Origin: an uncultured Acidimicrobiales bacterium
GTDB lineage: Bacteria; Actinomycetota; Acidimicrobiia; Acidimicrobiales; SZUA-35
Assembly: GCA_963803875.1 (NCBI GenBank)
Contig: CAWDOA010000010.1
Coordinates: 57 to 64,056, forward strand
Direction: 5' to 3'
DNA length: 64,000 nucleotides
Shown here: positions 1 through 64,000 of the stretch, piece after piece
Layout: every line of letters starts with the position of its first letter
Position numbering within the stretch: position 1 is the stretch's first letter
Notes under the pieces: generated by a model
Told to the model about the DNA's origin: nothing
What the model saw: the letters and a program-made list of their open reading frames with translations, nothing else
Database searches by the model: none
Translations under genes and position numbers: made by a program

Positions 1-441
1 TCTCGCAAAGTTGCGTAAGTCGAGATCTTAGCCGGTAAGACGAGTCGAGAACTTCTATATAGTACCAACTCGCGGGGACCGAGCGAATTGGCACGGGCTG
101 GACGGGACCCGGAAGTAGTCTAAGTAGTGCGATAAGAGGGTAGAGTGTCACTCTCTCTAGTAGGGCTTTGTTACGGACAGGTACAGTACGACTATCTAGC
201 TTATCCTAGTGGTGTAAAGGCAAGTACGACACGATTTACGCGCTAGGAATTACCGTTAAATGTTGTACCCGTACCGGTAGGGTGTACATGTGCGCGCCTC
301 CTGCGGGTATTGCTCCTGAGCTTTGGCTCGGCTCGAAGAGGCCGTCTGCTGATAATCCGGCGCCTACTTGCTACTAGGGTCCTACTGTAGCTAGTACATG
401 TATGTAGGCCAAAGGCGGTCTTAGGGATTCGGCGCAGACGA

Positions 442-684
442 ATGAATCCAACCGATCTTCTCAAGCGCACGAAGGGCATCAAGGCCGACAGTAAGAAGTC
501 CAACGTCATCGTATGCACGCACGAGTCCGCACCGAACCCTTTTGCGGTGCCGGACCTCACCAAGGTCCCCAGAAAAAATGCGTACAAGTGCAAACTTTGT
601 TCCAGAAGCTTCCGTCGAGAGCTCAAGCTCTCGAACCACATCAAGATTCATGACACATCGAAGGTCAATGCCCATAAATCCTGA
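442..684 (+). CDS. Short ORF with one canonical C2H2 zinc finger (eukaryote-type); coding status uncertain
   Basis: 80-aa ORF. YKCKLCSRSFRRELKLSNHIKIH fits Y-x-C-x2-C-x3-F-x5-L-x2-H-x3-H exactly. It lies in the AT-richer left block. Confidence 0.35.
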   Translation: MNPTDLLKRTKGIKADSKKSNVIVCTHESAPNPFAVPDLTKVPRKNAYKCKLCSRSFRRELKLSNHIKIHDTSKVNAHKS

Positions 685-746
685 AAATTCCATATCTGTA
701 TGAACCTCCTTGATTCTACCCACTATTATATCCGCATTAAATTTAG

Positions 747-906
747 AATAGCACTGAGTGCGGGGGAGCAGCAATGGACACAATTCCTGCTCCCCCTATA
801 AGGTTGAGTGGCAAGAAAAAGATACCACATTGAAACATACTGAGTGGCAATAAAATACAATAGCACAGAGTGCCGGGGAGCAGCCATGCACTAACTCCCC
901 CTATAA
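747..906. repeat. About 112-bp tandem duplication (about 1.4 copies) with internal hairpins
   Basis: aatagcacNgagtgcNggggagcagc...ccccctataa occurs at 747-801 and 859-906. tgagtggcaa occurs at 805 and 841. Copy 1 contains a 10-bp stem, gggggagcag/ctgctccccc. Confidence 0.7.
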
Positions 907-1304
907 TTTTAAGTTCCACATTATCAATCATCCACATTGCAAACATTAGAGGGCGACCGGGCCATCTGTGCACTAGGTTACTGACTACCCAGTGCTACAT
1001 GCTACATATGTACCACCCAATTTCCTACCTCCATCCATCCTACAACAGCATAAGGGGAAACTCACCCTACCACGTGCATATGGGAACCCCCCCCTGCATG
1101 CATGACACACTCCCCACCAACAACCACTCAACACACGACACACGCAGCACTTGTATATCAGGATTCATGCGCTGCTGAAGAGGATAGTAAGAATTAGAGT
1201 ACCAGCTAGGTAGACGTTCAACTTTTTTACACACATGTAAAAACTCAATCTACTTCATTTACTTCACCATTGAATCACATTATAACTATGTACATATATT
1301 TAAT

Positions 1305-3167
1305 TTACGAAAATCGCAGCTTTGGGTCCCCGAGCAAGAATGTACACCACCAGCTATTTCTCGCCTTGTCGGCCAGACTCGCTGAGTCGGAACTACTGTT
1401 ACATGTCCCCCCAGCGCAAACCCAAGCAGCCTGCGCCGCTGAAAGATTTGCATCAATATTATCTGCATTCAATAATTCATTCTGAGTTTCCAGAATGGCC
1501 CATATTTCATCCGTCTTTTCATTTGGTACAACTTCAAAGGTACCGGCAAGCATTTCGCCCATTAGTCCTCCAATCACACCTTCCTCCTTTGATTTTTCCC
1601 ACACTGTAAACCCATTAATTACCATGAAATCGGCTTCGTCAACCAGTCCTGGTATACCCAATGCAAATTCACTATCCTCCTGAGTGCATATCCAAACTCG
1701 GTTGGACTCGTCGCCTCCCAGTGGTTGACCGACCTTGGCATCTTTGAGTTCCTCACAATTGTGCAGCCAAACCGTGGGCTTTTCTGTCTGACCCTTCAGT
1801 CCAAACTTACCCCCATATCGTTGGGGAATCGAAATAATTTCCGGCTTGACTTGGCTCTTCCTCTTGCCATCCGACGAGCCTTGTTCATTCAATTTTACGT
1901 CAATCTTGTATGCAGATGGAACATTCAAAATAACTCCAACAGTGATGTGTTCATCGTCTTGAATTATCATAATGACGGACTGAAGAAACTCTTGGTCTTC
2001 AAGTAGGAATGGCTGACCGTTCCTAGTATCGGCTGAAGAAGCCGCCCTGATGATTGTTCCAGGGCTAAGATTACCAATTCGCTCGGCACGTTCAGATATG
2101 GCACTTACTTCATCTTCCACACTCTTGGTGGCGTCGGTATTGCCATGAAACACCAGACGTTGTTTCGCCCACTCTCTGAGCATTAAGTCGTCAAAGACTC
2201 CCTCTGAACATTTCGCCTCCTCGCCCTTACCAATCACATCCATCAACATATTCCAGGTACCCAGACCTACCCTCTGAGGATCCTTGGCATCATCGGTCTT
2301 TTGTATTTCCTTTAGCAATGTCTTATCGTCCGTCTGAAGCATGTACCATGATTTACGGTTAATTTCGTCAACGAGCTGACCCGCATTCCATCCGGCATAG
2401 CCACAAAATACCAGAAAGTCCTCCGCCTTGGCATGACCATCACGGACCAGCTTCCGTGCGCCGGTCATGGTCGTCCAAGATATGTTCTTTAGGACTCGTT
2501 CGCTAACCTCCAGGGCAGCATCGGACGTTAGAGAATGGAGGCAGCATTGCTCCGGATCGGGACTATCAAAACCCCGAACCTCCCCACCGAACCAAATCTT
2601 CCACTGACTATCGGGATCGGCATCGTCGAGTGGAGTTCCGTCGGAATTGACAAAGTCATCATCGCCCAAAACAAGATCCGTGGGTCGATTCAGTACAATG
2701 CCCTTGGTGAAGGCAAGTTCCTCGTGATAGATTACGAGGACAAGACACTTGTGGAAGTACTGCTGTCGAAGACCATATCCAAAGTCTTGTTCGGGGCAGG
2801 CCAGTATGATGGATCCCTTCTCGATGGCGTCACCGGACTCGTAGGCCCATGAGCCATCTAGTAGCGTCTGATCAAAGGAGGAAGACGAGGATGAGGTGGA
2901 AGAAGAAGACGAATCATCATCCTCGTCGCGGAACTGCATCACGAGCTTGGCCCGAAAGTCTCTCCAATCTTCGGCGCCCTCATTGTTGGGGTTGTTGCTG
3001 TAGTAGCGTGTTACTACATGTTGCAAAATCGGAACAGAACTTTGATGAGATTGAGAATTGCGCGGGAAAGATGTCAGCTGGGCAGGAGCAGGAGAACGAT
3101 GGAAGCCGAAGCATTGATGAACAGCACCAGCAGAGACGAGAACACGTAGAGCAAGGTTCGGCATCAT
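1305..3167 (-). CDS. Tandem YqgE/AlgH (DUF179/UPF0301) family protein, eukaryote-like with a putative organelle-targeting presequence
   Basis: Uninterrupted 620-aa ORF. The first half has FHKCLVLVIYHEELAFTKGIVLNRPT and the family hallmark FCGYAGWNAGQLVDEINRKSWY. The second half is a degenerate copy (VIMIIQDDEHITVGVILNVP ... INGFTVWEK). The N-terminus MMPNLALRVLVSAGAVHQC/FGF looks like a signal peptide plus an F-containing cleavage motif. There is a poly-Ser/Asp linker. Confidence 0.75.
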   Translation of the reverse strand: MMPNLALRVLVSAGAVHQCFGFHRSPAPAQLTSFPRNSQSHQSSVPILQHVVTRYYSNNPNNEGAEDWRDFRAKLVMQFRDEDDDSSSSSTSSSSSSFDQTLLDGSWAYESGDAIEKGSIILACPEQDFGYGLRQQYFHKCLVLVIYHEELAFTKGIVLNRPTDLVLGDDDFVNSDGTPLDDADPDSQWKIWFGGEVRGFDSPDPEQCCLHSLTSDAALEVSERVLKNISWTTMTGARKLVRDGHAKAEDFLVFCGYAGWNAGQLVDEINRKSWYMLQTDDKTLLKEIQKTDDAKDPQRVGLGTWNMLMDVIGKGEEAKCSEGVFDDLMLREWAKQRLVFHGNTDATKSVEDEVSAISERAERIGNLSPGTIIRAASSADTRNGQPFLLEDQEFLQSVIMIIQDDEHITVGVILNVPSAYKIDVKLNEQGSSDGKRKSQVKPEIISIPQRYGGKFGLKGQTEKPTVWLHNCEELKDAKVGQPLGGDESNRVWICTQEDSEFALGIPGLVDEADFMVINGFTVWEKSKEEGVIGGLMGEMLAGTFEVVPNEKTDEIWAILETQNELLNADNIDANLSAAQAAWVCAGGTCNSSSDSASLADKARNSWWCTFLLGDPKLRFS

Positions 3168-3424
3168 CGTGGTGGTGGTTCTAGACTATTACAACTAGTA
3201 GATCTAACCAACAAGCGAAGTGGAGGTGGGACTGGAGGGTTCAACAGAACAATGCCATCGACAGCTGGCCCAGACATCGACGCGCTGTTCTGCTTTTCTT
3301 ATTATGTTGTTGGCGCGCGCAAGAAAAAGTCCGGCCAGCAGCTGACAAAGATACGCGCGGTATCTTTGAACTGATGCGAGGGGAGCTACATGACTGTACG
3401 AGTACAGCTGTGTATCAAAGGTTC

Positions 3425-3460
3425 GTGTCAGGTGTGGGTGTGGGTGTGGGGTGTATGGGG
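3425..3460. repeat. TG-rich (GGTGTG/GGGTGT)n microsatellite at the compositional junction
   Basis: The sequence reads gtgtcaggtgtgggtgtgggtgtggggtgtatgggg. It lies immediately left of the point where acetoacetyl-CoA synthetase homology ends. Confidence 0.8.
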
Positions 3461-3476
3461 ATTGTGCTGACACGAA

Positions 3477-4930
3477 GGGGATTCCAACGGGCATCGACGG
3501 GAACGGCGTGCGGCACACCAGCTCTCCCTTGACGTGGAGTTCCTGGACAGGCACTCCGTCGGAGTCGAAGATGTCGATGTCCATGCCCAGGCATTTGCCC
3601 TGGAGCTCTCCGGCGTACACCGATTTGGTCGGATCGCAGCCGACCAGGCAGCCGCACAGGTCGGTGCCACCGCTCACCGATGCCAGATGGATGTCGTCAG
3701 CAAGGGCGTCGTACACCCACCCGAAGGCCTCGCTGCTCAGCGGCGAACCGGTCGAGCAGAGCGTACGCATCGATGTGAGATCGAACGTCGACCCCGGCCT
3801 CAGTTCGGTCTTGAGGCACCCGTCGATGAACTTGGCGGACACGCCGAACAACGTGAAGCGGTGCCGTTCGGCCTCCTCGAACAGCCGAGCCGGCGTGGGG
3901 AAGGCCGGGTTGCCGTCGTAGAGCACGATCGTCGCCCCCGACGCAAGGTTCCACACCAGCCAGTTCCACATCATCCAACCGCAGGTCGTGAAGTAGAAGA
4001 CGGTGTCACCGGCCTTGACGTCGCAGTGGAGTTGCTGCTCGCTGAGGTGTTTGAGCAGCACCCCACCGGTCCGGTGGACGATGCATTTCGGCTTCCCGGT
4101 GGTCCCGGACGAGTAGAGGATGTAGAGCGGGTGATCGGTGGGAAGCTGTTCGAACACGAGCTCGGTGCATCGGAATCATCCACGGCCTGGTTCCAGAGGC
4201 GCACGGTGGCGGTGCTCGCCCGGATCGGTCCGACCGTCTCGGGTGGTCCGTCCACGATCAGCAGGTGCTCGACGCTGGGCAGCCGTCCGGCGATCTCCGC
4301 CAGGCGGTCCCGCAGATCGAAGGTCTTGCCGGCGTACGATACCCGGTGGCGGCCAGGAGCACCTTGGGTTCGGTCTGCCCGAATCGGTCCACCACGCCGT
4401 CGGCGCCGAAGTCAGCGGAGGTGGAGGTGAAGACGGCCCCGATCGACGCGGCCGCCAGGAAGAGGATCACGGTCTCGGGTACATGAGGCATCCACGCCGC
4501 CACCCGGTCGCCCCGGCCGACCCCGACCGACCGAGCCATGCGCGACCGACCGCGGTGTCGGACCGGAGACGGTCCCATGTCCATGGGACCGTCGTGCCGT
4601 CCTCACCGATGGCGATGATCGCATGGCCACCGACGTCGTGCCGGTCGGCCAGGAGGTTCTCGGCCATGTTGAGCCGGGCGTCGGGGAGGAACCGCCAGCG
4701 CCAGAACTCCTCGGCCTCCTCGACACACGGGCGCCCGGGTCCCCGGACATCGCAGTAGTCCCACACCGCCGTCCAGAACGGTCCCGGGTTCTGCACCGAC
4801 CACGCCCACAGCTCGTCGCTGTTCTCCGCCGACGGGCGGACCGTGCGGCGAAATCGATCCATGTGGGAGTTGACCACCCGGTCGGCGGTTGGTCGCCACA
4901 GGAGTTCGGACAGCTCTGTCGATGTGGCAT
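3477..4930 (-). pseudogene. Acetoacetyl-CoA synthetase, 3'-truncated at the junction and frameshifted (at least 3 shifts)
   Basis: The fragments stitch together as LWRPTADRVVNSHMDRF...FWTAVWDYCDV, then VAAWMPHVPETVILFLAAASIGAVFTSTSADFG, then LYILYSSGTTGKPKCIVH...GELVCRTPFPSMPVG. The AMP-binding motif is YSSGTTGKPK. Homology stops after PSMPVG at about 3483. Confidence 0.85.
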
Positions 4931-4964
4931 GGGGACGCCGGTTCTTTCTTCTCTGGCTGCTCGG

Positions 4965-5730
4965 TCAGACCAGCTCCACGTCGGAGATCTCCGACCTCAG
5001 CACCTCGAGGGCGGCCGGGTCAAGCTCAGCGTCGACGATCAGGGAATCGGCCGCCGACAGCGGGCAGATCGTGCTCAGACCCGGTGACGCCGTACTTGGT
5101 GTGGTCGGCCACGACCACGAGTTCTGCCGCTCCCCGGATGAACGCCCGATTGGTTTCGGCCTCGAGCAGGTTCGGCGTGGTGAAGCCGGCCCGCTCGGTC
5201 ATCCCGTGCACGCCCATGAAGAGCACGTCGATGTGCAGCGAGGACAGCGCTCGACACCGCCACCGGTCCGACCAGCGCATCCGATGGCGTGCGGACACCC
5301 CCGGTGAGGACGACGTCGAGGGTGGGCGATGCACTGGGGTACAGGACCTCGGCCACCGAGATCGAGTTGGTCACGACGGTGAGCGGCCGGACATCGAGCA
5401 TCTTGGCCAGCATCCAGGTGGTCGTTCCGGCGGTGAGCCCGACCGAACTCCCGGGCCGGACCCGTGCCGCTGCTCGAGGAGCGATCGCTTCCTTGAGGTC
5501 GGTCTGCAGCGTGCGCTTCACATCGAAGCCGGGTTCTTCGGCGGTGGGCCGCTCGACCAGCGCGGCACCGCCGTGGAACTTCTCCACCAGCCCGGACCGT
5601 TGCAGACCCTCGAGATCACGACGGATCGTCATCTCCGACACCCCGAGCGGCTGGCAAGGCATGACACCCTCACCATCCCCTCGGGGCGGAGGATCTTCAC
5701 GATTTCGTCATGCCGTCGACGAGCGAGCAT
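4965..5730 (-). pseudogene. DeoR-family transcriptional regulator, frameshifted (at least 2-3 shifts)
   Basis: The N-terminal HTH (RRRHDEIVKILRPEG ... LGVSEMTIRRDLEGLQRSGLVEKFHGGA) and the C-terminal sugar-binding part (DVLFMGVHGM...VVVADHTKYG...PLSAADSLIVDAELD) lie in different frames. Confidence 0.8.
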
Positions 5731-6090
5731 CAGGCGACCCTTCGGTGACCGACGGGTGCAAAATCGCACATGACCTCGGCCGGATCGCACACCGGCGACG
5801 GCCCCGGACCGAAAAGACCGGAACGCGGGATTTGGGGACCGTTCGGTTGGCCCATGATTCGAACATATTCGCACACCGCGATGGTAGTGCACGCACGACG
5901 GTTCTGCAGGGATCTGTCCGGACGTGAAATCGGCAATAGCACGAATAGAGGGCTTTGGTCCCCATCGAATGACTTGACTCCACCGTCCGAATCTGAAAGA
6001 TTCTGTGGGATTGCCCGCACGGTGCGGGACAGTCGAGACGGTTCTCGACGGCAACAACAGCGCCACGGCGCTGAGAGATCAGGGGAGAAT

Positions 6091-7442
6091 ATGTCTGAGG
6101 AAACTCGACAGTCACCAAGTCCCAGCGAGGTCGGCTTCACCGTCGACAGGCGCAACGTCCTCAAAGGGGCTGCCGCCGTCAGCGGCGTCGCCGCTTTCGG
6201 TGGCTTGCTCGCTGCGTGCGGCAGCGACGACAGCGAGCACCGCCAGCGACGGCGATTCCGGCGATGGCGGAACCGCCGCCGCCTCGGGCACGCTCCGGGT
6301 CGGCTCCAACTACGACAACGCAAAGCCCAACGAAGCGCTAAAGGCGGCGCTCGATACGCTTCCCCAACAAGGCCATCACGATCGAGCTGAACGAGGTGGA
6401 CCACAACACCTACGAGCAACAGATCGTCGGCTACATGCAGGACCCACCGGACGACGTGGCACCCTGGTTCGCTTCGTTCCGCCTGCAGCCGCTGGCTGCG
6501 CCCGGCCTGCTGATGGACATCAGCGACGTCTGGACCGAGAAACTCGACAGCCAGCTCTCGTCGGGCTTCAAGGATGCCGCAAGCTACGACGGCAAGCAGT
6601 ACGCCGTGCCGTGGACCTTCTACAGCTGGGCCATTCACTACCGCAAGAGCGTGTGGGAAGAACTCGGTGCCACCCCGCCGGAGACCTTCGAGGAGCTCCT
6701 GGAGTTGTGCGAGACGTTGCAGGCTGCGGGAGTCACCCCTTTCGCCTTGGGTAATGACGGCTTCTGGCCAGCCCAGGGGACGTTCGACCAGTTGAACTTC
6801 CGCTTGAACGGCTACCAATATCACATCGATCTGATTCAAGGGAGGGAAAGCTGGACCGACGACCGTACCAAGGAAGTGTTCGCCCGGTGGGCCCAGCTCC
6901 TCCCCTACCACCAGCCCGACCCGAATGGCAGGAAGTGGGAGGATGCCGCTGCTGCGGTCAACAACGGCGAGGCCGCGATGATGACTATCGGCAACTTCTT
7001 CAACGAGGTGACCGCGCCTGAGGATGTGGACGACGTGGACTTCTTCCCGTTCCCCGTCCTCAACCCCGAACACGGTCAGGACACCGTCGAAGCACCGATC
7101 GACGTCTGGGTTGTTGTCGCCAACCCCGAGAACGAGGCGGCAGCCAAGGAAGTCATCGCCCATTTCGGAAGCAAGGAGGCCCAGGAAGCCTTCCTGACGG
7201 TCAATCCTGGGCTGCAGGCGACTAACAATGATTTCGACACCAGCTCCTACAGCGCCATGACGGCCAAGTCTGCCGCCATGGTGCAAGGCGCAGCTCACGT
7301 GACGCAGTTTCTGAACCGCGACACTCTGCCGGCTTTCGCCGACGAGTGCGGCCAGGCGTTCGCCGACTTCATTTCCGACCCGTCCAACATCGACTCGATT
7401 CTGGACGATCTGCAGGGCAAAGCCGAAGCGCTTCTGTCGTGA
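6091..7442 (+). pseudogene. ABC sugar transporter substrate-binding lipoprotein, two frameshifts near the 5' end
   Basis: ATG at 6091 follows aggggag. The Tat/lipoprotein-like signal is RRNVLKGAAAVSGVAAFGGLLAACGSDD. The frame changes at about 6235 and about 6370. After that comes an intact 348-aa family-1 SBP-like body (YDGKQYAVPW...). Confidence 0.8.
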
Positions 7443-7643
7443 CGAAGCTCACGCCGTGACTTTGTGGGTCCACCGTAGGTGGGCCCCACACACTCGGCCA
7501 GAGCACAAAGGGGAATGATGTGACGACGGCGACGCCGCCATCAACCGAAGAAACCAGCCCAACCGTCAGCGACGAGTACGGAAGCACCTCGGCAGCGTCG
7601 AAAGTCGCAGTTCTCGGGGAAGGATCGCCGGGTCTTCCTGGCC

Positions 7644-8525
7644 ATGCTCCTGATCCCGACGACGATCCACGTTCTGATCGTCTGGATCCCGACGATCCTG
7701 TCGATCGGGCTGTCGTTGACGAAGTGGAACGGCATCCGGTTCGAGGATCTGAGCTGGGTCGGCCTCCAGAACTACGACCAGATCATCCTGGGGGCGTTCC
7801 AGCGGGACTTCTTCCAGGCGGTGCTGAACAACCTGTGGTTGTTGCTGTTCCTGTTCTTCGGGCCGACGGCGCTGGGCATGTTCCTCGCCTACCTGCTCGA
7901 CAAGAACCTGAGGGGCACCCGGATCTACCAGAGCGTGTTCTACACCCCGGTCGTCCTGTCACTTGCCGTCGTCGGGTTCATCTGGCAGAACATCATGTAC
8001 AACCAGGATCACGGCCTGGCCACCTGGGCCTTCGGGGGCGGCGAATCGGTCGACTGGCTCGGCAACCAAGAGTTCCTGTTCGAGTTCGGTGGCTACGGTC
8101 TGTCCAAGAACTTCATCGCCATCCTCGTCGCCATGGCCTGGCGCCACAGCGGCTACATCATGGTGCTGTACCTGGCCGGGATGAAGAGTGTGGACGCCTC
8201 CCTCCGGGAATCGGCGTCGCTGGACGGTTGCAACGAGTGGCAGACCTTCCGTTTCGTCCTGTTCCCCACCCTCAAGCCGATCAACGTGATCGTCGTGGTC
8301 ATCACGGTGATCGAGGCCCTGCGGGCATTCGACATCGTGTACGTGCTCAACACCCCCCGCAACACCGAGCTGCTCTCGATCCTGACCACCAACAACCTCA
8401 TCGGTGAGGGGGCCGACAACATCGGCAGAGGATCCGCCTACGCCACGATGCTCTTCGTACTCTGCTTCGGCTTCGTGCTCTGGTACGTCACCAACCACTA
8501 CCGCAACCAGGAGAGCTCGGTATGA
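7644..8525 (+). CDS. ABC sugar transporter permease (MalF/UgpA-like)
   Basis: 293-aa multi-TM ORF. Upstream and in frame, RQRRKSQFSGKDRRVFLA has no start codon. The true start is therefore probably the GTG at 7520 in another frame, which implies one frameshift. Confidence 0.8.
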   Translation: MLLIPTTIHVLIVWIPTILSIGLSLTKWNGIRFEDLSWVGLQNYDQIILGAFQRDFFQAVLNNLWLLLFLFFGPTALGMFLAYLLDKNLRGTRIYQSVFYTPVVLSLAVVGFIWQNIMYNQDHGLATWAFGGGESVDWLGNQEFLFEFGGYGLSKNFIAILVAMAWRHSGYIMVLYLAGMKSVDASLRESASLDGCNEWQTFRFVLFPTLKPINVIVVVITVIEALRAFDIVYVLNTPRNTELLSILTTNNLIGEGADNIGRGSAYATMLFVLCFGFVLWYVTNHYRNQESSV

Positions 8526-9454
8526 CCGATCTCGCCGATACCAAACCGGTGGCCGCCGCCCCGCCTTCGACCGGCCCCCAGTTCATACCTCGCAAGGCGC
8601 CGTTGCGCCCGGCCCGGGTTGTCCTCCACGTCTTCCTCATCCTGCTCGGCATCCTCTGGCTGACCCCCCTCGTCGTCTCCCTCTACGCGTCGTTCCGGCC
8701 CTTCAGCGAGACACTCAACAAGGGATTTCTGTCGCTGCCGGACAAGCTCAGCCTCGAGAACTACCGGTCGGCCCTCGACCAGGGCGACTTCATCGACAAG
8801 TACTGGAACACAGCGCTGATCCTGATCCCGTCCCTGCTGCTCACGCTGTTCCTGGCGTCGATGATCGCCTTTGTCGCCAGCCGGTACTCCTGGCGACTCA
8901 ACATCTTCTTCCTGGTGCTGTTCACCGCCGGCAACCTGCTGCCGCCTCAGATCATGGTGGCCCCGCTGTTCCAGGCATTCCGGCGCATTCCGCTGCCCGA
9001 CTTCATGTCCAACTCGGGCAATTTGAACGGATCCACCTGGGCGATCATCCTGCTGCACGTCGGCTTCCAGATGGGTTTCTGCACCTTCGTGCTCAGCAAC
9101 TACATGAAGCTACTCCCCAAGGAGCTCAACGAAGCTGCCATGGTGGACGGCGCCAGTCTGTGGACCACCTACTCCAGGATCGTGATGCCCCTCACCCGCC
9201 CGGCGCTGGCGGCGCTGGCCACGCTCGAGTTCGCCTGGATCTACAACGACTTCTTCTGGGCGGTCATCTTCGAACAGCGCGGCGACGACCGTCCGATCAC
9301 CTCGGCCCTGGCCAACCTCGGCGGCCAGTTCGTGACCGACACCAACGTGGTGGCGGCAGCATCGATCTTCGTCATCATCCCGGTGATGATCGTGTACTTC
9401 GCCCTCCAGAAACACTTCATCGCCGGGCTCACGCTCGGCGCCACCAAGGGCTGA
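8522..9454 (+). CDS. ABC sugar transporter permease (MalG/UgpE-like)
   Basis: 310-aa multi-TM ORF. Its ATGA start overlaps the stop of the upstream permease. An EAA-like loop reads NEAAMVDGASLWTTYSRIVMPLTRPAL. Confidence 0.85.
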   Translation: MTDLADTKPVAAAPPSTGPQFIPRKAPLRPARVVLHVFLILLGILWLTPLVVSLYASFRPFSETLNKGFLSLPDKLSLENYRSALDQGDFIDKYWNTALILIPSLLLTLFLASMIAFVASRYSWRLNIFFLVLFTAGNLLPPQIMVAPLFQAFRRIPLPDFMSNSGNLNGSTWAIILLHVGFQMGFCTFVLSNYMKLLPKELNEAAMVDGASLWTTYSRIVMPLTRPALAALATLEFAWIYNDFFWAVIFEQRGDDRPITSALANLGGQFVTDTNVVAAASIFVIIPVMIVYFALQKHFIAGLTLGATKG

Positions 9455-9470
9455 TCACCCGCTTGCAGGG

Positions 9471-11601
9471 TTACCCTGGATCGAGCTTGGACGAGGCAGG
9501 CGCCCGCTCGGGCCAGAAGATCCGGCAGTGACAGACCGTGACCGCCCAGGAACTCGCGCCGGCCGAGGTCGCCGCGCCCTCGTCCCCATCCATCGCCGGG
9601 CGGGGCGAAGTCGACGCCCGGCACCTCGCCACCGATCAACAGCGGCTCCACCCGGTAGACCCGGTCAGTTGCTCGAGCCAGCGGAATGATCAGCGGCGAC
9701 AGTGGTCGAGGTCCTCGTGTGGCGATCGCTGGCCACACTGAACAGTCCCTCCGATCAGCTCGGCATCCACGCACACCGTGGGCCACGATCGAGGGCTCGG
9801 GATGGTCCAGCCGCACCGGCACGCCGGTGTGGAGAAGGTGGCGATGCTCCTTGTACAACCGATCACCTCCCGCAGCGCCGTGTCGGTCGTCGTCCGTCAT
9901 CGTGAGCAGGTTCCACTCGATCCCCAGGTGGCCGAACACGGCCGTGGCCGCGCGAAATCCGAGGCTGTGGGTGCGACCGGTCGTGTGGCTGGTCGGCGGT
10001 CCGATGTGCGAGCCCATCATCTCCGGAGGGACGATCAGCGACGCGCCTCGCTGGATCAGCTGACGGTCAGCGGCGTCGTTGCTGTCCGATGTCCACACCC
10101 GATCGGTACTGGCCAGGATTCCGGCGTCGATCCTGCCACCGCCGCTGGCGCACGATTCCCACTCGACGTCGGGATGGGCCGCCCGTAGATCGTCGAGCAG
10201 CTCGTACAAGCCCCAGCACGTGCGCGGTGCACACCGGCCCGACCGTCGGCACCCGATCCCTGCACGATCGACGCGGTTCATGTCCCACTTCACGTAGCCG
10301 ATTCGATGGCTCGACAGGATGGCGTCGATCTGGTCGAAGAGGTTTGCCCGCACCTCGGGCCGACCGAAGTCCAGGACGAGTTGATGGCGGCCGAGGACCG
10401 GTTCGTAGCCCTCGGTGGTGAGCGTCCACTCGGGATGCAGTCGGTACAGGTCGCGAGTCGGGGTTGACCATCTCGGGTTCGAACCAGATGCCGAACGCCA
10501 TGCCCGTGGCCGGTCACCCGTTCGATCAGCGGGTCGAGACCGGTGGGCCAGACGTCGGGCGACACGTACCAGTCCCCCAGACCCTCTGGTGTCGTCGCGC
10601 CGGCTGCCGAACCAGCCGTCGTCGAGCACGAATCGCTCGACCCCGATATCGGCGGCTGCGTCGGCCGAGTTCGAGGAGTTCTGTCAGGTCGTGATCGAAA
10701 TAGACCGCCTCCCAGGTGTTGAGGTTGACCGGTCGGGGTCCGAGCTCCTTGGGCCGCACGACTCTGGCGCATGTAGCGATGGAAACGGACAGGCGCCGGT
10801 CAACCCGTTGTCGGAGCAGGTGGCGATCACCCGGGGCATGTCGTAGGCCTCACCAGGTCCAAGCTCCGGATCTCGCCCGGGAGCAGCAGCTCGCCCGAGC
10901 TGCAGGAACATCCGGCCGTCGCTCATTCCTCGGCGATCACCCGGTAGTTGCCGCTCCACGCCAGCTGGGCGCCCCACACGTGACCGTCGGATTCGCCGAA
11001 ACCGTCGGTTCCGACGAAGACGACCGGAGCGTTCTCGTGCGAGGTACGGCCGCGGCGGTTCTCCACATCACCTGGCCCGACGAAGGGACGCCGCACCATC
11101 TGGAACTCCATGGTCCAGCGACCCGACAGCGTCAGCAGCTCGGTGGCATGGGTCGGGATCGGCAGTGATGGCGACAGAGCGTGGCAGGATGTAGGGCGTG
11201 TCCCCGGTGTTGGTCAGGACCGCATCGACGGTCACGACCGCCCCGGCGGTCACGGCGATCGTGGTCGACCAGTTGGAGCCCGGCGATCGGTCCTCGAGAA
11301 CGAACGAGATCGAATCGGATTGCATCCGCTCCTCGGTTCTGACTGAACCGGGGCGACCACCCGCTTCCGTCGGGCCGCTGGCCGCTGATCCCCGGAGCGC
11401 CGGGAAAGCCCAGCGACTCCTCGGCGAACAGCCCGATCGGGGGGTGGGACTCCAGGGTGGCCGGCGGCAGGCCGGCCCGGTAGAGCTCGAGGCGTCGGCC
11501 TCGGCCTCGGGCTGCGCTGTAGCGGCCCCACCCGAGGACCTCGGGCATCTCCGTGCCACCGGTGATCTCCACCGAAGTGCCGCCGTGGAGATCCTGTGCA
11601 C
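9471..11601 (-). pseudogene. GH36 alpha-galactosidase, heavily frameshifted (at least 8 shifts)
   Basis: Fragments lie in all three frames. They include GESDGHVWGAQLAWSGNYRV, RPVNLNTWEAVYFDHDL, LDDGWFGSRRDD, MAFGIWFEPEMVNPDS, IGYVKWDMNR, ESCASGGGRID and RVWTSDSNDAADRQ. The ends are approximate. The listed ORF 9241-10629 reads through antisense into the permease. Confidence 0.8.
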
Positions 11602-11602
11602 C

Positions 11603-12525
11603 TCAGTAGACAGGCCGCACGAAGCGGGCCGAGTTCGGTCGGCGCCGGTCGGCCAACGCGGCCGGTCCGTGGGTGGCGATGCGACCGGGCAGCCGATGAT
11701 CGACGGCCGCGCTCGAGGTCCTTGGCCACTGCGAGCAGGGCGGCCAGGTCCACACCGGTCTCGAGCATCGGGTCGTCGTCGGCGAGGTGAACCAGATCCT
11801 CGGTGGCGAGGTTGCCTCCGGCGCCCCTGGCGAAGGGCGATCCACCCAGCCCCCCGACGGCGGTGTCGAACCTGGTCACCCCGTAGCCGATGGCGGTGAA
11901 GGCGTTCACCAGCGCCGTCCCCCGGGTGTCGTGCAGGTGGAGACCCACATCGACGCCGGTCTTGTGGAGGACCCGTTCGATGCGATGGGGGGTGGCCATG
12001 CCGGTCGTGTCGGCGAGGGTGAATCGATTGACGCCCCGCTCGGCCAGCTGGCTCATGAGGTCCGGCACCGTGCCGGTCGGTTCGTCACCGGTGTAGGGGG
12101 AGCCGAAGACGCACGAGATGACGACGTCGACCACACGACCGTCGGCGATCTCCACGATCCGGCCGATCGCCTCGACCGACTCATCGATCGAGCGGCGCAC
12201 GTTGCGCTCGTTGTACACCGGGCAGGCCGACACGGTGACGGTCAGCGCATCGATGTTGGCCGCCAGCGCCATCTCTGCGCCCCGCTCGTTGGGCACCAAG
12301 GCCCACAACCGGACTTCCGAACGGCGATCGACGAGCGCCAACACATCGGCGGCGTTCGCCATCGCAGGAACAGCGGTGGGCGACACGAAACTGACCGCCT
12401 CGATCTCGGTCAAGTCCGGTCCGGCACAGCGCGCTGATGATCTCGGCCCGCCGCTCGACGTTCAGCGGCGCTTCGTTCTGGAGGCCGTCGCGGGGGCCGA
12501 CCTCCCGAATCACGAGTTGCGGCAT
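11603..12525 (-). pseudogene. Hydroxymethylglutaryl-CoA lyase family protein, about 2 frameshifts
   Basis: MPQLVIREVGPRDGLQNE comes first, then a frame change to EIEAVSFVSP...FTLADTTGMATP...GLHLHDTRG. The C-terminus lies in a third frame and ends at 11603. Confidence 0.8.
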
Positions 12526-12599
12526 CCCACGATCATAGCGCCAGCGGCCCCGCCGCCTCTTCCGCATTAGACTCTACGGCATCGGAGCACGGAGGGTCT

Positions 12600-14091
12600 G
12601 TGCACACGATCGTCGTCCTCGGCGACCAGCTGAACGAGCGAATCGGCGCCCTGGCCACAGCCAGACCCGGACGAACACCGCATCCTCATGGTCGAGAGCG
12701 AGGCGATCCTCGCGATCGGGCCGCCACCGTCAGCGCCTCCACCTCGTCACGACGGCGATGCGACGCTTCGCCGCCGAGCTGAGGCCGACAGGGGATTCGA
12801 GGTCGACTATCGCCGAGCACCGACCATGCGGGATCGGGCATCGAGGCACACCTGCACCGAGCACGGCCCGGACCGGCCTGATCGCAACCGAACCGAACAG
12901 TCGGCGGGCGCAGGACCCTGCTCGACGACCTCGGAGCGTCGAGCTGGTCCGATCGAATCAGTTCCTGTGCCACTACGACGACTTCGCAGACGTGGGCCAG
13001 GGATCGGAAGTCGCTGAAGATGGAGGACTTCTATCGCTGGACCAGAACCAATCTGGGTTATCTGATGGACGGCGACGAACCCGAACAGGGCCGATGGAAC
13101 TTCGACGCCGACAATCGTCGACCCACCACCCGACGACCCGGACATCTTCTCCAGACCGTCACGGTCGAGCACTCGACGATGTCGATCGAGCCGTGCTCGA
13201 TTCCCTTCCGGTCACCGGCGGCCAGACACCTGTTGGGCTGTGGGCGACGAGCAGGAAAGCGGCGCTCCAGCGGCTTCGGCACTTCGTCGAGAACGAACTG
13301 CCCACGTTCGGGCCCTACGAGGACGCCATGACCACGGGGAGCTGGCATCTGTCCCACAGCCTCCTCAGCCCCTATCTGAACATCGGTCTCCTGATGCCCG
13401 ACGAGGTCGTCGAGGCGGCCATCGCCGAGTACGAGGCCGGTCGGGCTCCAATTCATTCCGTCGAAGGATTCGTGCGCCAGATCATCGGGTGGCGGGAGTA
13501 CGTGTGGGGCCTCTACTGGCTGTGGCCCGACCACGTCGATGCCAACGTCTTCGACCACCGCCGCCACGTACCGCCGCATGCTGACCGGTGAGGCCGACCA
13601 CCGAGATGGTGTGCGTCTCCGAGGCGGTCGACGGTCTCGAGGAACGGGCATACGTGCACCACATCCAACGGCTGATGGTGCTGTCGAACTTCGCCAACCT
13701 CTACGGCATCGAGCCGAGGCGGTTGATGCACTGGATGTGGCGAAACTACATCGACGGCGCCGAATGGGTGATGATCCCGAATGTGATGGGCATGGCGTTG
13801 TGGGCCGACGGTGGGCGAATGGCGACCAAGCCCTACGTCTCGGGCGGCGCCTACATCAATCGCATGAGCGACTACTGCAGCGAACTGTCGCTTCGATCCG
13901 AAGAAGCGGACCGGATCGACCAGTCCTGTCCGTTCACCACTCTCTACTGGGACTTCATGGCGAGAAACCGGGTGCTCGAGAAGGCCAATCATCGGATGAG
14001 CCGGGCGGTGGCCAATCTCGATCGCCTGAAGCGACATCGACGACGTACGGTCACGAGCTCGAGAGGTGAAAGACAAGATCGCAGCTGGTGA
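12600..14091 (+). pseudogene. Cryptochrome/photolyase-family protein of the FeS-BCP / (6-4) photolyase-related type, at least 5 frameshifts
   Basis: The fragments are VHTIVVLGDQLN, MEDFYRWTR...GRWNFDADNR, WATSRKAALQRLRHFVENELPTFGPYEDAM...HSLLSPYLNIGLL, and HHIQRLMVLSNF...MSDYC...CPFTTLYWDF. Confidence 0.75.
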
Positions 14092-14148
14092 GCTGTAGTG
14101 CTCTGGTTGATCACACGTTGAGTTGGCCCACGGCCTAGGTTGGCGAGC

Positions 14149-14889
14149 ATGTTCGAGAACACGATCATGCTGATCACCGGCGCTTCTCGAGGTATCGGCG
14201 CCGCAACCGCGGAGATGGCAGCACAACGTGGCGCAGCCGTGTTCATCAACTACCGGAGCAATCATGATGCCGCCAATGCAGTAGTGGATCGCTGTCGAGC
14301 GACCGGTTCACAGGCTGCGGCATTCGCCGGGGATATCAGCAACGAAGAAGACGTCCTGGCAATGTACGCCGAGTGCATCGGACACTTCGGCCCGCCCAAC
14401 GTGCTCGTCAACAACGCCGGCATCCTTCACAACCTCGACCGAGTGGAGAACTACACCGCCCAACGACTCCATGAGGTGGTGAACGTGAACATCGTGGGCG
14501 CCTTCTTGTGTGCCAGGGAAGCGGTCAAGATCATGTCGGACAAGCGGGGTGGCAACGGTGGATCAATAGTGAACGTCTCCTCCGCAGCGTCCTATCTGGG
14601 CAGCCCCAACGAATATGTCGACTACGCCGCAACCAAAGGTGCGATGGACACGATGACCATCGGATTGGCCCGAGAGGTGGCTGACGAAGGCATCAGGGTG
14701 AACGCTGTACGACCCGGTCTGATAGACACCGATATGCACGAGGGCGATCGGCTTGAACGGTTGTGGCGAAACATCCCGATGCAGCGAACCGGCACCCCGG
14801 ACGAGGTTGCCGAAGCGATCTTGTTTCTGGCCTCGGATGCGTCGAGCTACGTGAACGGGGCCCTGCTGAACGTCTCGGGCGCCCGCTAG
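14149..14889 (+). CDS. SDR-family short-chain dehydrogenase/reductase
   Basis: Intact ORF with TGASRGIG, NNAG and a YxxxK region (YAATKGA). By eye it is less GC-rich than block 2 to its left. Confidence 0.9.
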   Translation: MFENTIMLITGASRGIGAATAEMAAQRGAAVFINYRSNHDAANAVVDRCRATGSQAAAFAGDISNEEDVLAMYAECIGHFGPPNVLVNNAGILHNLDRVENYTAQRLHEVVNVNIVGAFLCAREAVKIMSDKRGGNGGSIVNVSSAASYLGSPNEYVDYAATKGAMDTMTIGLAREVADEGIRVNAVRPGLIDTDMHEGDRLERLWRNIPMQRTGTPDEVAEAILFLASDASSYVNGALLNVSGAR

Positions 14890-15054
14890 GAGGCTGCTGA
14901 TTAATGCCGTTGAGGTTCAGGGCGGCCAGGCGCCGTTCACGCAAGGACGCAGATTCTGACACTCCTTGTGAGCGGAATGGCAGGATTGAGGACGAAGCGT
15001 GGGCGGATGGAAGGGTGTTCTGGGCCCAGCATGTATTGATCAGCAGCCTCCTAG
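14886..15054. repeat. MITE-like element: 20-bp terminal inverted repeats (19/20) around about 129 bp
   Basis: ctaggaggctgctgattaat at 14886-14905 pairs with attgatcagcagcctcctag at 15035-15054. The outermost 15 bp are perfect. The two TAG stops of the convergent flanking genes lie inside the repeat termini. Confidence 0.6.
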
Positions 15055-15721
15055 GTCGCAACAGACCCGTCGGCGGCGTGGAGCCGCTTCAACACACGGG
15101 CCAACGCCGTTGCGTCGAGGGCGCCGGGAACGGCGTAGGCCATATTGAACACAAACGTGGGGACAGCGGTGATGTCATTGTCGGCCGCCACCTGCAGGTC
15201 GTCGGCCACCTCTGCTTGTCCCCCACCGGACGTCGAGCCAGGCGCGGAGCTCCTCGCCATCGAGGCCCACGTCAGCCGCCAGTCCGATGAGTGTGTCCAG
15301 ATCACCAATTGCAGCACCTTCGTACGAAGTACGCCCTGAGCAAGCGCTCTTTCAGCTCCCCCTGGACGCCCTTGGCAAGGGCGAAGGCGAGTACTCGATG
15401 GCCGAGGATGGTGTTGGACCGTTTGGCGATGTCGAGGCGGAAATCGAGGCCTTCGCCGGCGGCTTCGTTGGTCATGTGGGCGATGAGTTCCTGTGCCCGT
15501 TCGGGCCCGCCGAACTTCTTCTCGTACACCTCCCGGACCAATTGGTCCTCGCCCACCGGTGCCGTGGGGTCGAGTTGAAATGCGTGATACTCGACCTCGA
15601 CCTCGAGGTCGGGGTGTTCTTCTGTGGCCATCCGAATGGCCGACTCCATGCGGCGTTTCCCGATGTAACACCACGGGCACACGATGTCGGACCAAATGTC
15701 GATTTTCACCGGAGTGGGCAC
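15051..15721 (-). pseudogene. DsbA/FrnE-like thiol oxidoreductase, 2 frameshifts
   Basis: The N-terminus is IDIWSDIVCPWCYIGKRR (CPWC active site). The C-terminus, DDLQVAADNDITAVPTFVFN...GA, lies in another frame, and the middle part lies in a third. Confidence 0.8.
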
Positions 15722-15822
15722 CCGTTCAGGCTAGACACTCCCATGCCCGACCTTGGAGTACCGGCGAACGAATTGTCCTCACGCACAGCAGCCGGCGGTA
15801 GTGGTCGCCGGCTGGGCGCACG

Positions 15823-17484
15823 TCAGGCGGTCTCGATTGCAGCGGCCGAAGCGAGACCAAGGTCGTCGATGGCCTGATCGCGTAGCTTGAACTTCTGGAT
15901 CTTGCCGGTGACGGTCATGGGGAACTCGTCGGTGATCTGCACATAGCGGGGGATCTTGTAGTGAGCGATCTTGCCGCGGCAGAACTCCCGTACTTCGTCG
16001 GCGTCGAGAGTCTCGCCGTCGGCGGCCAGCACAAACGCCATCAGCTCCTCGCCGTACTTCGCGTCGGGCACGCCGACCACTTGGACGTCTTGAATCTTGG
16101 GGTGGCTGTAGAGGAACTCTTCGATCTCTCGGGGGTACACGTTTTCTCCGCCCCGGATCACCATGTCCTTGATCCGGCCCACGATGTTGACATAACCGTC
16201 CTCGTCCATGACCGCAATGTCTCCCGAGTGCATCCAGCCGTCGTCATCTATCGATTCCGCGGTTCGCTCCGGCTCCTCCCAATACCCCAGCATCACCGAG
16301 TATCCCTTGGTGCAGAACTCGCCCGGGGTGCCTCTCGGAACGGTATCCCCGCTTTCCGGATCGATCACTTTCACTTCGATATGGGGTTGGACTCGGCCAA
16401 CCGTGGAGACCCGTTTCTCTACCGGATCATCGGTGGCGGTCTGGGTGCTGACAGGAGAGGTCTCGGTCATGCCGTAGGCGATGGTGACTTCGTTCATGTT
16501 CATCTCACTCATTGTCTGTCGCATCACCTCGATCGGGCACGGGGAGCCAGCCATGATCCCCGTACGCAGTGACGACAGGTCGTAGTGGGGGAAGCTGTCC
16601 TCGGAAAGCTGGGCGATGAACATGGTGGGAACGCCATACAGACTGGTTGCTCGTTCTTCGGCCACGGCCTTCAGCGTGGCGATCGGCTCGAATGAAGCAG
16701 CCGGGTAGATGGCCGCAGCGCCGTGCGTGGTGCACCCGAGGTTGCCCATCACCTGACCAAAGCAGTGATACAGCGGAACGGGGATCATCACCCGGTCGTC
16801 TTCGGTGTAACCGCACGCCTCCGCCACGAAATAACCGTTGTTCAGTATGTTCCGATGGCTCAGGGTTGCGCCCTTGGGGAACCCGGTCGTCCCCGACGTG
16901 TACTGGATGTTTATCGGATCGGTCGGCAACAGCCCCGCCTCTATCTCGGCAACCTCCTCGCTCGTGACCCGATCGGCAGCCCCCAGAAGGTCGTCCCAAT
17001 CGGCTGTTCCTATGAAGATGACCTGTTCCAGACCGGGGACGTCATCTCTGATTTCGGCGACCATTGCCCGATAATCACTGGTCTTGAACGTGGTGGCCGC
17101 CACCAGTCCCTTGCAACCGGATTGATTCAGGACGTAGGCCACCTCATGGGTTCGATAGGCGGGATTGATACTCACCTGTATCACGCCGATTCGCGCCGTT
17201 GCGTACTGAATCAGTGCCCACTCACTCACATTCGGCGCCCAGATTCCGATGCGATCTCCCTTCGAAAACCCCCGTGCCACCAACGCCCTCGCAACAATGT
17301 CGATCTCGTTCCAGAACTGGTGGTAGGTCCAACGAATGTCCTGATGTTTGACCACCAGCGCTTCCCTGGTTCCATGCAACCCCACCGTGCGGGCCAGATT
17401 CTGGCCGATCGTCTCTTCGAGTAGAGCCGGCTCGGAAGCTCCCACTGTATGACTGCCATCCGAGTTCAGATCGATCGTCTCCAT
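15823..17484 (-). CDS. AMP-dependent acyl-CoA synthetase/ligase
   Basis: Intact 553-aa ORF with [18 protein letters not shown]-like AYGMTETSP, and [20 protein letters not shown]. Confidence 0.9.
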
Positions 17485-17544
17485 CTCACAAAGGTAGTTG
17501 CGCCGATGGCGGCGGTCACCTTCGGTTGTCGCGAAGTTGGTGAT

Positions 17545-18874
17545 CTAGAAGTACAACCCGGGCAGGTCGAGCACGCGTTCGAGCTCGGCCAGCGCAACGC
17601 GCACCTCGGTCACGAGGGCCGGGTCGGCGAGATCGCCCGGATCCAGTTGAGCTCGATAGTGGGTCATCACCCAGCTCTCGAGCTCGTCGAGAATCAGATC
17701 GTCTACCAGAACACGACCCCTGACGCCGGCTCGTTCGGCGGGAGTCATGACCACCCGAAGCCGTAGGCAGGCCGGACCGCCGCCGTTTCGCATCGACTCC
17801 CGAAGATCCATGGTTTCAACCGCTCTGATCGGGTTGCCTGGATCGGCGAGGGCCCGGGCAAGGTACTCCCGGGTCGAGGTGGTTTCTTCGGTTTCGAGTG
17901 GCGCGAGAAGTGTCATCGTGCCGTCGGGCATTGTTGTCAACTGGCTGTTGAAGAGATAGGACGAAATGGCGTCGGCGAGCGGCACCTCGGCGTCCCGCAC
18001 TTCAACCACGTCGACCCCGAGTTCCCGGTACACCGACTCCGGATTCTCGAAGGCCAACTGATGGGTGAACAGAACGTTCTCGTTGACGACCGAAACCACG
18101 TCGTTGTGGAACGCTCCGGCATCAATTGCCTGCCCAGCCTGACGCACATGGACGACCCGCTCCTGGTCCAGACCATGAGCCGCAGCGATCAGCTGCCCCG
18201 CAAGCCGTGACTGCCGGCGGGGATACCGCTGCGGACATCATCGGTTCATCGGCATCGCGTCCGTAGACGAATACCGCTGTCCCCGGATCGCTGTGACGGG
18301 CCGTGACCCTGCCGTGGTTTGCCGCCCCCTCATCGGCGAACGCGAGGGCCGATGGGAGCGGCGGATGGACTTTGAAGAGACTCTGATCAGCGAAGATCGC
18401 ACGCAGCATTGCCGTGGTTCCGGATGGTTCAAGCGCCCGGTGGATAGTGGACACCAGGTTGGCGGGGGTGAAGTGGATTCGTCGGTCCGAGGTGTCAGCT
18501 GACGGCGAGACCGTGGCAGCGTTGGCAGCCCACATCGATGACGCTGACATCAGCACTGGCACCAACTGCGGCGCTGCCGCCACGGCCGCACCCAGGGTCT
18601 CGAAGCCCAACGCTCTGAGCGAAACGGGATCGGGCCGGAGGGGCGGAGGCAGGACGCCCTGCACCAGACCAAGCGAATGAAGTCGTCTCATCTTCGCAAT
18701 GCCCTGGAGGGCAGCAGTTCGGGGGCTCGATACACCCCCGGCATTCTCCTTTGACGCCCGATTTCCCAACGACAGCCCCGCATAGTTGTGAGTCGGACCA
18801 ACCAGCCCGTCGAAGTTGACCTCTACCGCTTCATCCGTGCTCATTGAATCCGTGCTCATTGAATCCGCGCTCAT
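17545..18874 (-). pseudogene. astB: N-succinylarginine dihydrolase, one frameshift near 18230
   Basis: EVNFDGLVGPTHNYAGLSLGNRASKEN, SSMWAANAATVSPSADT and DEGAANH come first. After a frame change, AIDAGAFHNDVVSVVNENVLFTHQLAF follows. Three in-frame ATGs lie in a 15-bp triplication at the 5' end. Confidence 0.85.
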
Positions 18875-18899
18875 TGAAGCCGTGCCGAATCGAGTGACC

Positions 18900-20351
18900 T
18901 CATTCGCTGAGGCCTCGGATCGGCACGGCGGAGTCGGCGGGGTTTTCGTAGGCCATGGTTGCCACCGGATATGCGCAGAAGTCGGCAGCTGTCCAGCCCG
19001 CAGGTCGATGATTCCCGCTCGCCCCGATGCCACCGAACGGGAGGCGACCCGAGGCCCCGGTTGTCGGGCAATTGAAGTTCACCACCCCGGCCTTGATCAC
19101 CTGCCTGAAACGGTCGAAGTTGGCCGGATCAGCCGAGACGAGACCGGCGGCCAATCCGAATTCGGTATCGGCTGCAGCGGCGAAGGCGGCGTCGAGATCG
19201 TCGAATCGATGCACCGTGATCACCGGACCGAAGACTTCGTCATCATCGAGTTCGATTCCGTCAGCGGCGACGATGGTCGGCCGAACAAACGCACCGTCCA
19301 GGTCGGTGCAGCCTGCGGTGAGTTCGATTCCACCACGGGCTGTCAGCTCAGCCACATGCGATCGAACCCGATCCGCGGCCGCAACGTTGATGACCGGACC
19401 CATGAACGGCTCAGGCTCGTCCCCAGGCGTACCGATCCTCAGCCGCATCGTGTGATCGACGAGCTCGGCTAGTAGTGCATCGCCGTCGGGTCCACGTGGG
19501 ATGTATATGCGGCGCGCACATGTGCACCGTTGGCCTGCGGTGATGAACGCCGAACGAATGATGAGGTTCACAACCGTGTCGCGGTCGGGTACGTCCGCTA
19601 TGACCAGCGGATTGTTGCCACCCATCTCCAAGGCCAGGAGCACATTTGGCCTACCGGCCAGCGCTCGGTGAATGGCCCGGCCGGTTGAAACCGACCCCGT
19701 GAATGCGAGGGCATCTATGTCGCCACTGACCAAGGCCTCTCCAGCGTCCCGGGCGCCAACCACCATGTTCAGCACTCCCGGTGGGACGCCTGCATCGGTC
19801 AAATATTGGGTGTGCACTGCGGCAACGAGAGGTGTCAGTTCACTGGGTTTGTAGACCACTGCGTTTCCGGCGATGAGCGCGGGGATGATCTGACCGTTGG
19901 GTAAGTGGGCAGGGAAATTGAACGGACCGAGGACACCGACCACACCGACAGGTCGGTAGGTCAGCGACGCATTGTCGTTCACCGAAACATCGGGGTTCCG
20001 ATCGGCGTGAGCGTCAATGGACAAGGCCACCTTCCCGATCACGGATGCGACCTCGGTATCAGCTTCCCATCGTGGCTTTCCGGTCTCGGCCGAAATCGCC
20101 TCGGAAAGTACGGAACGGTTGGCGTCGAGCAGTTCGGCGAACCGTTTCAGCACGAGAACTCGGTCCTGCAACGAGGTGCGCTCCCACGCCGGCTGAGCTG
20201 ACCGTGCGCTTGAAACCGCATACGCGACTTCGTCACCGGTTGCCTGGGGTGCCGACCATACGACGGTGTCGTCGACCGGGTTGGTTGAAGTCAGCACGCT
20301 GCCGGAACCATGAGTCCAGGTGCCATCGATCAAACAGGCACGATCGGTCAT
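18900..20351 (-). CDS. astD: Succinylglutamate-semialdehyde dehydrogenase
   Basis: Intact 483-aa aldehyde dehydrogenase with LEMGGNNP and the catalytic Cys in GQRCTC. The C-terminus, PFGGIGASGNHRPAGWTAADFCAYPVA, is typical of AstD. The gene is adjacent to astA and astB. Confidence 0.85.
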   Translation of the reverse strand: MTDRACLIDGTWTHGSGSVLTSTNPVDDTVVWSAPQATGDEVAYAVSSARSAQPAWERTSLQDRVLVLKRFAELLDANRSVLSEAISAETGKPRWEADTEVASVIGKVALSIDAHADRNPDVSVNDNASLTYRPVGVVGVLGPFNFPAHLPNGQIIPALIAGNAVVYKPSELTPLVAAVHTQYLTDAGVPPGVLNMVVGARDAGEALVSGDIDALAFTGSVSTGRAIHRALAGRPNVLLALEMGGNNPLVIADVPDRDTVVNLIIRSAFITAGQRCTCARRIYIPRGPDGDALLAELVDHTMRLRIGTPGDEPEPFMGPVINVAAADRVRSHVAELTARGGIELTAGCTDLDGAFVRPTIVAADGIELDDDEVFGPVITVHRFDDLDAAFAAAADTEFGLAAGLVSADPANFDRFRQVIKAGVVNFNCPTTGASGRLPFGGIGASGNHRPAGWTAADFCAYPVATMAYENPADSAVPIRGLSE

Positions 20352-20355
20352 CGAC

Positions 20356-21372
20356 TCATCTCCTCGCGGCTAGAGGCAGTGCGGTCGTGAGCGCACCGGC
20401 TTCGAGGCCGAGTAGCTCGGCGTCCTCACGAGCGAGACGGATTTCGGACTCACCGCTGATTTCGATGCCGGTGCGCAATGCAACGAACCTCGCTACCGAC
20501 GGTACCGACACAAGCGCGTCGGTGTGACCTGCTCGGTCGATGACTGCGCGGCCGTGAACTCGATGGCGGCTGGTCCAGGTTTCGGTGATTTCGGCCGCGA
20601 CGGTTGGACCGCCATCGATCGGGTCGTACATACCATTGGAACGCAAGCCTTCTTCCATCAGCATTCGGAACGCCGGCAGCGACGCAGAATTGACCAGTCC
20701 AAGTGAGTCGAGATCGGTCGGCGTCAGTGGAAGAACCAGGTCGGTGAGTTGCTTCAGCTGTTCGGGCCCGGCGGCCAGCACCTTCTCTGCTTCAACCGAG
20801 TTGGCCCACGGTACGAAACGGGCACCGAAGCACTGCCAGAACGGAGCAAGCCCGTCAGGATCGAAACGGCCGCGTATATGGGCAGCGACGGTCGTCGGGG
20901 TCTGACTTCGCACGAGATGAAGAAACAGCAAACGGCCCCGAGACAACAGCGTTCCGAGGCGCCGACTTCGGCCCGCTGGGCCCACAAAGATGGAGTTCAG
21001 TTCGGTTCGAGTCCACGGATCTGAGCTACTGCGCATCGTGAGTCCCAGGCCGTCGAGACTGGTGGTCACCTGCACGGCGAGGTTTGGCACGCCCTGTTTG
21101 AATGTAATTCCGGAGGTCCCGAGGACCTCGCCGGTGGAAACATCGATCGCCACCATCAGAAGATGGGCGTGATTCCCGCTTCTCAACTCGAACTCGCCGG
21201 TCGCCAGCTCGGCCAGAGTTTGGGCCGAGTGTTTGACGAGTTCGGCGGTGCCCTCGTAGGTACTCGGGAGGGACGTCATTCCCACGATGTCCCGGGAACC
21301 AGCTTCCAGGAGCGCCCAGAGCGACTCGACGTCGACCGCCCGTGCCGGTCGCAAGACGACTCCACGACTCAC
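20356..21372 (-). CDS. astA: Arginine N-succinyltransferase
   Basis: 338-aa ORF. The AstA-family layout was recognised by eye (LRPARAVDVESLWAL..., TELNSIFVGPAGR, FWQCFGARF). Its position in the AST cluster supports the call. Confidence 0.75.
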   Translation of the reverse strand: MSRGVVLRPARAVDVESLWALLEAGSRDIVGMTSLPSTYEGTAELVKHSAQTLAELATGEFELRSGNHAHLLMVAIDVSTGEVLGTSGITFKQGVPNLAVQVTTSLDGLGLTMRSSSDPWTRTELNSIFVGPAGRSRRLGTLLSRGRLLFLHLVRSQTPTTVAAHIRGRFDPDGLAPFWQCFGARFVPWANSVEAEKVLAAGPEQLKQLTDLVLPLTPTDLDSLGLVNSASLPAFRMLMEEGLRSNGMYDPIDGGPTVAAEITETWTSRHRVHGRAVIDRAGHTDALVSVPSVARFVALRTGIEISGESEIRLAREDAELLGLEAGALTTALPLAARR

Positions 21373-22542
21373 GACGTCAGCCGCTGGATCAGGTCAGTCA
21401 CCAGCGAGACCCGTTCGGGAATGCTGTCGATCTCGGCGAATTCATCGGCACTGTGGATGGCTCCGCCCCGGATCCCGAGACTGTCGATATTGGCCAGTCC
21501 GGCGGCAGCAAGATCATTGCCATCACAGCATCCTCCGGTGTCCTCGATTGGCACGTCCAACCCAAGGTCGGTGGCAGAGGCTTCAAGAGTGCCCAGCATG
21601 TGCTCGAGCGCAGCGGTTCGGGGCTTGGGCGGGCGAGTTGGACCCCACACCAACTCAACCGAAAGGGGGCAGTCGGCAACTGCCGTTTCGAAGCTTTCGA
21701 TGACCAGCCGCTGATGTTCAGCGGCTTCGACCCGCATATTGAAGCTCCCGACCGCCAGATCGGGAACGACGTTGAGAGGACCCCCACCCGCAATTCGCCC
21801 GCAGTTGACGGTCACGCCGTCGTGCACGTTGAGTGATTCGAGCCGCACGATCAACTGCGACAGAGCAAGAATCGCCGATCGACCCTCATGATGGGCCCTT
21901 CCCGCATGAGCGGCCAAACCGTGAACGACGAGGTGCCCCGTTACCGATCCCTTTCTGGCTCCCGCAACTCCTCCGGACGGCAGCGCTGGTTCGAACCCCA
22001 GGCCCACAGTTGCACGGGCAGCCGCATCGGCAAACAGCGCCTTTGAACCAGACGAACCGACTTCTTCATCAGGCACGACGAGGAACTCCCATCCCACGGT
22101 GTCAGCCAGATCGACTCTGTTCCACCTGCCGGAGTACCTCCATGGCGATCACGAGGCCACCCTTACAATCGGCGACGCCGGGCCCGCGGAGGCGGCGACC
22201 GTCGACCCATACGCTCTGGAAGCTGTGATCCTCGGGGAACACGGTGTCGAGGTGGCCGAATAGACAGATCCGAAACGGAGCATCCTGTCGCTTTCTCGCC
22301 CGAATCGCTGATCCGACGGTTCGGCCGCGTTCGACCCCGAACGGGTCGAGTTCGGGTGTCGGATCGACGAGCACCGCTTCGAGCGAATCGGGTGTGAGAA
22401 TCGAGATGTAGTCAGCGAGACGTTCGCCAACTCTGTCGACCCCCTCTGGATTGAACGAACCCGAGTTGATCTCCGCCAGAGAAACCACACGGTCAACAAG
22501 TTGGTCGAGGCCCTGCTCGACATCGATTCGTACCTCGTTCAT
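21369..22542 (-). pseudogene. M20-family (ArgE/DapE-like) metallohydrolase, one frameshift at about 22100
   Basis: GHLDTVFP, VADCKGG and PDEEVGSSGS are present. The two halves (22542-22102 and 22097-21369) join as ...LRQVEQS/VDLADTVGWEFLVVPDEE in adjacent frames. The 4-bp overlap with the astA start suggests co-transcription. Confidence 0.8.
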
Positions 22543-22564
22543 ACCGCAGCCACCTTCGCGACGT

Positions 22565-23260
22565 CTAGACCTTTGTGAAGAGCATCACGGCGCCGCTGGC
22601 GTTGTTCGAACCAAGACCGTCCTCGCTCGCCGCACCGAGATCTCCCTGTGCGTACACCGACACTGAAGTGGTCCGAGCCTCACGAATGAGACCCGACTCC
22701 TCGGCGGACGCCAGCCACTCGGCAAACCCGCCCTCGGTATTGAACAACTCCCCGTTCACCCCGATGGCAAGGAGAGCTCCTGAAGAGCACACCCGTACGA
22801 GCTGATTCAACGCTTCAGGGCCCACGTGCCCGTGGGTGAACGTGCCGGCTGAGATCAGGCCGGGGTAGGTCAGATCGGGAATCTCGACGGTAGTGGTCAG
22901 GTCGGCTTCGAGCAGTCGTGCGTACACAGGCTCGCCATCGATTGCGCGCTTCCGGGCGGCCTGGGCCAGCATCTCCGCCGAAAGATCGAGCCCGTGGACC
23001 TCGGTCACACCTCGCTGCCGCAATGCGACTCCTACCAACCCGGTTCCGCACCCCACATCGAGAACCAGTTCCGATGTTCCGCCAGCCTGGAGATAGACGT
23101 CCGAAATCGTGTTGTGGTAGTCGTACCTGTGCTTTTCGGCGAACGCCACGTCGTACGTATCGGCCCACCGGGCATAGAGATCCCGGTTGTCAGCTGGTGA
23201 CCTCACCGAGTAGGCCTCGGCGAGCTTGACGACTTCGTCCACCGTGCAATGGTCCTCCAC
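22565..23260 (-). CDS. Class I SAM-dependent methyltransferase
   Basis: 231-aa ORF with motif I, VLDVGCGTGLVG. Confidence 0.8.
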   Translation of the reverse strand: MEDHCTVDEVVKLAEAYSVRSPADNRDLYARWADTYDVAFAEKHRYDYHNTISDVYLQAGGTSELVLDVGCGTGLVGVALRQRGVTEVHGLDLSAEMLAQAARKRAIDGEPVYARLLEADLTTTVEIPDLTYPGLISAGTFTHGHVGPEALNQLVRVCSSGALLAIGVNGELFNTEGGFAEWLASAEESGLIREARTTSVSVYAQGDLGAASEDGLGSNNASGAVMLFTKV

Positions 23261-23282
23261 TCATCGCCCAGTTGCAACCGGA

Positions 23283-24209
23283 TCAGGTTGTGGGAGTCCT
23301 GCGAAGAGCAATGCGATCGAAGTCCTTGGCGACCCAAACATTGTCGTGGAACCGAGCGGCCTCTTCCTCGAACGCCTCCGCTCGGGGATACCGGGCCGAG
23401 AAGTGTGTGAGTACCAGCTGTTTTGCACCAGCCTCGGCAGCAAGCCGGCCTGCGTCGGCGGCTGTCATGTGGTGGTAACGATTCGCCAGCTCACGTTCTG
23501 ATTCCAGAAATGTGCTCTCACACACCAGCATGTCGACGCCTTGGGCCAGCGCCACCGCCCCGCTACACGGCCTGGTGTCCATCACGAACGCAAACGTCTG
23601 TCCCGGGACGTGCTGACTGACATCTTCGTATCGGACGGTCCCCTTTGGTCCGACAACCGTCCCCTCCGACTCGAGTCGACCGACAATGGATCCACTGAGG
23701 CCCGCATCGCGCAGGGCGGACCGAATGAAACGCCGCCCGGCTGATTCGCTGATGCGATACCCCTGGACCGCCACCCTGTGATCGAGCGCAGCCACTTCAA
23801 CGGTCAGGTGGCCGATGGCGCCGGCGTGCAGCAACTCCTCCGCGGCGACGACCGGGCGTGCCGCGAGACGGGTTTCCATGGCGCTGGCGGTGCAGGTGCG
23901 GAGCCGCTCGTAGTACTTGTCCCCCGCGGCCGGATAGAAGATCTGGAGCACATCGGGGCACTGATCCAGACCTCGCCGAGCGATGAGCCCGGGAAGGCCG
24001 AGGCAATGATCCCCGTGGAAGTGGGTGAGACACACGGCGTTTCCCCGAGCGATCACAACGCCGGCGATCGTGCACTGGCGCTGAAACCCTTCGCCAGGGT
24101 CGAAGAAGATCAGCTGGTCATCCCACCGCAGTGCGTACCCGTTGTGGTTTCGATGGCGGGTCGGAGCCGCCGAGGATGTCCCCAGCACGACGAACTCGCG
24201 GATACTCAT
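23283..24209 (-). CDS. MBL-fold ribonuclease Z/BN-like hydrolase
   Basis: LTHFHGDHCLGLPG, and a C-terminal VLTHFSARY. The start is taken at MSIREFVVLG. Confidence 0.75.
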   Translation of the reverse strand: MSIREFVVLGTSSAAPTRHRNHNGYALRWDDQLIFFDPGEGFQRQCTIAGVVIARGNAVCLTHFHGDHCLGLPGLIARRGLDQCPDVLQIFYPAAGDKYYERLRTCTASAMETRLAARPVVAAEELLHAGAIGHLTVEVAALDHRVAVQGYRISESAGRRFIRSALRDAGLSGSIVGRLESEGTVVGPKGTVRYEDVSQHVPGQTFAFVMDTRPCSGAVALAQGVDMLVCESTFLESERELANRYHHMTAADAGRLAAEAGAKQLVLTHFSARYPRAEAFEEEAARFHDNVWVAKDFDRIALRRTPTT

Positions 24210-24342
24210 CGCAGGATCACGCGAAGGTCGCTGCGCTGGTGAAAGGAAACGTCGGCCACTCATGTATTCAAGCACTCAGGTGTTCGTTGCGGGCACAACG
24301 GTGGCACCCTTGTGTCCCGCATAACCTGCCGGCCCGTCTTCG

Positions 24343-25501
24343 ATGTCAAAACGCCTCTCCCCCACAGAACTCGCTGCCGCTGCGGTCATGGCCGATCTTG
24401 TGGTCGGCATTGTCGTGATTGCCAAGTTGACCCCGTTTGCTGTACATGACCACGGTGCTGGGCGGGATTCCTTTCGCCGTGCTTGCTCTCCGTCAGCGGC
24501 GGGAGGTGGTTTCCGTTGCATTCTGGATCGCAGTGATCCTCACGTTCCTGCTCGCAGGGTTCTCATCGGCAACCCAGGTTCTGGTCATGGCGGTCTTCGG
24601 CGCGGTCTCAGGTCGGGCCTACCGAGCGGGATGGTCGAAAACCAGGACAGCACTCACCGCCGTCGTTGTTGGATGGACCGTTGTGGCAGCGCTCAGCGTC
24701 GGGGTGCTCGCCCTCTTTCCCGGCTTTCGCCGACTCAATCTCGATGTCGCCGCAACCCAGTGGGAGGGCTCATCTCGTCTGTTGACACGCGGTGGGCTCG
24801 GGCGGCTTGCAGACGCTGCCGATCCAATCGTTGGCTGGTCGATAGAGAACTGGTTCATCGCGTTACCCGCCGCTCAACTGTTCTTCTCTGTCGTTGTCGT
24901 CCTACTGATCGGGAGAATCGGAAGGCCAACGGTCGAACGTGTTGACCGGGCGGTTCGAACCGGATCCGGGCCTCATGTCCCGGACGATCTCGTCGCCTCG
25001 GTCCTCGAGGCCACCGGGCTCACGGTCGTCACCGGACCCAACGGTGCTGGGAAGTCAACGCTGCTTCGAGCTGCGAGTCACGCCCGACCCGAATTGCTCG
25101 GCGCACGAGGCGGAGTGGCGTGGATTGGCCAACGACCCGACAGCCAGATCGTCGGTGCCCGGGTGCGGGATGACCTGGTGTGGGGTCTCGATCCGATTCC
25201 GAGCGCCGAGGCAATTTCCGCCGCGCTGACGTCGGTCGGGCTCGACGGATTCGAGACTCGCGAAACCGACACTCTGTCCGGAGGTGAGCAGCAGCGACTG
25301 GCGGTTGCTGCCGCATTGATGCGGTCGCCCCGACTGCTCCTCTCCGACGAGACCACAGCCATGCTGGATCCGGCTGGTCGCACGGCGTTGCGGGCCACCC
25401 TGAAGAGGGTTGCGAAACAAGGCACGGCTGTGGTTCACGCGTCTCATCTCGACGACGACCTCGACCTCGGAACGGGTCGGATCAGGGTGCGGGGCAGGTG
25501 A
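24343..25501 (+). pseudogene. ECF/ABC transporter protein: N-terminal multi-TM domain fused to an ABC ATPase; possible frameshift near 24435
   Basis: There are about 190 aa of hydrophobic helices. These are followed by Walker A (GPNGAGKST), a Q-loop, the signature LSGGEQQR, Walker B (LLLSDE) and an H-loop (HASH). The TM-like ORF start at 24343 is in another frame than the TTG ORF at 24437. Confidence 0.65.
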
Positions 25502-25511
25502 GGGTTTCCCG

Positions 25512-26159
25512 ATGGTCCAACTAGATCTACGCAGTGTGTCCGTCGTCTATGCAGCGGGAACCCCATGGGAACGGTGTGCGCTCGACGGGGTGAACCTCAC
25601 TGCACGAGCCGGTGACAGGATTCTGATCGTCGGTGAAAACGGATCGGGCAAAAGCACGCTGCTGTCGCTCCTCGCCGGGCTGATTGTGCCGACCAACGGT
25701 TCCTGCTTGCTGGATGGTCTCCCGATCACCGAACAAGCCGGTCGGATCGGCCTGTTGATTCAGAACACTCGGCTCCAACTGCACCGCCCTACGGTTCGTG
25801 AGGAACTCGACGACATGGCGAAGGATCGCTCCGACATCTCCGGGGTGGTTCGACGGCTGGAGATCGGGTCGCTCCTCCACCGCCGGATCGATGAACTCTC
25901 AGGGGGTCAGCAACGGAGGATTGGATTGGCCGGCGCCATCTTGCGCAACGCCGACGTGATTCTGCTCGATGAACCGCTTGCGGGACTCGACCGACGGTCC
26001 GCCCTGGGGCTTGTCGACTCGCTCGAAGCGGTTCGACCGGACTCGATAATGGTGGTGGTCACGCACGACCTCGAGGCCACATCGGCCGTTTTGGAACACG
26101 GCTCGGGTCGGATCCTGCACATACAGGGCGGGCGGGTCGACGAACGGGAGCGGCTGTGA
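25512..26159 (+). CDS. ECF-type ABC transporter ATP-binding protein
   Basis: GENGSGKST, LSGGQQRR, ILLDEPLAGLD and VTHD are present. The gene overlaps the downstream T-component gene. Confidence 0.85.
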   Translation: MVQLDLRSVSVVYAAGTPWERCALDGVNLTARAGDRILIVGENGSGKSTLLSLLAGLIVPTNGSCLLDGLPITEQAGRIGLLIQNTRLQLHRPTVREELDDMAKDRSDISGVVRRLEIGSLLHRRIDELSGGQQRRIGLAGAILRNADVILLDEPLAGLDRRSALGLVDSLEAVRPDSIMVVVTHDLEATSAVLEHGSGRILHIQGGRVDERERL

Positions 26160-26911
26160 GAAACCGTCTGAACCTGCTGCGCTTCGTTGACTCCGATTCG
26201 CCGATCCACCGACTCAATCCTCGAGCAAAGGTGGCTGCCCTGGTCGTGTTGATGGGGGTGTTTTCCTTCGACGCTTCATGGAATGCGGTGGCGCTGATTT
26301 GGGTCCTCGTACTGGTCGGAGCTCGTCTTGCCCGGCTTCCCCGGAGCGTGACGCCTCGACCCCCGAGGATCCTGCTCGTCACACTGGCCGTGACGTGTGG
26401 TCTGGGATGGATCGCGGGTGGTGATCCGTACGGGTTGGGCGGGGTCATCCTGCAACTGCGCCTGTTCGGCTTCACGCTCGGACTGCTGGGTTTGTCGCTA
26501 CTCCTCGGTTGGACGACCCCAACAGCCGATCTGCCCGTGGCTGCATCGTGGCTGTTGACCCCGCTGCGCAAGCTGAGAGTTCCGGTAGACGATATTGCGG
26601 CCGGCCTGGGGCTCGCAGTCCGCGCCCTTCCATTGGTTGCCGAGGAGTTCTCGACCGTGATTGCGATGAACCGGTTCAGGACCAGACAACACAAGGATGT
26701 CGTGGTGCGGGGAATGGACCTGGCGGCCACTGCAACGGTGGCGACCGTGCGGCGGGGCATCGAAATTGGCGAAGCCGTCGAGGCCCGAGGTGGGGTTCCG
26801 ACCGCTGCTCAGATAGCGGCGACACCCAGCTGCCCGAACCGGTGGGGAGCGGGCGAACTGGTGCTGGTTTGCGTCATTGCTGCTGCGATCGCAGCCGTGT
26901 CGGTCTCCTAG
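26156..26911 (+). CDS. Energy-coupling factor transporter transmembrane (T) component, CbiQ/EcfT family
   Basis: 251-aa multi-TM ORF with SPIHRLNPRAK at the N-terminus and an ARG-type motif (AVEARG). Confidence 0.8.
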   Translation: MRNRLNLLRFVDSDSPIHRLNPRAKVAALVVLMGVFSFDASWNAVALIWVLVLVGARLARLPRSVTPRPPRILLVTLAVTCGLGWIAGGDPYGLGGVILQLRLFGFTLGLLGLSLLLGWTTPTADLPVAASWLLTPLRKLRVPVDDIAAGLGLAVRALPLVAEEFSTVIAMNRFRTRQHKDVVVRGMDLAATATVATVRRGIEIGEAVEARGGVPTAAQIAATPSCPNRWGAGELVLVCVIAAAIAAVSVS

Positions 26912-27756
26912 GCCAACTGGGGTAGAACCTCGGTGGCCATCAGCTCCAATTGGGACTGCGGATCGCCGTAGGGCACCAGAATGATGCTGTCGACTTCGGT
27001 TTCCAGCAGCTCGCCGAGGAGATCGGCCACCTGATCCGTGGACTCGCCGATCGCCTCCCATCCCCGAATCATCTCCTCTGAGGGCGGCTGGGGATGTTCG
27101 TTGGAAGGACCACAGAAGAAGCCCACGAAGAGCGTGAGCCGGTGAGGATCGGTGCGGCCAGCCTCGGCTCGGCCGGCGGCAATGATCTCAACCGCCCGAT
27201 CAACGTGTTCAGGACCGTGGCCTTCAGGAATGATCGTGCCCTGGGCGACACGTCCGCTCAGGGCAAGCGTTTTGGGTCCGACTGCGCCGATGAACACCTC
27301 GGGAACCGGGTCGGGAGGAAACTCCAGCTCCCAGCCTGAGATCTTTCGGTAGCGACCCTCGAGCCGGGGATCTCGACCGGCGAGCAGGGCCCGGGTCGCG
27401 ACAGTGGTCTCTTCGAGCAGCGTGAGGGGCGAGTCGACCTTTTCTCCGATGGCGGCCATCCAGCTCTGCACCCCGTGGCCGATCCCGCATCGCAAGCGGC
27501 CCGGATGGATCCGGGCCAAGGTGGCCCATTCCATCGCCAGCGCCATGGGATTCCGAAACGGGCCGGGTGCGATGCCATGACCGACAACACAGTCGTCGGT
27601 GTGGCGTAGCACTTCGGAGAGTTGGCTGATTCCACCGGCAAACGGGAGGTCTTCCACAATCCACAACTCGCCGTACACCGGGGCGAGAGAGGCAGCGTGG
27701 ATGCCGACGTGCTCGGGCGGTACATCTCGCCTGATCATTGCCCCGATTTCGGCCAC
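26908..27756 (-). CDS. Luciferase-like monooxygenase (LLM) family oxidoreductase, possibly F420-dependent
   Basis: The 282-aa ORF has an LLM-like layout recognised by eye. The cofactor assignment is inference only. Confidence 0.6.
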   Translation of the reverse strand: MAEIGAMIRRDVPPEHVGIHAASLAPVYGELWIVEDLPFAGGISQLSEVLRHTDDCVVGHGIAPGPFRNPMALAMEWATLARIHPGRLRCGIGHGVQSWMAAIGEKVDSPLTLLEETTVATRALLAGRDPRLEGRYRKISGWELEFPPDPVPEVFIGAVGPKTLALSGRVAQGTIIPEGHGPEHVDRAVEIIAAGRAEAGRTDPHRLTLFVGFFCGPSNEHPQPPSEEMIRGWEAIGESTDQVADLLGELLETEVDSIILVPYGDPQSQLELMATEVLPQLA

Positions 27757-27775
27757 AACCTCAACCTAACTCCGC

Positions 27776-29524
27776 TCAGAAGAGCAGACGCAGCCAGTTC
27801 GGGGTTTCCGCCGGGTCGATCACATCGTCGATTTCGAAGTGGTCCGCCATACTCAGACCCTTGCCGATCTCGTACATCCTGGCCACCATTTCTTGATATC
27901 TCGCCTCTCGCTCGATGTCGTCGTCGATCGCAGCCAACTCGTCCCGATATCCCAGCTTCACGAACCCCTCGAGGCCCATGCCGCCGAATTCGCTGGTTGG
28001 CCATGCAACGGTGGCAATGGGCTGTTTGAAGCCCCCTCCCGCCATTGCCTGTGCACCCAACCCGTAGCCCTTTCGCGTCACGACGGTGAGGAACGGCACG
28101 GTCAGCGCCGCACCGTCGATGAACAACCCGCCGGCCGCATCGACGAGTCCTGTTCGTTCCACCTCGGGGCCGACCATGAATCCGGGGGTGTCGCAGAAGA
28201 ACGCCACCGGCAGTTGCAACTTCTCGGCCAGCCTGAGCATACGGGCCACCGAACGGGCCGTGTCGGTGTCGATTGCTCCCCCCAGATGGGATGGGTCGCT
28301 CGCTATGACAACAAGCGGGCTGCCTTCGAACCGAGCGAACGCCGTGATTGCGCTCCTCCCGAAGTCGGGGCGTAGCTCGATCACCGAGTCGACGTCGAAC
28401 GCGGCCTGAAGAACCTTTCCCATGTCATAGATCGCTCGCCGGTTCTCCGGCACGAGATGTCGTAGACGTTCCGATTCGTCGCGCTCGGTCCGCTCCCCTC
28501 TCCGCCCTGTCATGGCACCCACGAGGTGTCGAACAGCAGCGATCGCCTCCTTGTCGTCGGAAACCACGATGTCCAGAACTCCGTTTGTCGATTGATCCGA
28601 ACTCGGCCCGATGTCGGTCGGGTCTACGATTCCCAATCCACCCCCTTCGATCATCGCGGGACCGGCCATGCCTACGAAGGAACTGCTGGTGGCGATCCGA
28701 ACATCACACATACCGAAGAGCGCCGCATTGCCCGCAAAGCAGTAGCCGGTGTTGACCCCGATGACCGGAACCGACAGCGCCAACGTGGCGAGCAGTGCGA
28801 ATGCGAGACAGTCGAGTCCGGCGACCGTGACCCCATCGCTTTCCCCGGGGCGACCGCCGCCACCTTCGGCAAACACGATCACCGGCAGGCGCATGCGCTC
28901 GGCCAATTCGAAGAGGCGATCCTTCTTTCGGTGGTTTTGATGGCCCTGGGTACCGGCCAGAACCATGTAGTCGTAGGTGAGGACGACACATCGAACCCCG
29001 GAGACGTCGGCGATGCCGCCCACCAATCCGTCGCCTGGCGTCTTCGAGATCAATTCGTCCTTACCGCGCCGTGATCGCTGGGCAGCAAGCACGAGCGGCC
29101 CGTACTCCACGAACGTTCCCTCATCGGTCAGCGCGGCGATGTATTCCCTCGCAGTCCTTCTGCCGGCCGCATGTCGTTTGTCCACCGCAGCCTGGCGATT
29201 CTCGTCGAGGCCGTACGCACGGCGGTCCAGGACCTCGTGCAGGGATGCCGATTCGGTCGGGTGTAGGTCCCCCACCGATGTGGCCGGGACCGATTGCGAT
29301 CTCTGCACCGTCGCCATCACCTGACCAGCGTCCACCTGCGAGCCGGCTGGCACGTTGCTCGTGAGAACCACACAGTCGAAGGGAGCGAGCACAGGATGCT
29401 CCATCTTCATCGACTCCACGACCACCACCGGATCTCCCTTTTGGATGTGATCACCGACGGAGGGAGACCGAAGAACGGTCCCGATCAAGGGAGAAGTGAG
29501 CTCGGTAGTGCCGGGATCGTCCAC
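27776..29524 (-). CDS. Biotinyl (BCCP) domain fused to an acyl-CoA carboxyltransferase domain
   Basis: The N-terminal about 70 aa carry the biotinylation motif in VVVESMKMEHPV. The remainder is carboxyl-transferase-like (LVGGIADVSGVRCVVLTYDYMVLAGTQG, VIVFAEGGGGR, two CT subdomains). Confidence 0.8.
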   Translation of the reverse strand: MDDPGTTELTSPLIGTVLRSPSVGDHIQKGDPVVVVESMKMEHPVLAPFDCVVLTSNVPAGSQVDAGQVMATVQRSQSVPATSVGDLHPTESASLHEVLDRRAYGLDENRQAAVDKRHAAGRRTAREYIAALTDEGTFVEYGPLVLAAQRSRRGKDELISKTPGDGLVGGIADVSGVRCVVLTYDYMVLAGTQGHQNHRKKDRLFELAERMRLPVIVFAEGGGGRPGESDGVTVAGLDCLAFALLATLALSVPVIGVNTGYCFAGNAALFGMCDVRIATSSSFVGMAGPAMIEGGGLGIVDPTDIGPSSDQSTNGVLDIVVSDDKEAIAAVRHLVGAMTGRRGERTERDESERLRHLVPENRRAIYDMGKVLQAAFDVDSVIELRPDFGRSAITAFARFEGSPLVVIASDPSHLGGAIDTDTARSVARMLRLAEKLQLPVAFFCDTPGFMVGPEVERTGLVDAAGGLFIDGAALTVPFLTVVTRKGYGLGAQAMAGGGFKQPIATVAWPTSEFGGMGLEGFVKLGYRDELAAIDDDIEREARYQEMVARMYEIGKGLSMADHFEIDDVIDPAETPNWLRLLF

Positions 29525-29972
29525 ATCCCATGTTCATCGCCAGCCGTTTCTGACGCAAGACACGATCCCGCAGAGGATTCTCGAGCGGTGAGGGTGCTGG
29601 GTTCGAAACGTGGGAGCGGCTCCCGAGACGACTTAGCGCCGTCGACGGAGTCGCACAGCAGGAACGTTGTGACCCTGGTTGCGGAGCCAGACCATGTAGT
29701 ACGTGCCGACGGCGACTGTGCAGCTGAATCGAACCAACATCATGATGGCCATTCCGTCCCGAGCCGCGATGGCGGTCCACCAGGAACCGATCGCTACAGA
29801 GACGGCCAGGCCAACCAACGCAACAATCGATGCGCTGGTGGCCGGCACGGAACGAGTCCTTCGTCTACTGCCTCCCCACATCACGACACCGACCGTATGG
29901 CATCGGCAGAACACCGCCTAGGGACAATGTCCCCGCCATGAAAGGGCGATTCTTCCCGCCCGCTCATCTACG

Positions 29973-30621
29973 GTGCGAGTGGTGGAAAACGCATCGAAAC
30001 CCAGGGCGATCATCTTCGACCTGGGTGGAGTGATCGTCGAGCTCGGACCGCTCTCGGACATCCTCGGGGACTGGGTCGCATGCCGAGGAGGAGTTTTGGT
30101 TTCGGTGGTTGCACAGCGACGCGGTTCGTGATTTCGAAGGTGGTCGGTGTGATCCCCAGCAGTTCGGAGATCGGCTCGTCGCCGAATTCGGGTTGTCATT
30201 CAGTGGATCAGAACTCGTCGATCGATTCCGTACCTGGCCCAAAGGTCTGTTTCCGGGCGCACAACAACTCCTCACCGAGTTGGGCCAGCAATCCGATCTC
30301 GTGGTGGCCGCACTGAGCAATTCAAACCCTGTGCACTGGTACGAGCAGGAGGACGCCGCACTGATCCGTTCTCTGTTCGAGATGCCATTCCTCAGCTATG
30401 AGTTGAAATTGGTCAAGCCTGATCGTGCCATCTTCGATGCGGTGGCCGGGGCGTTGGACATGGAACCACAGGACATCCTCTATTTCGACGACAACAGAAT
30501 CAATGTGAATGCCGCCATCGCGGCAGGTTGGAACGCAGTCGCTGGCCAAAGGGCCGTCGGATTGCCGTCGTCATCTGGCATCGCTCGGAATCGTGAGGCC
30601 CGACCCACAGGCGTAGCCTGA
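29973..30621 (+). pseudogene. HAD-superfamily hydrolase, one frameshift near 30080
   Basis: Motif I, AIIFDLGGVIVE, lies in one frame. The rest (WLHSDAVRDFEGG..., ALSNSN, KPDRAIF, YFDDNRINV) lies in the 30109 frame. Confidence 0.7.
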
Positions 30622-30625
30622 GGTG

Positions 30626-31237
30626 ATGCCATCGACTCTTCACCACTCAGACTCCGACCTCGAGATCCACAAGCTCGTGGTCGGACCGGTGGACAACAAC
30701 GTGTTCGTGCTGCGGTGTCGGCATACCGGTGATGCTGTATTGCTGGATGCCGCCAACGAACACGAGAAGCTGCTTGATCTTTGCACTAACCTCAATGTCC
30801 GGACCGTGCTCGAAACGCACGGCCACTGGGATCACATCGGCGCCGTGACAGAAGTACGTGACGCGGGATACGAGGTGGGGGTCACAGCCGCAGACGCACA
30901 CATGCTGCCCAGTTATGACTATGTCCTCGAGGACGACACAGTGATCGAGGTCGGCCGACTTCGACTACGCACAATCATCACGCCCGGGCACACGCCAGGT
31001 TCGATCTGCTTCAGAGTGGAGGGGAAACCCCTCGTGTTCAGCGGTGACACCCTCTTTCCCGGCGGTCCGGGAGCAACCAAGTTCGAGGGCGGCAACTTCG
31101 ACGACATCATCGAGAGCATCGACCGGAAATTGTTCACGCTTCCACCCGACACAATCGTCATGCCGGGCCACGGCATAGACACAACCATCGGTGTCGAGCG
31201 ACCCAGTTTGCAAGAGTGGATCGACCGCGGTTGGTGA
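30626..31237 (+). CDS. MBL-fold metallo-hydrolase (glyoxalase II-like)
   Basis: ETHGHWDHIG, TPGHTPGS and PGHG are present. Confidence 0.85.
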   Translation: MPSTLHHSDSDLEIHKLVVGPVDNNVFVLRCRHTGDAVLLDAANEHEKLLDLCTNLNVRTVLETHGHWDHIGAVTEVRDAGYEVGVTAADAHMLPSYDYVLEDDTVIEVGRLRLRTIITPGHTPGSICFRVEGKPLVFSGDTLFPGGPGATKFEGGNFDDIIESIDRKLFTLPPDTIVMPGHGIDTTIGVERPSLQEWIDRGW

Positions 31238-31314
31238 AGAATCGCGGGTCTGGTGCTGATCGAAGGCCCATCGGTCGAAGGGCACGGCCAGTCGGGCCTG
31301 CCCGAACAGGACCA

Positions 31315-32595
31315 ATGCAGCCGCTGCATACACCTCAATCCGAAACCGGTGTAACGAACCGACCGGGAGACCCGCTCCACGGCACGACCCGTGACGCGCT
31401 GGCAGTCCCGGCCTTCAGACGTATCTACATGGCCTCGTTCGTTTCGAATGCGGGTCGGTGGATGCAGACGATCGCAGTCGGTGTTCTCGGATGGGAGATC
31501 ACCGGTTCCAATGCGTTCCTGGGGCAGCTCATCTTCGCCCAGTTGATCCCTATGGCCTTCCTCAGCCTCATCGGGGGAAGCCTCGCTGACACCATGAACA
31601 GCCGGATTCTGTTGGTGATCACCCAGATCTGGCAGATGGGCTTCACTCTGTTGCTCGCCGCTCTGCTGCTCGATGGGGAGATCGCCAGGAACACCCTTCT
31701 TGTCGTCGTGTTCATCACCGGCCTCGGCCAGGGGATCTACGCGCCCGTGTTCACTTCGGTTCTCCCCACCCTGGTCGGTCGGGAGAACCTGACAGCAGCG
31801 GTTTCGTTGAATTCGGTTCAAGTGAACGGTGCCAGGATCATCGGGCCGGCAATTGGCGGATTCTTGGTCGCTCGTTTCGGCTACGCCGAAGTGTTCTTCC
31901 TCAACGGCATCACCTACGTCGCCGTGATCGGCGCCGTGCTCATGACCAGCTTTCCTGACCCCGCTACCCTCCGCCGCCCGTTGAAGGATCGTCTGCTGGG
32001 CGGGTTCGTGGTGGCGTCTCGCGCTCCCCAGGTGGGCCGACCACTCCTGCTCATGACTGCGTTCTCGATGTTCTGTCTGCCCTTCGTCGGCCAGCTGCCG
32101 GCTATCGCCGAGGAACAGCTTGGTATCGACGCCGAGTCCACGACCTATGGCTATTTCTACGCCGTTTTCGGCGTCGGTGCCCTGGTCGGTGCGCTCCTGG
32201 TCGGAACAGTGTTGCTGAACCAGAGCAAGCCGGCGATCACCCGTTCAACCCTGGCCCTATTTGGCCTCTCGCTGGCCGGACTGGCAACGGTGTCATCGGC
32301 GCCGCCCGGGTTCGTGATGATCTTTTTCGTCGCCCTCTTCTACTTCGCACTCCCCACGACGCTGAACACGATGTGGCAACAACACGTGAACGACTCGGTA
32401 CGGGGTCGCGTCGCTGCGTTGTGGGTGCTCAGCTTCGGCGGAACGGTCCCGATCGCCAACTTGATTGCGGGGCAGGTTGTGGAGCTGACGAGCCTGCGAA
32501 CGGTGATGCTCTTCGGGGCGCTCACCGCCGCGGCCATGGCCCTTGTTGTGAGGCTTCCCACCGGCGCTGTTGTCGGCGAAGAAATCCTCCTTTGA
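31315..32595 (+). CDS. MFS transporter
   Basis: About 12 predicted hydrophobic helices. The start is taken at MQPLH, and an upstream alternative exists. Confidence 0.8.
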   Translation: MQPLHTPQSETGVTNRPGDPLHGTTRDALAVPAFRRIYMASFVSNAGRWMQTIAVGVLGWEITGSNAFLGQLIFAQLIPMAFLSLIGGSLADTMNSRILLVITQIWQMGFTLLLAALLLDGEIARNTLLVVVFITGLGQGIYAPVFTSVLPTLVGRENLTAAVSLNSVQVNGARIIGPAIGGFLVARFGYAEVFFLNGITYVAVIGAVLMTSFPDPATLRRPLKDRLLGGFVVASRAPQVGRPLLLMTAFSMFCLPFVGQLPAIAEEQLGIDAESTTYGYFYAVFGVGALVGALLVGTVLLNQSKPAITRSTLALFGLSLAGLATVSSAPPGFVMIFFVALFYFALPTTLNTMWQQHVNDSVRGRVAALWVLSFGGTVPIANLIAGQVVELTSLRTVMLFGALTAAAMALVVRLPTGAVVGEEILL

Positions 32596-32670
32596 ACAAC
32601 GGTTGTGACACCGTGCATCAATTGTTCCTACGGTGTTAGGAGAAATTTGCCGTTTCGATAGGCTGTGGTC

Positions 32671-33432
32671 ATGAGCACACCTCTTTTCGAGATCATCGAT
32701 CTTCATGCACGCGTTGCAAGCGAAATCGAAGACGAGGCCACACCGATCCTCAACGGACTCAACCTCACGATCATGAAGGGCGAAGTCCACGTGATCATGG
32801 GCCCCAACGGCAGCGGAAAGAGCACGTTGGCCAACGTCCTTCTCGGCTCACCGGACTACGAGGTCACCCACGGGACCATCAGGTTCAATGGTGACGACAT
32901 CACCGACTGGGGTCCCGATGTTCGCGGCAAAGCCGGCATCTTCTTGGCGTTTCAACATCCCATCGAGGTCGCCGGCGTGAGCGTGCTCAACTTTCTCCGT
33001 CAGGCGCTGAGCGCTCGCAAGGGAATCGACATGAGCGTGCTGGAGCTGAGGCTCTCCTTGATGGAGTGGATGGACACCCTCGGGATGGACCGAAGCTTCA
33101 TGGAACGCTATCTCAACCAGGGGTTTTCCGGCGGAGAGCGCAAGCGCAACGAGATTCTCCAGATGGCGGTGCTCGAACCCGAAATGGCCATCCTCGACGA
33201 AACCGATTCGGGCTTGGACATCGATGCGCTGCGTGTTGTTGGCGAGGGCGTTCAGGCGATCCGGGCCGAAAACGACGGGCTCGGTGCCCTGGCGATCACC
33301 CACCACGAGCGACTCCTCACATTTCTGCAACCAGATGCTGTCCACGTGCTGATCAACGGGAAGATCGTGCACAGCGGGGGGATGGAGATCGCTGAGAAAA
33401 TCGACGCTGACGGTTATGAGAGTTTCCGATGA
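32671..33432 (+). CDS. sufC: Fe-S cluster assembly ATPase SufC
   Basis: GPNGSGKST, NQGFSGGERKRNEILQ, AILDETDSGLD and ITHH are present. The gene is followed by sufS and sufU. Confidence 0.9.
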   Translation: MSTPLFEIIDLHARVASEIEDEATPILNGLNLTIMKGEVHVIMGPNGSGKSTLANVLLGSPDYEVTHGTIRFNGDDITDWGPDVRGKAGIFLAFQHPIEVAGVSVLNFLRQALSARKGIDMSVLELRLSLMEWMDTLGMDRSFMERYLNQGFSGGERKRNEILQMAVLEPEMAILDETDSGLDIDALRVVGEGVQAIRAENDGLGALAITHHERLLTFLQPDAVHVLINGKIVHSGGMEIAEKIDADGYESFR

Positions 33433-34665
33433 GCTCAAACGACTTTGCGGCCCTGAAGAAAGACTTTCCGATTCTCCAGACCGAGCGTCACGGCAGACCG
33501 CTCACCTTTCTGGATTCCGCAGCATCTTCCCAGCGGCCAACCCAGGTCCTCGATGCGATGGACTACACCTACACCCACGCCTATGCGAACGTCCATCGTG
33601 GTGTGTACGGGCTCGCGGAGGCCGCCACCAACGCCTACGAATCAGCTCGCCTCAAAGTCGCTCGCTTCATTGGCGCTCCCGACAGCAGTGAAGTGATCTT
33701 CACCAAGAATGCCACCGAATCGTTGAACCTCGTGGCGTGGAGCTGGGGACGAGCCAACCTCGGTCCCGGCGACGCGATCGTGCTCACGACCATGGAACAC
33801 CATGCCAACATCGTGCCCTGGCAGATGCTGCAAGCTGAAAAAGGCTTCGAAATCCGCTGGATACCTATGGGCCACGACGGCAAGCTCGACCTCTCCGATC
33901 TCGGCTCGATCCTCGACGGAGCCAAACTCCTCAGTGTGACGTCGATGTCGAACGTATTGGGAACGATCAATCCGCTCGAACTGCTCGTCGCAGCAGCCCA
34001 CCAAGCGGGAGCAAAGGTGTGTGTTGATGCGTGCCAGTCGGTTCCTCACATGCCCACCAACGTCGCCGAGCTGCACGCCGACTTCGTTGCTTTCAGCGGA
34101 CACAAAATGCTCGGGCCCACCGGCATCGGTGTGCTGTGGGGACGCATGGACCTATTGGAGAAGATGCCACCGTTCCTCGGCGGCGGTGGAATGATCAGCA
34201 ACGTCACCACCGAAGGCTTCATGCCTGACGCCGTTCCATCGAAATTCGAAGCCGGAACTCCGCCCATCGTGGAGGCGATCGGACTCGGAGCGGCAATCGA
34301 CTATCTCGAGGCGGTAGGGATGGAGGCGGTTCGCAAACACGAAATTGAACTCACCGCCTACGCGCTCCGCACCCTCACCGACCGACTGGGAGACAAGATC
34401 ACCATCCACGGACCTTCCGAACCGGCCGAACGAGGCGGGGTGCTGTCGATCGAACTGGATGGAGTTCATGCTCACGACGTCAGTCAGATTCTCGACAGCC
34501 AAGGCGTCGCCGTCCGTCCCGGACACCACTGTGCGAAGCCGCTGATGAAGGAACTTGGCGTCAACGCCACCGCTCGCGCCAGCTTTCTATCTCTACAACG
34601 ACACTAACGACGTGGATACGCTCGCCGATGCGCTCGTAGAGGCGCATTCATTCTTCGCCATCTAG
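33429..34665 (+). pseudogene. sufS: Cysteine desulfurase SufS, single frameshift at a T-run (34584-34586)
   Basis: ANVHRGVY, FSGHKMLGPTGIG and RPGHHCA are present. Removing one T from agctttctat restores ASFYLYNDTNDVDTLADALVEAHSFFAI with a stop at 34663-34665. Confidence 0.9.
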
Positions 34666-34675
34666 GAAGCACTCC

Positions 34676-35137
34676 ATGTCAAACCTTGAAGATCTCTACC
34701 GAGAGATAATCCTCGACCACTATCGATCGCCGCGGAACTCAGGAACCCTCGACCCCCCCGCCCACAAAGCCGAGGGTTTCAACCCGCTGTGTGGCGACGA
34801 GATCGTCGTGTACCTGCTTCTCGGCGAGGACGGCACTATCGCCGAGATCAAGATCGGCGGACAGGGCTGTTCGATTTCACAGAGCAGTGCATCAATGATG
34901 TCGGCTGCGGTCAAGGGCAAGACCCCCGAACAAGCCCGTGATCTCATGAGCAATTTCAAGAGCCTCATGAGCATTGCCGACAACGGTGCCGACCTTGCCG
35001 AGCCGACCTCGGCAGAGATCCGTCAACTCGGTGACCTCGCCGCCTTGCGCGGGGTGGTGAAATTCCCGACCCGTATCAAATGTGCGACGCTGGGATGGAA
35101 CACCCTGGAGCAGGCGCTGAACGAAATGGGCGCCTGA
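34676..35137 (+). CDS. sufU: SUF-system Fe-S scaffold SufU/NifU-like
   Basis: NPLCGDEI, GQGCSISQSSASMM and RIKCATL are present. Confidence 0.9.
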   Translation: MSNLEDLYREIILDHYRSPRNSGTLDPPAHKAEGFNPLCGDEIVVYLLLGEDGTIAEIKIGGQGCSISQSSASMMSAAVKGKTPEQARDLMSNFKSLMSIADNGADLAEPTSAEIRQLGDLAALRGVVKFPTRIKCATLGWNTLEQALNEMGA

Positions 35138-35160
35138 GACCACCGCCGTCGACGGCCACA

Positions 35161-35190
35161 AAAACCAGAAAAGCCGGCCCTACGGCCGAC
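35161..35190 (-). terminator. Rho-independent terminator-like hairpin plus U-tract for the minus-strand small gene
   Basis: On the minus strand the sequence reads gtcggcc-gtag-ggccggc followed by ttttctggtttt. It lies between the convergent sufU and the 35223-35465 gene. Confidence 0.6.
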
Positions 35191-35222
35191 TTCCCCCGAT
35201 GTCCACCGTGAGCGCTTGCGGA

Positions 35223-35465
35223 CTAACGGCGGCGCCGGCGCCGGGTTGCGTCGGTGCGACGGGCGGTAGCAACAACCGCGGCCAACCGCTCACGGATTGG
35301 TGCCTCAGAAGAATCCGAAGCGAAGTCGAGTTCGTTGGCCAGCGCTTCGAGCACCGCACTCACGCTCACGCCCTCCTGAGCAGCGAAGGTATGCCACCGC
35401 TCGTGGGCGTCGTCGCTCAGATAGGCGTGCAGGGCCTTGCGCTGGGTGATGGTTGTTGTGGTCAT
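35223..35465 (-). CDS. Small hypothetical protein with a ribbon-helix-helix-like pattern and an Arg-rich tail
   Basis: MTTTTITQRKALHAYLSDDAHERWHTFAAQEGVSVSAVLEALANEL fits a strand-helix-helix pattern. The C-terminus is RRTDATRRRRRR. An AT-rich putative promoter lies upstream and a terminator downstream. Confidence 0.45.
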   Translation of the reverse strand: MTTTTITQRKALHAYLSDDAHERWHTFAAQEGVSVSAVLEALANELDFASDSSEAPIRERLAAVVATARRTDATRRRRRR

Positions 35466-35840
35466 GGCGGCATCCAATCTAGATTTCACATTCGTGATCC
35501 GGCGTCTTTACAAATGGTACAAAATTCAATCGGCGTGTGCATGGTCCAACTTGAGGACCGTCGAGCCGACGCCCCTGGTGGCGTATGCGTGAAGCCATGT
35601 CGGTCGCCAGTGCTCAACGTAGACCACCTTGTCCAACCACGGCCCTGTTGTTGATTGGGCGGATCTACACACCGCCGATCGCTCCCAAATCTCGGCTTTG
35701 TCGACCCGACCGACAAGGATCCACGGCCCGCACTCTTGGAGAGCCGAAATTTCGAGGTGCGGCTCACGACCCACGACGTGGGCGGTCTCAGCGATCTGGA
35801 CATCGAGTGGGCCAAGATCGCCGAGCGAGAGGCCGAACGA

Positions 35841-36587
35841 CTAACGCAACAGCGATAGGAAGTCGCGAGGGCGATCCAGGATGCCGAGGTGATGATGGCC
35901 GTCGATGATCACCGTGGTACCCCGTTCAAGAGCACGAGCGAGCTCGTCGACTCCGGCAGCATCGACCTCACTGTCGTGGCTGCCCGCACACACCGTGATC
36001 GGAACCTGTATCTCCGAAGCCATTTCTTCAATGACCGGCTCGGATGTCATCGAGATACGAAAGACGAGACCGAAAGTGACGGGATCGACCTCCGGTAGAT
36101 GTTTCTCGACAAATGCAGCAGAAGCTTGACCGTTGCACCAGCGGTCGACCAACTGGGGAACCACAACGGCAACCGGAGCGGATTCGCCGCTCTCGTCCAC
36201 TCTGGTGACCGCCATGATGATGTCGAGCCACTCGTTGCGCTGTTCGTCGCTGCGCCCATAGGGCACACCGATCACGGCGGCCTCGTCTATCAGGTCAGGG
36301 TGGGCGTTGGCCATGGCCAACGCCACAAGCCCACCCAACGAGTGACCGAGCAGGTGCACCCCGCTGAGTTTGTGGCGAAGGATGAGCTTGCGAACCTGAC
36401 GGACGTAATCGTCAATGTGAAGCGGACGTGATGGGCGTGGGGTCGCCCCGTGGCCCAGAAGATCGACGGTGTAGATCGAAGCCCTTTCGGCGCCGTCCTC
36501 AACGAGTGCGTCGCGAAACCCATCCCACATGGCGGAGGTGAGTCCGGTCCCGTGAAGAAGAACAATCGGGTTCTTGTAGGCACCCAT
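35841..36587 (-). CDS. Alpha/beta-fold hydrolase
   Basis: The nucleophile elbow is LLGHSLGG. An HG-type oxyanion region (VLLHGTG) and a C-terminal GHH are also present. Confidence 0.8.
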   Translation of the reverse strand: MGAYKNPIVLLHGTGLTSAMWDGFRDALVEDGAERASIYTVDLLGHGATPRPSRPLHIDDYVRQVRKLILRHKLSGVHLLGHSLGGLVALAMANAHPDLIDEAAVIGVPYGRSDEQRNEWLDIIMAVTRVDESGESAPVAVVVPQLVDRWCNGQASAAFVEKHLPEVDPVTFGLVFRISMTSEPVIEEMASEIQVPITVCAGSHDSEVDAAGVDELARALERGTTVIIDGHHHLGILDRPRDFLSLLR

Positions 36588-36680
36588 CGGCCAAAAGGGT
36601 ACCGCCGGGTCGTCCCTCCGCCGCCGTAGCCTCGTAGGTCCAATGTCCCGATTCACACTTCGATACCTGCTGACGAACCG

Positions 36681-37244
36681 ATGACCTCAACCTCGACCCT
36701 TGCCGAACGACTTCGTCGGGCCGCCAATTCTGGCGAGCCAATGCGCGATGTGGCTGTGGTCATGAGCGAGTTCATCGACGATGGCGGGCTGGAGTTGGTG
36801 GATGATCCTTTTCATCCGGCGAGAAAGGACTCGGTCGACGGGCTCGTCGCCCAGCTGGCGTGCAGCGATGAAGTCTCCGTGATCCTCATTCGCTCCGCAC
36901 CGGGCCTTGTGCCGGTCCCCCAGCGTCATGAGCTACCTGTTGCTGTTGGGGTCCTTGCCGGCCGACTCGTGGTTGATGTGTATCTCGAAGACGAGGACAC
37001 ACACACCCTGAGCAGCGCCGGTGGAATCGACGTTCTGCCCGAGGAGGTGTATGTCATCGAACCGGATGTGATCCATAACATCCGCTTCATCGACAACGAC
37101 CCGGGCCTGGCGCTCCATGTGATCGTGGGCGACCTGGACACCGTTGAACGAAGCCGCTGGATCGATGGACATCGTGAAGTGCTTGCCCCATCAAAGGCCT
37201 ATCCCCTAACGGCACTACCGATGCCCCCCGCCGCAGCTGGTTGA
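36681..37244 (+). CDS. Hypothetical protein (possibly cupin-like)
   Basis: 187-aa ORF with protein-like composition. No firm motif was recognised. Confidence 0.45.
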   Translation: MTSTSTLAERLRRAANSGEPMRDVAVVMSEFIDDGGLELVDDPFHPARKDSVDGLVAQLACSDEVSVILIRSAPGLVPVPQRHELPVAVGVLAGRLVVDVYLEDEDTHTLSSAGGIDVLPEEVYVIEPDVIHNIRFIDNDPGLALHVIVGDLDTVERSRWIDGHREVLAPSKAYPLTALPMPPAAAG

Positions 37245-37374
37245 GCCCGAACCGGAGCAGCTTGAAACCTCAGACTCCGATTCCCCAAGGGATGCGCTCA
37301 CCACCGACTGAGATTCCGGTCACACCCGCGCTCTCGATGACCTCGCCCCCTCAGTTGGTCGTTACGTTTCAACG

Positions 37375-38586
37375 GTGACCGCGGTTGGAGCCAATCCTCT
37401 CAGAGGGCGAGGACCCAAAGAGCGGTTGGTAACACCCCGTTTTGCGATCATCACTACATCGGCTCTCGGCTACTTCCTCGGACTTGGGATCCTTCTTCCG
37501 ACACTTCCCCGGTATGTCGAGAACGAGCTCGGTGCCAGCACGGTCGAGGTTGGAATCGTTGCTGGCATCTTCGGAGTCTCTGCGGGCCTCATCCGGCCGT
37601 GGCTCGGTCGGCTCGGGGACGCATACGGGCGCCGGATGTTGCTTGTCGTCGGCGCGATCATCAGCGGCACCTCGATCATGCTCTATCCGGTGTGGGCCTC
37701 CATCCCGTTCCTCGTAGGCCTCAGGGTTGTCAGCGGAATCGGCGAGGCTGGAGTGTTCATCGGTGCAGCCGTATCCACCCAGGACTTGGCACCGGATGAC
37801 CGTCGCGGCGAGGCCACGAGCTATTTCAGCCTTGCGGTGTATCTGGGAATCGGTGCTGGTCCGATCATCGGCGAGTTCCTCGATCGGTCCGGCGGTTTCG
37901 ATCGAGTCGCCACGGCAAGTTCGCTGCTGTTGTTTCTGAGTGCCGTGCTCGGATTCGCTGTACCGCCGAACCGCCAGCAAGAGCGCCCGGCGATCCGGCG
38001 CAAGGGATTCCTGCATCCGGCAGCCGTGCTGCCCGGGGTGCTGTTGACACTCAGCTTGGTGGGATTCGTTGGCTACACCACGTTCCTCTCGTTGTACCTC
38101 GACCGACTGGGTGGCGGCCCGGACACCGGAAATGCCGGGCCGGTGTTCTTGCTGTACAGCGCCATCGTTGTTCTCTTTCGGTTGGCGTTCGCCAGTCTTC
38201 CCGACCGCCTGGGCGCACGCCGCTCGGGTGCTCTCGCCTTCATCTTCATCACCGTTGGTCTCGGGATCGTCGCAGCATGGGGATCACTGACGGGGATCTA
38301 CGTAGGCACGGTCGTTCTCGCCCTCGGTGTCGCCTTCAACTACCCGGCCCTTTTCCTTCTGGTGATGGCCAGGACCGAGCCGAGCGAGCGGGGATTCGCC
38401 ATCGCATCGTTCGGCTTCTTCTTCGACACGGCCAGCGCGCTGGGGCCACCGTTGCTGGGCTTCCTGATCTTCACCTTCGGGAACGAGCGGGCTGCATTCG
38501 CCGCCGGCGCACTCACCGCCGCCCTCGGGCTCTACGGGCTGCTTCGGGTGACGTCAGGCGACACTTACAGCGATGCAATCGCCTGA
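37375..38586 (+). CDS. MFS transporter
   Basis: 403-aa ORF with about 12 hydrophobic segments and a GRLGDAYGRR motif in loop 2-3. Confidence 0.8.
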   Translation: MTAVGANPLRGRGPKERLVTPRFAIITTSALGYFLGLGILLPTLPRYVENELGASTVEVGIVAGIFGVSAGLIRPWLGRLGDAYGRRMLLVVGAIISGTSIMLYPVWASIPFLVGLRVVSGIGEAGVFIGAAVSTQDLAPDDRRGEATSYFSLAVYLGIGAGPIIGEFLDRSGGFDRVATASSLLLFLSAVLGFAVPPNRQQERPAIRRKGFLHPAAVLPGVLLTLSLVGFVGYTTFLSLYLDRLGGGPDTGNAGPVFLLYSAIVVLFRLAFASLPDRLGARRSGALAFIFITVGLGIVAAWGSLTGIYVGTVVLALGVAFNYPALFLLVMARTEPSERGFAIASFGFFFDTASALGPPLLGFLIFTFGNERAAFAAGALTAALGLYGLLRVTSGDTYSDAIA

Positions 38587-39584
38587 GCGAAGGCATCGAT
38601 GGTGGTTGTTATGCCGGCGTCGTCGATGTCGAGATGGGTGACCAATCGGTAGGACGGCCCACCCCGCACCACAACACCGGCATCGGAGAGAACCTGGTTG
38701 AAGGCCTCAATCCGGTCCGGGGGCACATCGACAGTGACGAACACCATGTTTGTGGCTCGCGAGGTGACGGTTACGCCATCGACCAGGTTCAGCCCGTCTT
38801 CCAACGCGACCGCCCGATGATGATCATCGGCCATCCGGTCGATGTGATGCTCCAACGCATGTAGTCCGGCTGCTGCGAGAACACCGGCCTGCCGCATGCC
38901 GCCTCCGACCATCTTGCGCCAGCGACGGGCTTCCTCGATGAGCTCAGCCCGTCCCACCAAGACCGATCCCACCGGCGCTCCGAGGCCCTTGCTGAGGCAA
39001 ACCGACACGGTGTCGTAGCCGCGTGCGATACGGGCCGGATCGACCGATTGGGCTACTGCGGCGTTGAACAACCGGGCCCCGTCGAGATGGAGGGACAGGC
39101 CTGCGGTCCGTGCCAGCTCTTGAGCAGAATCGACATAGTCGAGGGGAAGCGCCTGTCCGTCGTGGGTGTTCTCCAACGCCAACAGCTTGGAGTGAGCGAA
39201 GTGGTTCAGGCTGGGCTGAGGTTTGATGTAGGACGCCAACAGCTCCAGGTCCATGGTGCCGTCTGGGTTCATCTCGACCGGCTGGGGTTGGATACTGCCG
39301 AGCACGGCCGCTCCGCCGCCCTCCCATTTGTAGGTGTGAGCCAGCTGACCAACGAGGTACTCGTCACCGCGCTGACAGTGGGCCATGATGCCGATGAGGT
39401 TCGACTGGGTACCGGAGGGAACAAAAACTCCTGCTTGTTTGTCGAGGAGATCTGCTGCGTGTGCTTCCAGCCGGTTGACGGTTGGATCTTCTCCGAACAC
39501 GTCGTCGCCCACCTCAGCGCCAGCCATGGCCTCTCGCATTGACGACGTGGGTTTGGTCATCGTGTCGGATCGCAGATCGATCAT
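38565..39584 (-). CDS. ltaE: Low-specificity L-threonine aldolase
   Basis: MIDLRSDTMTKP, GDDVFGEDPTVN, SGTQSNL, DGARLFNA and the PLP lysine context CLSKGLGAP are present. Confidence 0.85.
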   Translation of the reverse strand: MIDLRSDTMTKPTSSMREAMAGAEVGDDVFGEDPTVNRLEAHAADLLDKQAGVFVPSGTQSNLIGIMAHCQRGDEYLVGQLAHTYKWEGGGAAVLGSIQPQPVEMNPDGTMDLELLASYIKPQPSLNHFAHSKLLALENTHDGQALPLDYVDSAQELARTAGLSLHLDGARLFNAAVAQSVDPARIARGYDTVSVCLSKGLGAPVGSVLVGRAELIEEARRWRKMVGGGMRQAGVLAAAGLHALEHHIDRMADDHHRAVALEDGLNLVDGVTVTSRATNMVFVTVDVPPDRIEAFNQVLSDAGVVVRGGPSYRLVTHLDIDDAGITTTIDAFAQAIASL

Positions 39585-39699
39585 CAGCCGAGAGTATCTA
39601 CAGCGAGGCCTATTTCGTGCCGACAGCTGGAGTGTGAGCGAAGAAACCGCAGCGGCTACGCCCGCGCCAACAGGTCCCGGTTTCGGGCCTGCCTACAGA

Positions 39700-41046
39700 A
39701 TGCCTACCCAGCTCGAGGACTTGGGAATTCCACCGTCGATGGTGGAGGACCTGTTCTGCCGTCGGGTCTTCAATGCCCGGCGAACCACGATCCGGGCGGC
39801 GGCAGCTGAAATCGGGCTGAGCTTGAGTGTGGCCACCGGCGTTGCAGAGGACCTCCGCGGCCGCAACATTATGGAGTTCCACGGACTCGATGGCCGGGAC
39901 TACATGATCGGCCTGACCGATCAGGGTCGCCAGTCAACCGTGGACAGTATGAAGGAGTCCACCTACTCCGAGACCCTGCCCGTCCCGCTCGGTCTGTATG
40001 TGCGGACGGTTCACAGCCAAAAGGCCAAGCTGCAGATCAATCGGGAGAGCATCAAGGAAGCATTCAACGATCTCGTCGTGAGCGATGAGCTGCTCGATCA
40101 ACTGGGTCCGGCATTCCTCAACGATGGCGCCATCTTCATGTACGGCCCTCCTGGTACCGGCAAGACCAGCTTGGCGGAACGCATGATACGGATTCACAAG
40201 GATGCAATCCTGATCCCACGAGCGGTGGAGATGGACGGTCAGGTCATCACCGTCTTCGATCCGGCTGTTCACACCCCGGTTCCGGACCAACCAGCCGGCC
40301 TGGATCCTCGGTGGCTGTTGTGCGCCCGCCCGATCGTCATCGTCGGAGGCGAACTCACACTCGACATGGTCGATCTGGAACTGGATCAGAAGTCGGGGAC
40401 CTACAAAGCCCCTCTTCAAATGCAGGCCAACAATGGAATCCTCGTGGTGGACGATTTCGGTCGTCAAACAATCCGGCCATCAGATCTCCTCAACCGATGG
40501 ATCATCCCGTTGAGCCGCGGTGTGGACTTCCTCAAACTCGCCAACGGCACCAAGTTCACCGTTCCCTTCGAGATCAAGCTGGTTGCGTCGACCAACCTGA
40601 ACCCGAACTCTCTTGGCGACGATGCCTTCCTTCGTCGGCTTCGAAACAAGGTGTACGTCGGAGCGGTCGAAGAGGATGCTTTCAATTGGATTCTGGCCCG
40701 TGTTTCGCAGGCCAAGGGCCTCCAAGTGACAGCCGAAGGGGCCGAACAGCTCCGCAAACAGGCCGAGAAGCATCTGGGTGAACTCCGTCCGTACCTGGCC
40801 GTCGACTTCTGCGAACTCGCCATAGGCATCTGTGAGTACGAGAGCATCGGTCGCACTCTGGACACCAGGATGATCGATCGCGTCGCATCGGTGTACTTCG
40901 TGAACGACGAGGTTGCGGAGGAACGGAAGTCAGCGGCTGAACGAGCCGCTGAACTGGCTCAAAAGGCAGCCGAACTGGCTGCGAGTTCTTCCAACGCCAA
41001 CCCGCTCGGCTTCGACCCCTTTGCGATCACACTCCATCAGACCTGA
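39700..41046 (+). CDS. Orphan AAA+ ATPase with an N-terminal winged-helix-like region
   Basis: Walker A is FMYGPPGTGKTS and Walker B is ILVVDDFGRQ. LLNRWIIPL, LVASTNLNP and FLRRL are also present. The start could be the GTG at 39634 or the ATG at 39700. Confidence 0.75.
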   Translation: MPTQLEDLGIPPSMVEDLFCRRVFNARRTTIRAAAAEIGLSLSVATGVAEDLRGRNIMEFHGLDGRDYMIGLTDQGRQSTVDSMKESTYSETLPVPLGLYVRTVHSQKAKLQINRESIKEAFNDLVVSDELLDQLGPAFLNDGAIFMYGPPGTGKTSLAERMIRIHKDAILIPRAVEMDGQVITVFDPAVHTPVPDQPAGLDPRWLLCARPIVIVGGELTLDMVDLELDQKSGTYKAPLQMQANNGILVVDDFGRQTIRPSDLLNRWIIPLSRGVDFLKLANGTKFTVPFEIKLVASTNLNPNSLGDDAFLRRLRNKVYVGAVEEDAFNWILARVSQAKGLQVTAEGAEQLRKQAEKHLGELRPYLAVDFCELAIGICEYESIGRTLDTRMIDRVASVYFVNDEVAEERKSAAERAAELAQKAAELAASSSNANPLGFDPFAITLHQT

Positions 41047-41070
41047 ATCACGCCGCAGGGCGAGAGCACA

Positions 41071-42744
41071 TCACTTCTTTCGTTTTTGAATGTTGGCCCA
41101 TTCGTCTCTCAGACCGACTGTGCGGTGGAAGACGGTTGGATCATCCAGATCGGCAGCGAAGTATCCCAGCCGTTCGAACTGGACAACCTGCCCCGGGTCA
41201 ACCTCGGACAGGGCTGGCTCCAACTTGGCCGAACAAACCTCGTTGGCATTGGCGTTCAGGGACGCAAGTGGGTTGGCGCCGTCGGACCCGGGATGGGAGT
41301 CGCTGAACAGGCGGTCATACAGGTTGACAGTGGCATCAACGGCGTGAGCGGCCGAGACCCAATGCATCGTGCTCTTCACCTTGCGTCCATCGGGCGAATT
41401 CCCACCACGAGTCTCCGGGTCGTAGGTGCAATTGACCTGCACCACCTCGCCGTCTTCGTCGGTGAGCGCGTCGTTGGCGGTCACGAAATACGCGTTCCGC
41501 AGTCGCACTTCGCGACCGGGAGTGAGCCGGTAGTACTTCGGGGGTGGTTCGAGCCGGAAGTCATCCTGTTCGATCCACAGTTCACCGGTAAAAGGCACCT
41601 TTCGTGTACCAGCATCGGGATCACCGGGGATGTTGTCCGCCTCCATCCACTCCACCTGGCCATCGGGCCAGTTGGTGATGACGACCTTCAGCGGTTTGAC
41701 GACCGCCATCCGACGAAGCGCTGATGTGTTCAAGTCGGTCCGTACGAATGACTCCAGCAACTCGACCTCGACCGTGCTGTTGGTCTTGGCCACACCGACC
41801 CGATCCACGAAGCCATGAAGGGCCTTGGCCGGATAGCCGCGCCGTCGCATACCCCGAACGGTTGGCATCTGAGCATCGTCCCAGCCCGACACGTGTCCGC
41901 CCTCGACCAAAGCGCGCAGGACGCGCTTGGACAGCACGGTATGGGTGAGGTTCAACCGTGCGAACTCGGTCTGTTCGGGGGTGTCACTGGGCAGATCGAG
42001 ATGAGACAGGCACCAGTCGTACAGCGGTCGGTGGTCGGCGAATTCGAGTGTGCAGATCGAATGGGTTGTGCCTTCGATGGCGTCGCTCTGGCCGTGAGCC
42101 CAGTCATAGGTTGGATAGATGATCCACCGGTCACCGGTGCGGTGATGCGGAATTCGGCGAATCCGATACAGCACCGGATCACGGAGCCACATGTTGTCAG
42201 CCTGCATGTCGATCTTCGCCCTCAACACACGGGAGCCGTCTTCGTAGTCGCCGTCTCGCATCCCGCGGAGTAAGCCGAGGTTCTCCTCCGGCGTTCGATT
42301 CCGGAAGGGACTCTCGATGCCTGGCCGACCAAAGCCACCGCGCTGTGCCGAAATAGTGTCCGCATCCTGATCGTCGACGAAGGCAAGGCCCTTCTCAACC
42401 AAGACCTCAGCCCATTCATAGATCTGATCGAAGTAGTCAGAGGCGTACCGTGGTTCACCGGCGGGGGTCACTCCCAACCACTCGAGGTCCGAACAGATCG
42501 CGTCGACATAGGTGGTGTCTTCGGTCTCGGGATTTGTGTCGTCGAAGCGAAGGAAGCAGCTGCCGTCGAACTCCTCGGCAATCCCGAAATTCAGGTAGAT
42601 CGACTTGACATGCCCAACGTGGAGGAAGCCGTTGGGTTCGGGCGGAAATCTGGTTTGAACCCGGCCATTGAATCGGCCCGACTCGATGTCGATCTGAACC
42701 TTCTCACGGACGAAGTCGACCGAGTCCGTTGCAGCGTCTTCCAT
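41071..42744 (-). CDS. glnS: Glutaminyl-tRNA synthetase
   Basis: The HIGH-type motif is FLHVGHVKS and the KMSKS-type motif is VLSKR. RFDDTNPE, PTYDWAHGQSDAIEGTTHSICTLEF and a C-terminal anticodon-binding region (FERLGYF) are also present. Confidence 0.85.
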   Translation of the reverse strand: MEDAATDSVDFVREKVQIDIESGRFNGRVQTRFPPEPNGFLHVGHVKSIYLNFGIAEEFDGSCFLRFDDTNPETEDTTYVDAICSDLEWLGVTPAGEPRYASDYFDQIYEWAEVLVEKGLAFVDDQDADTISAQRGGFGRPGIESPFRNRTPEENLGLLRGMRDGDYEDGSRVLRAKIDMQADNMWLRDPVLYRIRRIPHHRTGDRWIIYPTYDWAHGQSDAIEGTTHSICTLEFADHRPLYDWCLSHLDLPSDTPEQTEFARLNLTHTVLSKRVLRALVEGGHVSGWDDAQMPTVRGMRRRGYPAKALHGFVDRVGVAKTNSTVEVELLESFVRTDLNTSALRRMAVVKPLKVVITNWPDGQVEWMEADNIPGDPDAGTRKVPFTGELWIEQDDFRLEPPPKYYRLTPGREVRLRNAYFVTANDALTDEDGEVVQVNCTYDPETRGGNSPDGRKVKSTMHWVSAAHAVDATVNLYDRLFSDSHPGSDGANPLASLNANANEVCSAKLEPALSEVDPGQVVQFERLGYFAADLDDPTVFHRTVGLRDEWANIQKRKK

Positions 42745-42785
42745 AGAGCGCAACGGTAGCGCCCATACTCGCCCGGGCTGGTCGA

Positions 42786-43391
42786 CTAGACCGTCGACCT
42801 GTCCCCCCGCAGTGCCAATCCGAGGCCGATCCCGAGAACTACCACGAACAGGGCTCCACCATAGAGAAGCGGTGGGGGCCCTCCTTGCTCGAATCCTGTG
42901 ACCGGGACGATGTCGGGATCCGGTGGTGGTGGAACAGCACCCTGTCCAAAACGAGCCTCGAGCGCATCCCTGACGACGCCATCGTTGCCGAGCGGTGCGG
43001 CCGAACATCCATCGGTGCGAAGTCGCTGATCCTCGCCGACGTAGGCGAGGATCGCCGCCGTTCCACGGGCGTTGAAACCACAATTGGCACCGTTGTCCTC
43101 ATAGCTGTACAAGAGCGCCCGGCTCGTGAGGTTTCCCTTGTAGAGCGTCTCTATTTCGAAGGTGAGTTCAAGTTCTCGATCCCCGAACTGTCCGGTGGGA
43201 CCCAAGCGTTGGTCGACCACCTCACCCACAAAGACGGCGGCGAAATCGTCTTGAAACTCGAGGGCATCGACGAAACCGACGCAACTGCACGCCAACGCAG
43301 GGGTGGTCGTAGCGAAGACCATCGAGAGGGACACGATCAAGGCAGCGCCAAGGCAGCGTGCGAATCGGGTGATCAGTCTTGTGCTTGTCAT
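42786..43391 (-). CDS. Secreted, C-terminally membrane-anchored protein with N-TIMP-like cysteine pattern
   Basis: The signal peptide ends in ALA and is followed by CSC. In the mature numbering the cysteines fall at 1, 3, 70 and 95. A Pro-rich linker and a C-terminal TM helix (LLYGGALFVVVLGIGLGLAL) follow. Confidence 0.6.
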   Translation of the reverse strand: MTSTRLITRFARCLGAALIVSLSMVFATTTPALACSCVGFVDALEFQDDFAAVFVGEVVDQRLGPTGQFGDRELELTFEIETLYKGNLTSRALLYSYEDNGANCGFNARGTAAILAYVGEDQRLRTDGCSAAPLGNDGVVRDALEARFGQGAVPPPPDPDIVPVTGFEQGGPPPLLYGGALFVVVLGIGLGLALRGDRSTV

Positions 43392-43395
43392 GATT

Positions 43396-45336
43396 CTACG
43401 ACGATGTGGATGGAGGTTCGGTTCCCACCTGATGCGTGAGTGTCCCTTCGAGACGACACTCGATGAAGAAGTCGGAGCCCTCGATTCGTACCGTATTGTC
43501 GAATCGCTTCACCTGAACGCTCACCTCTGCTGAGGAACCTCCCAACCCGCTGGATTCGTATCGCTCCCGCAACAGCTGCTCGATTCGACGGGTTCCCTCT
43601 TCAACCGCCTCTTCAAGGGTCTCGAAGGCGACCGCGTGACCCGGCCGATGTAGCACGAATCCGGCCCGCTTCGGAGCAGTTATGGCGGCGGTGAGTTGGA
43701 CTCTGACGCTGCCGACGGCTGCGCCGACGGCGTTCGCCACCTCGCTGAAAGGCGGGATGAGTACTTCGGTGCCGAGCAGTTCGGCTATCGGCGGGTGATA
43801 CAGCGACGCCGATGCCCCGATACCGATCACCGGTCGGTCCAGCACGAGCCGCACGTCGAAGTGCTCATGGGATACACCGACGTGATTCCATACACCAATG
43901 GGGATGCCGGCCGCCGTGGCGACTGCGGCACCGGTGCGACGTTGGACCGCAGTCAAAATCGCCTCTCCCGCATCGGGTCCCGTCGAAAATCTGTGATCGC
44001 CGAACCGGTCGAGCGTTGCGGCAAAAAGCGCCAGGCCTGCCTCGGATGCCCGCACGTCAAAGGTGGTACCGAACTGATCGAGCTGCACGCGCCCCAAAGC
44101 CCATGCAGCATCGGTTGGAGTGAGTGCGATGAACCGAAGTCCCCCGACGGCAGCGCTTCGACGGGCCGCGAGGTAGTCGCGGCGGGTAGAGAATGCTGAC
44201 GTCGCTTCGAGTAGCTCCCCATCGGCGGTGAGGCAGAACAGGCCGTCTGTATCGGAGACGATGCGACGTTCGAGCTGCCCCTTGAGCCGATCGGCAATCT
44301 CGGGGAACTGAACCTGAGCAACTCCCAGTGGGATCACTCGGCCGGGACCAATTCGCAGCTGGGAGTGTTGTTCGTCCCACGCCACCTCGCTATCGCCGCC
44401 GAGTCCCTCGGTGGTGATCCGGGGCGACCGGATCATCGTGGCGACGCCCCCGACTGTCGCTCCGTCGTCGACAACCTCGGGAATAGCGTTGGAAACAATG
44501 GCTACATCGGTCGTCGTTCCACCGATATCAACTACAACTGCATCGTCGACACCGGCCAGATGAATGCCGCCCACCAACGACGCTGCCGGTCCCGACAGGA
44601 TCGTCTCGACAGGTCGTTCCACCGCCTGAGGCAGTGACATGACCGAACCGTCAGACCTCACCACCACCAGCGGCGCATCAATTCCGGCGTCACGGACGGA
44701 TCGTTCGAACGCATCCAACAATCGCCGAACCGGGGCGGTGAGCATGGCATTGGCCAGTGCGGTCGATGCGCGGCGGGGGCCATCGAGGCGCCCGCTCAAA
44801 TCGTGGGAGCATGTGACAGGCAGGCCAGCGGTGCGTGGATCGGCTGCGAGCACCTGTCGAATCGCAACCTCATGAGCCTCGTTCCGTACTGCGAAGAGCG
44901 ATGCGACCGCGATGGCATCGGTCGCGCCCAGAACATCAAGAGCCGCATGCAGCTCCGCAGTCCCCAGTTCGGCTCGCTCACGACCCTGGGCGTTGTGACC
45001 TCCGGGGATTCGAATCACCTGAACAGCGCGATCCACTCCGTCGATTCGCGCCATCGATGCATCGTCGAAGCCGGCGACAACCAGGGCCGCTCCACCACCG
45101 GTGCTTTCGACCATTGCGTTGGTGGCCAATGTCGTCGACAACGCAACCGAGGTGATGAGCTCCTGGTGTATGCCGAGCCGGGCTGCATCTTGGGTCACCT
45201 CATGAAGAGCAGCTGACACACCAACGATCAGGTCGCCATGGGTCGTTGGCGATTTGGCGGACGCAACGACGTCACCTTCGACACCAAGCAACGCCGCGTC
45301 GGTAAACGTGCCACCGGTGTCGATTCCAATTCGCAT
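43396..45336 (-). CDS. Hydantoinase/oxoprolinase (HyuA-like) family protein
   Basis: The N-terminus is MRIGIDTGGTFTD. A second ASKHA-type motif, VVDIGGTTTD, is present. The protein is about 646 aa. Confidence 0.8.
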   Translation of the reverse strand: MRIGIDTGGTFTDAALLGVEGDVVASAKSPTTHGDLIVGVSAALHEVTQDAARLGIHQELITSVALSTTLATNAMVESTGGGAALVVAGFDDASMARIDGVDRAVQVIRIPGGHNAQGRERAELGTAELHAALDVLGATDAIAVASLFAVRNEAHEVAIRQVLAADPRTAGLPVTCSHDLSGRLDGPRRASTALANAMLTAPVRRLLDAFERSVRDAGIDAPLVVVRSDGSVMSLPQAVERPVETILSGPAASLVGGIHLAGVDDAVVVDIGGTTTDVAIVSNAIPEVVDDGATVGGVATMIRSPRITTEGLGGDSEVAWDEQHSQLRIGPGRVIPLGVAQVQFPEIADRLKGQLERRIVSDTDGLFCLTADGELLEATSAFSTRRDYLAARRSAAVGGLRFIALTPTDAAWALGRVQLDQFGTTFDVRASEAGLALFAATLDRFGDHRFSTGPDAGEAILTAVQRRTGAAVATAAGIPIGVWNHVGVSHEHFDVRLVLDRPVIGIGASASLYHPPIAELLGTEVLIPPFSEVANAVGAAVGSVRVQLTAAITAPKRAGFVLHRPGHAVAFETLEEAVEEGTRRIEQLLRERYESSGLGGSSAEVSVQVKRFDNTVRIEGSDFFIECRLEGTLTHQVGTEPPSTSS

Positions 45337-46029
45337 TCGGGTAAGTATGGCCCCTCGTCCAGCCCATGAGCAGGGTTTGTTTTGCGCCAGTCCTCCAATT
45401 GTCATCTCTCAACTAGGGGTTGAGCCCTGCGCCGGTCTGTTGCGAGACTCTTGATCTTGCCTCTAGGGTTTCGGATTGACGACCGAACCACAGTTTGGGG
45501 CGCCGGTGAGGCAGGACATGAGAACACCACAATGACCACTGGGGGCGCACCGCGCTGGGAACCACTTGCTCGTTTGGCGATTCGTCTCAACCGCGAAGAA
45601 CGTTCAGACAGTGACGACCCCATCCATGTGGCCGAGGATGCGGCTACCGCATTGTGCGAGGCGGCTGACTTCAACGACGTGGTGCTGCGGGAAGCTCTCG
45701 CTGTGTTCGTCGCTGGAGCAGACCGAGGGCGCATCGGCGCCCGAGCAGCGGACAGCCTCCGGCTGGCCATTCGTCAGTGTGACAGCAACAAGCCTCCTTT
45801 TCGTGGGGTTCGCCTCCGTGGCCGGCGCCGACCTGCGCCAGATCAGTCCCACCGGTAGGCACAGCCAGCACGGGAGCACTGCGGGCTCACTCCCCCTACA
45901 TAGGCCGTTTTGCTCATCCGCCGAAGAAATCTGGGCTACTGCGCTAGTGAAACCATCCGAAACGGTCTAACGTTCCCCTCCGTGGGGTGGAGGTTTCTAC
46001 GGGCGCTGTAAGCCAACCAAGGAGCATCC

Positions 46030-47981
46030 ATGAAAAGCAGAACCCTGAAGGCCCTTTTGGCCTTCATTACCGCTACCGCGGCGGTGGTCGGTTTCACCGG
46101 CCCATCGCAGGCAGCTAGCGTCGACGGCGAAACCTACAGCTATCCGCTGGAGGCCAAGGCCGCGGCATCATCGTCGGGAAATGCCGCCGGCACCGTTGAC
46201 GGAACGATGCTCGACTACGTGATCTTTGCCGACGACCTCGGCGCCGACATCGAAAGTGTCGTCATGCACTGGCACACCGGCACCTCCTGTGACGACGCCG
46301 GTCCGATCGAGCTGGACATCACCGACGGTGTCGGGATCGATCTGATCGATGAGCGGTTTGTTCTCGAAGGCTCCATCGCACTGGGCACAACCGACATGGA
46401 GAACGTTTACTTCAACGTGCACAATGAGGATGACCTAGCCGTACTGGCGTGCGGCGAGCTTGATGTGTCCGACGATCCACTTCTGGTGAATCCTGAGTCG
46501 CAGACAATCGAAGTCGGACCCGGCGTCGCAATCAACGCGAGCGGTATCTCTGCGGACGGTAGCGTCACGCTGGAAGGTACACGCCTTCAGGTCAATCTCG
46601 ATTACACCGGCAACAACTTGGCCGACACCAGCCGGCACATGCTGATGCTGCGCTCCTCGACTTCGTGCAGTACTGCCACCGACCCCTTCCTTGTCGCCGA
46701 CAACTCACGTACCGTCTCTACATTCGGCTCGACCGAGATGCTGGCAGCAGCCGATGGAGCCGGCGGAGCCAACTCCCTCCTCGATGTGTTCAACCATACA
46801 TTTTGGAGCTTCACAGCAGGTACGGGACTAGCAACCTGTTGATGAGCTTGCCATCGACACAGAACTGGTGCTGACCCCAGCGGAGGCCGACGCACTTCGA
46901 ACCACCGGATTCTCCATGGTTCTCCATGGCAACGACGCAAACACCGACACCAGTCGTCCCCCCGCTCTCGACGGACTCACCGTCAAGGAAGCCATCCCGG
47001 CGAACTGCCTCCAGTTCAACACCGGATTCAACGCCGGAACTGCGATAGCAGGGAACTACTACGCACTGGAGTTCGGATCGTTGAACGGCTCCAACATTGC
47101 CGGTTCCGCATATCTCAAGAACGACACCACCAGCAGTATCGGTTCCGTTGAGATGATCACCGACCTGAGCGCCAATTCCCCCACCGACGAGTCGAACTAC
47201 AAGTTCCTGCTGCACGACGGCACGTGTACAGCGCCCACCTCACCGTTCGGGATCGGTGGCGACAATCCCGAACTCGGAGCTGCCGGGCTCGATGGCAGCA
47301 CCGGTCGTCTCAGAACCCAGTCGGTACTGTCGAACGCCAGCGCGTACACCGGTACTCGTGCAATTGCGCTCAACAACAGCGAGTACGTGGTGCTGGTTAC
47401 CAACAACGCCAAGACCACCGCGCTGGCGTGTGCCTCATTGAGCCCGGTCTTGGGTGCAGCACCCGTGGCACCCGAACCACCGGCTGAATTCAGTGGCACG
47501 GTCGCTGAAGCGACCACCGTCGAAGACATCCAGACGGGCGTCGGATTACCGTTCGGCGGCCGACAACAAGGGTACCGATCAGGAAATTCTGCGTCTGTAC
47601 ACCGCCTTCTTTGACCGTGAGCCCGACGCAACCGGTGTGAAGTACTGGATCGCCGTGAGCAAGGGCGAAGAGGGCGATCCGGCCAGCCGACGGGTGTTCA
47701 ACACGCTCGAAATCGCCGAGTTCTTCATGCCTCAGCAGGAGTTCATCAACGCCTTCGAGACCGTCAGCGACGATGACTTCGTCGACACGGTGTACGCCAA
47801 CGTTCTGGGCCGCCCCGGCGATACCGCCGGCCTCGGCTACTGGAACGACATCCTGGACGGGACGAACCTCAGCGGACTCAACCCCGATCTCGCCCAGGCC
47901 GAGACCCGTGGCGAGCTCGTCTACTACGTCGCACTCAGCCAGGAGCTGGTGAACCGCAAGCCCTACGCACCGATCGGTTAA
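46030..47981 (+). pseudogene. Secreted CHRD-domain repeat protein with a C-terminal DUF4214-like domain, at least 2 frameshifts
   Basis: An aaggag RBS is followed by a signal peptide (ALLAFITATAAVVGFTGPSQA). CHRD-like segments are present (GTVDGTMLDYVIFADDLG...HWHTG; LTPAEADALRTTGFSMVLHGN). The frame changes at about 46835 and about 47560. The C-terminus, ILRLYTAFFDREPDATGVKYW...FVDTVYANVLGRPGDTAGLGYW, is DUF4214-like. Confidence 0.7.
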
Positions 47982-48001
47982 CCACGGACTAGAAACAAAA
48001 A

Positions 48002-48039
48002 GCGAAGAAGCGTCGGGATCAACCCCGGCGCTTCTTCGC
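48002..48039. terminator. Strong GC-rich hairpin between convergent genes
   Basis: gcgaagaagcgtcggg-atcaa-ccccggcgcttcttcgc has an 11-bp perfect stem plus an extension. An A-run precedes it on the plus strand. Confidence 0.55.
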
Positions 48040-48061
48040 GTTCCAGGTGAGGAACAAATCC

Positions 48062-48235
48062 CTACAGCATGACTGCCTGCGTGGTGAGGCTGAGCGTGGC
48101 ACCACAGTTCCGACACTCCCGAAAGTCGATGTGAACGTCGGTATCGATGACGACCGGGCGAAGGTGTCTGTGGTCGCTGCTCCTCGCAGTCATGCGGCAC
48201 GTGGGGCACTGCACGTCGATCGGTAGTGGTTGCAC
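48062..48235 (-). CDS. Unlisted 57-aa zinc-ribbon-like ORF (CxxC...CxxC)
   Basis: VQPLPIDVQCPTCRMTARSSDHRHLRPVVIDTDVHIDFRECRNCGATLSLTTQAVML. It starts at a GTG and is below the 60-aa cut-off of the ORF track. Confidence 0.35.
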   Translation of the reverse strand: MQPLPIDVQCPTCRMTARSSDHRHLRPVVIDTDVHIDFRECRNCGATLSLTTQAVML

Positions 48236-48319
48236 CTGTATCTATCGGTCGAGGAAACAGGAAGTACAGGCGTTGATCCCGACCGATTGCGATTTCGCTG
48301 AGATAACCTTTGGCCCTCT

Positions 48320-49805
48320 ATGGCTCGCCGCATCGAGGTCGAACTCACCAGCACACAAGACACAGATACCTGGACGTGGAGGGCAGCCGGTGCTCGACAG
48401 CCAAAGGGCGAGCTTGCCGCCAGCCTTCTGTACCCCGGCGCAAAGATCGGCGACGTATGCAAGGTCGAGGCTGAGTTCCATCTGGACGGCATCGAAGTGC
48501 TCGAAGTCTTCGCCCCGAAAGCGAAGAAGGAACGCACTGACCTCCTGGAGATGTTCTCGCGTCCGGTGCGCGACGACGAACTGGTCACTGAAGTCAAGGC
48601 ACCGAAGGGCCGCGGCCGGGGTCGGGATGGCGACCGAGACCGTGGTCGACCGCGCCGAGATCGTGGTGAACGAAAAGGCCGGGGAGAGCCAAGCTCCCGC
48701 CCGCCACGCGATACCAAACCGGCAAAGCCCCGTCCCACTCGACTCAAGCCTCGACGCTGTCCACCGCGATGCTGTGGTGGCCCAAGTACCCGAAGAACAC
48801 CGGCCTATTGCTGACCAACTGCTGAAGGGCGGTCTGCCAGCGGTTCGGACTGCTGCCAAGGATGATCCAAACGCCAAGGCGATCATCGCCATCGCCGAGG
48901 GCCTCCAACCCAAGCTGGCAACAGCGGAATGGCGAGATCGAGCCGAAGCCGCTCTGGCCGATATCGACAAGCTCGACCTACGGGATCTTCGCCAGGTTGT
49001 CGTGGCCGCCGACAAGGGGGCCCGAGACGAAGAAACTCGAGCGATGGCCGCCGAACTTCGAGAGAGCCTGAACCGCAGGGTAGAGACCGACCATGCCGAG
49101 TGGCTTGGCGATCTGCAGACCGCGGTGAACGAAGAACGGACTATTCGGGCATTGAGGCTCACCTCCCGCCCGGTGAAGGCAGGATCGCCGATTCCGGTTG
49201 AGATTGCAGAGCCGCTCGCAGCCCAGACAGCCGCAGCGCTGGGAGCCGAAACACTTCCGGATCGCTGGGCATCGGTCGTCGATGCTCTGGCCTTCTCGCC
49301 GATTCGAGGCGCGGTCACTCCTGAGCACTACCCCGACAATCTCGATGAGCGTTCGCTCGACGTCATCCGCGCAGTTGCGGACCGGGTGCCCACCATTGCA
49401 GCGCACTATGGGATCAAACCTTCTGAGGCCAAAGCCGCGGCAAAACGCGTCAGGGCTGCCCGAAAGGCCACCGGCCAACGCGGCCGTGGCGCTCGACCAA
49501 CCGGTTCTCGTGGACCTCGCAAGGAAGGTTCAGGTGAAGGAGGCGAACGTCGCGGCGGTCGCGACAAACGTGAGCGCCGAGATCGCGATTCGGGACCCCA
49601 TGTGAACAAGGGTCCGGCGGACCTTTTGCGCCAGCCAGCTCGACCTCGCCCCGGAACCGTTGTCGTCGAACCAGAACCTCAACCCGAAGAGGCAACGGAA
49701 GAGACCACCGAGAACGCTGAAGCGGTCTCCGATGCCGTCGAAGCCACCGAGACAGACACCATCGAGACTGAAGGCTCCGAATCTCCCAAACCTGAAACCC
49801 CGTAG
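48320..49805 (+). pseudogene. Conserved-looking hypothetical protein with Arg/Gly-rich linker and acidic tail, one frameshift near 48755
   Basis: The N-terminus is MARRIEVELTSTQDTDTWTWRAAGARQPKG. Basic low-complexity sequence follows. The protein then continues in the 48147 frame as VHRDAVVAQVPEEHRPIADQLLKGGLPAVRTA... Confidence 0.55.
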
Positions 49806-49821
49806 AGAGCACCGGAGACGG

Positions 49822-50298
49822 TTACCTCAGCTTGCGGTGAGCGGTGAGCAGCCGGGCTTTGAGTCCGAAGCTTTCGAAGAAGTTTTTCGTGGCACGATCC
49901 CCGGGTAGCGCCCAGGCGTCGACGCCAACACAACCGCGGCCGTCCAAGTCGGCCACGAGTAGATCCATCATGGCTTCGCCTATGCCAACACTCCTTGCAT
50001 CGGGATGGACCGCGAAATCGTGAAGTCGCCCGAGAGTGCCGCCACCGTCGAGTTGTTCGATTGTCCACACCGCATAGCCGAACACCACCCCGTCGAACTC
50101 CCCCACTGCGCAGCCGGCATTGGCTGGTTCTGAGATCGCTTTGGAGGCACGCCCCCTCGGCGTATCAAACCCAATCTCCAACGCCGTGAAGATAGGCCCT
50201 CCCCGTGCCTCCGGCAAAGGCTCGAGCACGGCGTCGCCAATTGCGGCGATGGCATCGAGATCATCGGCCGTGGCGATTCGTGCCGACTCGTAGCTCAC
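49822..50298 (-). CDS. GNAT-family N-acetyltransferase
   Basis: 158-aa ORF. LHDFAVHPDARSVGIGEAMM matches the acetyl-CoA-binding motif A pattern. Confidence 0.75.
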   Translation of the reverse strand: MSYESARIATADDLDAIAAIGDAVLEPLPEARGGPIFTALEIGFDTPRGRASKAISEPANAGCAVGEFDGVVFGYAVWTIEQLDGGGTLGRLHDFAVHPDARSVGIGEAMMDLLVADLDGRGCVGVDAWALPGDRATKNFFESFGLKARLLTAHRKLR

Positions 50299-50844
50299 CT
50301 AGGATCTCAGACGATCGAGCTTGGCCAAGACCGTCTTGCGGTTCCGATTCGATGTTTCGTAGCCGCGCACACGGTCACGTTGAGCCGGTGTGAGATCATC
50401 GAGCAGCGCAACGATTTCGCGGGCCGTGAGGTCGTCGTATCCCGCTATCGGAAGGCGGGGCCCACCGGTCGGTTTCTTCGGTGTGCTCATGGGCTTGGTC
50501 TTCGCCGTCTTCTTCGCTCGTGCTGGCGGTACCTCATCGACGTCGACGACGTCGATGGGTGGCGTTTCATCTTCGGGTGGTGCCAAACCGACCGCCTGGC
50601 CGAACTCGGTGATTCCGCGTGCCGCAACGGTGGCCAAGGTCGTGAGGGCATCAGCGGTGGCACGCTCAGCTCCGGAACCACCTTTGGACGCCGCCATGCG
50701 ACCGAGGAACATTCCCAGTTGCACCTGCGATCGACCCTTCTTGACCAGCTGAGGTAGCACTTTGCGATACTCGTACACGAAGCCGATCGGCGCGTACAAC
50801 ATGACATCGAAGAGATCGAGATCGTGCTTTTCCTTGGATGCCAT
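50299..50844 (-). CDS. Hypothetical protein with a C-terminal Rho_N/SAP-like helix pair
   Basis: The start is taken at MASKEKHDLDLF. The C-terminus is IAGYDDLTAREIVALLDDLTPAQRDRVRGYETSNRNRKTVLAKL. Confidence 0.55.
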   Translation of the reverse strand: MASKEKHDLDLFDVMLYAPIGFVYEYRKVLPQLVKKGRSQVQLGMFLGRMAASKGGSGAERATADALTTLATVAARGITEFGQAVGLAPPEDETPPIDVVDVDEVPPARAKKTAKTKPMSTPKKPTGGPRLPIAGYDDLTAREIVALLDDLTPAQRDRVRGYETSNRNRKTVLAKLDRLRS

Positions 50845-50861
50845 GGCCGTTTGATCCTCCC

Positions 50862-51329
50862 TCAGGAGAAGATTAGCGAAATTGAGGGGCAGTCGGGATC
50901 GCCCACCGGGCAGCGGGGGTTCTTCGGGGAACCGAACTGGCTCCGATTGACCATGAGGAAACAGCTCTGGCACACGAACTCACGGTCCCGCTGTGCAATC
51001 ACCTTGGGTGCGTCCTCGTCGTCTTCTTCTTCGTCGTCATCGTCGGTGGCCATTCGATCCTGGAGTATGTCGCTCAGATCGGCCTCGATATCGTCGGGGT
51101 CGAGTTCGTCGTCGTCGTCATCGTCGTCGGTGGCGACTTTACGGGCCCGAGGAGCAGGGGTTTCGTCGGCCTCGTCGTCCTCTTCGTCGTCATCGCTCTC
51201 GTCGTCGGCTACGAAGTCGTCTTCGGCGAGGTCCTCGTCGAGGTCTTCGGCGTCGAGGTCGTCGGCGTCGAGGTCCTCGTCGAGATCGTCGGCCTCGTCG
51301 AGTGCTTCGTCTTCGATTTCTTCAGCCAT
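50862..51329 (-). CDS. DUF4193-like protein: polyacidic N-terminus and a C-terminal Cys motif
   Basis: A long D/E-rich region is followed by RDREFVCQSCFLMVNRSQFGSPKNPRCPVGDPDCP. Confidence 0.7.
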   Translation of the reverse strand: MAEEIEDEALDEADDLDEDLDADDLDAEDLDEDLAEDDFVADDESDDDEEDDEADETPAPRARKVATDDDDDDDELDPDDIEADLSDILQDRMATDDDDEEEDDEDAPKVIAQRDREFVCQSCFLMVNRSQFGSPKNPRCPVGDPDCPSISLIFS

Positions 51330-51446
51330 CTAAAACCTTCTGATTGAACGCAATCGTGTGGATCGGGCGGACTCTACAGATTCCACTGCCAACTCCCACC
51401 GTGTCGAGGGTCCGATTCTTCAGATCCGGGCGAGAAACGACAGCAT

Positions 51447-52355
51447 CTACTTTGCGACGAACATGGCCCGATGGGATGTCACGTTGGCCACATAGGAGTG
51501 AGTGCTCGAGTACCAGCCGTTTGCCCGCACCGATCCCTGTCCTTGGTAGTAGGCGGCGATGGCATCATCTTCGTTGCCCATTTCCTTCAGCAGCCACCCC
51601 AGGTACGCCGCACTCATACGAATGTTGTCGGCGGGTTCGATTCGACTCAGAGACGGATCGCCAATGATGCTGCGGGCGATCCACTCGCCGGTGGCGGGCA
51701 TGATCTGACCGATTCCGAACGCTCCTGCACTGGACACCTGATCATTGCGCCAGCCCGACTCCTGCCAGGCGACTCCCATCATCAGGTCTGTCGGAACCCC
51801 GTAGTGAACGCTCCAGCGTTCCAAATCCGGGAGAATCGCCAATCGCACGGGATCATTGAGAATTCTCGACGGGAGGTTTGGGTAGTTCGACGCCGCCCCC
51901 GGAACTCTCAGTGTCTGACCGATTCGAATTCGGTACGGGCTGGTGAGGTTGTTCAACCGGGCGATCTCCTGCCAGCTCACATCGAGCCGTGCGCCAATTC
52001 GGCTCAGCGAGTCACCAGCGATCACCGTGTAGCTGCCGGTACCGCCGCTGAAGTCGGCCGGATCGACCGGTTTGGGTCGCTCTGTGGGAGCTGGGTTGGA
52101 AGCAGGTGTGCTCGACTGGCTGCTGCTGTGGGGTATCCGCAGGACTTGTCCTATCCGGATCCGATTCGGATTCGAGATGTCGTTCTCGTTCACCAGTTGG
52201 TTGACAGTCACGTCGTATTTCTGTGCGATATGGCCCAACGTCTCGCCGGAACGAACCGTGTGGGACTCATGAGCGGCCGCCGGCGACGCCGAGACGAGGA
52301 CAGCAGCGCCTGCAAGCGCGGGGACAACAAGGGTTCGATAGATCCTGGAGTGCAT
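51447..52355 (-). CDS. Secreted LysM-LysM lytic transglycosylase (SLT domain)
   Basis: There is a signal peptide and two LysM repeats (HTVRSGETLGHIAQKY..., YTVIAGDSLSRIGARL...). The SLT catalytic region reads MGVAWQESGWRNDQVSSAGAFGIGQIMP. Confidence 0.85.
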   Translation of the reverse strand: MHSRIYRTLVVPALAGAAVLVSASPAAAHESHTVRSGETLGHIAQKYDVTVNQLVNENDISNPNRIRIGQVLRIPHSSSQSSTPASNPAPTERPKPVDPADFSGGTGSYTVIAGDSLSRIGARLDVSWQEIARLNNLTSPYRIRIGQTLRVPGAASNYPNLPSRILNDPVRLAILPDLERWSVHYGVPTDLMMGVAWQESGWRNDQVSSAGAFGIGQIMPATGEWIARSIIGDPSLSRIEPADNIRMSAAYLGWLLKEMGNEDDAIAAYYQGQGSVRANGWYSSTHSYVANVTSHRAMFVAK

Positions 52356-52482
52356 CTAGGCCTATCGGCCCACACCGCTGTCGCTAAAGCGGTTCGAACA
52401 ACCGGCCTCCAGATCCAGCGCGGGACAAGCGCCGCCCGCCCGTCTCGCGGGCGACATTGGGATGATGGGGTGGGCCGGTTCG

Positions 52483-52866
52483 TCAAGCGAGGCGCGCCAG
52501 CGCCGAGTGAGAACATGGACCGAAGAGGCCGCCGTTCGTCGGCGCTATGCGCCTCCTCTCTGACCAGTATCCTAGCGCTCGCCCCCGGAGGGAATCCGCT
52601 CCCGGGCGACCCAGAGGGCCGTGTCCATGAAGCGAGGGCCGCCAGGCCCGAGTGAGAACATGGACCGAAGAGGCCGCCGTTCGTCGGCGCTATGCGCCTC
52701 CTCTCTAACCGAGTATCGGCGCTACGCGCCGAACTCGCCCCCGGAGGGAATCCGCTCCCGGGCGACCCAGAGGGCCGTGTCCATGAAGCGAGGGCCGCCA
52801 GGCCCGAGTGAGAACATGGACCGAAGAGGCCCGAAGGCGAGCGTGGAGGGCCCCCGGAGGGAATCT
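52483..52866. repeat. Tandem array (about 2.5 copies, periods 145 and 156 bp) of a structured intergenic repeat
   Basis: gagtgagaacatggaccgaagaggcc recurs at 52505, 52650 and 52806. Each unit carries ggcgctatgcgcc, cccccggagggaatccgctcccgggcg and gggccgccaggccc stem-loops. The array abuts the stop codon of the ThyX-like gene. Confidence 0.85.
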
Positions 52867-54493
52867 AGTGGAGGCTGGCGCGCTTGGCTTCGGCACGCCG
52901 TTCGGCTTCGAGCCGCTCGAGATCAGCCTCGGAGCTGTGGTTCACGAACTTCATCATGGCCGCAATGGCTTTGTGGCCGGCTCGTTCGGCGATAGCGGTA
53001 TGCATCTGCTGAGCAACTGCACGATAGGCAGGGTGGCCTTGGGGGGTGGACCGCAGTTCCAGCATGTGCATCGCCGAGCGCGCATTGAGATTCATCATGA
53101 AACGCACCCGGTAGGCGAGCGATACCGCATACGAAGCTGACGATCCAAAGGGCTCCAGCGCGCCGAACAGTGCAGCCGAGCGATGCATCGCCGCATCGAA
53201 GTCGTCGGTCAGGCCGATTTCGTCGATCAGCTCTGGGCGGGTGTAGCCGTGGCTCGGATTGAGTTGCTGCCACTCGACAGTCAGGAGGCGGTGGCGTTGA
53301 AGATCACGGAAGGCCCCGTAGTCGGCCAGGATGTCGAATCGGTATGCGGGTCGCTCCAACGCCCGTCCTGGCCGGTGCCGGCGGTTCTGCCGATTGCCGG
53401 CGTAGGCGCTCATCACTCTCATGCGGTCTTCGACGCTCATGGCGTGCACCTGCTCGGTGAGAACGGCCTCAGAGAGTCGGGAGTAGGGATAGAGCATTGC
53501 GACGACGAGCTTCACTTCGGCTTCGGGATCGAAATCGACCAGGTCAACCCGAGCCCCTTGGTCGGCAGGGCTGGTTTCGAGCAGCTCGGAAGCGAGCTCG
53601 GACATGTGCATGTTGACGTCGCGGAGATATTCGCTGTGTGCTCCACCCCGCTCCGCTATGTCAACCCGCCGCACGAAGGACGGGATAACTTTGCGCAGCT
53701 CAGTGAGCATCAGATCTGCGTAAGCATTTGCCTCCGGCAGCGGATTGGCTCGCATCCGCAGGAGCATCTGCTCATAGGCCTGCCCGCTGGCGTAGATGCC
53801 GACATTGCTCTGTGCGGCGGAGGGGAGGATGCCACGTACGGCATCGAGCGCCTTGGCTTTCACGGCTTGCCGGTAAATGAAGTCGCTGTCACCCGGAGCT
53901 TTGGGAATGATCTCCTTGATGTGGTCCTCCACCTTGGGCGCCATCTGGGAGTAGGTGTCGAACAGACGATCCATGTCGCCCACGTATCGGGTGCCGAAGT
54001 TCGAGGCGAGGATTTCGGGGTCCCGGTAGTAGCGGTACCGACCGCCGTACCGGGAGTCGTAGGGGATGTATCGAGTCGACTGCTCGAGGTAGGAAGCCAG
54101 CCGTCCCCATTCGAGCACCTTGGTGAGGAGGTTGGACGCCTGTTCACACGCCAGATGAACCCCACCCAGCTGGGCAACCGAATCGTCGCCGTACTCCACG
54201 AAGATCCGTTCGTACAGGCTTTCGGCTCGTTCGAGTCCGATCGTGGCGTCGATCGTGGCGTCACCTTCGATGTCGAGTTCATTGACGAACTCGTCGAGAA
54301 ACAGGCGGCGCAGGCTCTTGGCCGAACGCGAGTACCGGGCGAACAGTGCCCCTTTCACCACTTCGGGCAGGTTGACGAGAGCGAACACCGGTCCATCGAG
54401 ATTGGTGAAATACCGGCGAAGCACGTCGGCCTCGGCCGACGTGAACTCCTCTGCGACGTAGGCTCCCACGGGGGTCAAGGGTATTGCGGCCAC
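52865..54493 (-). CDS. Double-domain ThyX-like flavin-dependent thymidylate synthase family protein
   Basis: 542-aa ORF. The C-terminal half has the ThyX signature context YGAFRDLQRHRLLT. The N-terminal half is a second, divergent ThyX-like module. Confidence 0.65.
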   Translation of the reverse strand: MAAIPLTPVGAYVAEEFTSAEADVLRRYFTNLDGPVFALVNLPEVVKGALFARYSRSAKSLRRLFLDEFVNELDIEGDATIDATIGLERAESLYERIFVEYGDDSVAQLGGVHLACEQASNLLTKVLEWGRLASYLEQSTRYIPYDSRYGGRYRYYRDPEILASNFGTRYVGDMDRLFDTYSQMAPKVEDHIKEIIPKAPGDSDFIYRQAVKAKALDAVRGILPSAAQSNVGIYASGQAYEQMLLRMRANPLPEANAYADLMLTELRKVIPSFVRRVDIAERGGAHSEYLRDVNMHMSELASELLETSPADQGARVDLVDFDPEAEVKLVVAMLYPYSRLSEAVLTEQVHAMSVEDRMRVMSAYAGNRQNRRHRPGRALERPAYRFDILADYGAFRDLQRHRLLTVEWQQLNPSHGYTRPELIDEIGLTDDFDAAMHRSAALFGALEPFGSSASYAVSLAYRVRFMMNLNARSAMHMLELRSTPQGHPAYRAVAQQMHTAIAERAGHKAIAAMMKFVNHSSEADLERLEAERRAEAKRASLH

Positions 54494-54563
54494 ACGCCCC
54501 GGCCGCGGATCAAGGCGCTGTTATTCCAGCAGCCCCAGATTGTTCCTCCGTGGAGTTCCGGGC

Positions 54564-55151
54564 TCACACGACGACAAGACCGGCGTCAGGGCGAACCCTC
54601 ACCTCGATCTGGCTCGCTCGCTTGGTTCGCTGCCCATCGACCCTCACCATCGTCGGCTGGTCGAACCGAAAGGTCATCGACGGCTTTCGGGTCATGGTGA
54701 GCGCTGGGTGTGGCAGGTGGGTTCCGGTCCCAGCCCGCCGCCTGGCCATCCATCGTTGTTGCCAGGGCAGTGTCCCGGTTGTCACGTCGACCAACCCGTC
54801 GTTGGGATGGGACCGGGGACCGAGGTACAGGCCATCGACCCATGCGGCGTTCATGGCGACCAGGAACGGACCTGCCCACAGCCGACGCCTGACCACGACG
54901 TGAGCCACAGCGACCAAATAGTGGTCTGCGTCGAGTTCGACCTCGAGCAGGTCAACCGGGTAGGCCAGCGGTCGTAGCCCCGCTGTCGCCCCGCCGCCCA
55001 GGGTCAGCAGCAGATCTCCCCCGGTCACCGTGCAAGGAGCGGTGCCGTTCGCCTCGATGTGTTGGGCGAGGGCGGCGTCGGTGGCAAGAGAGGGCCAGGC
55101 TGGATCGATTTCGGATTCAGAACCGTACGCACTCCCCTTGCTGATCACCAT
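54564..55151 (-). CDS. Hypothetical protein
   Basis: 195-aa ORF directly downstream of helY, with a 1-nt overlap. HPNDGLVDV resembles the C-terminal part of DAGK/YegS-like proteins, but the match is weak. Confidence 0.5.
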   Translation of the reverse strand: MVISKGSAYGSESEIDPAWPSLATDAALAQHIEANGTAPCTVTGGDLLLTLGGGATAGLRPLAYPVDLLEVELDADHYLVAVAHVVVRRRLWAGPFLVAMNAAWVDGLYLGPRSHPNDGLVDVTTGTLPWQQRWMARRRAGTGTHLPHPALTMTRKPSMTFRFDQPTMVRVDGQRTKRASQIEVRVRPDAGLVVV

Positions 55152-57877
55152 CAGGCGGCGTCACCGGTGTTGGAAGCGCTTGAATCGGCATCTTGATCGG
55201 GCTCGACGTCCGGTTCAGGATCCGGTCCAGCCTCGTTGCTCACCTGCGACACCGTGACAAGATCGCGGAAAAGAGCGTCGGCCGCCTGACGGGCAGCGCG
55301 TTGGGTGAGTGGGAGCGGCGCCAGCACTGCGATCTGAGTCATGAGATCTACAACCTGTTTGATCGTTCTAACGAAATCGCCCGGTGTCGTTTCGCTCTCG
55401 GTCAGCACCGGATCAAGGTCGACTCCCAATGCCCACTGATAGGCGACGTTCATGAACCCGGGATCGGGTGCCCTTGTCTCGGGAAGGTGGGCGTGTCGCT
55501 CCTCGCGGGAAAGGTACCGGTGCAGCCTCTCCACCGCCTTGTACCGGCGGCGGAGTTCGCTGGTCGGAAACGCCACGCTGACCTTGGAACGGCCCGACGA
55601 TGTGTTTCTCCCTCGGGCGATGGTCGTCTTGGACCCTCGGCTGCGATCCTCGTAGCCGAAGATCGACGCAAGAGCAGCCACTTCCGGAACTGTGAGACCG
55701 TCGAACACTCCGTCCTCGAGCGACTCCACGACCAACAGATCCGCCTCGTGATACATGCTGGCGAGCCTCCTCCCCGAGCTCGTTAGCGTCCAATCCTCGA
55801 CGTGACCTCGGGAACGAAGGACCGCCAGGACCGAGTCGAACTGTCGGGCCAGAGAATCGGTGTCGGCCACGACCGACCCCCGCAACCGATCGGTGTCCTT
55901 CTCCAGCCGCTCCAGCCGTTTGAGCGCCTTGATCGCAGGTCGCGGTATCGAACCGCCATCACGGCGGGCCTGGGCTCCGGTGGAACCGGGGTCAGGGCGA
56001 CGACGGCGTTTGGGGCTGATGAGTCGGGCCCGAGCAAGGTCTTGGCTGATCTCGTAGATGAAGGTCACGCTGTTGGGCAGGTACGGCTGCGGAACATCGA
56101 ACGAACCCACGACGATCGGCATCTGATCGAGCGACTGTCCGTTGAGTTCGTAGGTCTCGGTGTCGACGTCGACCCCAACGACTTTCACCCGGTTGCCTTT
56201 GCGGTAGGCGACCGACACAACTGCGAGATGGGGCGGTAGGTCCGGACCGTCAACTTCGATGATCTGACCTGGTTTGAGCTGACTGAGAGCGAAGCTCACA
56301 TCGTTGGTCGGCGGGTCGTCCTCAGCGCGTGTTGCGACCTCGCGGACTGCTGCCCGCAGCTCCTCCAACGGTCCGAACTCACTTTCGATCTTTCGAATCA
56401 CGTTGTCGCGACGATTCAGCAACCGCTCCAGTTCGTGTTCAGAGCGAACAATGCCGGCGTTGGCCCGGAACTGTGCAAAGGAAAGATTGAGGAGTTGTCG
56501 AGCACGGTCCGGTTCATACCGCCGCACGAGGTTGGCAGTCATGTTGTAGGTCGGACGGAAAGCGGAGGTGAGGACGAATTGTCGGCTCGACGCCAAGCCG
56601 GCAACTTGTTCGAAGGTGATCCACGGTGACCACAACACCAGCGCCTGGCCGACATCGTCGATTCCGCGTCGCCCGGCCCGACCGGTGAGCTGGGTGTATT
56701 GAGCGGGGGTGAGGAACTCGTGGTGATCGCCGGTCCATTTGGTGAGCTTGTCGATCACGACGGACTTGGCCGGCATGTTGATTCCGAGCGCAAGGGTCTC
56801 CGTGGCGTACACCATCTTCACCAACCCGCGAACAAACGCAGCCTCCACCAGCTCCTTGAAGACCGGGACCATCCCGGCATGGTGAGCGGCCACTCCCGCT
56901 TCGAGTTGTTCCAGGAACCGGTGGAATCCGAGCGTGTCACGTTCGTCGGTGGTCAGAGCGGCGGCGTGCTGCTCTGCCAGCGCTCGAATCTCAGCCCGTT
57001 CCTGCGGTGTGGTGAGGGTGATGCCGGTCGACGACACCTCACTGGCGGCGTCGTCGCACGCAGCCCGACTGAAGATGAAGTGGATTGCCGGCAACATCTC
57101 GGCTCGACGCAGTTCCCGGAGCACCTCGGGTCTGGTTGGGGTACGCCACCGCCGAGCCGGGCGTTTCTGCTTTCCCGGTGGGCGCTTTCGTCGCGTTCCA
57201 CCACTGAACGCCGTGTTGGCGTCTTGATCGAAGTCGAAGCCGCGGGAGTTTGGTTTCGACCCCGTGAGGGTGGGGATGACCTGCACGGACCGACCGCCTC
57301 GCTCGGCGACCACGTAGCGGTTCTCCAGCTCGACGGGCCGGGTCGTTTCCACCACCAGCCGGGTCGGTCCCCGGACGGTCTCGATCCAATCGGCAAGCTC
57401 GCGGGCATTGCTGACCGTGGCCGAGAGGCAGACGAGCTGCACACGATGGGGCAGATGAATGATGACTTCTTCCCACACTGGCCCTCTGTAGGAGTCCTGA
57501 AGATAGTGAACCTCGTCCAGAACCACGGTGGCCAGCCGTTCGAGCTCGGCTCCCGCATACAACATGTTCCGCAGGACTTCGGTGGTCATCACCACGATCG
57601 GAGCATCAGCATTGATGGAGTTGTCCCCGGTGAGCAGGCCCACGGCCGCGGATCCGTGTTCATCCTTCAGGTCGTTGAACTTCTGGTTGCTCAATGCCTT
57701 GATCGGTGTGGTGTAGAAAAGCCGACGCCCGAACCTCAACGTCCTACGGGCAGCATGTTCGGCGATGTAGGTCTTACCCGAACCGGTCGGAGCCGCCACG
57801 ATCACGTGTTCGCCGGCGTCCACCGCTTCGGTCGCCTCGATCTGGAATCGATCGGGAGTAAACGACAGTTGAGCCAC
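55151..57877 (-). CDS. helY: Ski2-like DEAD/DEAH-box RNA helicase HelY
   Basis: Intact 908-aa ORF with AAPTGSGKT, DEVHYL, SAT and HHAGM. It shows the classic actinobacterial synteny with tatC and tatA. Confidence 0.9.
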   Translation of the reverse strand: MAQLSFTPDRFQIEATEAVDAGEHVIVAAPTGSGKTYIAEHAARRTLRFGRRLFYTTPIKALSNQKFNDLKDEHGSAAVGLLTGDNSINADAPIVVMTTEVLRNMLYAGAELERLATVVLDEVHYLQDSYRGPVWEEVIIHLPHRVQLVCLSATVSNARELADWIETVRGPTRLVVETTRPVELENRYVVAERGGRSVQVIPTLTGSKPNSRGFDFDQDANTAFSGGTRRKRPPGKQKRPARRWRTPTRPEVLRELRRAEMLPAIHFIFSRAACDDAASEVSSTGITLTTPQERAEIRALAEQHAAALTTDERDTLGFHRFLEQLEAGVAAHHAGMVPVFKELVEAAFVRGLVKMVYATETLALGINMPAKSVVIDKLTKWTGDHHEFLTPAQYTQLTGRAGRRGIDDVGQALVLWSPWITFEQVAGLASSRQFVLTSAFRPTYNMTANLVRRYEPDRARQLLNLSFAQFRANAGIVRSEHELERLLNRRDNVIRKIESEFGPLEELRAAVREVATRAEDDPPTNDVSFALSQLKPGQIIEVDGPDLPPHLAVVSVAYRKGNRVKVVGVDVDTETYELNGQSLDQMPIVVGSFDVPQPYLPNSVTFIYEISQDLARARLISPKRRRRPDPGSTGAQARRDGGSIPRPAIKALKRLERLEKDTDRLRGSVVADTDSLARQFDSVLAVLRSRGHVEDWTLTSSGRRLASMYHEADLLVVESLEDGVFDGLTVPEVAALASIFGYEDRSRGSKTTIARGRNTSSGRSKVSVAFPTSELRRRYKAVERLHRYLSREERHAHLPETRAPDPGFMNVAYQWALGVDLDPVLTESETTPGDFVRTIKQVVDLMTQIAVLAPLPLTQRAARQAADALFRDLVTVSQVSNEAGPDPEPDVEPDQDADSSASNTGDAA

Positions 57878-57879
57878 GG

Positions 57880-58671
57880 CTACGTGACGGGGCGGGCGTA
57901 GGGATCCTTCTTCTTACGGCGCGAGCCGATGAGGATCGAGAGTTCGTAGAACAAATACATCGGTACGGCCAGTACACCGAGGGTGAAAGGGTCACCGGTT
58001 GGGGTGATGATCGCCGCCAGGACGACAACGAAGATCAACGCCACTCGACGATTGCTCTTGAGGGTTTGAGTTTGAACCAATCCGACGAGTTGGAGGAAGA
58101 CGAGGATTACCGGCAACTGAAAGGCGATTCCAAACGCAAGGATCATCTTCGTGAGAAAGCTGAGGTACTGATCGGCGGTGAAGAATGCCTCGAACCGGTC
58201 TCCACCAAGATCCAGTACGAGAACTTGAAGAGCCCGGGGAAGGAACCAGTACGCCAGCGTCATGCCCACCGCGAGCAGGAAGGTGGCTACGACCAGATAC
58301 GGCGCAAGGGCCCGCTTTTCGTGTTTGTACAAGCCGGGCAGAATGAACCGGCCCAGCTGAAACAAGATCACGGGCAGAGCCAGGATGATGCCGCCGTATC
58401 CCGAGAGCTGAAGTTTGACGTTGAACGGTTGCAGCGGATCGGTGGCAAGGAACGTGCAGTCCTGCCCGACGTCTTCTCGGAGGTCACAGTAGGGAGCGGA
58501 TAGAAACTCGAGAACGGGCCCATAGAAGATCCACACGGCGATCGCACCGATGAAGATTGCGATTGCGATCTTCATCAGACGGGTACGCAGTTCTTGCAGA
58601 TGACCCATGAGGGTCATCTCGCTCGGACCGGGCCCCTTGGGGTTCTCGGAACGCCTAAGCGGGTTCTTCAT
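57880..58671 (-). CDS. tatC: Twin-arginine translocase subunit TatC
   Basis: MTLMGHLQELRTRL is followed by six hydrophobic segments. The start is ambiguous (58671 or 58617). Confidence 0.85.
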   Translation of the reverse strand: MKNPLRRSENPKGPGPSEMTLMGHLQELRTRLMKIAIAIFIGAIAVWIFYGPVLEFLSAPYCDLREDVGQDCTFLATDPLQPFNVKLQLSGYGGIILALPVILFQLGRFILPGLYKHEKRALAPYLVVATFLLAVGMTLAYWFLPRALQVLVLDLGGDRFEAFFTADQYLSFLTKMILAFGIAFQLPVILVFLQLVGLVQTQTLKSNRRVALIFVVVLAAIITPTGDPFTLGVLAVPMYLFYELSILIGSRRKKKDPYARPVT

Positions 58672-59365
58672 CAGCGTTTTCAGCGGCGTGCTGGTCTTCG
58701 ACGGCGGCGCTCGGTAGGGAGTGACCGTCTTCAAGCTGTCGGGCTGCTTGGGCCTGGGCAGTCACGTCGTCGATTTCATCCGGTGCGCCATCGGAAGCGT
58801 TGTTTTCTGAAGAGGCCGAACCTGCGGCCGCAGCCCCGGACTGGTAAATCGGATCCCACGGGTTGACCGGTGGGGTGACCTCAAGTTTCTTGGCTCGGGT
58901 TGGTTCGGTGATCGGCTGAACACGATCCGCAGCCCACGGATCGCCGCTCCCACCGGGCACCGTGCTCTGAGCCGTCGTAGGCGTGCTCTCAGCCGTGGTA
59001 GGCGTGCTCTCAGCCGTCGTAGGCGTGCTCTCAGAGGTCGTGGTGTCGGCAAAGCCATGGGGGACGATTGGATCTTCCGCCGTCCCCGAGCCCCACTCGT
59101 TGACATTGGCTGCCTCGGTGACGGTCTTGCTGAGATCGGTCATCCCGGTTTGGAATTCGTTCATACCCTCCTGGAATTCCTTGAAGGTGTCCTGCATCGG
59201 TTCGGTGGCTGCCATGAACTCTGCCCGCAGCGAGCTGCTCATCTGGCGAGCCTGCGCCGCGTATTGGCCCATCTTGCGGACCAACCCCGGAAGCTGCTCT
59301 GGGCCGACCACCACAAGGGCCAGCACGATGATGAGGGCAAACTCCTGGCCCCCGATGTTGAACAT
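58655..59365 (-). CDS. TatA/TatB-family translocase subunit with a long repetitive tail
   Basis: The N-terminus is MFNIGGQEFALIIVLALVVVGPEQLPGLVRKMG. The tail contains ESTPTTA x3, encoded by 21-bp repeats. Confidence 0.85.
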   Translation of the reverse strand: MFNIGGQEFALIIVLALVVVGPEQLPGLVRKMGQYAAQARQMSSSLRAEFMAATEPMQDTFKEFQEGMNEFQTGMTDLSKTVTEAANVNEWGSGTAEDPIVPHGFADTTTSESTPTTAESTPTTAESTPTTAQSTVPGGSGDPWAADRVQPITEPTRAKKLEVTPPVNPWDPIYQSGAAAAGSASSENNASDGAPDEIDDVTAQAQAARQLEDGHSLPSAAVEDQHAAENADEEPA

Positions 59366-59443
59366 GGTTCTAGGCTACCGGCGGCGTTCCCACCACCGAG
59401 AGCACGACTCCACAACAACGAGCGCCGATCCCAAAACGGCGAA

Positions 59444-59467
59444 GTGACCTCGACGGATCGAGGTCAC
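59444..59467 (-). terminator. Perfect 10-bp stem, 4-nt loop hairpin downstream of the 59527-59856 gene
   Basis: The hairpin is gtgacctcga-cgga-tcgaggtcac. On the minus strand a partly T-rich tract follows (ttcgccgttttggg). Confidence 0.5.
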
Positions 59468-59526
59468 AGGCACACGGGTTCCGGACCCGCCGAGGGTACG
59501 GACCAAGAACGTCAGCGGCTGAGAAG

Positions 59527-59856
59527 CTAGCGGCTGAACTGAGCCATGGCTTCTTCGAGCGCTGTGTCGTCATTCAGCAGGTCATGAAAGTCCAGGAGGT
59601 CGTCATGGTTGATGGGTGCACCCTTGTGACTCTCGTCGAGTTCGGCGGGCAGACGCCACGTGGTGAAGGCCACCCCGGAAGCGACGAGAAGGTCAATCGT
59701 TCGCGGTTCTGCGCTCTTCACCACCGTCATCTCGCAGTGAGGGCAGCGGAAGGAGTATGTGCCAGCGTTGTTGTCATCACAGATGCGGACGTGTACGTCC
59801 GATGTGGTCAGTTCCACATCACCGCAGTCTTGACAGCTGGCCCGAATGGTTGCCAT
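59527..59856 (-). CDS. Small zinc-ribbon protein (conserved hypothetical)
   Basis: 109-aa ORF with CQDCG ... CPHCE. A strong SD (aggaggaag) lies upstream of the ATG. Confidence 0.7.
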   Translation of the reverse strand: MATIRASCQDCGDVELTTSDVHVRICDDNNAGTYSFRCPHCEMTVVKSAEPRTIDLLVASGVAFTTWRLPAELDESHKGAPINHDDLLDFHDLLNDDTALEEAMAQFSR

Positions 59857-60037
59857 GAATTACTTCCTCCTACTTGGCGTACAAGTAGATTCGGCACCTG
59901 GGGCGCAACTCTTGAGACTTTGGAAGAACATCGGTGAAACCTCACCCCACAAGCGATTTAGTCTGGAATGCCTATAGCGAGACGCGGTGGACCCCTACGT
60001 TTTGCGCAACAGAGTCGCAATATCGATCGGAACCGAT

Positions 60038-60781
60038 ATGACAGACGAAATCGGCCAGGCTGGGCCGACAGCACGCCCACCACGACACGCATCTTTGCGA
60101 ACACCCCCAGTAACCTTCGCCCATCGGGGTGCGCGGGCCCACGCGCCGGAAAACACGGTGCAGGCGTTCGCCCTGGCGGTGAAGCTCGGAGCAACCGGTT
60201 TGGAATCTGACGTTTTCGTTACGGCCGATGGGATTCCGGTGCTCGATCACGACGGAGTTGTCGGTTCGAGGTTTCGCCGCAAGCAAATATCCGACCTCAC
60301 ACGGTCAGAATTACCTAGTCATATTCCTGCCTTGGAGGAGCTCTATGACGAGGTCGGCACCGATCTCGAGTTGAGTCTCGATGTCAAGGATCCGGCCGCA
60401 TTTCAGGCGACGGTCGAAGTAGCTCGCAACGCGGGCGGCGAGTCGAGACTGTGGTTGTGTTATCCCGACATCGACCAGCTGATCCTGTGGCGGACCCAGA
60501 CCGCAGCACGACTTGTCGATTCGCCCGGTCGTGACCGAATCGAAGAAGGACTCGAACGCAGGGCCGCCCGCCTGGCCGACCTTGGGATCGATGCCCTCAA
60601 CCGCCCCGCCAACGACTGGAATGCCGGCAACGTCGCGCTGCTGCATCGGTTCGGGCGGCTGACGCTCGGGTGGGATGCGCAGCAGCACCGCCAGATCACA
60701 ACCCTGATCGACATGGGCATCGATGGGGTCTTCAGCGATCACGTGGACCGAATGACCGAATGCCTCTCGCAATTCTTTTGA
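60038..60781 (+). CDS. Glycerophosphodiester phosphodiesterase family protein
   Basis: FAHRGARAHAPENT, LESDV and HD are present. Confidence 0.8.
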   Translation: MTDEIGQAGPTARPPRHASLRTPPVTFAHRGARAHAPENTVQAFALAVKLGATGLESDVFVTADGIPVLDHDGVVGSRFRRKQISDLTRSELPSHIPALEELYDEVGTDLELSLDVKDPAAFQATVEVARNAGGESRLWLCYPDIDQLILWRTQTAARLVDSPGRDRIEEGLERRAARLADLGIDALNRPANDWNAGNVALLHRFGRLTLGWDAQQHRQITTLIDMGIDGVFSDHVDRMTECLSQFF

Positions 60782-61054
60782 TTCCGCTCGCCTGCGCTCG
60801 TTCCTCGCTCCCGGTCGCTCCAAGCGCTTCGCTATGCACCCACCAACCACAGAGCTGCTCCGTCCCTCCGCAGCCATGCGACAAGCCATGAAGATTCCGC
60901 TCGCCTGCGCTCGTTCCTCGCTCCCGGTCGCTCCAAGCGCTTCGCTATGCACCCACCAACCACAGAGCTGCTCCGTCCCTCCGCAGCCATGCGACAAGCC
61001 ATGAAGATTCCGCTCGCCTGCGCTCGTTCCTCGCTCCCGGTCGCTCCAAGCGCT
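60781..61054. repeat. Perfect 113-bp tandem repeat, 2.4 copies, starting at the GDPD stop codon
   Basis: Unit attccgctcgcctgcgctcgttcctcgc...gacaagccatgaag occurs at 60781, 60894 and 61007 (the last copy covers 48 nt). The copies are identical by eye. 113 is not a multiple of 3. Confidence 0.9.
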
Positions 61055-61208
61055 CAGGCTGGGCACCCGTAGCGAGAGAAGGAAGAACGAGTCATGAAGG
61101 GAGCCGTAGAAGCGAGGAACGAGCAAACCGGCGACTGAGAACATGACTCGTTTCTGACGAATCGAAGCTCGGAACCTCCGTGGCAACGGGCCCGCTGCAG
61201 GCGAAAGG

Positions 61209-61754
61209 TCAGTCCTCGAACACGATTTCGCGGAAGGAGTTGTAGTGGTCGGATGTGTAGTACAGCTCTCCGTCGGCCCCCGACACAATGCGTCGAGCAC
61301 CGCGAGTTGATTCCCCAGGGGTGATCACGGTGAACTCCCGATAGTGGCCGCGGGCAAAGTCGGGAAGGATCCCTTCCCTGTTCTGGAACGTGAGCCCGTC
61401 TCTATCAAATGGGTAGGGTCCGCCGGAGGCTATGAGGTCGAGCGTGTCGATCGCCTCGGCTGGCAGTTCGGTAACCAGAACCGGAGGCAGATCCGAGTAC
61501 TGGGCGGGCGGCAGAACCTCCACCTGATTCGTTTGGTCCGAAGTCGTGGTTGCCTCGGTCGATGCTGTTGTCGGTTCGGGCGGTTGGCTCGTCGGTGGCG
61601 TCGTTTCGGTTTGAAACGTGCCACCGCCCACATCGACGATGTCATCTTCCCCGGAGACTCCAAGCCAATAGCCGCCTGCGAAAATGACCAAGCCAGCCAG
61701 GATTCCCCACACCCAGACCGGTATCCCCGAGCTCGATGTGGTCTTGTCGGTCAC
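61209..61754 (-). CDS. Membrane-anchored/secreted guanyl-specific ribonuclease (RNase Sa / barnase N1-T1 superfamily)
   Basis: There is an N-terminal TM helix (VWVWGILAGLVIFAGGYWL) and a Thr/Pro-rich linker. The C-terminal domain reads GGPYPFDRDGLTFQNREGILP...YREFTVITPG...RGARRIV...YYTSDHYNSF. Confidence 0.8.
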   Translation of the reverse strand: MTDKTTSSSGIPVWVWGILAGLVIFAGGYWLGVSGEDDIVDVGGGTFQTETTPPTSQPPEPTTASTEATTTSDQTNQVEVLPPAQYSDLPPVLVTELPAEAIDTLDLIASGGPYPFDRDGLTFQNREGILPDFARGHYREFTVITPGESTRGARRIVSGADGELYYTSDHYNSFREIVFED

Positions 61755-61822
61755 GTCGTCATTGTAGGAGTGCTCCTGCGACGCAGTTGACCAGGTTCCT
61801 TCGGTCGGGCTGAACTGGCTTC

Positions 61823-63178
61823 ATGACCGATCCCAGCGAATCCTCCAAGACCGAGGAGACAATAGAACTACTCCAACAGCTGATCCGCAATGCCTGTGTC
61901 AACGATGGAACACCTGAATCGGGCCAGGAAGTTCGAAACGCCGACACGCTCCAGTCCTTCCTCGACGGTGTCGGATTGGACATCCAACGTTACGAACCAA
62001 CTCCCGGGCGGGTCTCGTTCGTCAGTCGAATCGAGGGATCTGACCCCGATGCGCCGAGCCTGTGTCTCATGGGACATACGGACGTGGTGCCGGTGAACGA
62101 ATCGGGGTGGACCAGAGATCCCTTCGCCGGCGAGCGGCTCACAACCGACGGCATGGATGAGGTCTGGGGCCGAGGAGCGGTCGACATGCTCAATCTCACC
62201 GCTTCGATGGCAGTTGGGTTCAGATCGATCGCTGCGTCGGGGTTCAAACCGAAGGGCGACCTCATCTTCTTCGCCGTTGCCGATGAAGAGTCAGGCAGCG
62301 CTCACGGTATGCGCTGGATGGCAGACAACGCGCGCGACGCAATCATGGCCGACTACGTGCTCACCGAAAACGGTGGACTTCACGGCGGCTCGCTCGACAA
62401 CCCATCAATCGCCGTGACCGTTGCAGAAAAGGGGGTGGCGTGGCGTCGCCTACGAATCAAGGGAGTTCCGGGGCACGGCTCGATGCCCTACCGCAGAGAC
62501 AATGCCCTGGTGACTGCCGCAGGCGTGATCCAACGCCTTACCGACTACGCACCGCCAGCGACAGTCACCGAGTTGTGGCGTGAGCAGGTGGACGCAATGG
62601 GGCTCGACGCCGAGATGACCGAAACCCTGCTCAACCCAAACAAGATCGACACCGAACTCGCAACCATGCCAGCGGCGACTGCGTCCTTCCTTCATGCCTG
62701 CACCCACACGACCTTTTCCTGCAACGTACTCGACGGCGGCTTGATGAAGACCAACGTGATTCCCGACTCTATTTCGCTCGACGTCGACGTGAGAACCCTG
62801 CCAGGCGAGAGCGAGGAAGAGGTTCAAGCTCACCTCGACGCAGCCCTGGGCGAGCTCTCCGGCCGGGTAGAAGTGGAGCCGCTGATGAACGACGAATCCT
62901 CGATCAGCCGCAGCGACACTCCGTTGTGGGATGCCATCGCCCGGGCGGTCAGCGCACCGTTTCCGACCGCACGCATTTCACCCAGGATGTCGGTGGGATT
63001 CACCGACGCCCGGATCTACCGGGAGATGGGTGCGGTCGCCTACGGTGCCGGCCTGCTCTCCCCCACCCTCGATGCGGGAGCTTTCGGTTCTCGATTCCAC
63101 GGAAACGACGAACGGATCGACACCGAGTCGCTCGCCCTCACCACCCAATTCTGGTTGGATACAATCAAGGCTCTGTAA
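61823..63178 (+). CDS. M20/M25/M40-family metallopeptidase
   Basis: MGHTDVVPV, GRGAVDM and VADEESGS are present. The ORF is an intact 451 aa. Confidence 0.85.
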   Translation: MTDPSESSKTEETIELLQQLIRNACVNDGTPESGQEVRNADTLQSFLDGVGLDIQRYEPTPGRVSFVSRIEGSDPDAPSLCLMGHTDVVPVNESGWTRDPFAGERLTTDGMDEVWGRGAVDMLNLTASMAVGFRSIAASGFKPKGDLIFFAVADEESGSAHGMRWMADNARDAIMADYVLTENGGLHGGSLDNPSIAVTVAEKGVAWRRLRIKGVPGHGSMPYRRDNALVTAAGVIQRLTDYAPPATVTELWREQVDAMGLDAEMTETLLNPNKIDTELATMPAATASFLHACTHTTFSCNVLDGGLMKTNVIPDSISLDVDVRTLPGESEEEVQAHLDAALGELSGRVEVEPLMNDESSISRSDTPLWDAIARAVSAPFPTARISPRMSVGFTDARIYREMGAVAYGAGLLSPTLDAGAFGSRFHGNDERIDTESLALTTQFWLDTIKAL

Positions 63179-63422
63179 TCTCGCCTGCAGCGTGCCCGTT
63201 CCACGGAGGTTCCGTTGTCATCGCTCGTTCCTCCGGGCCCACGTCCTCACTCGCTGACGCTCGCTTCGTGGTCCCTCCAGAACTCGACTCGCACCGGCGG
63301 GCGGTACCGGCAAGCTCAAGCCTGCCTGTCGAGCGAGTTTGCGAGGTCTGCGAGCAAACTCGGAGGAACTCCCGAGGCCGGTAGGCCGAAGAGTTACCGG
63401 GAACGCTCCGCTGCCAGGGGTA
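63179..63422. repeat. Structured intergenic segment sharing short motifs with the 52.5-kb and 60.8-kb repeats
   Basis: It starts right after the TAA stop with tctcgcctgc. It contains cgctcgttcctc and cgcttcg, plus a 9-bp hairpin, cgagtttgc/gcaaactcg (63334-63362). Confidence 0.5.
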
Positions 63423-64000
63423 TTACAGCGTTCCGAGCCGATCGAAGGGCCAGAACAGGAAGAAGGCTCGGCCGATGATGCGGTCCTCGTCGATCGCTCC
63501 GAAGCGTCGGGAATCGAGGCTCTGGTCACGGTTGTCGCCCATCATGAAGAGTTCGCCTTCAGGGACTGTGATCGGACCGAAGTCACCAAAACGGTTTCCA
63601 TCGAGATAGGGCTCCACCAACAGTTGCCCGTTGATGTAGATGGTGCTGTCTCGACCCTCTACCGCCTCTCCGGGAAGCCCAATGACTCTCTTGATGAGAT
63701 CACGGATGTCGCCAGGCTGGTCGTCCGGTCGCCGGAACACGACAACGTCACCCCTGTTCACGTCGTGAAGCCGATAGCTGACCTTGTTGACCAAGATCCT
63801 GTCGTTCTCGAACAGCGTGGTTTCCATCGATTCGGATGGAATGAAAAACGCTTGAAACACGAACGTGCGGAGAATGATCGCCACAGCGACCGCAGCCCCC
63901 AGTACGACTACCCATTCGAGAAGGTTTCGCGCAAGGCTCGGCTTCGCCTCGTCGTCGGCCTCTTCATCGTCGGCGTCGACCTGGTGACCGGCGTCGACCT
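63423..64000 (-). CDS. lepB: Signal peptidase I, N-terminus runs off the window
   Basis: IPSESMETTL (catalytic Ser), KRVIGLPGE (catalytic Lys) and GDNRDQSLDSR are present. The reading frame stays open upstream of the listed Met through a TM segment (LLEWVVVLGAAVAVAIIL) to position 64000. Confidence 0.85.
   Translation of the reverse strand, partial: VDAGHQVDADDEEADDEAKPSLARNLLEWVVVLGAAVAVAIILRTFVFQAFFIPSESMETTLFENDRILVNKVSYRLHDVNRGDVVVFRRPDDQPGDIRDLIKRVIGLPGEAVEGRDSTIYINGQLLVEPYLDGNRFGDFGPITVPEGELFMMGDNRDQSLDSRRFGAIDEDRIIGRAFFLFWPFDRLGTL

Follow-up and report, generated by a model that had tools for sequence, protein, structure and literature searches.

The window analysed in this work, a stretch of 64,000 nucleotides, consists of about 3.5 kb of diatom nuclear DNA joined to about 60 kb of Acidimicrobiia chromosome, and its composite nature was confirmed. 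The GC content of positions 1-3480 is 49%, compared with 62% for the remainder of the window; divided more finely, it amounts to 0.487 (1-3402), 0.551 (3403-3480) and 0.622 (3481-64000). This step is in agreement with the sequence-only reading made earlier for the same DNA, in which the left block was described as AT-richer and everything to its right as high in GC. A k-mer composition continuous across 3.4-3.5 kb had been named there as an observation that would speak against a composite. We found it to be discontinuous, which was indicated by a tetranucleotide distance of z = 8-11 for 1.5-kb subwindows in 1-3000 from the 10-64 kb centroid; background subwindows did not exceed z of about 4. 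A hidden Markov model of bacterial codon-position GC assigned 1-3470 to the non-coding state and coding sequence from 3471 onwards, i.e., bacterial codon periodicity is missing from 1-3470. Neither Rfam nor a tRNA scan gave a match anywhere in the window.

The diatom (Bacillariophyta) nuclear DNA occupies positions 1..3402 and was recognized by its composition (48.7% GC), by the diatom homologues of its gene and, in the region 1021-3402, by an independent contig. It contains an intronless gene (1305..3167, minus strand) coding for a 620-aa tandem DUF179/AlgH (UPF0301) protein with two PF02622 stretches (Pfam, E 8e-30). The halves of this protein resemble each other weakly (23% identity, E 0.007), and the internal repeat, together with the two Pfam stretches, bears out the tandem arrangement that had been proposed from the translation. 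The protein has 365 homologues, and every named one comes from a diatom; among the matches listed, coverage across the DUF179 homologues is ~75-100%. The named relatives belong to Epithemia, Cylindrotheca, Seminavis, Fragilaria, Pseudo-nitzschia, Nitzschia, Ditylum and Helicotheca, and their identity to the window protein is only 36-41%. All closer relatives (55-71% identity) are metagenome or MMETSP sequences, so the source is a diatom without a sequenced close relative in these data. In four loci (L162-L165), the relatives are embedded among eukaryotic genes, such as those for kinases, an F-box protein and a histone. An exact-protein look-up of the 620-aa protein gave no match. Thus, the eukaryotic origin claimed for the left block was specified by the DUF179 homologues as diatom. 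The block has no best matches in the adjoining bacterial lineage, which had been listed as a possible refutation, and we found no gene of that lineage in it, just as the absence of bacterial-type genes had been asserted.

Proteins imported into the diatom plastid carry a bipartite presequence, in which the signal peptide is followed by an aromatic F at position +1 of the cleavage site (ASAFAP-type motif). The N-terminus of the 620-aa protein (...SAGAVHQC/FGF, where the slash denotes the predicted cleavage site) consists of a signal peptide followed by F, and this residue is kept in the homologues (...CNG/FV, ...IEA/FAP, ...CQA/FVV, ...ARS/FSP, ...VDS/FLP). The protein therefore matches the presequence pattern and is predicted to be plastid-targeted. 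What had been noticed earlier as a stramenopile-type signal and transit peptide (AVHQC/FGF) turned out to be a diatom signal-peptide-plus-F pattern common to the homologues. Similar tandem proteins of diatoms are deposited as 'UPF0301 protein' of Seminavis robusta (P0061), 'YqgE/AlgH family protein' of Cylindrotheca closterium (P0054) and 'ACR COG1678 domain containing protein' of Nitzschia inconspicua (P0112). Like the window protein, diatom tandem proteins have ~600-700 aa, two DUF179 domains and a signal peptide whose predicted cleavage site is followed by F, and in several genomic contigs the gene is intronless, as in the window; the named ones differ from it in the low identity given above. 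In Arabidopsis, DUF179-1 (AT1G33780) and DUF179-3 (AT3G29240) are proteins of the plastid stroma, which were recovered with the CLPC1 chaperone (PMC8889267). They belong to the same Pfam family and also come from a photosynthetic eukaryote, but their plastid localisation is experimental, whereas that of the diatom protein is predicted. Moreover, a tandem form is not described for Arabidopsis DUF179 in that paper, while the diatom protein has two domains.

The second ORF of the diatom block (442..684, plus strand) codes for 80 aa and contains one canonical C2H2 finger at residues 48-70. Its segment YKCKLCSRSFRRELKLSNHIKIH is an exact C-x2-C-x3-F-x5-L-x2-H-x3-H finger, and CKLCSRSFRRELKLSNHIKIH fits the general C-x2-4-C-x12-H-x3-5-H pattern with the conserved F and L. 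The left block has a single copy of the strict motif, against 0 in 3000 Markov shuffles, and so the perfect C2H2 zinc finger reported from the letters holds; the Pfam zf-C2H2 score of this single finger (23.3 bits) is just below the gathering score of 25.2. In a set of 5.8 billion proteins, only the ORF itself was matched. The ORF may represent the terminal exon of a larger gene. Small ORFs located downstream of DUF179 in related diatom loci were compared with it and proved not to be homologous. Two direct repeats of ~50 nt each, 105-112 nt apart, are present in the diatom intergenic region (744..914), and the first of them holds a 14-nt hairpin (762-775 / 783-796). All these features would be consistent with a normal diatom locus, made up of the tandem DUF179 gene for a plastid-targeted protein, its promoter region and 3' UTR, and an adjacent zinc-finger exon.

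The independent evidence for the diatom block comes from a Logan contig of 2496 bp (ERR12040029; L001), which aligns to window positions 3402..1021. Between 3402 and ~1090 (~2300 bases), the two sequences differ by 2 mismatches (~99.9% identity), and over these 2.3 kb we observed no indels, with ~1.5 expected at the rate of the bacterial side. Such an indel-free diatom block is slightly awkward for a very noisy terminal read. The Logan contig contains no bacterial DNA. Its agreement with the window stops at 3403, still some 80 nt short of the break, and it has only 20 nt beyond this point; these first 20 nt do not match window positions 3403-3422.

We considered whether the window is no composite at all, in which case the left block would belong to the bacterium as one of its AT-rich islands, for example a horizontally acquired bacterial island with an AlgH gene, given that the DUF179/AlgH family is also found in bacteria (Pfam description). 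However, the 620-aa tandem architecture and its sequence match diatom proteins only, the ~99.9% match is to a separate diatom-type contig, and the proteins with 55-71% identity lie among eukaryotic genes. Bacterial codon periodicity is lacking in this block, and at the border a bacterial gene breaks off instead of giving way to genes of the island type. The diatom-only relatives, their eukaryotic neighbourhoods and the missing periodicity refute this reading, the probability of which we consider practically nil.

The right side of the window (3481..64000) is an Acidimicrobiia (Actinomycetota) chromosome segment with housekeeping genes, and its best genome matches are Acidimicrobiia MAGs. Its Pfam content includes TatC, TatA, S26 signal peptidase, tRNA-synt_1c (GlnRS-type synthetase), Thy1 (ThyX), DEAD/DSHCT (HelY-type) helicase, AstA/AstB/Aldedh (AST pathway), SufS/NifU, and ABC and MFS transporters. 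The genome matches sharpen the earlier actinobacterial assignment to the class level. Local synteny was observed as well: the neighbourhood of acetoacetyl-CoA synthetase (AACS), HMG-CoA-lyase-like and acyl-CoA synthetase genes is common to the window and one MAG locus (L013), and the alpha-galactosidase gene is shared with another (L002). Contigs of the same bacterial species were not found in the collections searched, where the best amino-acid identity was 82%. Exact-protein look-ups of the intact bacterial proteins at 7644-8525 and 15823-17484 gave no match; differences in the choice of start codon may be a further reason for these misses and for that of the 620-aa protein.

The first bacterial gene is that for AACS (3483..4964, minus strand), which is truncated at its 3' end. 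It was identified by Pfam (AMP-binding) and by tblastn with Acidimicrobiia homologues, which showed 70% identity over residues 18-497 of 669. Scans with the AACS fragment gave best identities of 71% in GTDB genomes, 68% in metagenome contigs and 82% in the large protein search. The gene is cut after approximately residue 497-515 (~500 of 650), and ~155-170 C-terminal residues, AMP-binding_C included, are gone; the closest homologue (P0155, 82% identity) runs 167 aa beyond the break. In addition, its reading frame shifts by 1 nt at three places, near 4550, 4340 and 4175. The terminal ORF covers only positions 159-377 of the AMP-binding profile, and the complete AMP-binding and AMP-binding_C domains in one frame, by which an acetoacetate-CoA ligase is recognized, were not found. 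The acetoacetate-CoA ligases of Acidimicrobiia MAGs (L002, L004, L013; P0155) share 65-82% identity with the window AACS over the AMP-binding domain and differ from it in having neither the truncation nor the three shifts. As written in the window, the gene cannot encode a working enzyme.

Frame shifts are not limited to AACS. About 12 were documented in bacterial genes, all within ~4.1-22.2 kb, i.e., in the 19 kb adjoining the junction. They affect AACS (three), DeoR, a solute-binding protein (two), GH36 alpha-galactosidase, HMGL-like, DsbA-like (~15.3 kb), AstB and M20 peptidase genes. They were mapped by blastx against the proteins of the fetched loci and by Pfam profile coordinates, and the survey covers ORFs with Pfam or locus homologues only. 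This procedure replaced GC3-based ORF tiling and the codon-GC model, which were too weak for mapping frame shifts past the first few kb. The aligned segments of the frameshifted genes showed no in-frame stop codons. Between 23 and 64 kb, most of the tested ORFs extend over their Pfam profiles. Frame arithmetic on ORF coordinates indicated that the AACS shifts look like 1-nt deletions and that those of DeoR and the solute-binding protein have the opposite direction; only one shift lies clearly in a homopolymer (CCC to CC). The direction is thus non-diagnostic and, with one clear homopolymer case, no specific sequencing platform can be named, although an indel-prone one is inferred. The confinement of the shifts to the vicinity of the junction suggests a poorly supported contig end. 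In principle, the frameshifted bacterial genes could also be real pseudogenes.

If a diatom nuclear genome had received at least 60 kb of bacterial DNA that is now beginning to decay, the frame shifts would be accounted for; the affected genes adjoin the junction, and the diatom flank is intact. Decay would be expected throughout the insert, however, while the frame shifts end at ~22 kb and the genes at 23-64 kb look intact, and nonsense codons were not noticed. The GC content is not ameliorated (62% versus 49%), the insert would be larger than the rest of the contig, a second diatom flank does not appear within 60.5 kb, and we found no contig of the same diatom species that bears bacterial DNA. 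Such an insertion is highly improbable.

The diatom-bacterium breakpoint lies at 3481..3485. The AACS homology stops at 3483-3486, and so the value of 3483 given in the sequence-only reading for the end of the left block is essentially exact. At this point, the expected ...FPSMPxGFW... gives way to ...FPSMPVGIPFVSAQ..., the bacterial gene is cut mid-codon, and the GC3 of the bacterial DNA stays at 0.86 as far as the breakpoint. A stretch of 78 nt (3403..3480, GC 0.551; the region of the mismatch with the Logan contig starts here, at 3403-3422) separates the confirmed diatom sequence from the start of the bacterial sequence and includes the tandem repeat (GGTGTG)3.3 at 3431-3450. The join contains no run of N, and a search with adapter sequences revealed nothing adapter-like at the junction. 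Signatures of integration are absent: no integrase, transposase, mobile element, target duplication, inverted repeat or microhomology was found at the join. Three proteins of the window (P0121, P0153 and P0154) were all located on a single 66,070-bp contig, which is longer than the window by only 2,070 bp. Consequently, the diatom piece is at most 5.5 kb long and lies at, or nearly at, the end of the contig. There is one junction, with diatom DNA reaching window position 1 and bacterial DNA reaching 64000; recipient DNA on both flanks of the foreign block, by which an integration is recognized, was not observed.

These data bear on a very recent uptake, in which a diatom-associated member of Acidimicrobiia integrated at least 3.5 kb of diatom nuclear DNA by illegitimate recombination and thereby disrupted AACS. 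A clean join without adapter, two organisms evidently present in one sample and a disrupted gene at the insertion point, which is expected of random integration, are all compatible with it. On the other hand, there is only one junction, beyond which the diatom DNA runs to the window start with the contig end at most 2 kb further, and microhomology, duplication and a mobile element are all lacking. The ~99.9% identity to a free diatom sequence implies that the event took place within the sampled population, and a poorly supported contig end is where artefacts accumulate. Furthermore, chimeric contigs have a far higher prior than the transfer of non-selected DNA from a eukaryote to a bacterium. 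We regard the uptake as very unlikely. Taken in either direction, as several kb of diatom DNA recently taken in by Acidimicrobiia or as at least 60 kb of bacterial chromosome taken in by a diatom nucleus, a real join is very unlikely; it would provide a rare view of DNA passing between domains, before any amelioration.

We infer that the join is an assembly or read chimera and not a natural gene transfer, with a probability of roughly 85%. The preference for an artefact over integration, expressed before this analysis, thus also emerges as the best-supported reading here; it follows from the terminal position of the piece, the gene cut mid-codon, the unameliorated state of both sides and the consensus quality falling towards the junction. 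A sharp compositional break, unrelated organisms and an arbitrary interruption of a gene without an integration signature, by which chimeras are recognized, were all found. The two DNAs would have been supplied by two organisms of one sample (a diatom-containing community or a non-axenic culture) and joined most likely in vitro or in silico. This could have occurred by means of a chimeric long read, with two molecules ligated or read back to back, or by a false overlap at a thinly covered end of the bacterial contig. An indel-prone consensus whose support falls towards the contig end is a setting in which chimeric reads survive. Nothing functional would extend across such a join, and the bacterial part would be a normal chromosome segment in which AACS ends where the foreign DNA starts. 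Inter-genome chimeric contigs known from metagenomes, MAGs and non-axenic assemblies show the same abrupt switch of taxonomy and k-mers at one point, with a short, terminal foreign piece, a gene cut without a biological signature and an error density rising towards the join. The window differs from them in that there is no adapter at the join and in that the mechanism is a proposed one.

The main value of this result concerns database hygiene, and its biological interest is low. DNA of two domains is present in a public 66-kb contig that is probably listed under a single organism, and the record deserves a flag. If the contig is part of a bacterial MAG, annotation would wrongly present the DUF179 and zinc-finger ORFs of the diatom as bacterial, and erroneous reports of eukaryote-like genes in Actinomycetota, or of horizontal transfer there, could follow. 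If it is part of a diatom assembly, its 60 kb of bacterial genes would give the impression that the diatom had acquired foreign genes on a massive scale by horizontal transfer. For other contig ends of this kind, a clustering of frame shifts such as that near the join can be taken as a practical warning. As a side product, the diatom tandem DUF179 family with its conserved, predicted plastid-import signal was well delineated.

The window is composed of DNA of two origins. The GC content, calculated in 500-nt windows, was 45-53% up to about position 3250 and 60-71% from 3500 on, and stayed at 59.5-68% in the remainder of the 64-kb window, which contains no N bases. The exact GC fractions were 0.487 for 1-3402, 0.551 for 3403-3480, and 0.622 for 3481-64000. 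In 1.5-kb windows compared with the centroid of 10-64 kb, the tetranucleotide distance was 8-11 SD inside 1-3000 and was back at background within one window past the junction. In a seven-state model whose training set was the codon-position GC of long bacterial ORFs, 1-3470 fell in the non-coding state, and a coding state began at 3471. Because GC, tetranucleotide distance, and the codon-GC model all switch at or close to the junction, k-mer continuity is absent, and the composite of a eukaryote-like block and actinobacterial DNA described in the sequence-only reading is real.

The junction was located with the acetoacetyl-CoA synthetase (AACS) gene, which adjoins it on the right on the minus strand (3483-4964). 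The homology of this gene extends from residue 18 to 497-515 of 650-700-aa synthetases and ends at window position 3483-3486. The alignment with the best protein match found anywhere (P0155, 82% identical) stops at ...TPFPSMPV (position 3486), and P0155 runs 167 residues further, including the AMP-binding_C domain. The FPSMPxGFW... of the relatives is replaced by FPSMPVGIPFVSAQSPYTPHPHPH..., which is translated diatom DNA. Since AACS homology ends here and diatom translation takes over, the breakpoint lies at 3481-3485, within a motif conserved at the codon level. No inverted or direct repeats bracketing the breakpoint, recombinase, or duplication were found, and common library adapters, with sequences taken from general knowledge, gave no match at the junction. 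A cluster look-up placed the 620-aa protein of the left block, the zinc-finger ORF, and the truncated synthetase ORF on one 66,070-bp NCBI/ENA contig. The window covers 97% of this contig, so that the diatom DNA forms a tag at one contig end, at least 3.5 kb and no more than 5.5 kb long. Only one diatom/bacterium junction is present on the contig.

The main gene of the left block is a 620-aa ORF (1305-3167, minus strand) with two stretches of the DUF179/AlgH domain (PF02622, E 8e-30), and its halves are weakly alike in self-comparison. Among 5.8 billion proteins searched, 365 relatives were identified. All named matches are diatoms (Epithemia, Cylindrotheca, Seminavis, Fragilaria, Pseudo-nitzschia, Nitzschia, and one Bacillariaceae MAG), in agreement with the eukaryotic character first ascribed to this block, and the MMETSP/EukProt entries point to Ditylum and Helicotheca. 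Identity to the diatom-named matches was 36-42%, and the alignments took in about 75-100% of the protein; closer relatives (55-71% identity) are metagenome, Logan, and MMETSP sequences. In genomic contigs of 48-55%-identical relatives, the gene is also a single unbroken ORF, and its neighbours are eukaryotic (an IRE1-type kinase, another protein kinase, an F-box protein, a histone, and a histidyl-tRNA synthetase), so an intronless DUF179 gene is normal for diatom nuclear DNA. Bacterial DNA as the source of the left block was rejected on the basis of the diatom-only named relatives, the eukaryotic gene neighbours, and the absence of bacterial coding periodicity.

Diatom plastid pre-sequences carry an ASAFAP-type pattern. 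The N-terminus of the 620-aa protein is MMPNLALRVLVSAGAVHQC|FGF, and in homologues whose N-termini are complete, a hydrophobic signal peptide likewise precedes F (CNG|FV, IEA|FAP, CQA|FVV, ARS|FSP, VDS|FLP). Because this layout corresponds to the ASAFAP-type pattern, the signal and transit peptide proposed earlier is supported in silico. The tandem DUF179/AlgH arrangement with signal peptide and F motif is kept across pennate and centric diatoms (P0002-P0120). The gene, which stems from a lineage not yet sequenced, adds a new member to the tandem UPF0301/AlgH family conserved in diatoms. Two Arabidopsis proteins of the plastid stroma, DUF179-1 and DUF179-3, were recovered together with the chaperone CLPC1 (PMC8889267). 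These plant relatives are single-domain, stromal, and CLPC1-interacting, whereas the diatom protein is tandem with a predicted plastid-import signal.

The left block also contains a C2H2 zinc-finger ORF (442-684, plus strand). The finger noted from the sequence proved to be a canonical one. The strict motif occurred in 0 of 3000 Markov shuffles of the left block, although the Pfam score was slightly under threshold. No homologue of the ORF was found. We take it for a genuine exon that codes for a zinc finger and belongs to an undefined gene. In the diatom intergenic region (744-914), a pair of ~50-nt direct repeats, which lie 105-112 nt apart and are 86% identical, may represent a small repeated element. 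The first repeat holds a 14-nt hairpin (GGGGGAGCAGCAAT / ATTCCTGCTCCCCC).

The diatom sequence was found independently in L001, a 2496-bp Logan contig of run ERR12040029, which encodes the same 620-aa protein minus the first Met and contains no bacterial DNA. It aligns to window 3402-1021 with only two mismatches from 3402 to about 1090. Past about 1090 (L001 2330-2496), homopolymer-length differences (8 G versus 6 G, and a C-run) and small indels were observed down to 1021, where similarity is lost. The differences at 1021-1090 could stem from variation between haplotypes or strains, from a small insertion, or from errors in sequencing. No counterpart of the zinc-finger ORF was found in the L001 data set. 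Since the first 20 nt of L001 do not match window 3403-3422, the 78 nt at 3403-3480, of intermediate GC (0.55), are left unassigned between the two sides; they include a (GGTGTG)3.3 microsatellite (3431-3450).

The right block is bacterial, as had been proposed, according to matches with Acidimicrobiia MAGs, gene order, and Pfam content. The best genome matches of AACS were Acidimicrobiia/Acidimicrobiales MAGs (65-71% amino-acid identity). Gene order was compared by a blastx search in which the window was matched to the ORFs of fetched loci. L013 shares both the HMG-CoA-lyase-like gene and the acyl-CoA synthetase at about 70% identity; in L002, the AACS gene has a GH36 alpha-galactosidase as its neighbour; and L003 encodes the metallo-beta-lactamase-fold protein at 81% identity. 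Pfam annotation of about 50 ORFs revealed genes of regulation and transport (DeoR regulator, sugar ABC transporter, ECF-type and MFS transporters), metabolism (SDR, AstA/aldehyde dehydrogenase/AstB, carboxyltransferase, SufS/NifU, threonine-aldolase-type lyase, hydantoinase), and housekeeping (class-Ic aminoacyl-tRNA synthetase, ThyX, HelY-type DEAD/DSHCT helicase, TatC/TatA, S26 signal peptidase), together with a LysM-SLT transglycosylase and a secreted ribonuclease. Scans for tRNA and Rfam families found none. The genes of the right block are ordinary and correspond to the chromosome of a free-living bacterium.

Many bacterial genes close to the junction are frameshifted. The synthetase has three frame shifts, near 4550, 4340 (TT to T), and 4175 (CCC to CC). 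The C-terminal domain of the DeoR regulator is divided over two frames (profile 3-87, 79-142); the TAT signal, N-terminal part, and body of a solute-binding protein lie in three frames (two shifts), and the N-domain and catalytic domain of the GH36 enzyme in different ones. The HMGL-like ORF continues into nonsense, a DsbA-like gene switches frame near 15.3 kb, and AstB (profile 2-205, 207-440) and an M20 peptidase (profile 2-53, 62-205) are split near 18233 and 22.1 kb, respectively. No in-frame stop codons were seen within the aligned segments of these genes. The tested ORFs of 23-64 kb mostly have end-to-end Pfam coverage, exemplified by MFS_3, Aminotran_5 (2-360/371), Beta_elim_lyase (1-286/288), tRNA-synt_1c, TatC (2-208/208), Peptidase_S26 (2-168/168), and M20 (1-205/206); a luciferase-like ORF (26911-27765) covers only positions 55-236 of 314. 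Among the tested ORFs, a non-exhaustive set, about 12 frameshifts, all between 4100 and 22200, fall in the 18.6 kb near the junction versus none detected in 42 kb (23000-64000), a clear gradient. We infer an indel-prone consensus, with support thinning toward the contig end near the junction. Uniform pseudogene decay would not yield such a gradient. The diatom segment has no indels against L001 over 2.3 kb, which is not a significant contrast because only about 1.5 are expected at the bacterial rate.

We conclude with a probability of about 85% that the contig is a chimera of diatom and Acidimicrobiia DNA, not a natural transfer. This is favoured because the foreign piece is terminal and the junction single, a housekeeping-type gene is cut arbitrarily by a join without biological signature, neither DNA shows amelioration and each is either essentially identical to its free-living source or typical of it, and sequence quality falls toward the join. 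We share the earlier preference for an artefact as the simplest account. Either a chimeric read or a false overlap at the contig end would have joined diatom and bacterial DNA from one sample, and thin coverage at that end may have let the join persist. Real integration, counting both directions together, is very improbable, since it needs a very recent event caught exactly at the contig end. The record matches the class of known inter-genome chimeric contigs; the worth of the finding lies in flagging it, no new biology is shown, and its import is otherwise low.

Within the Acidimicrobiia segment, an arginine succinyltransferase (AST) pathway cluster occupies 17548-21372 on the minus strand: AstA (20356-21372), aldehyde dehydrogenase (18900-20351), and the frameshifted AstB (17548-19078). 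Two 556-aa ORFs (39376-41043 and 48135-49802, plus strand) match no Pfam family significantly, and the first gives only faint P-loop matches. Both could be lineage-specific proteins, and the second could alternatively be a shadow of opposite-strand genes. Many of the closest AACS matches (P0156, P0162, P0190, P0221) are 250-390-aa fragments on NCBI/ENA contigs of 0.1-0.9 Mb. Broken calls of the ~650-aa AACS thus appear to be frequent among long MAG contigs, a hint that frameshift errors are widespread.
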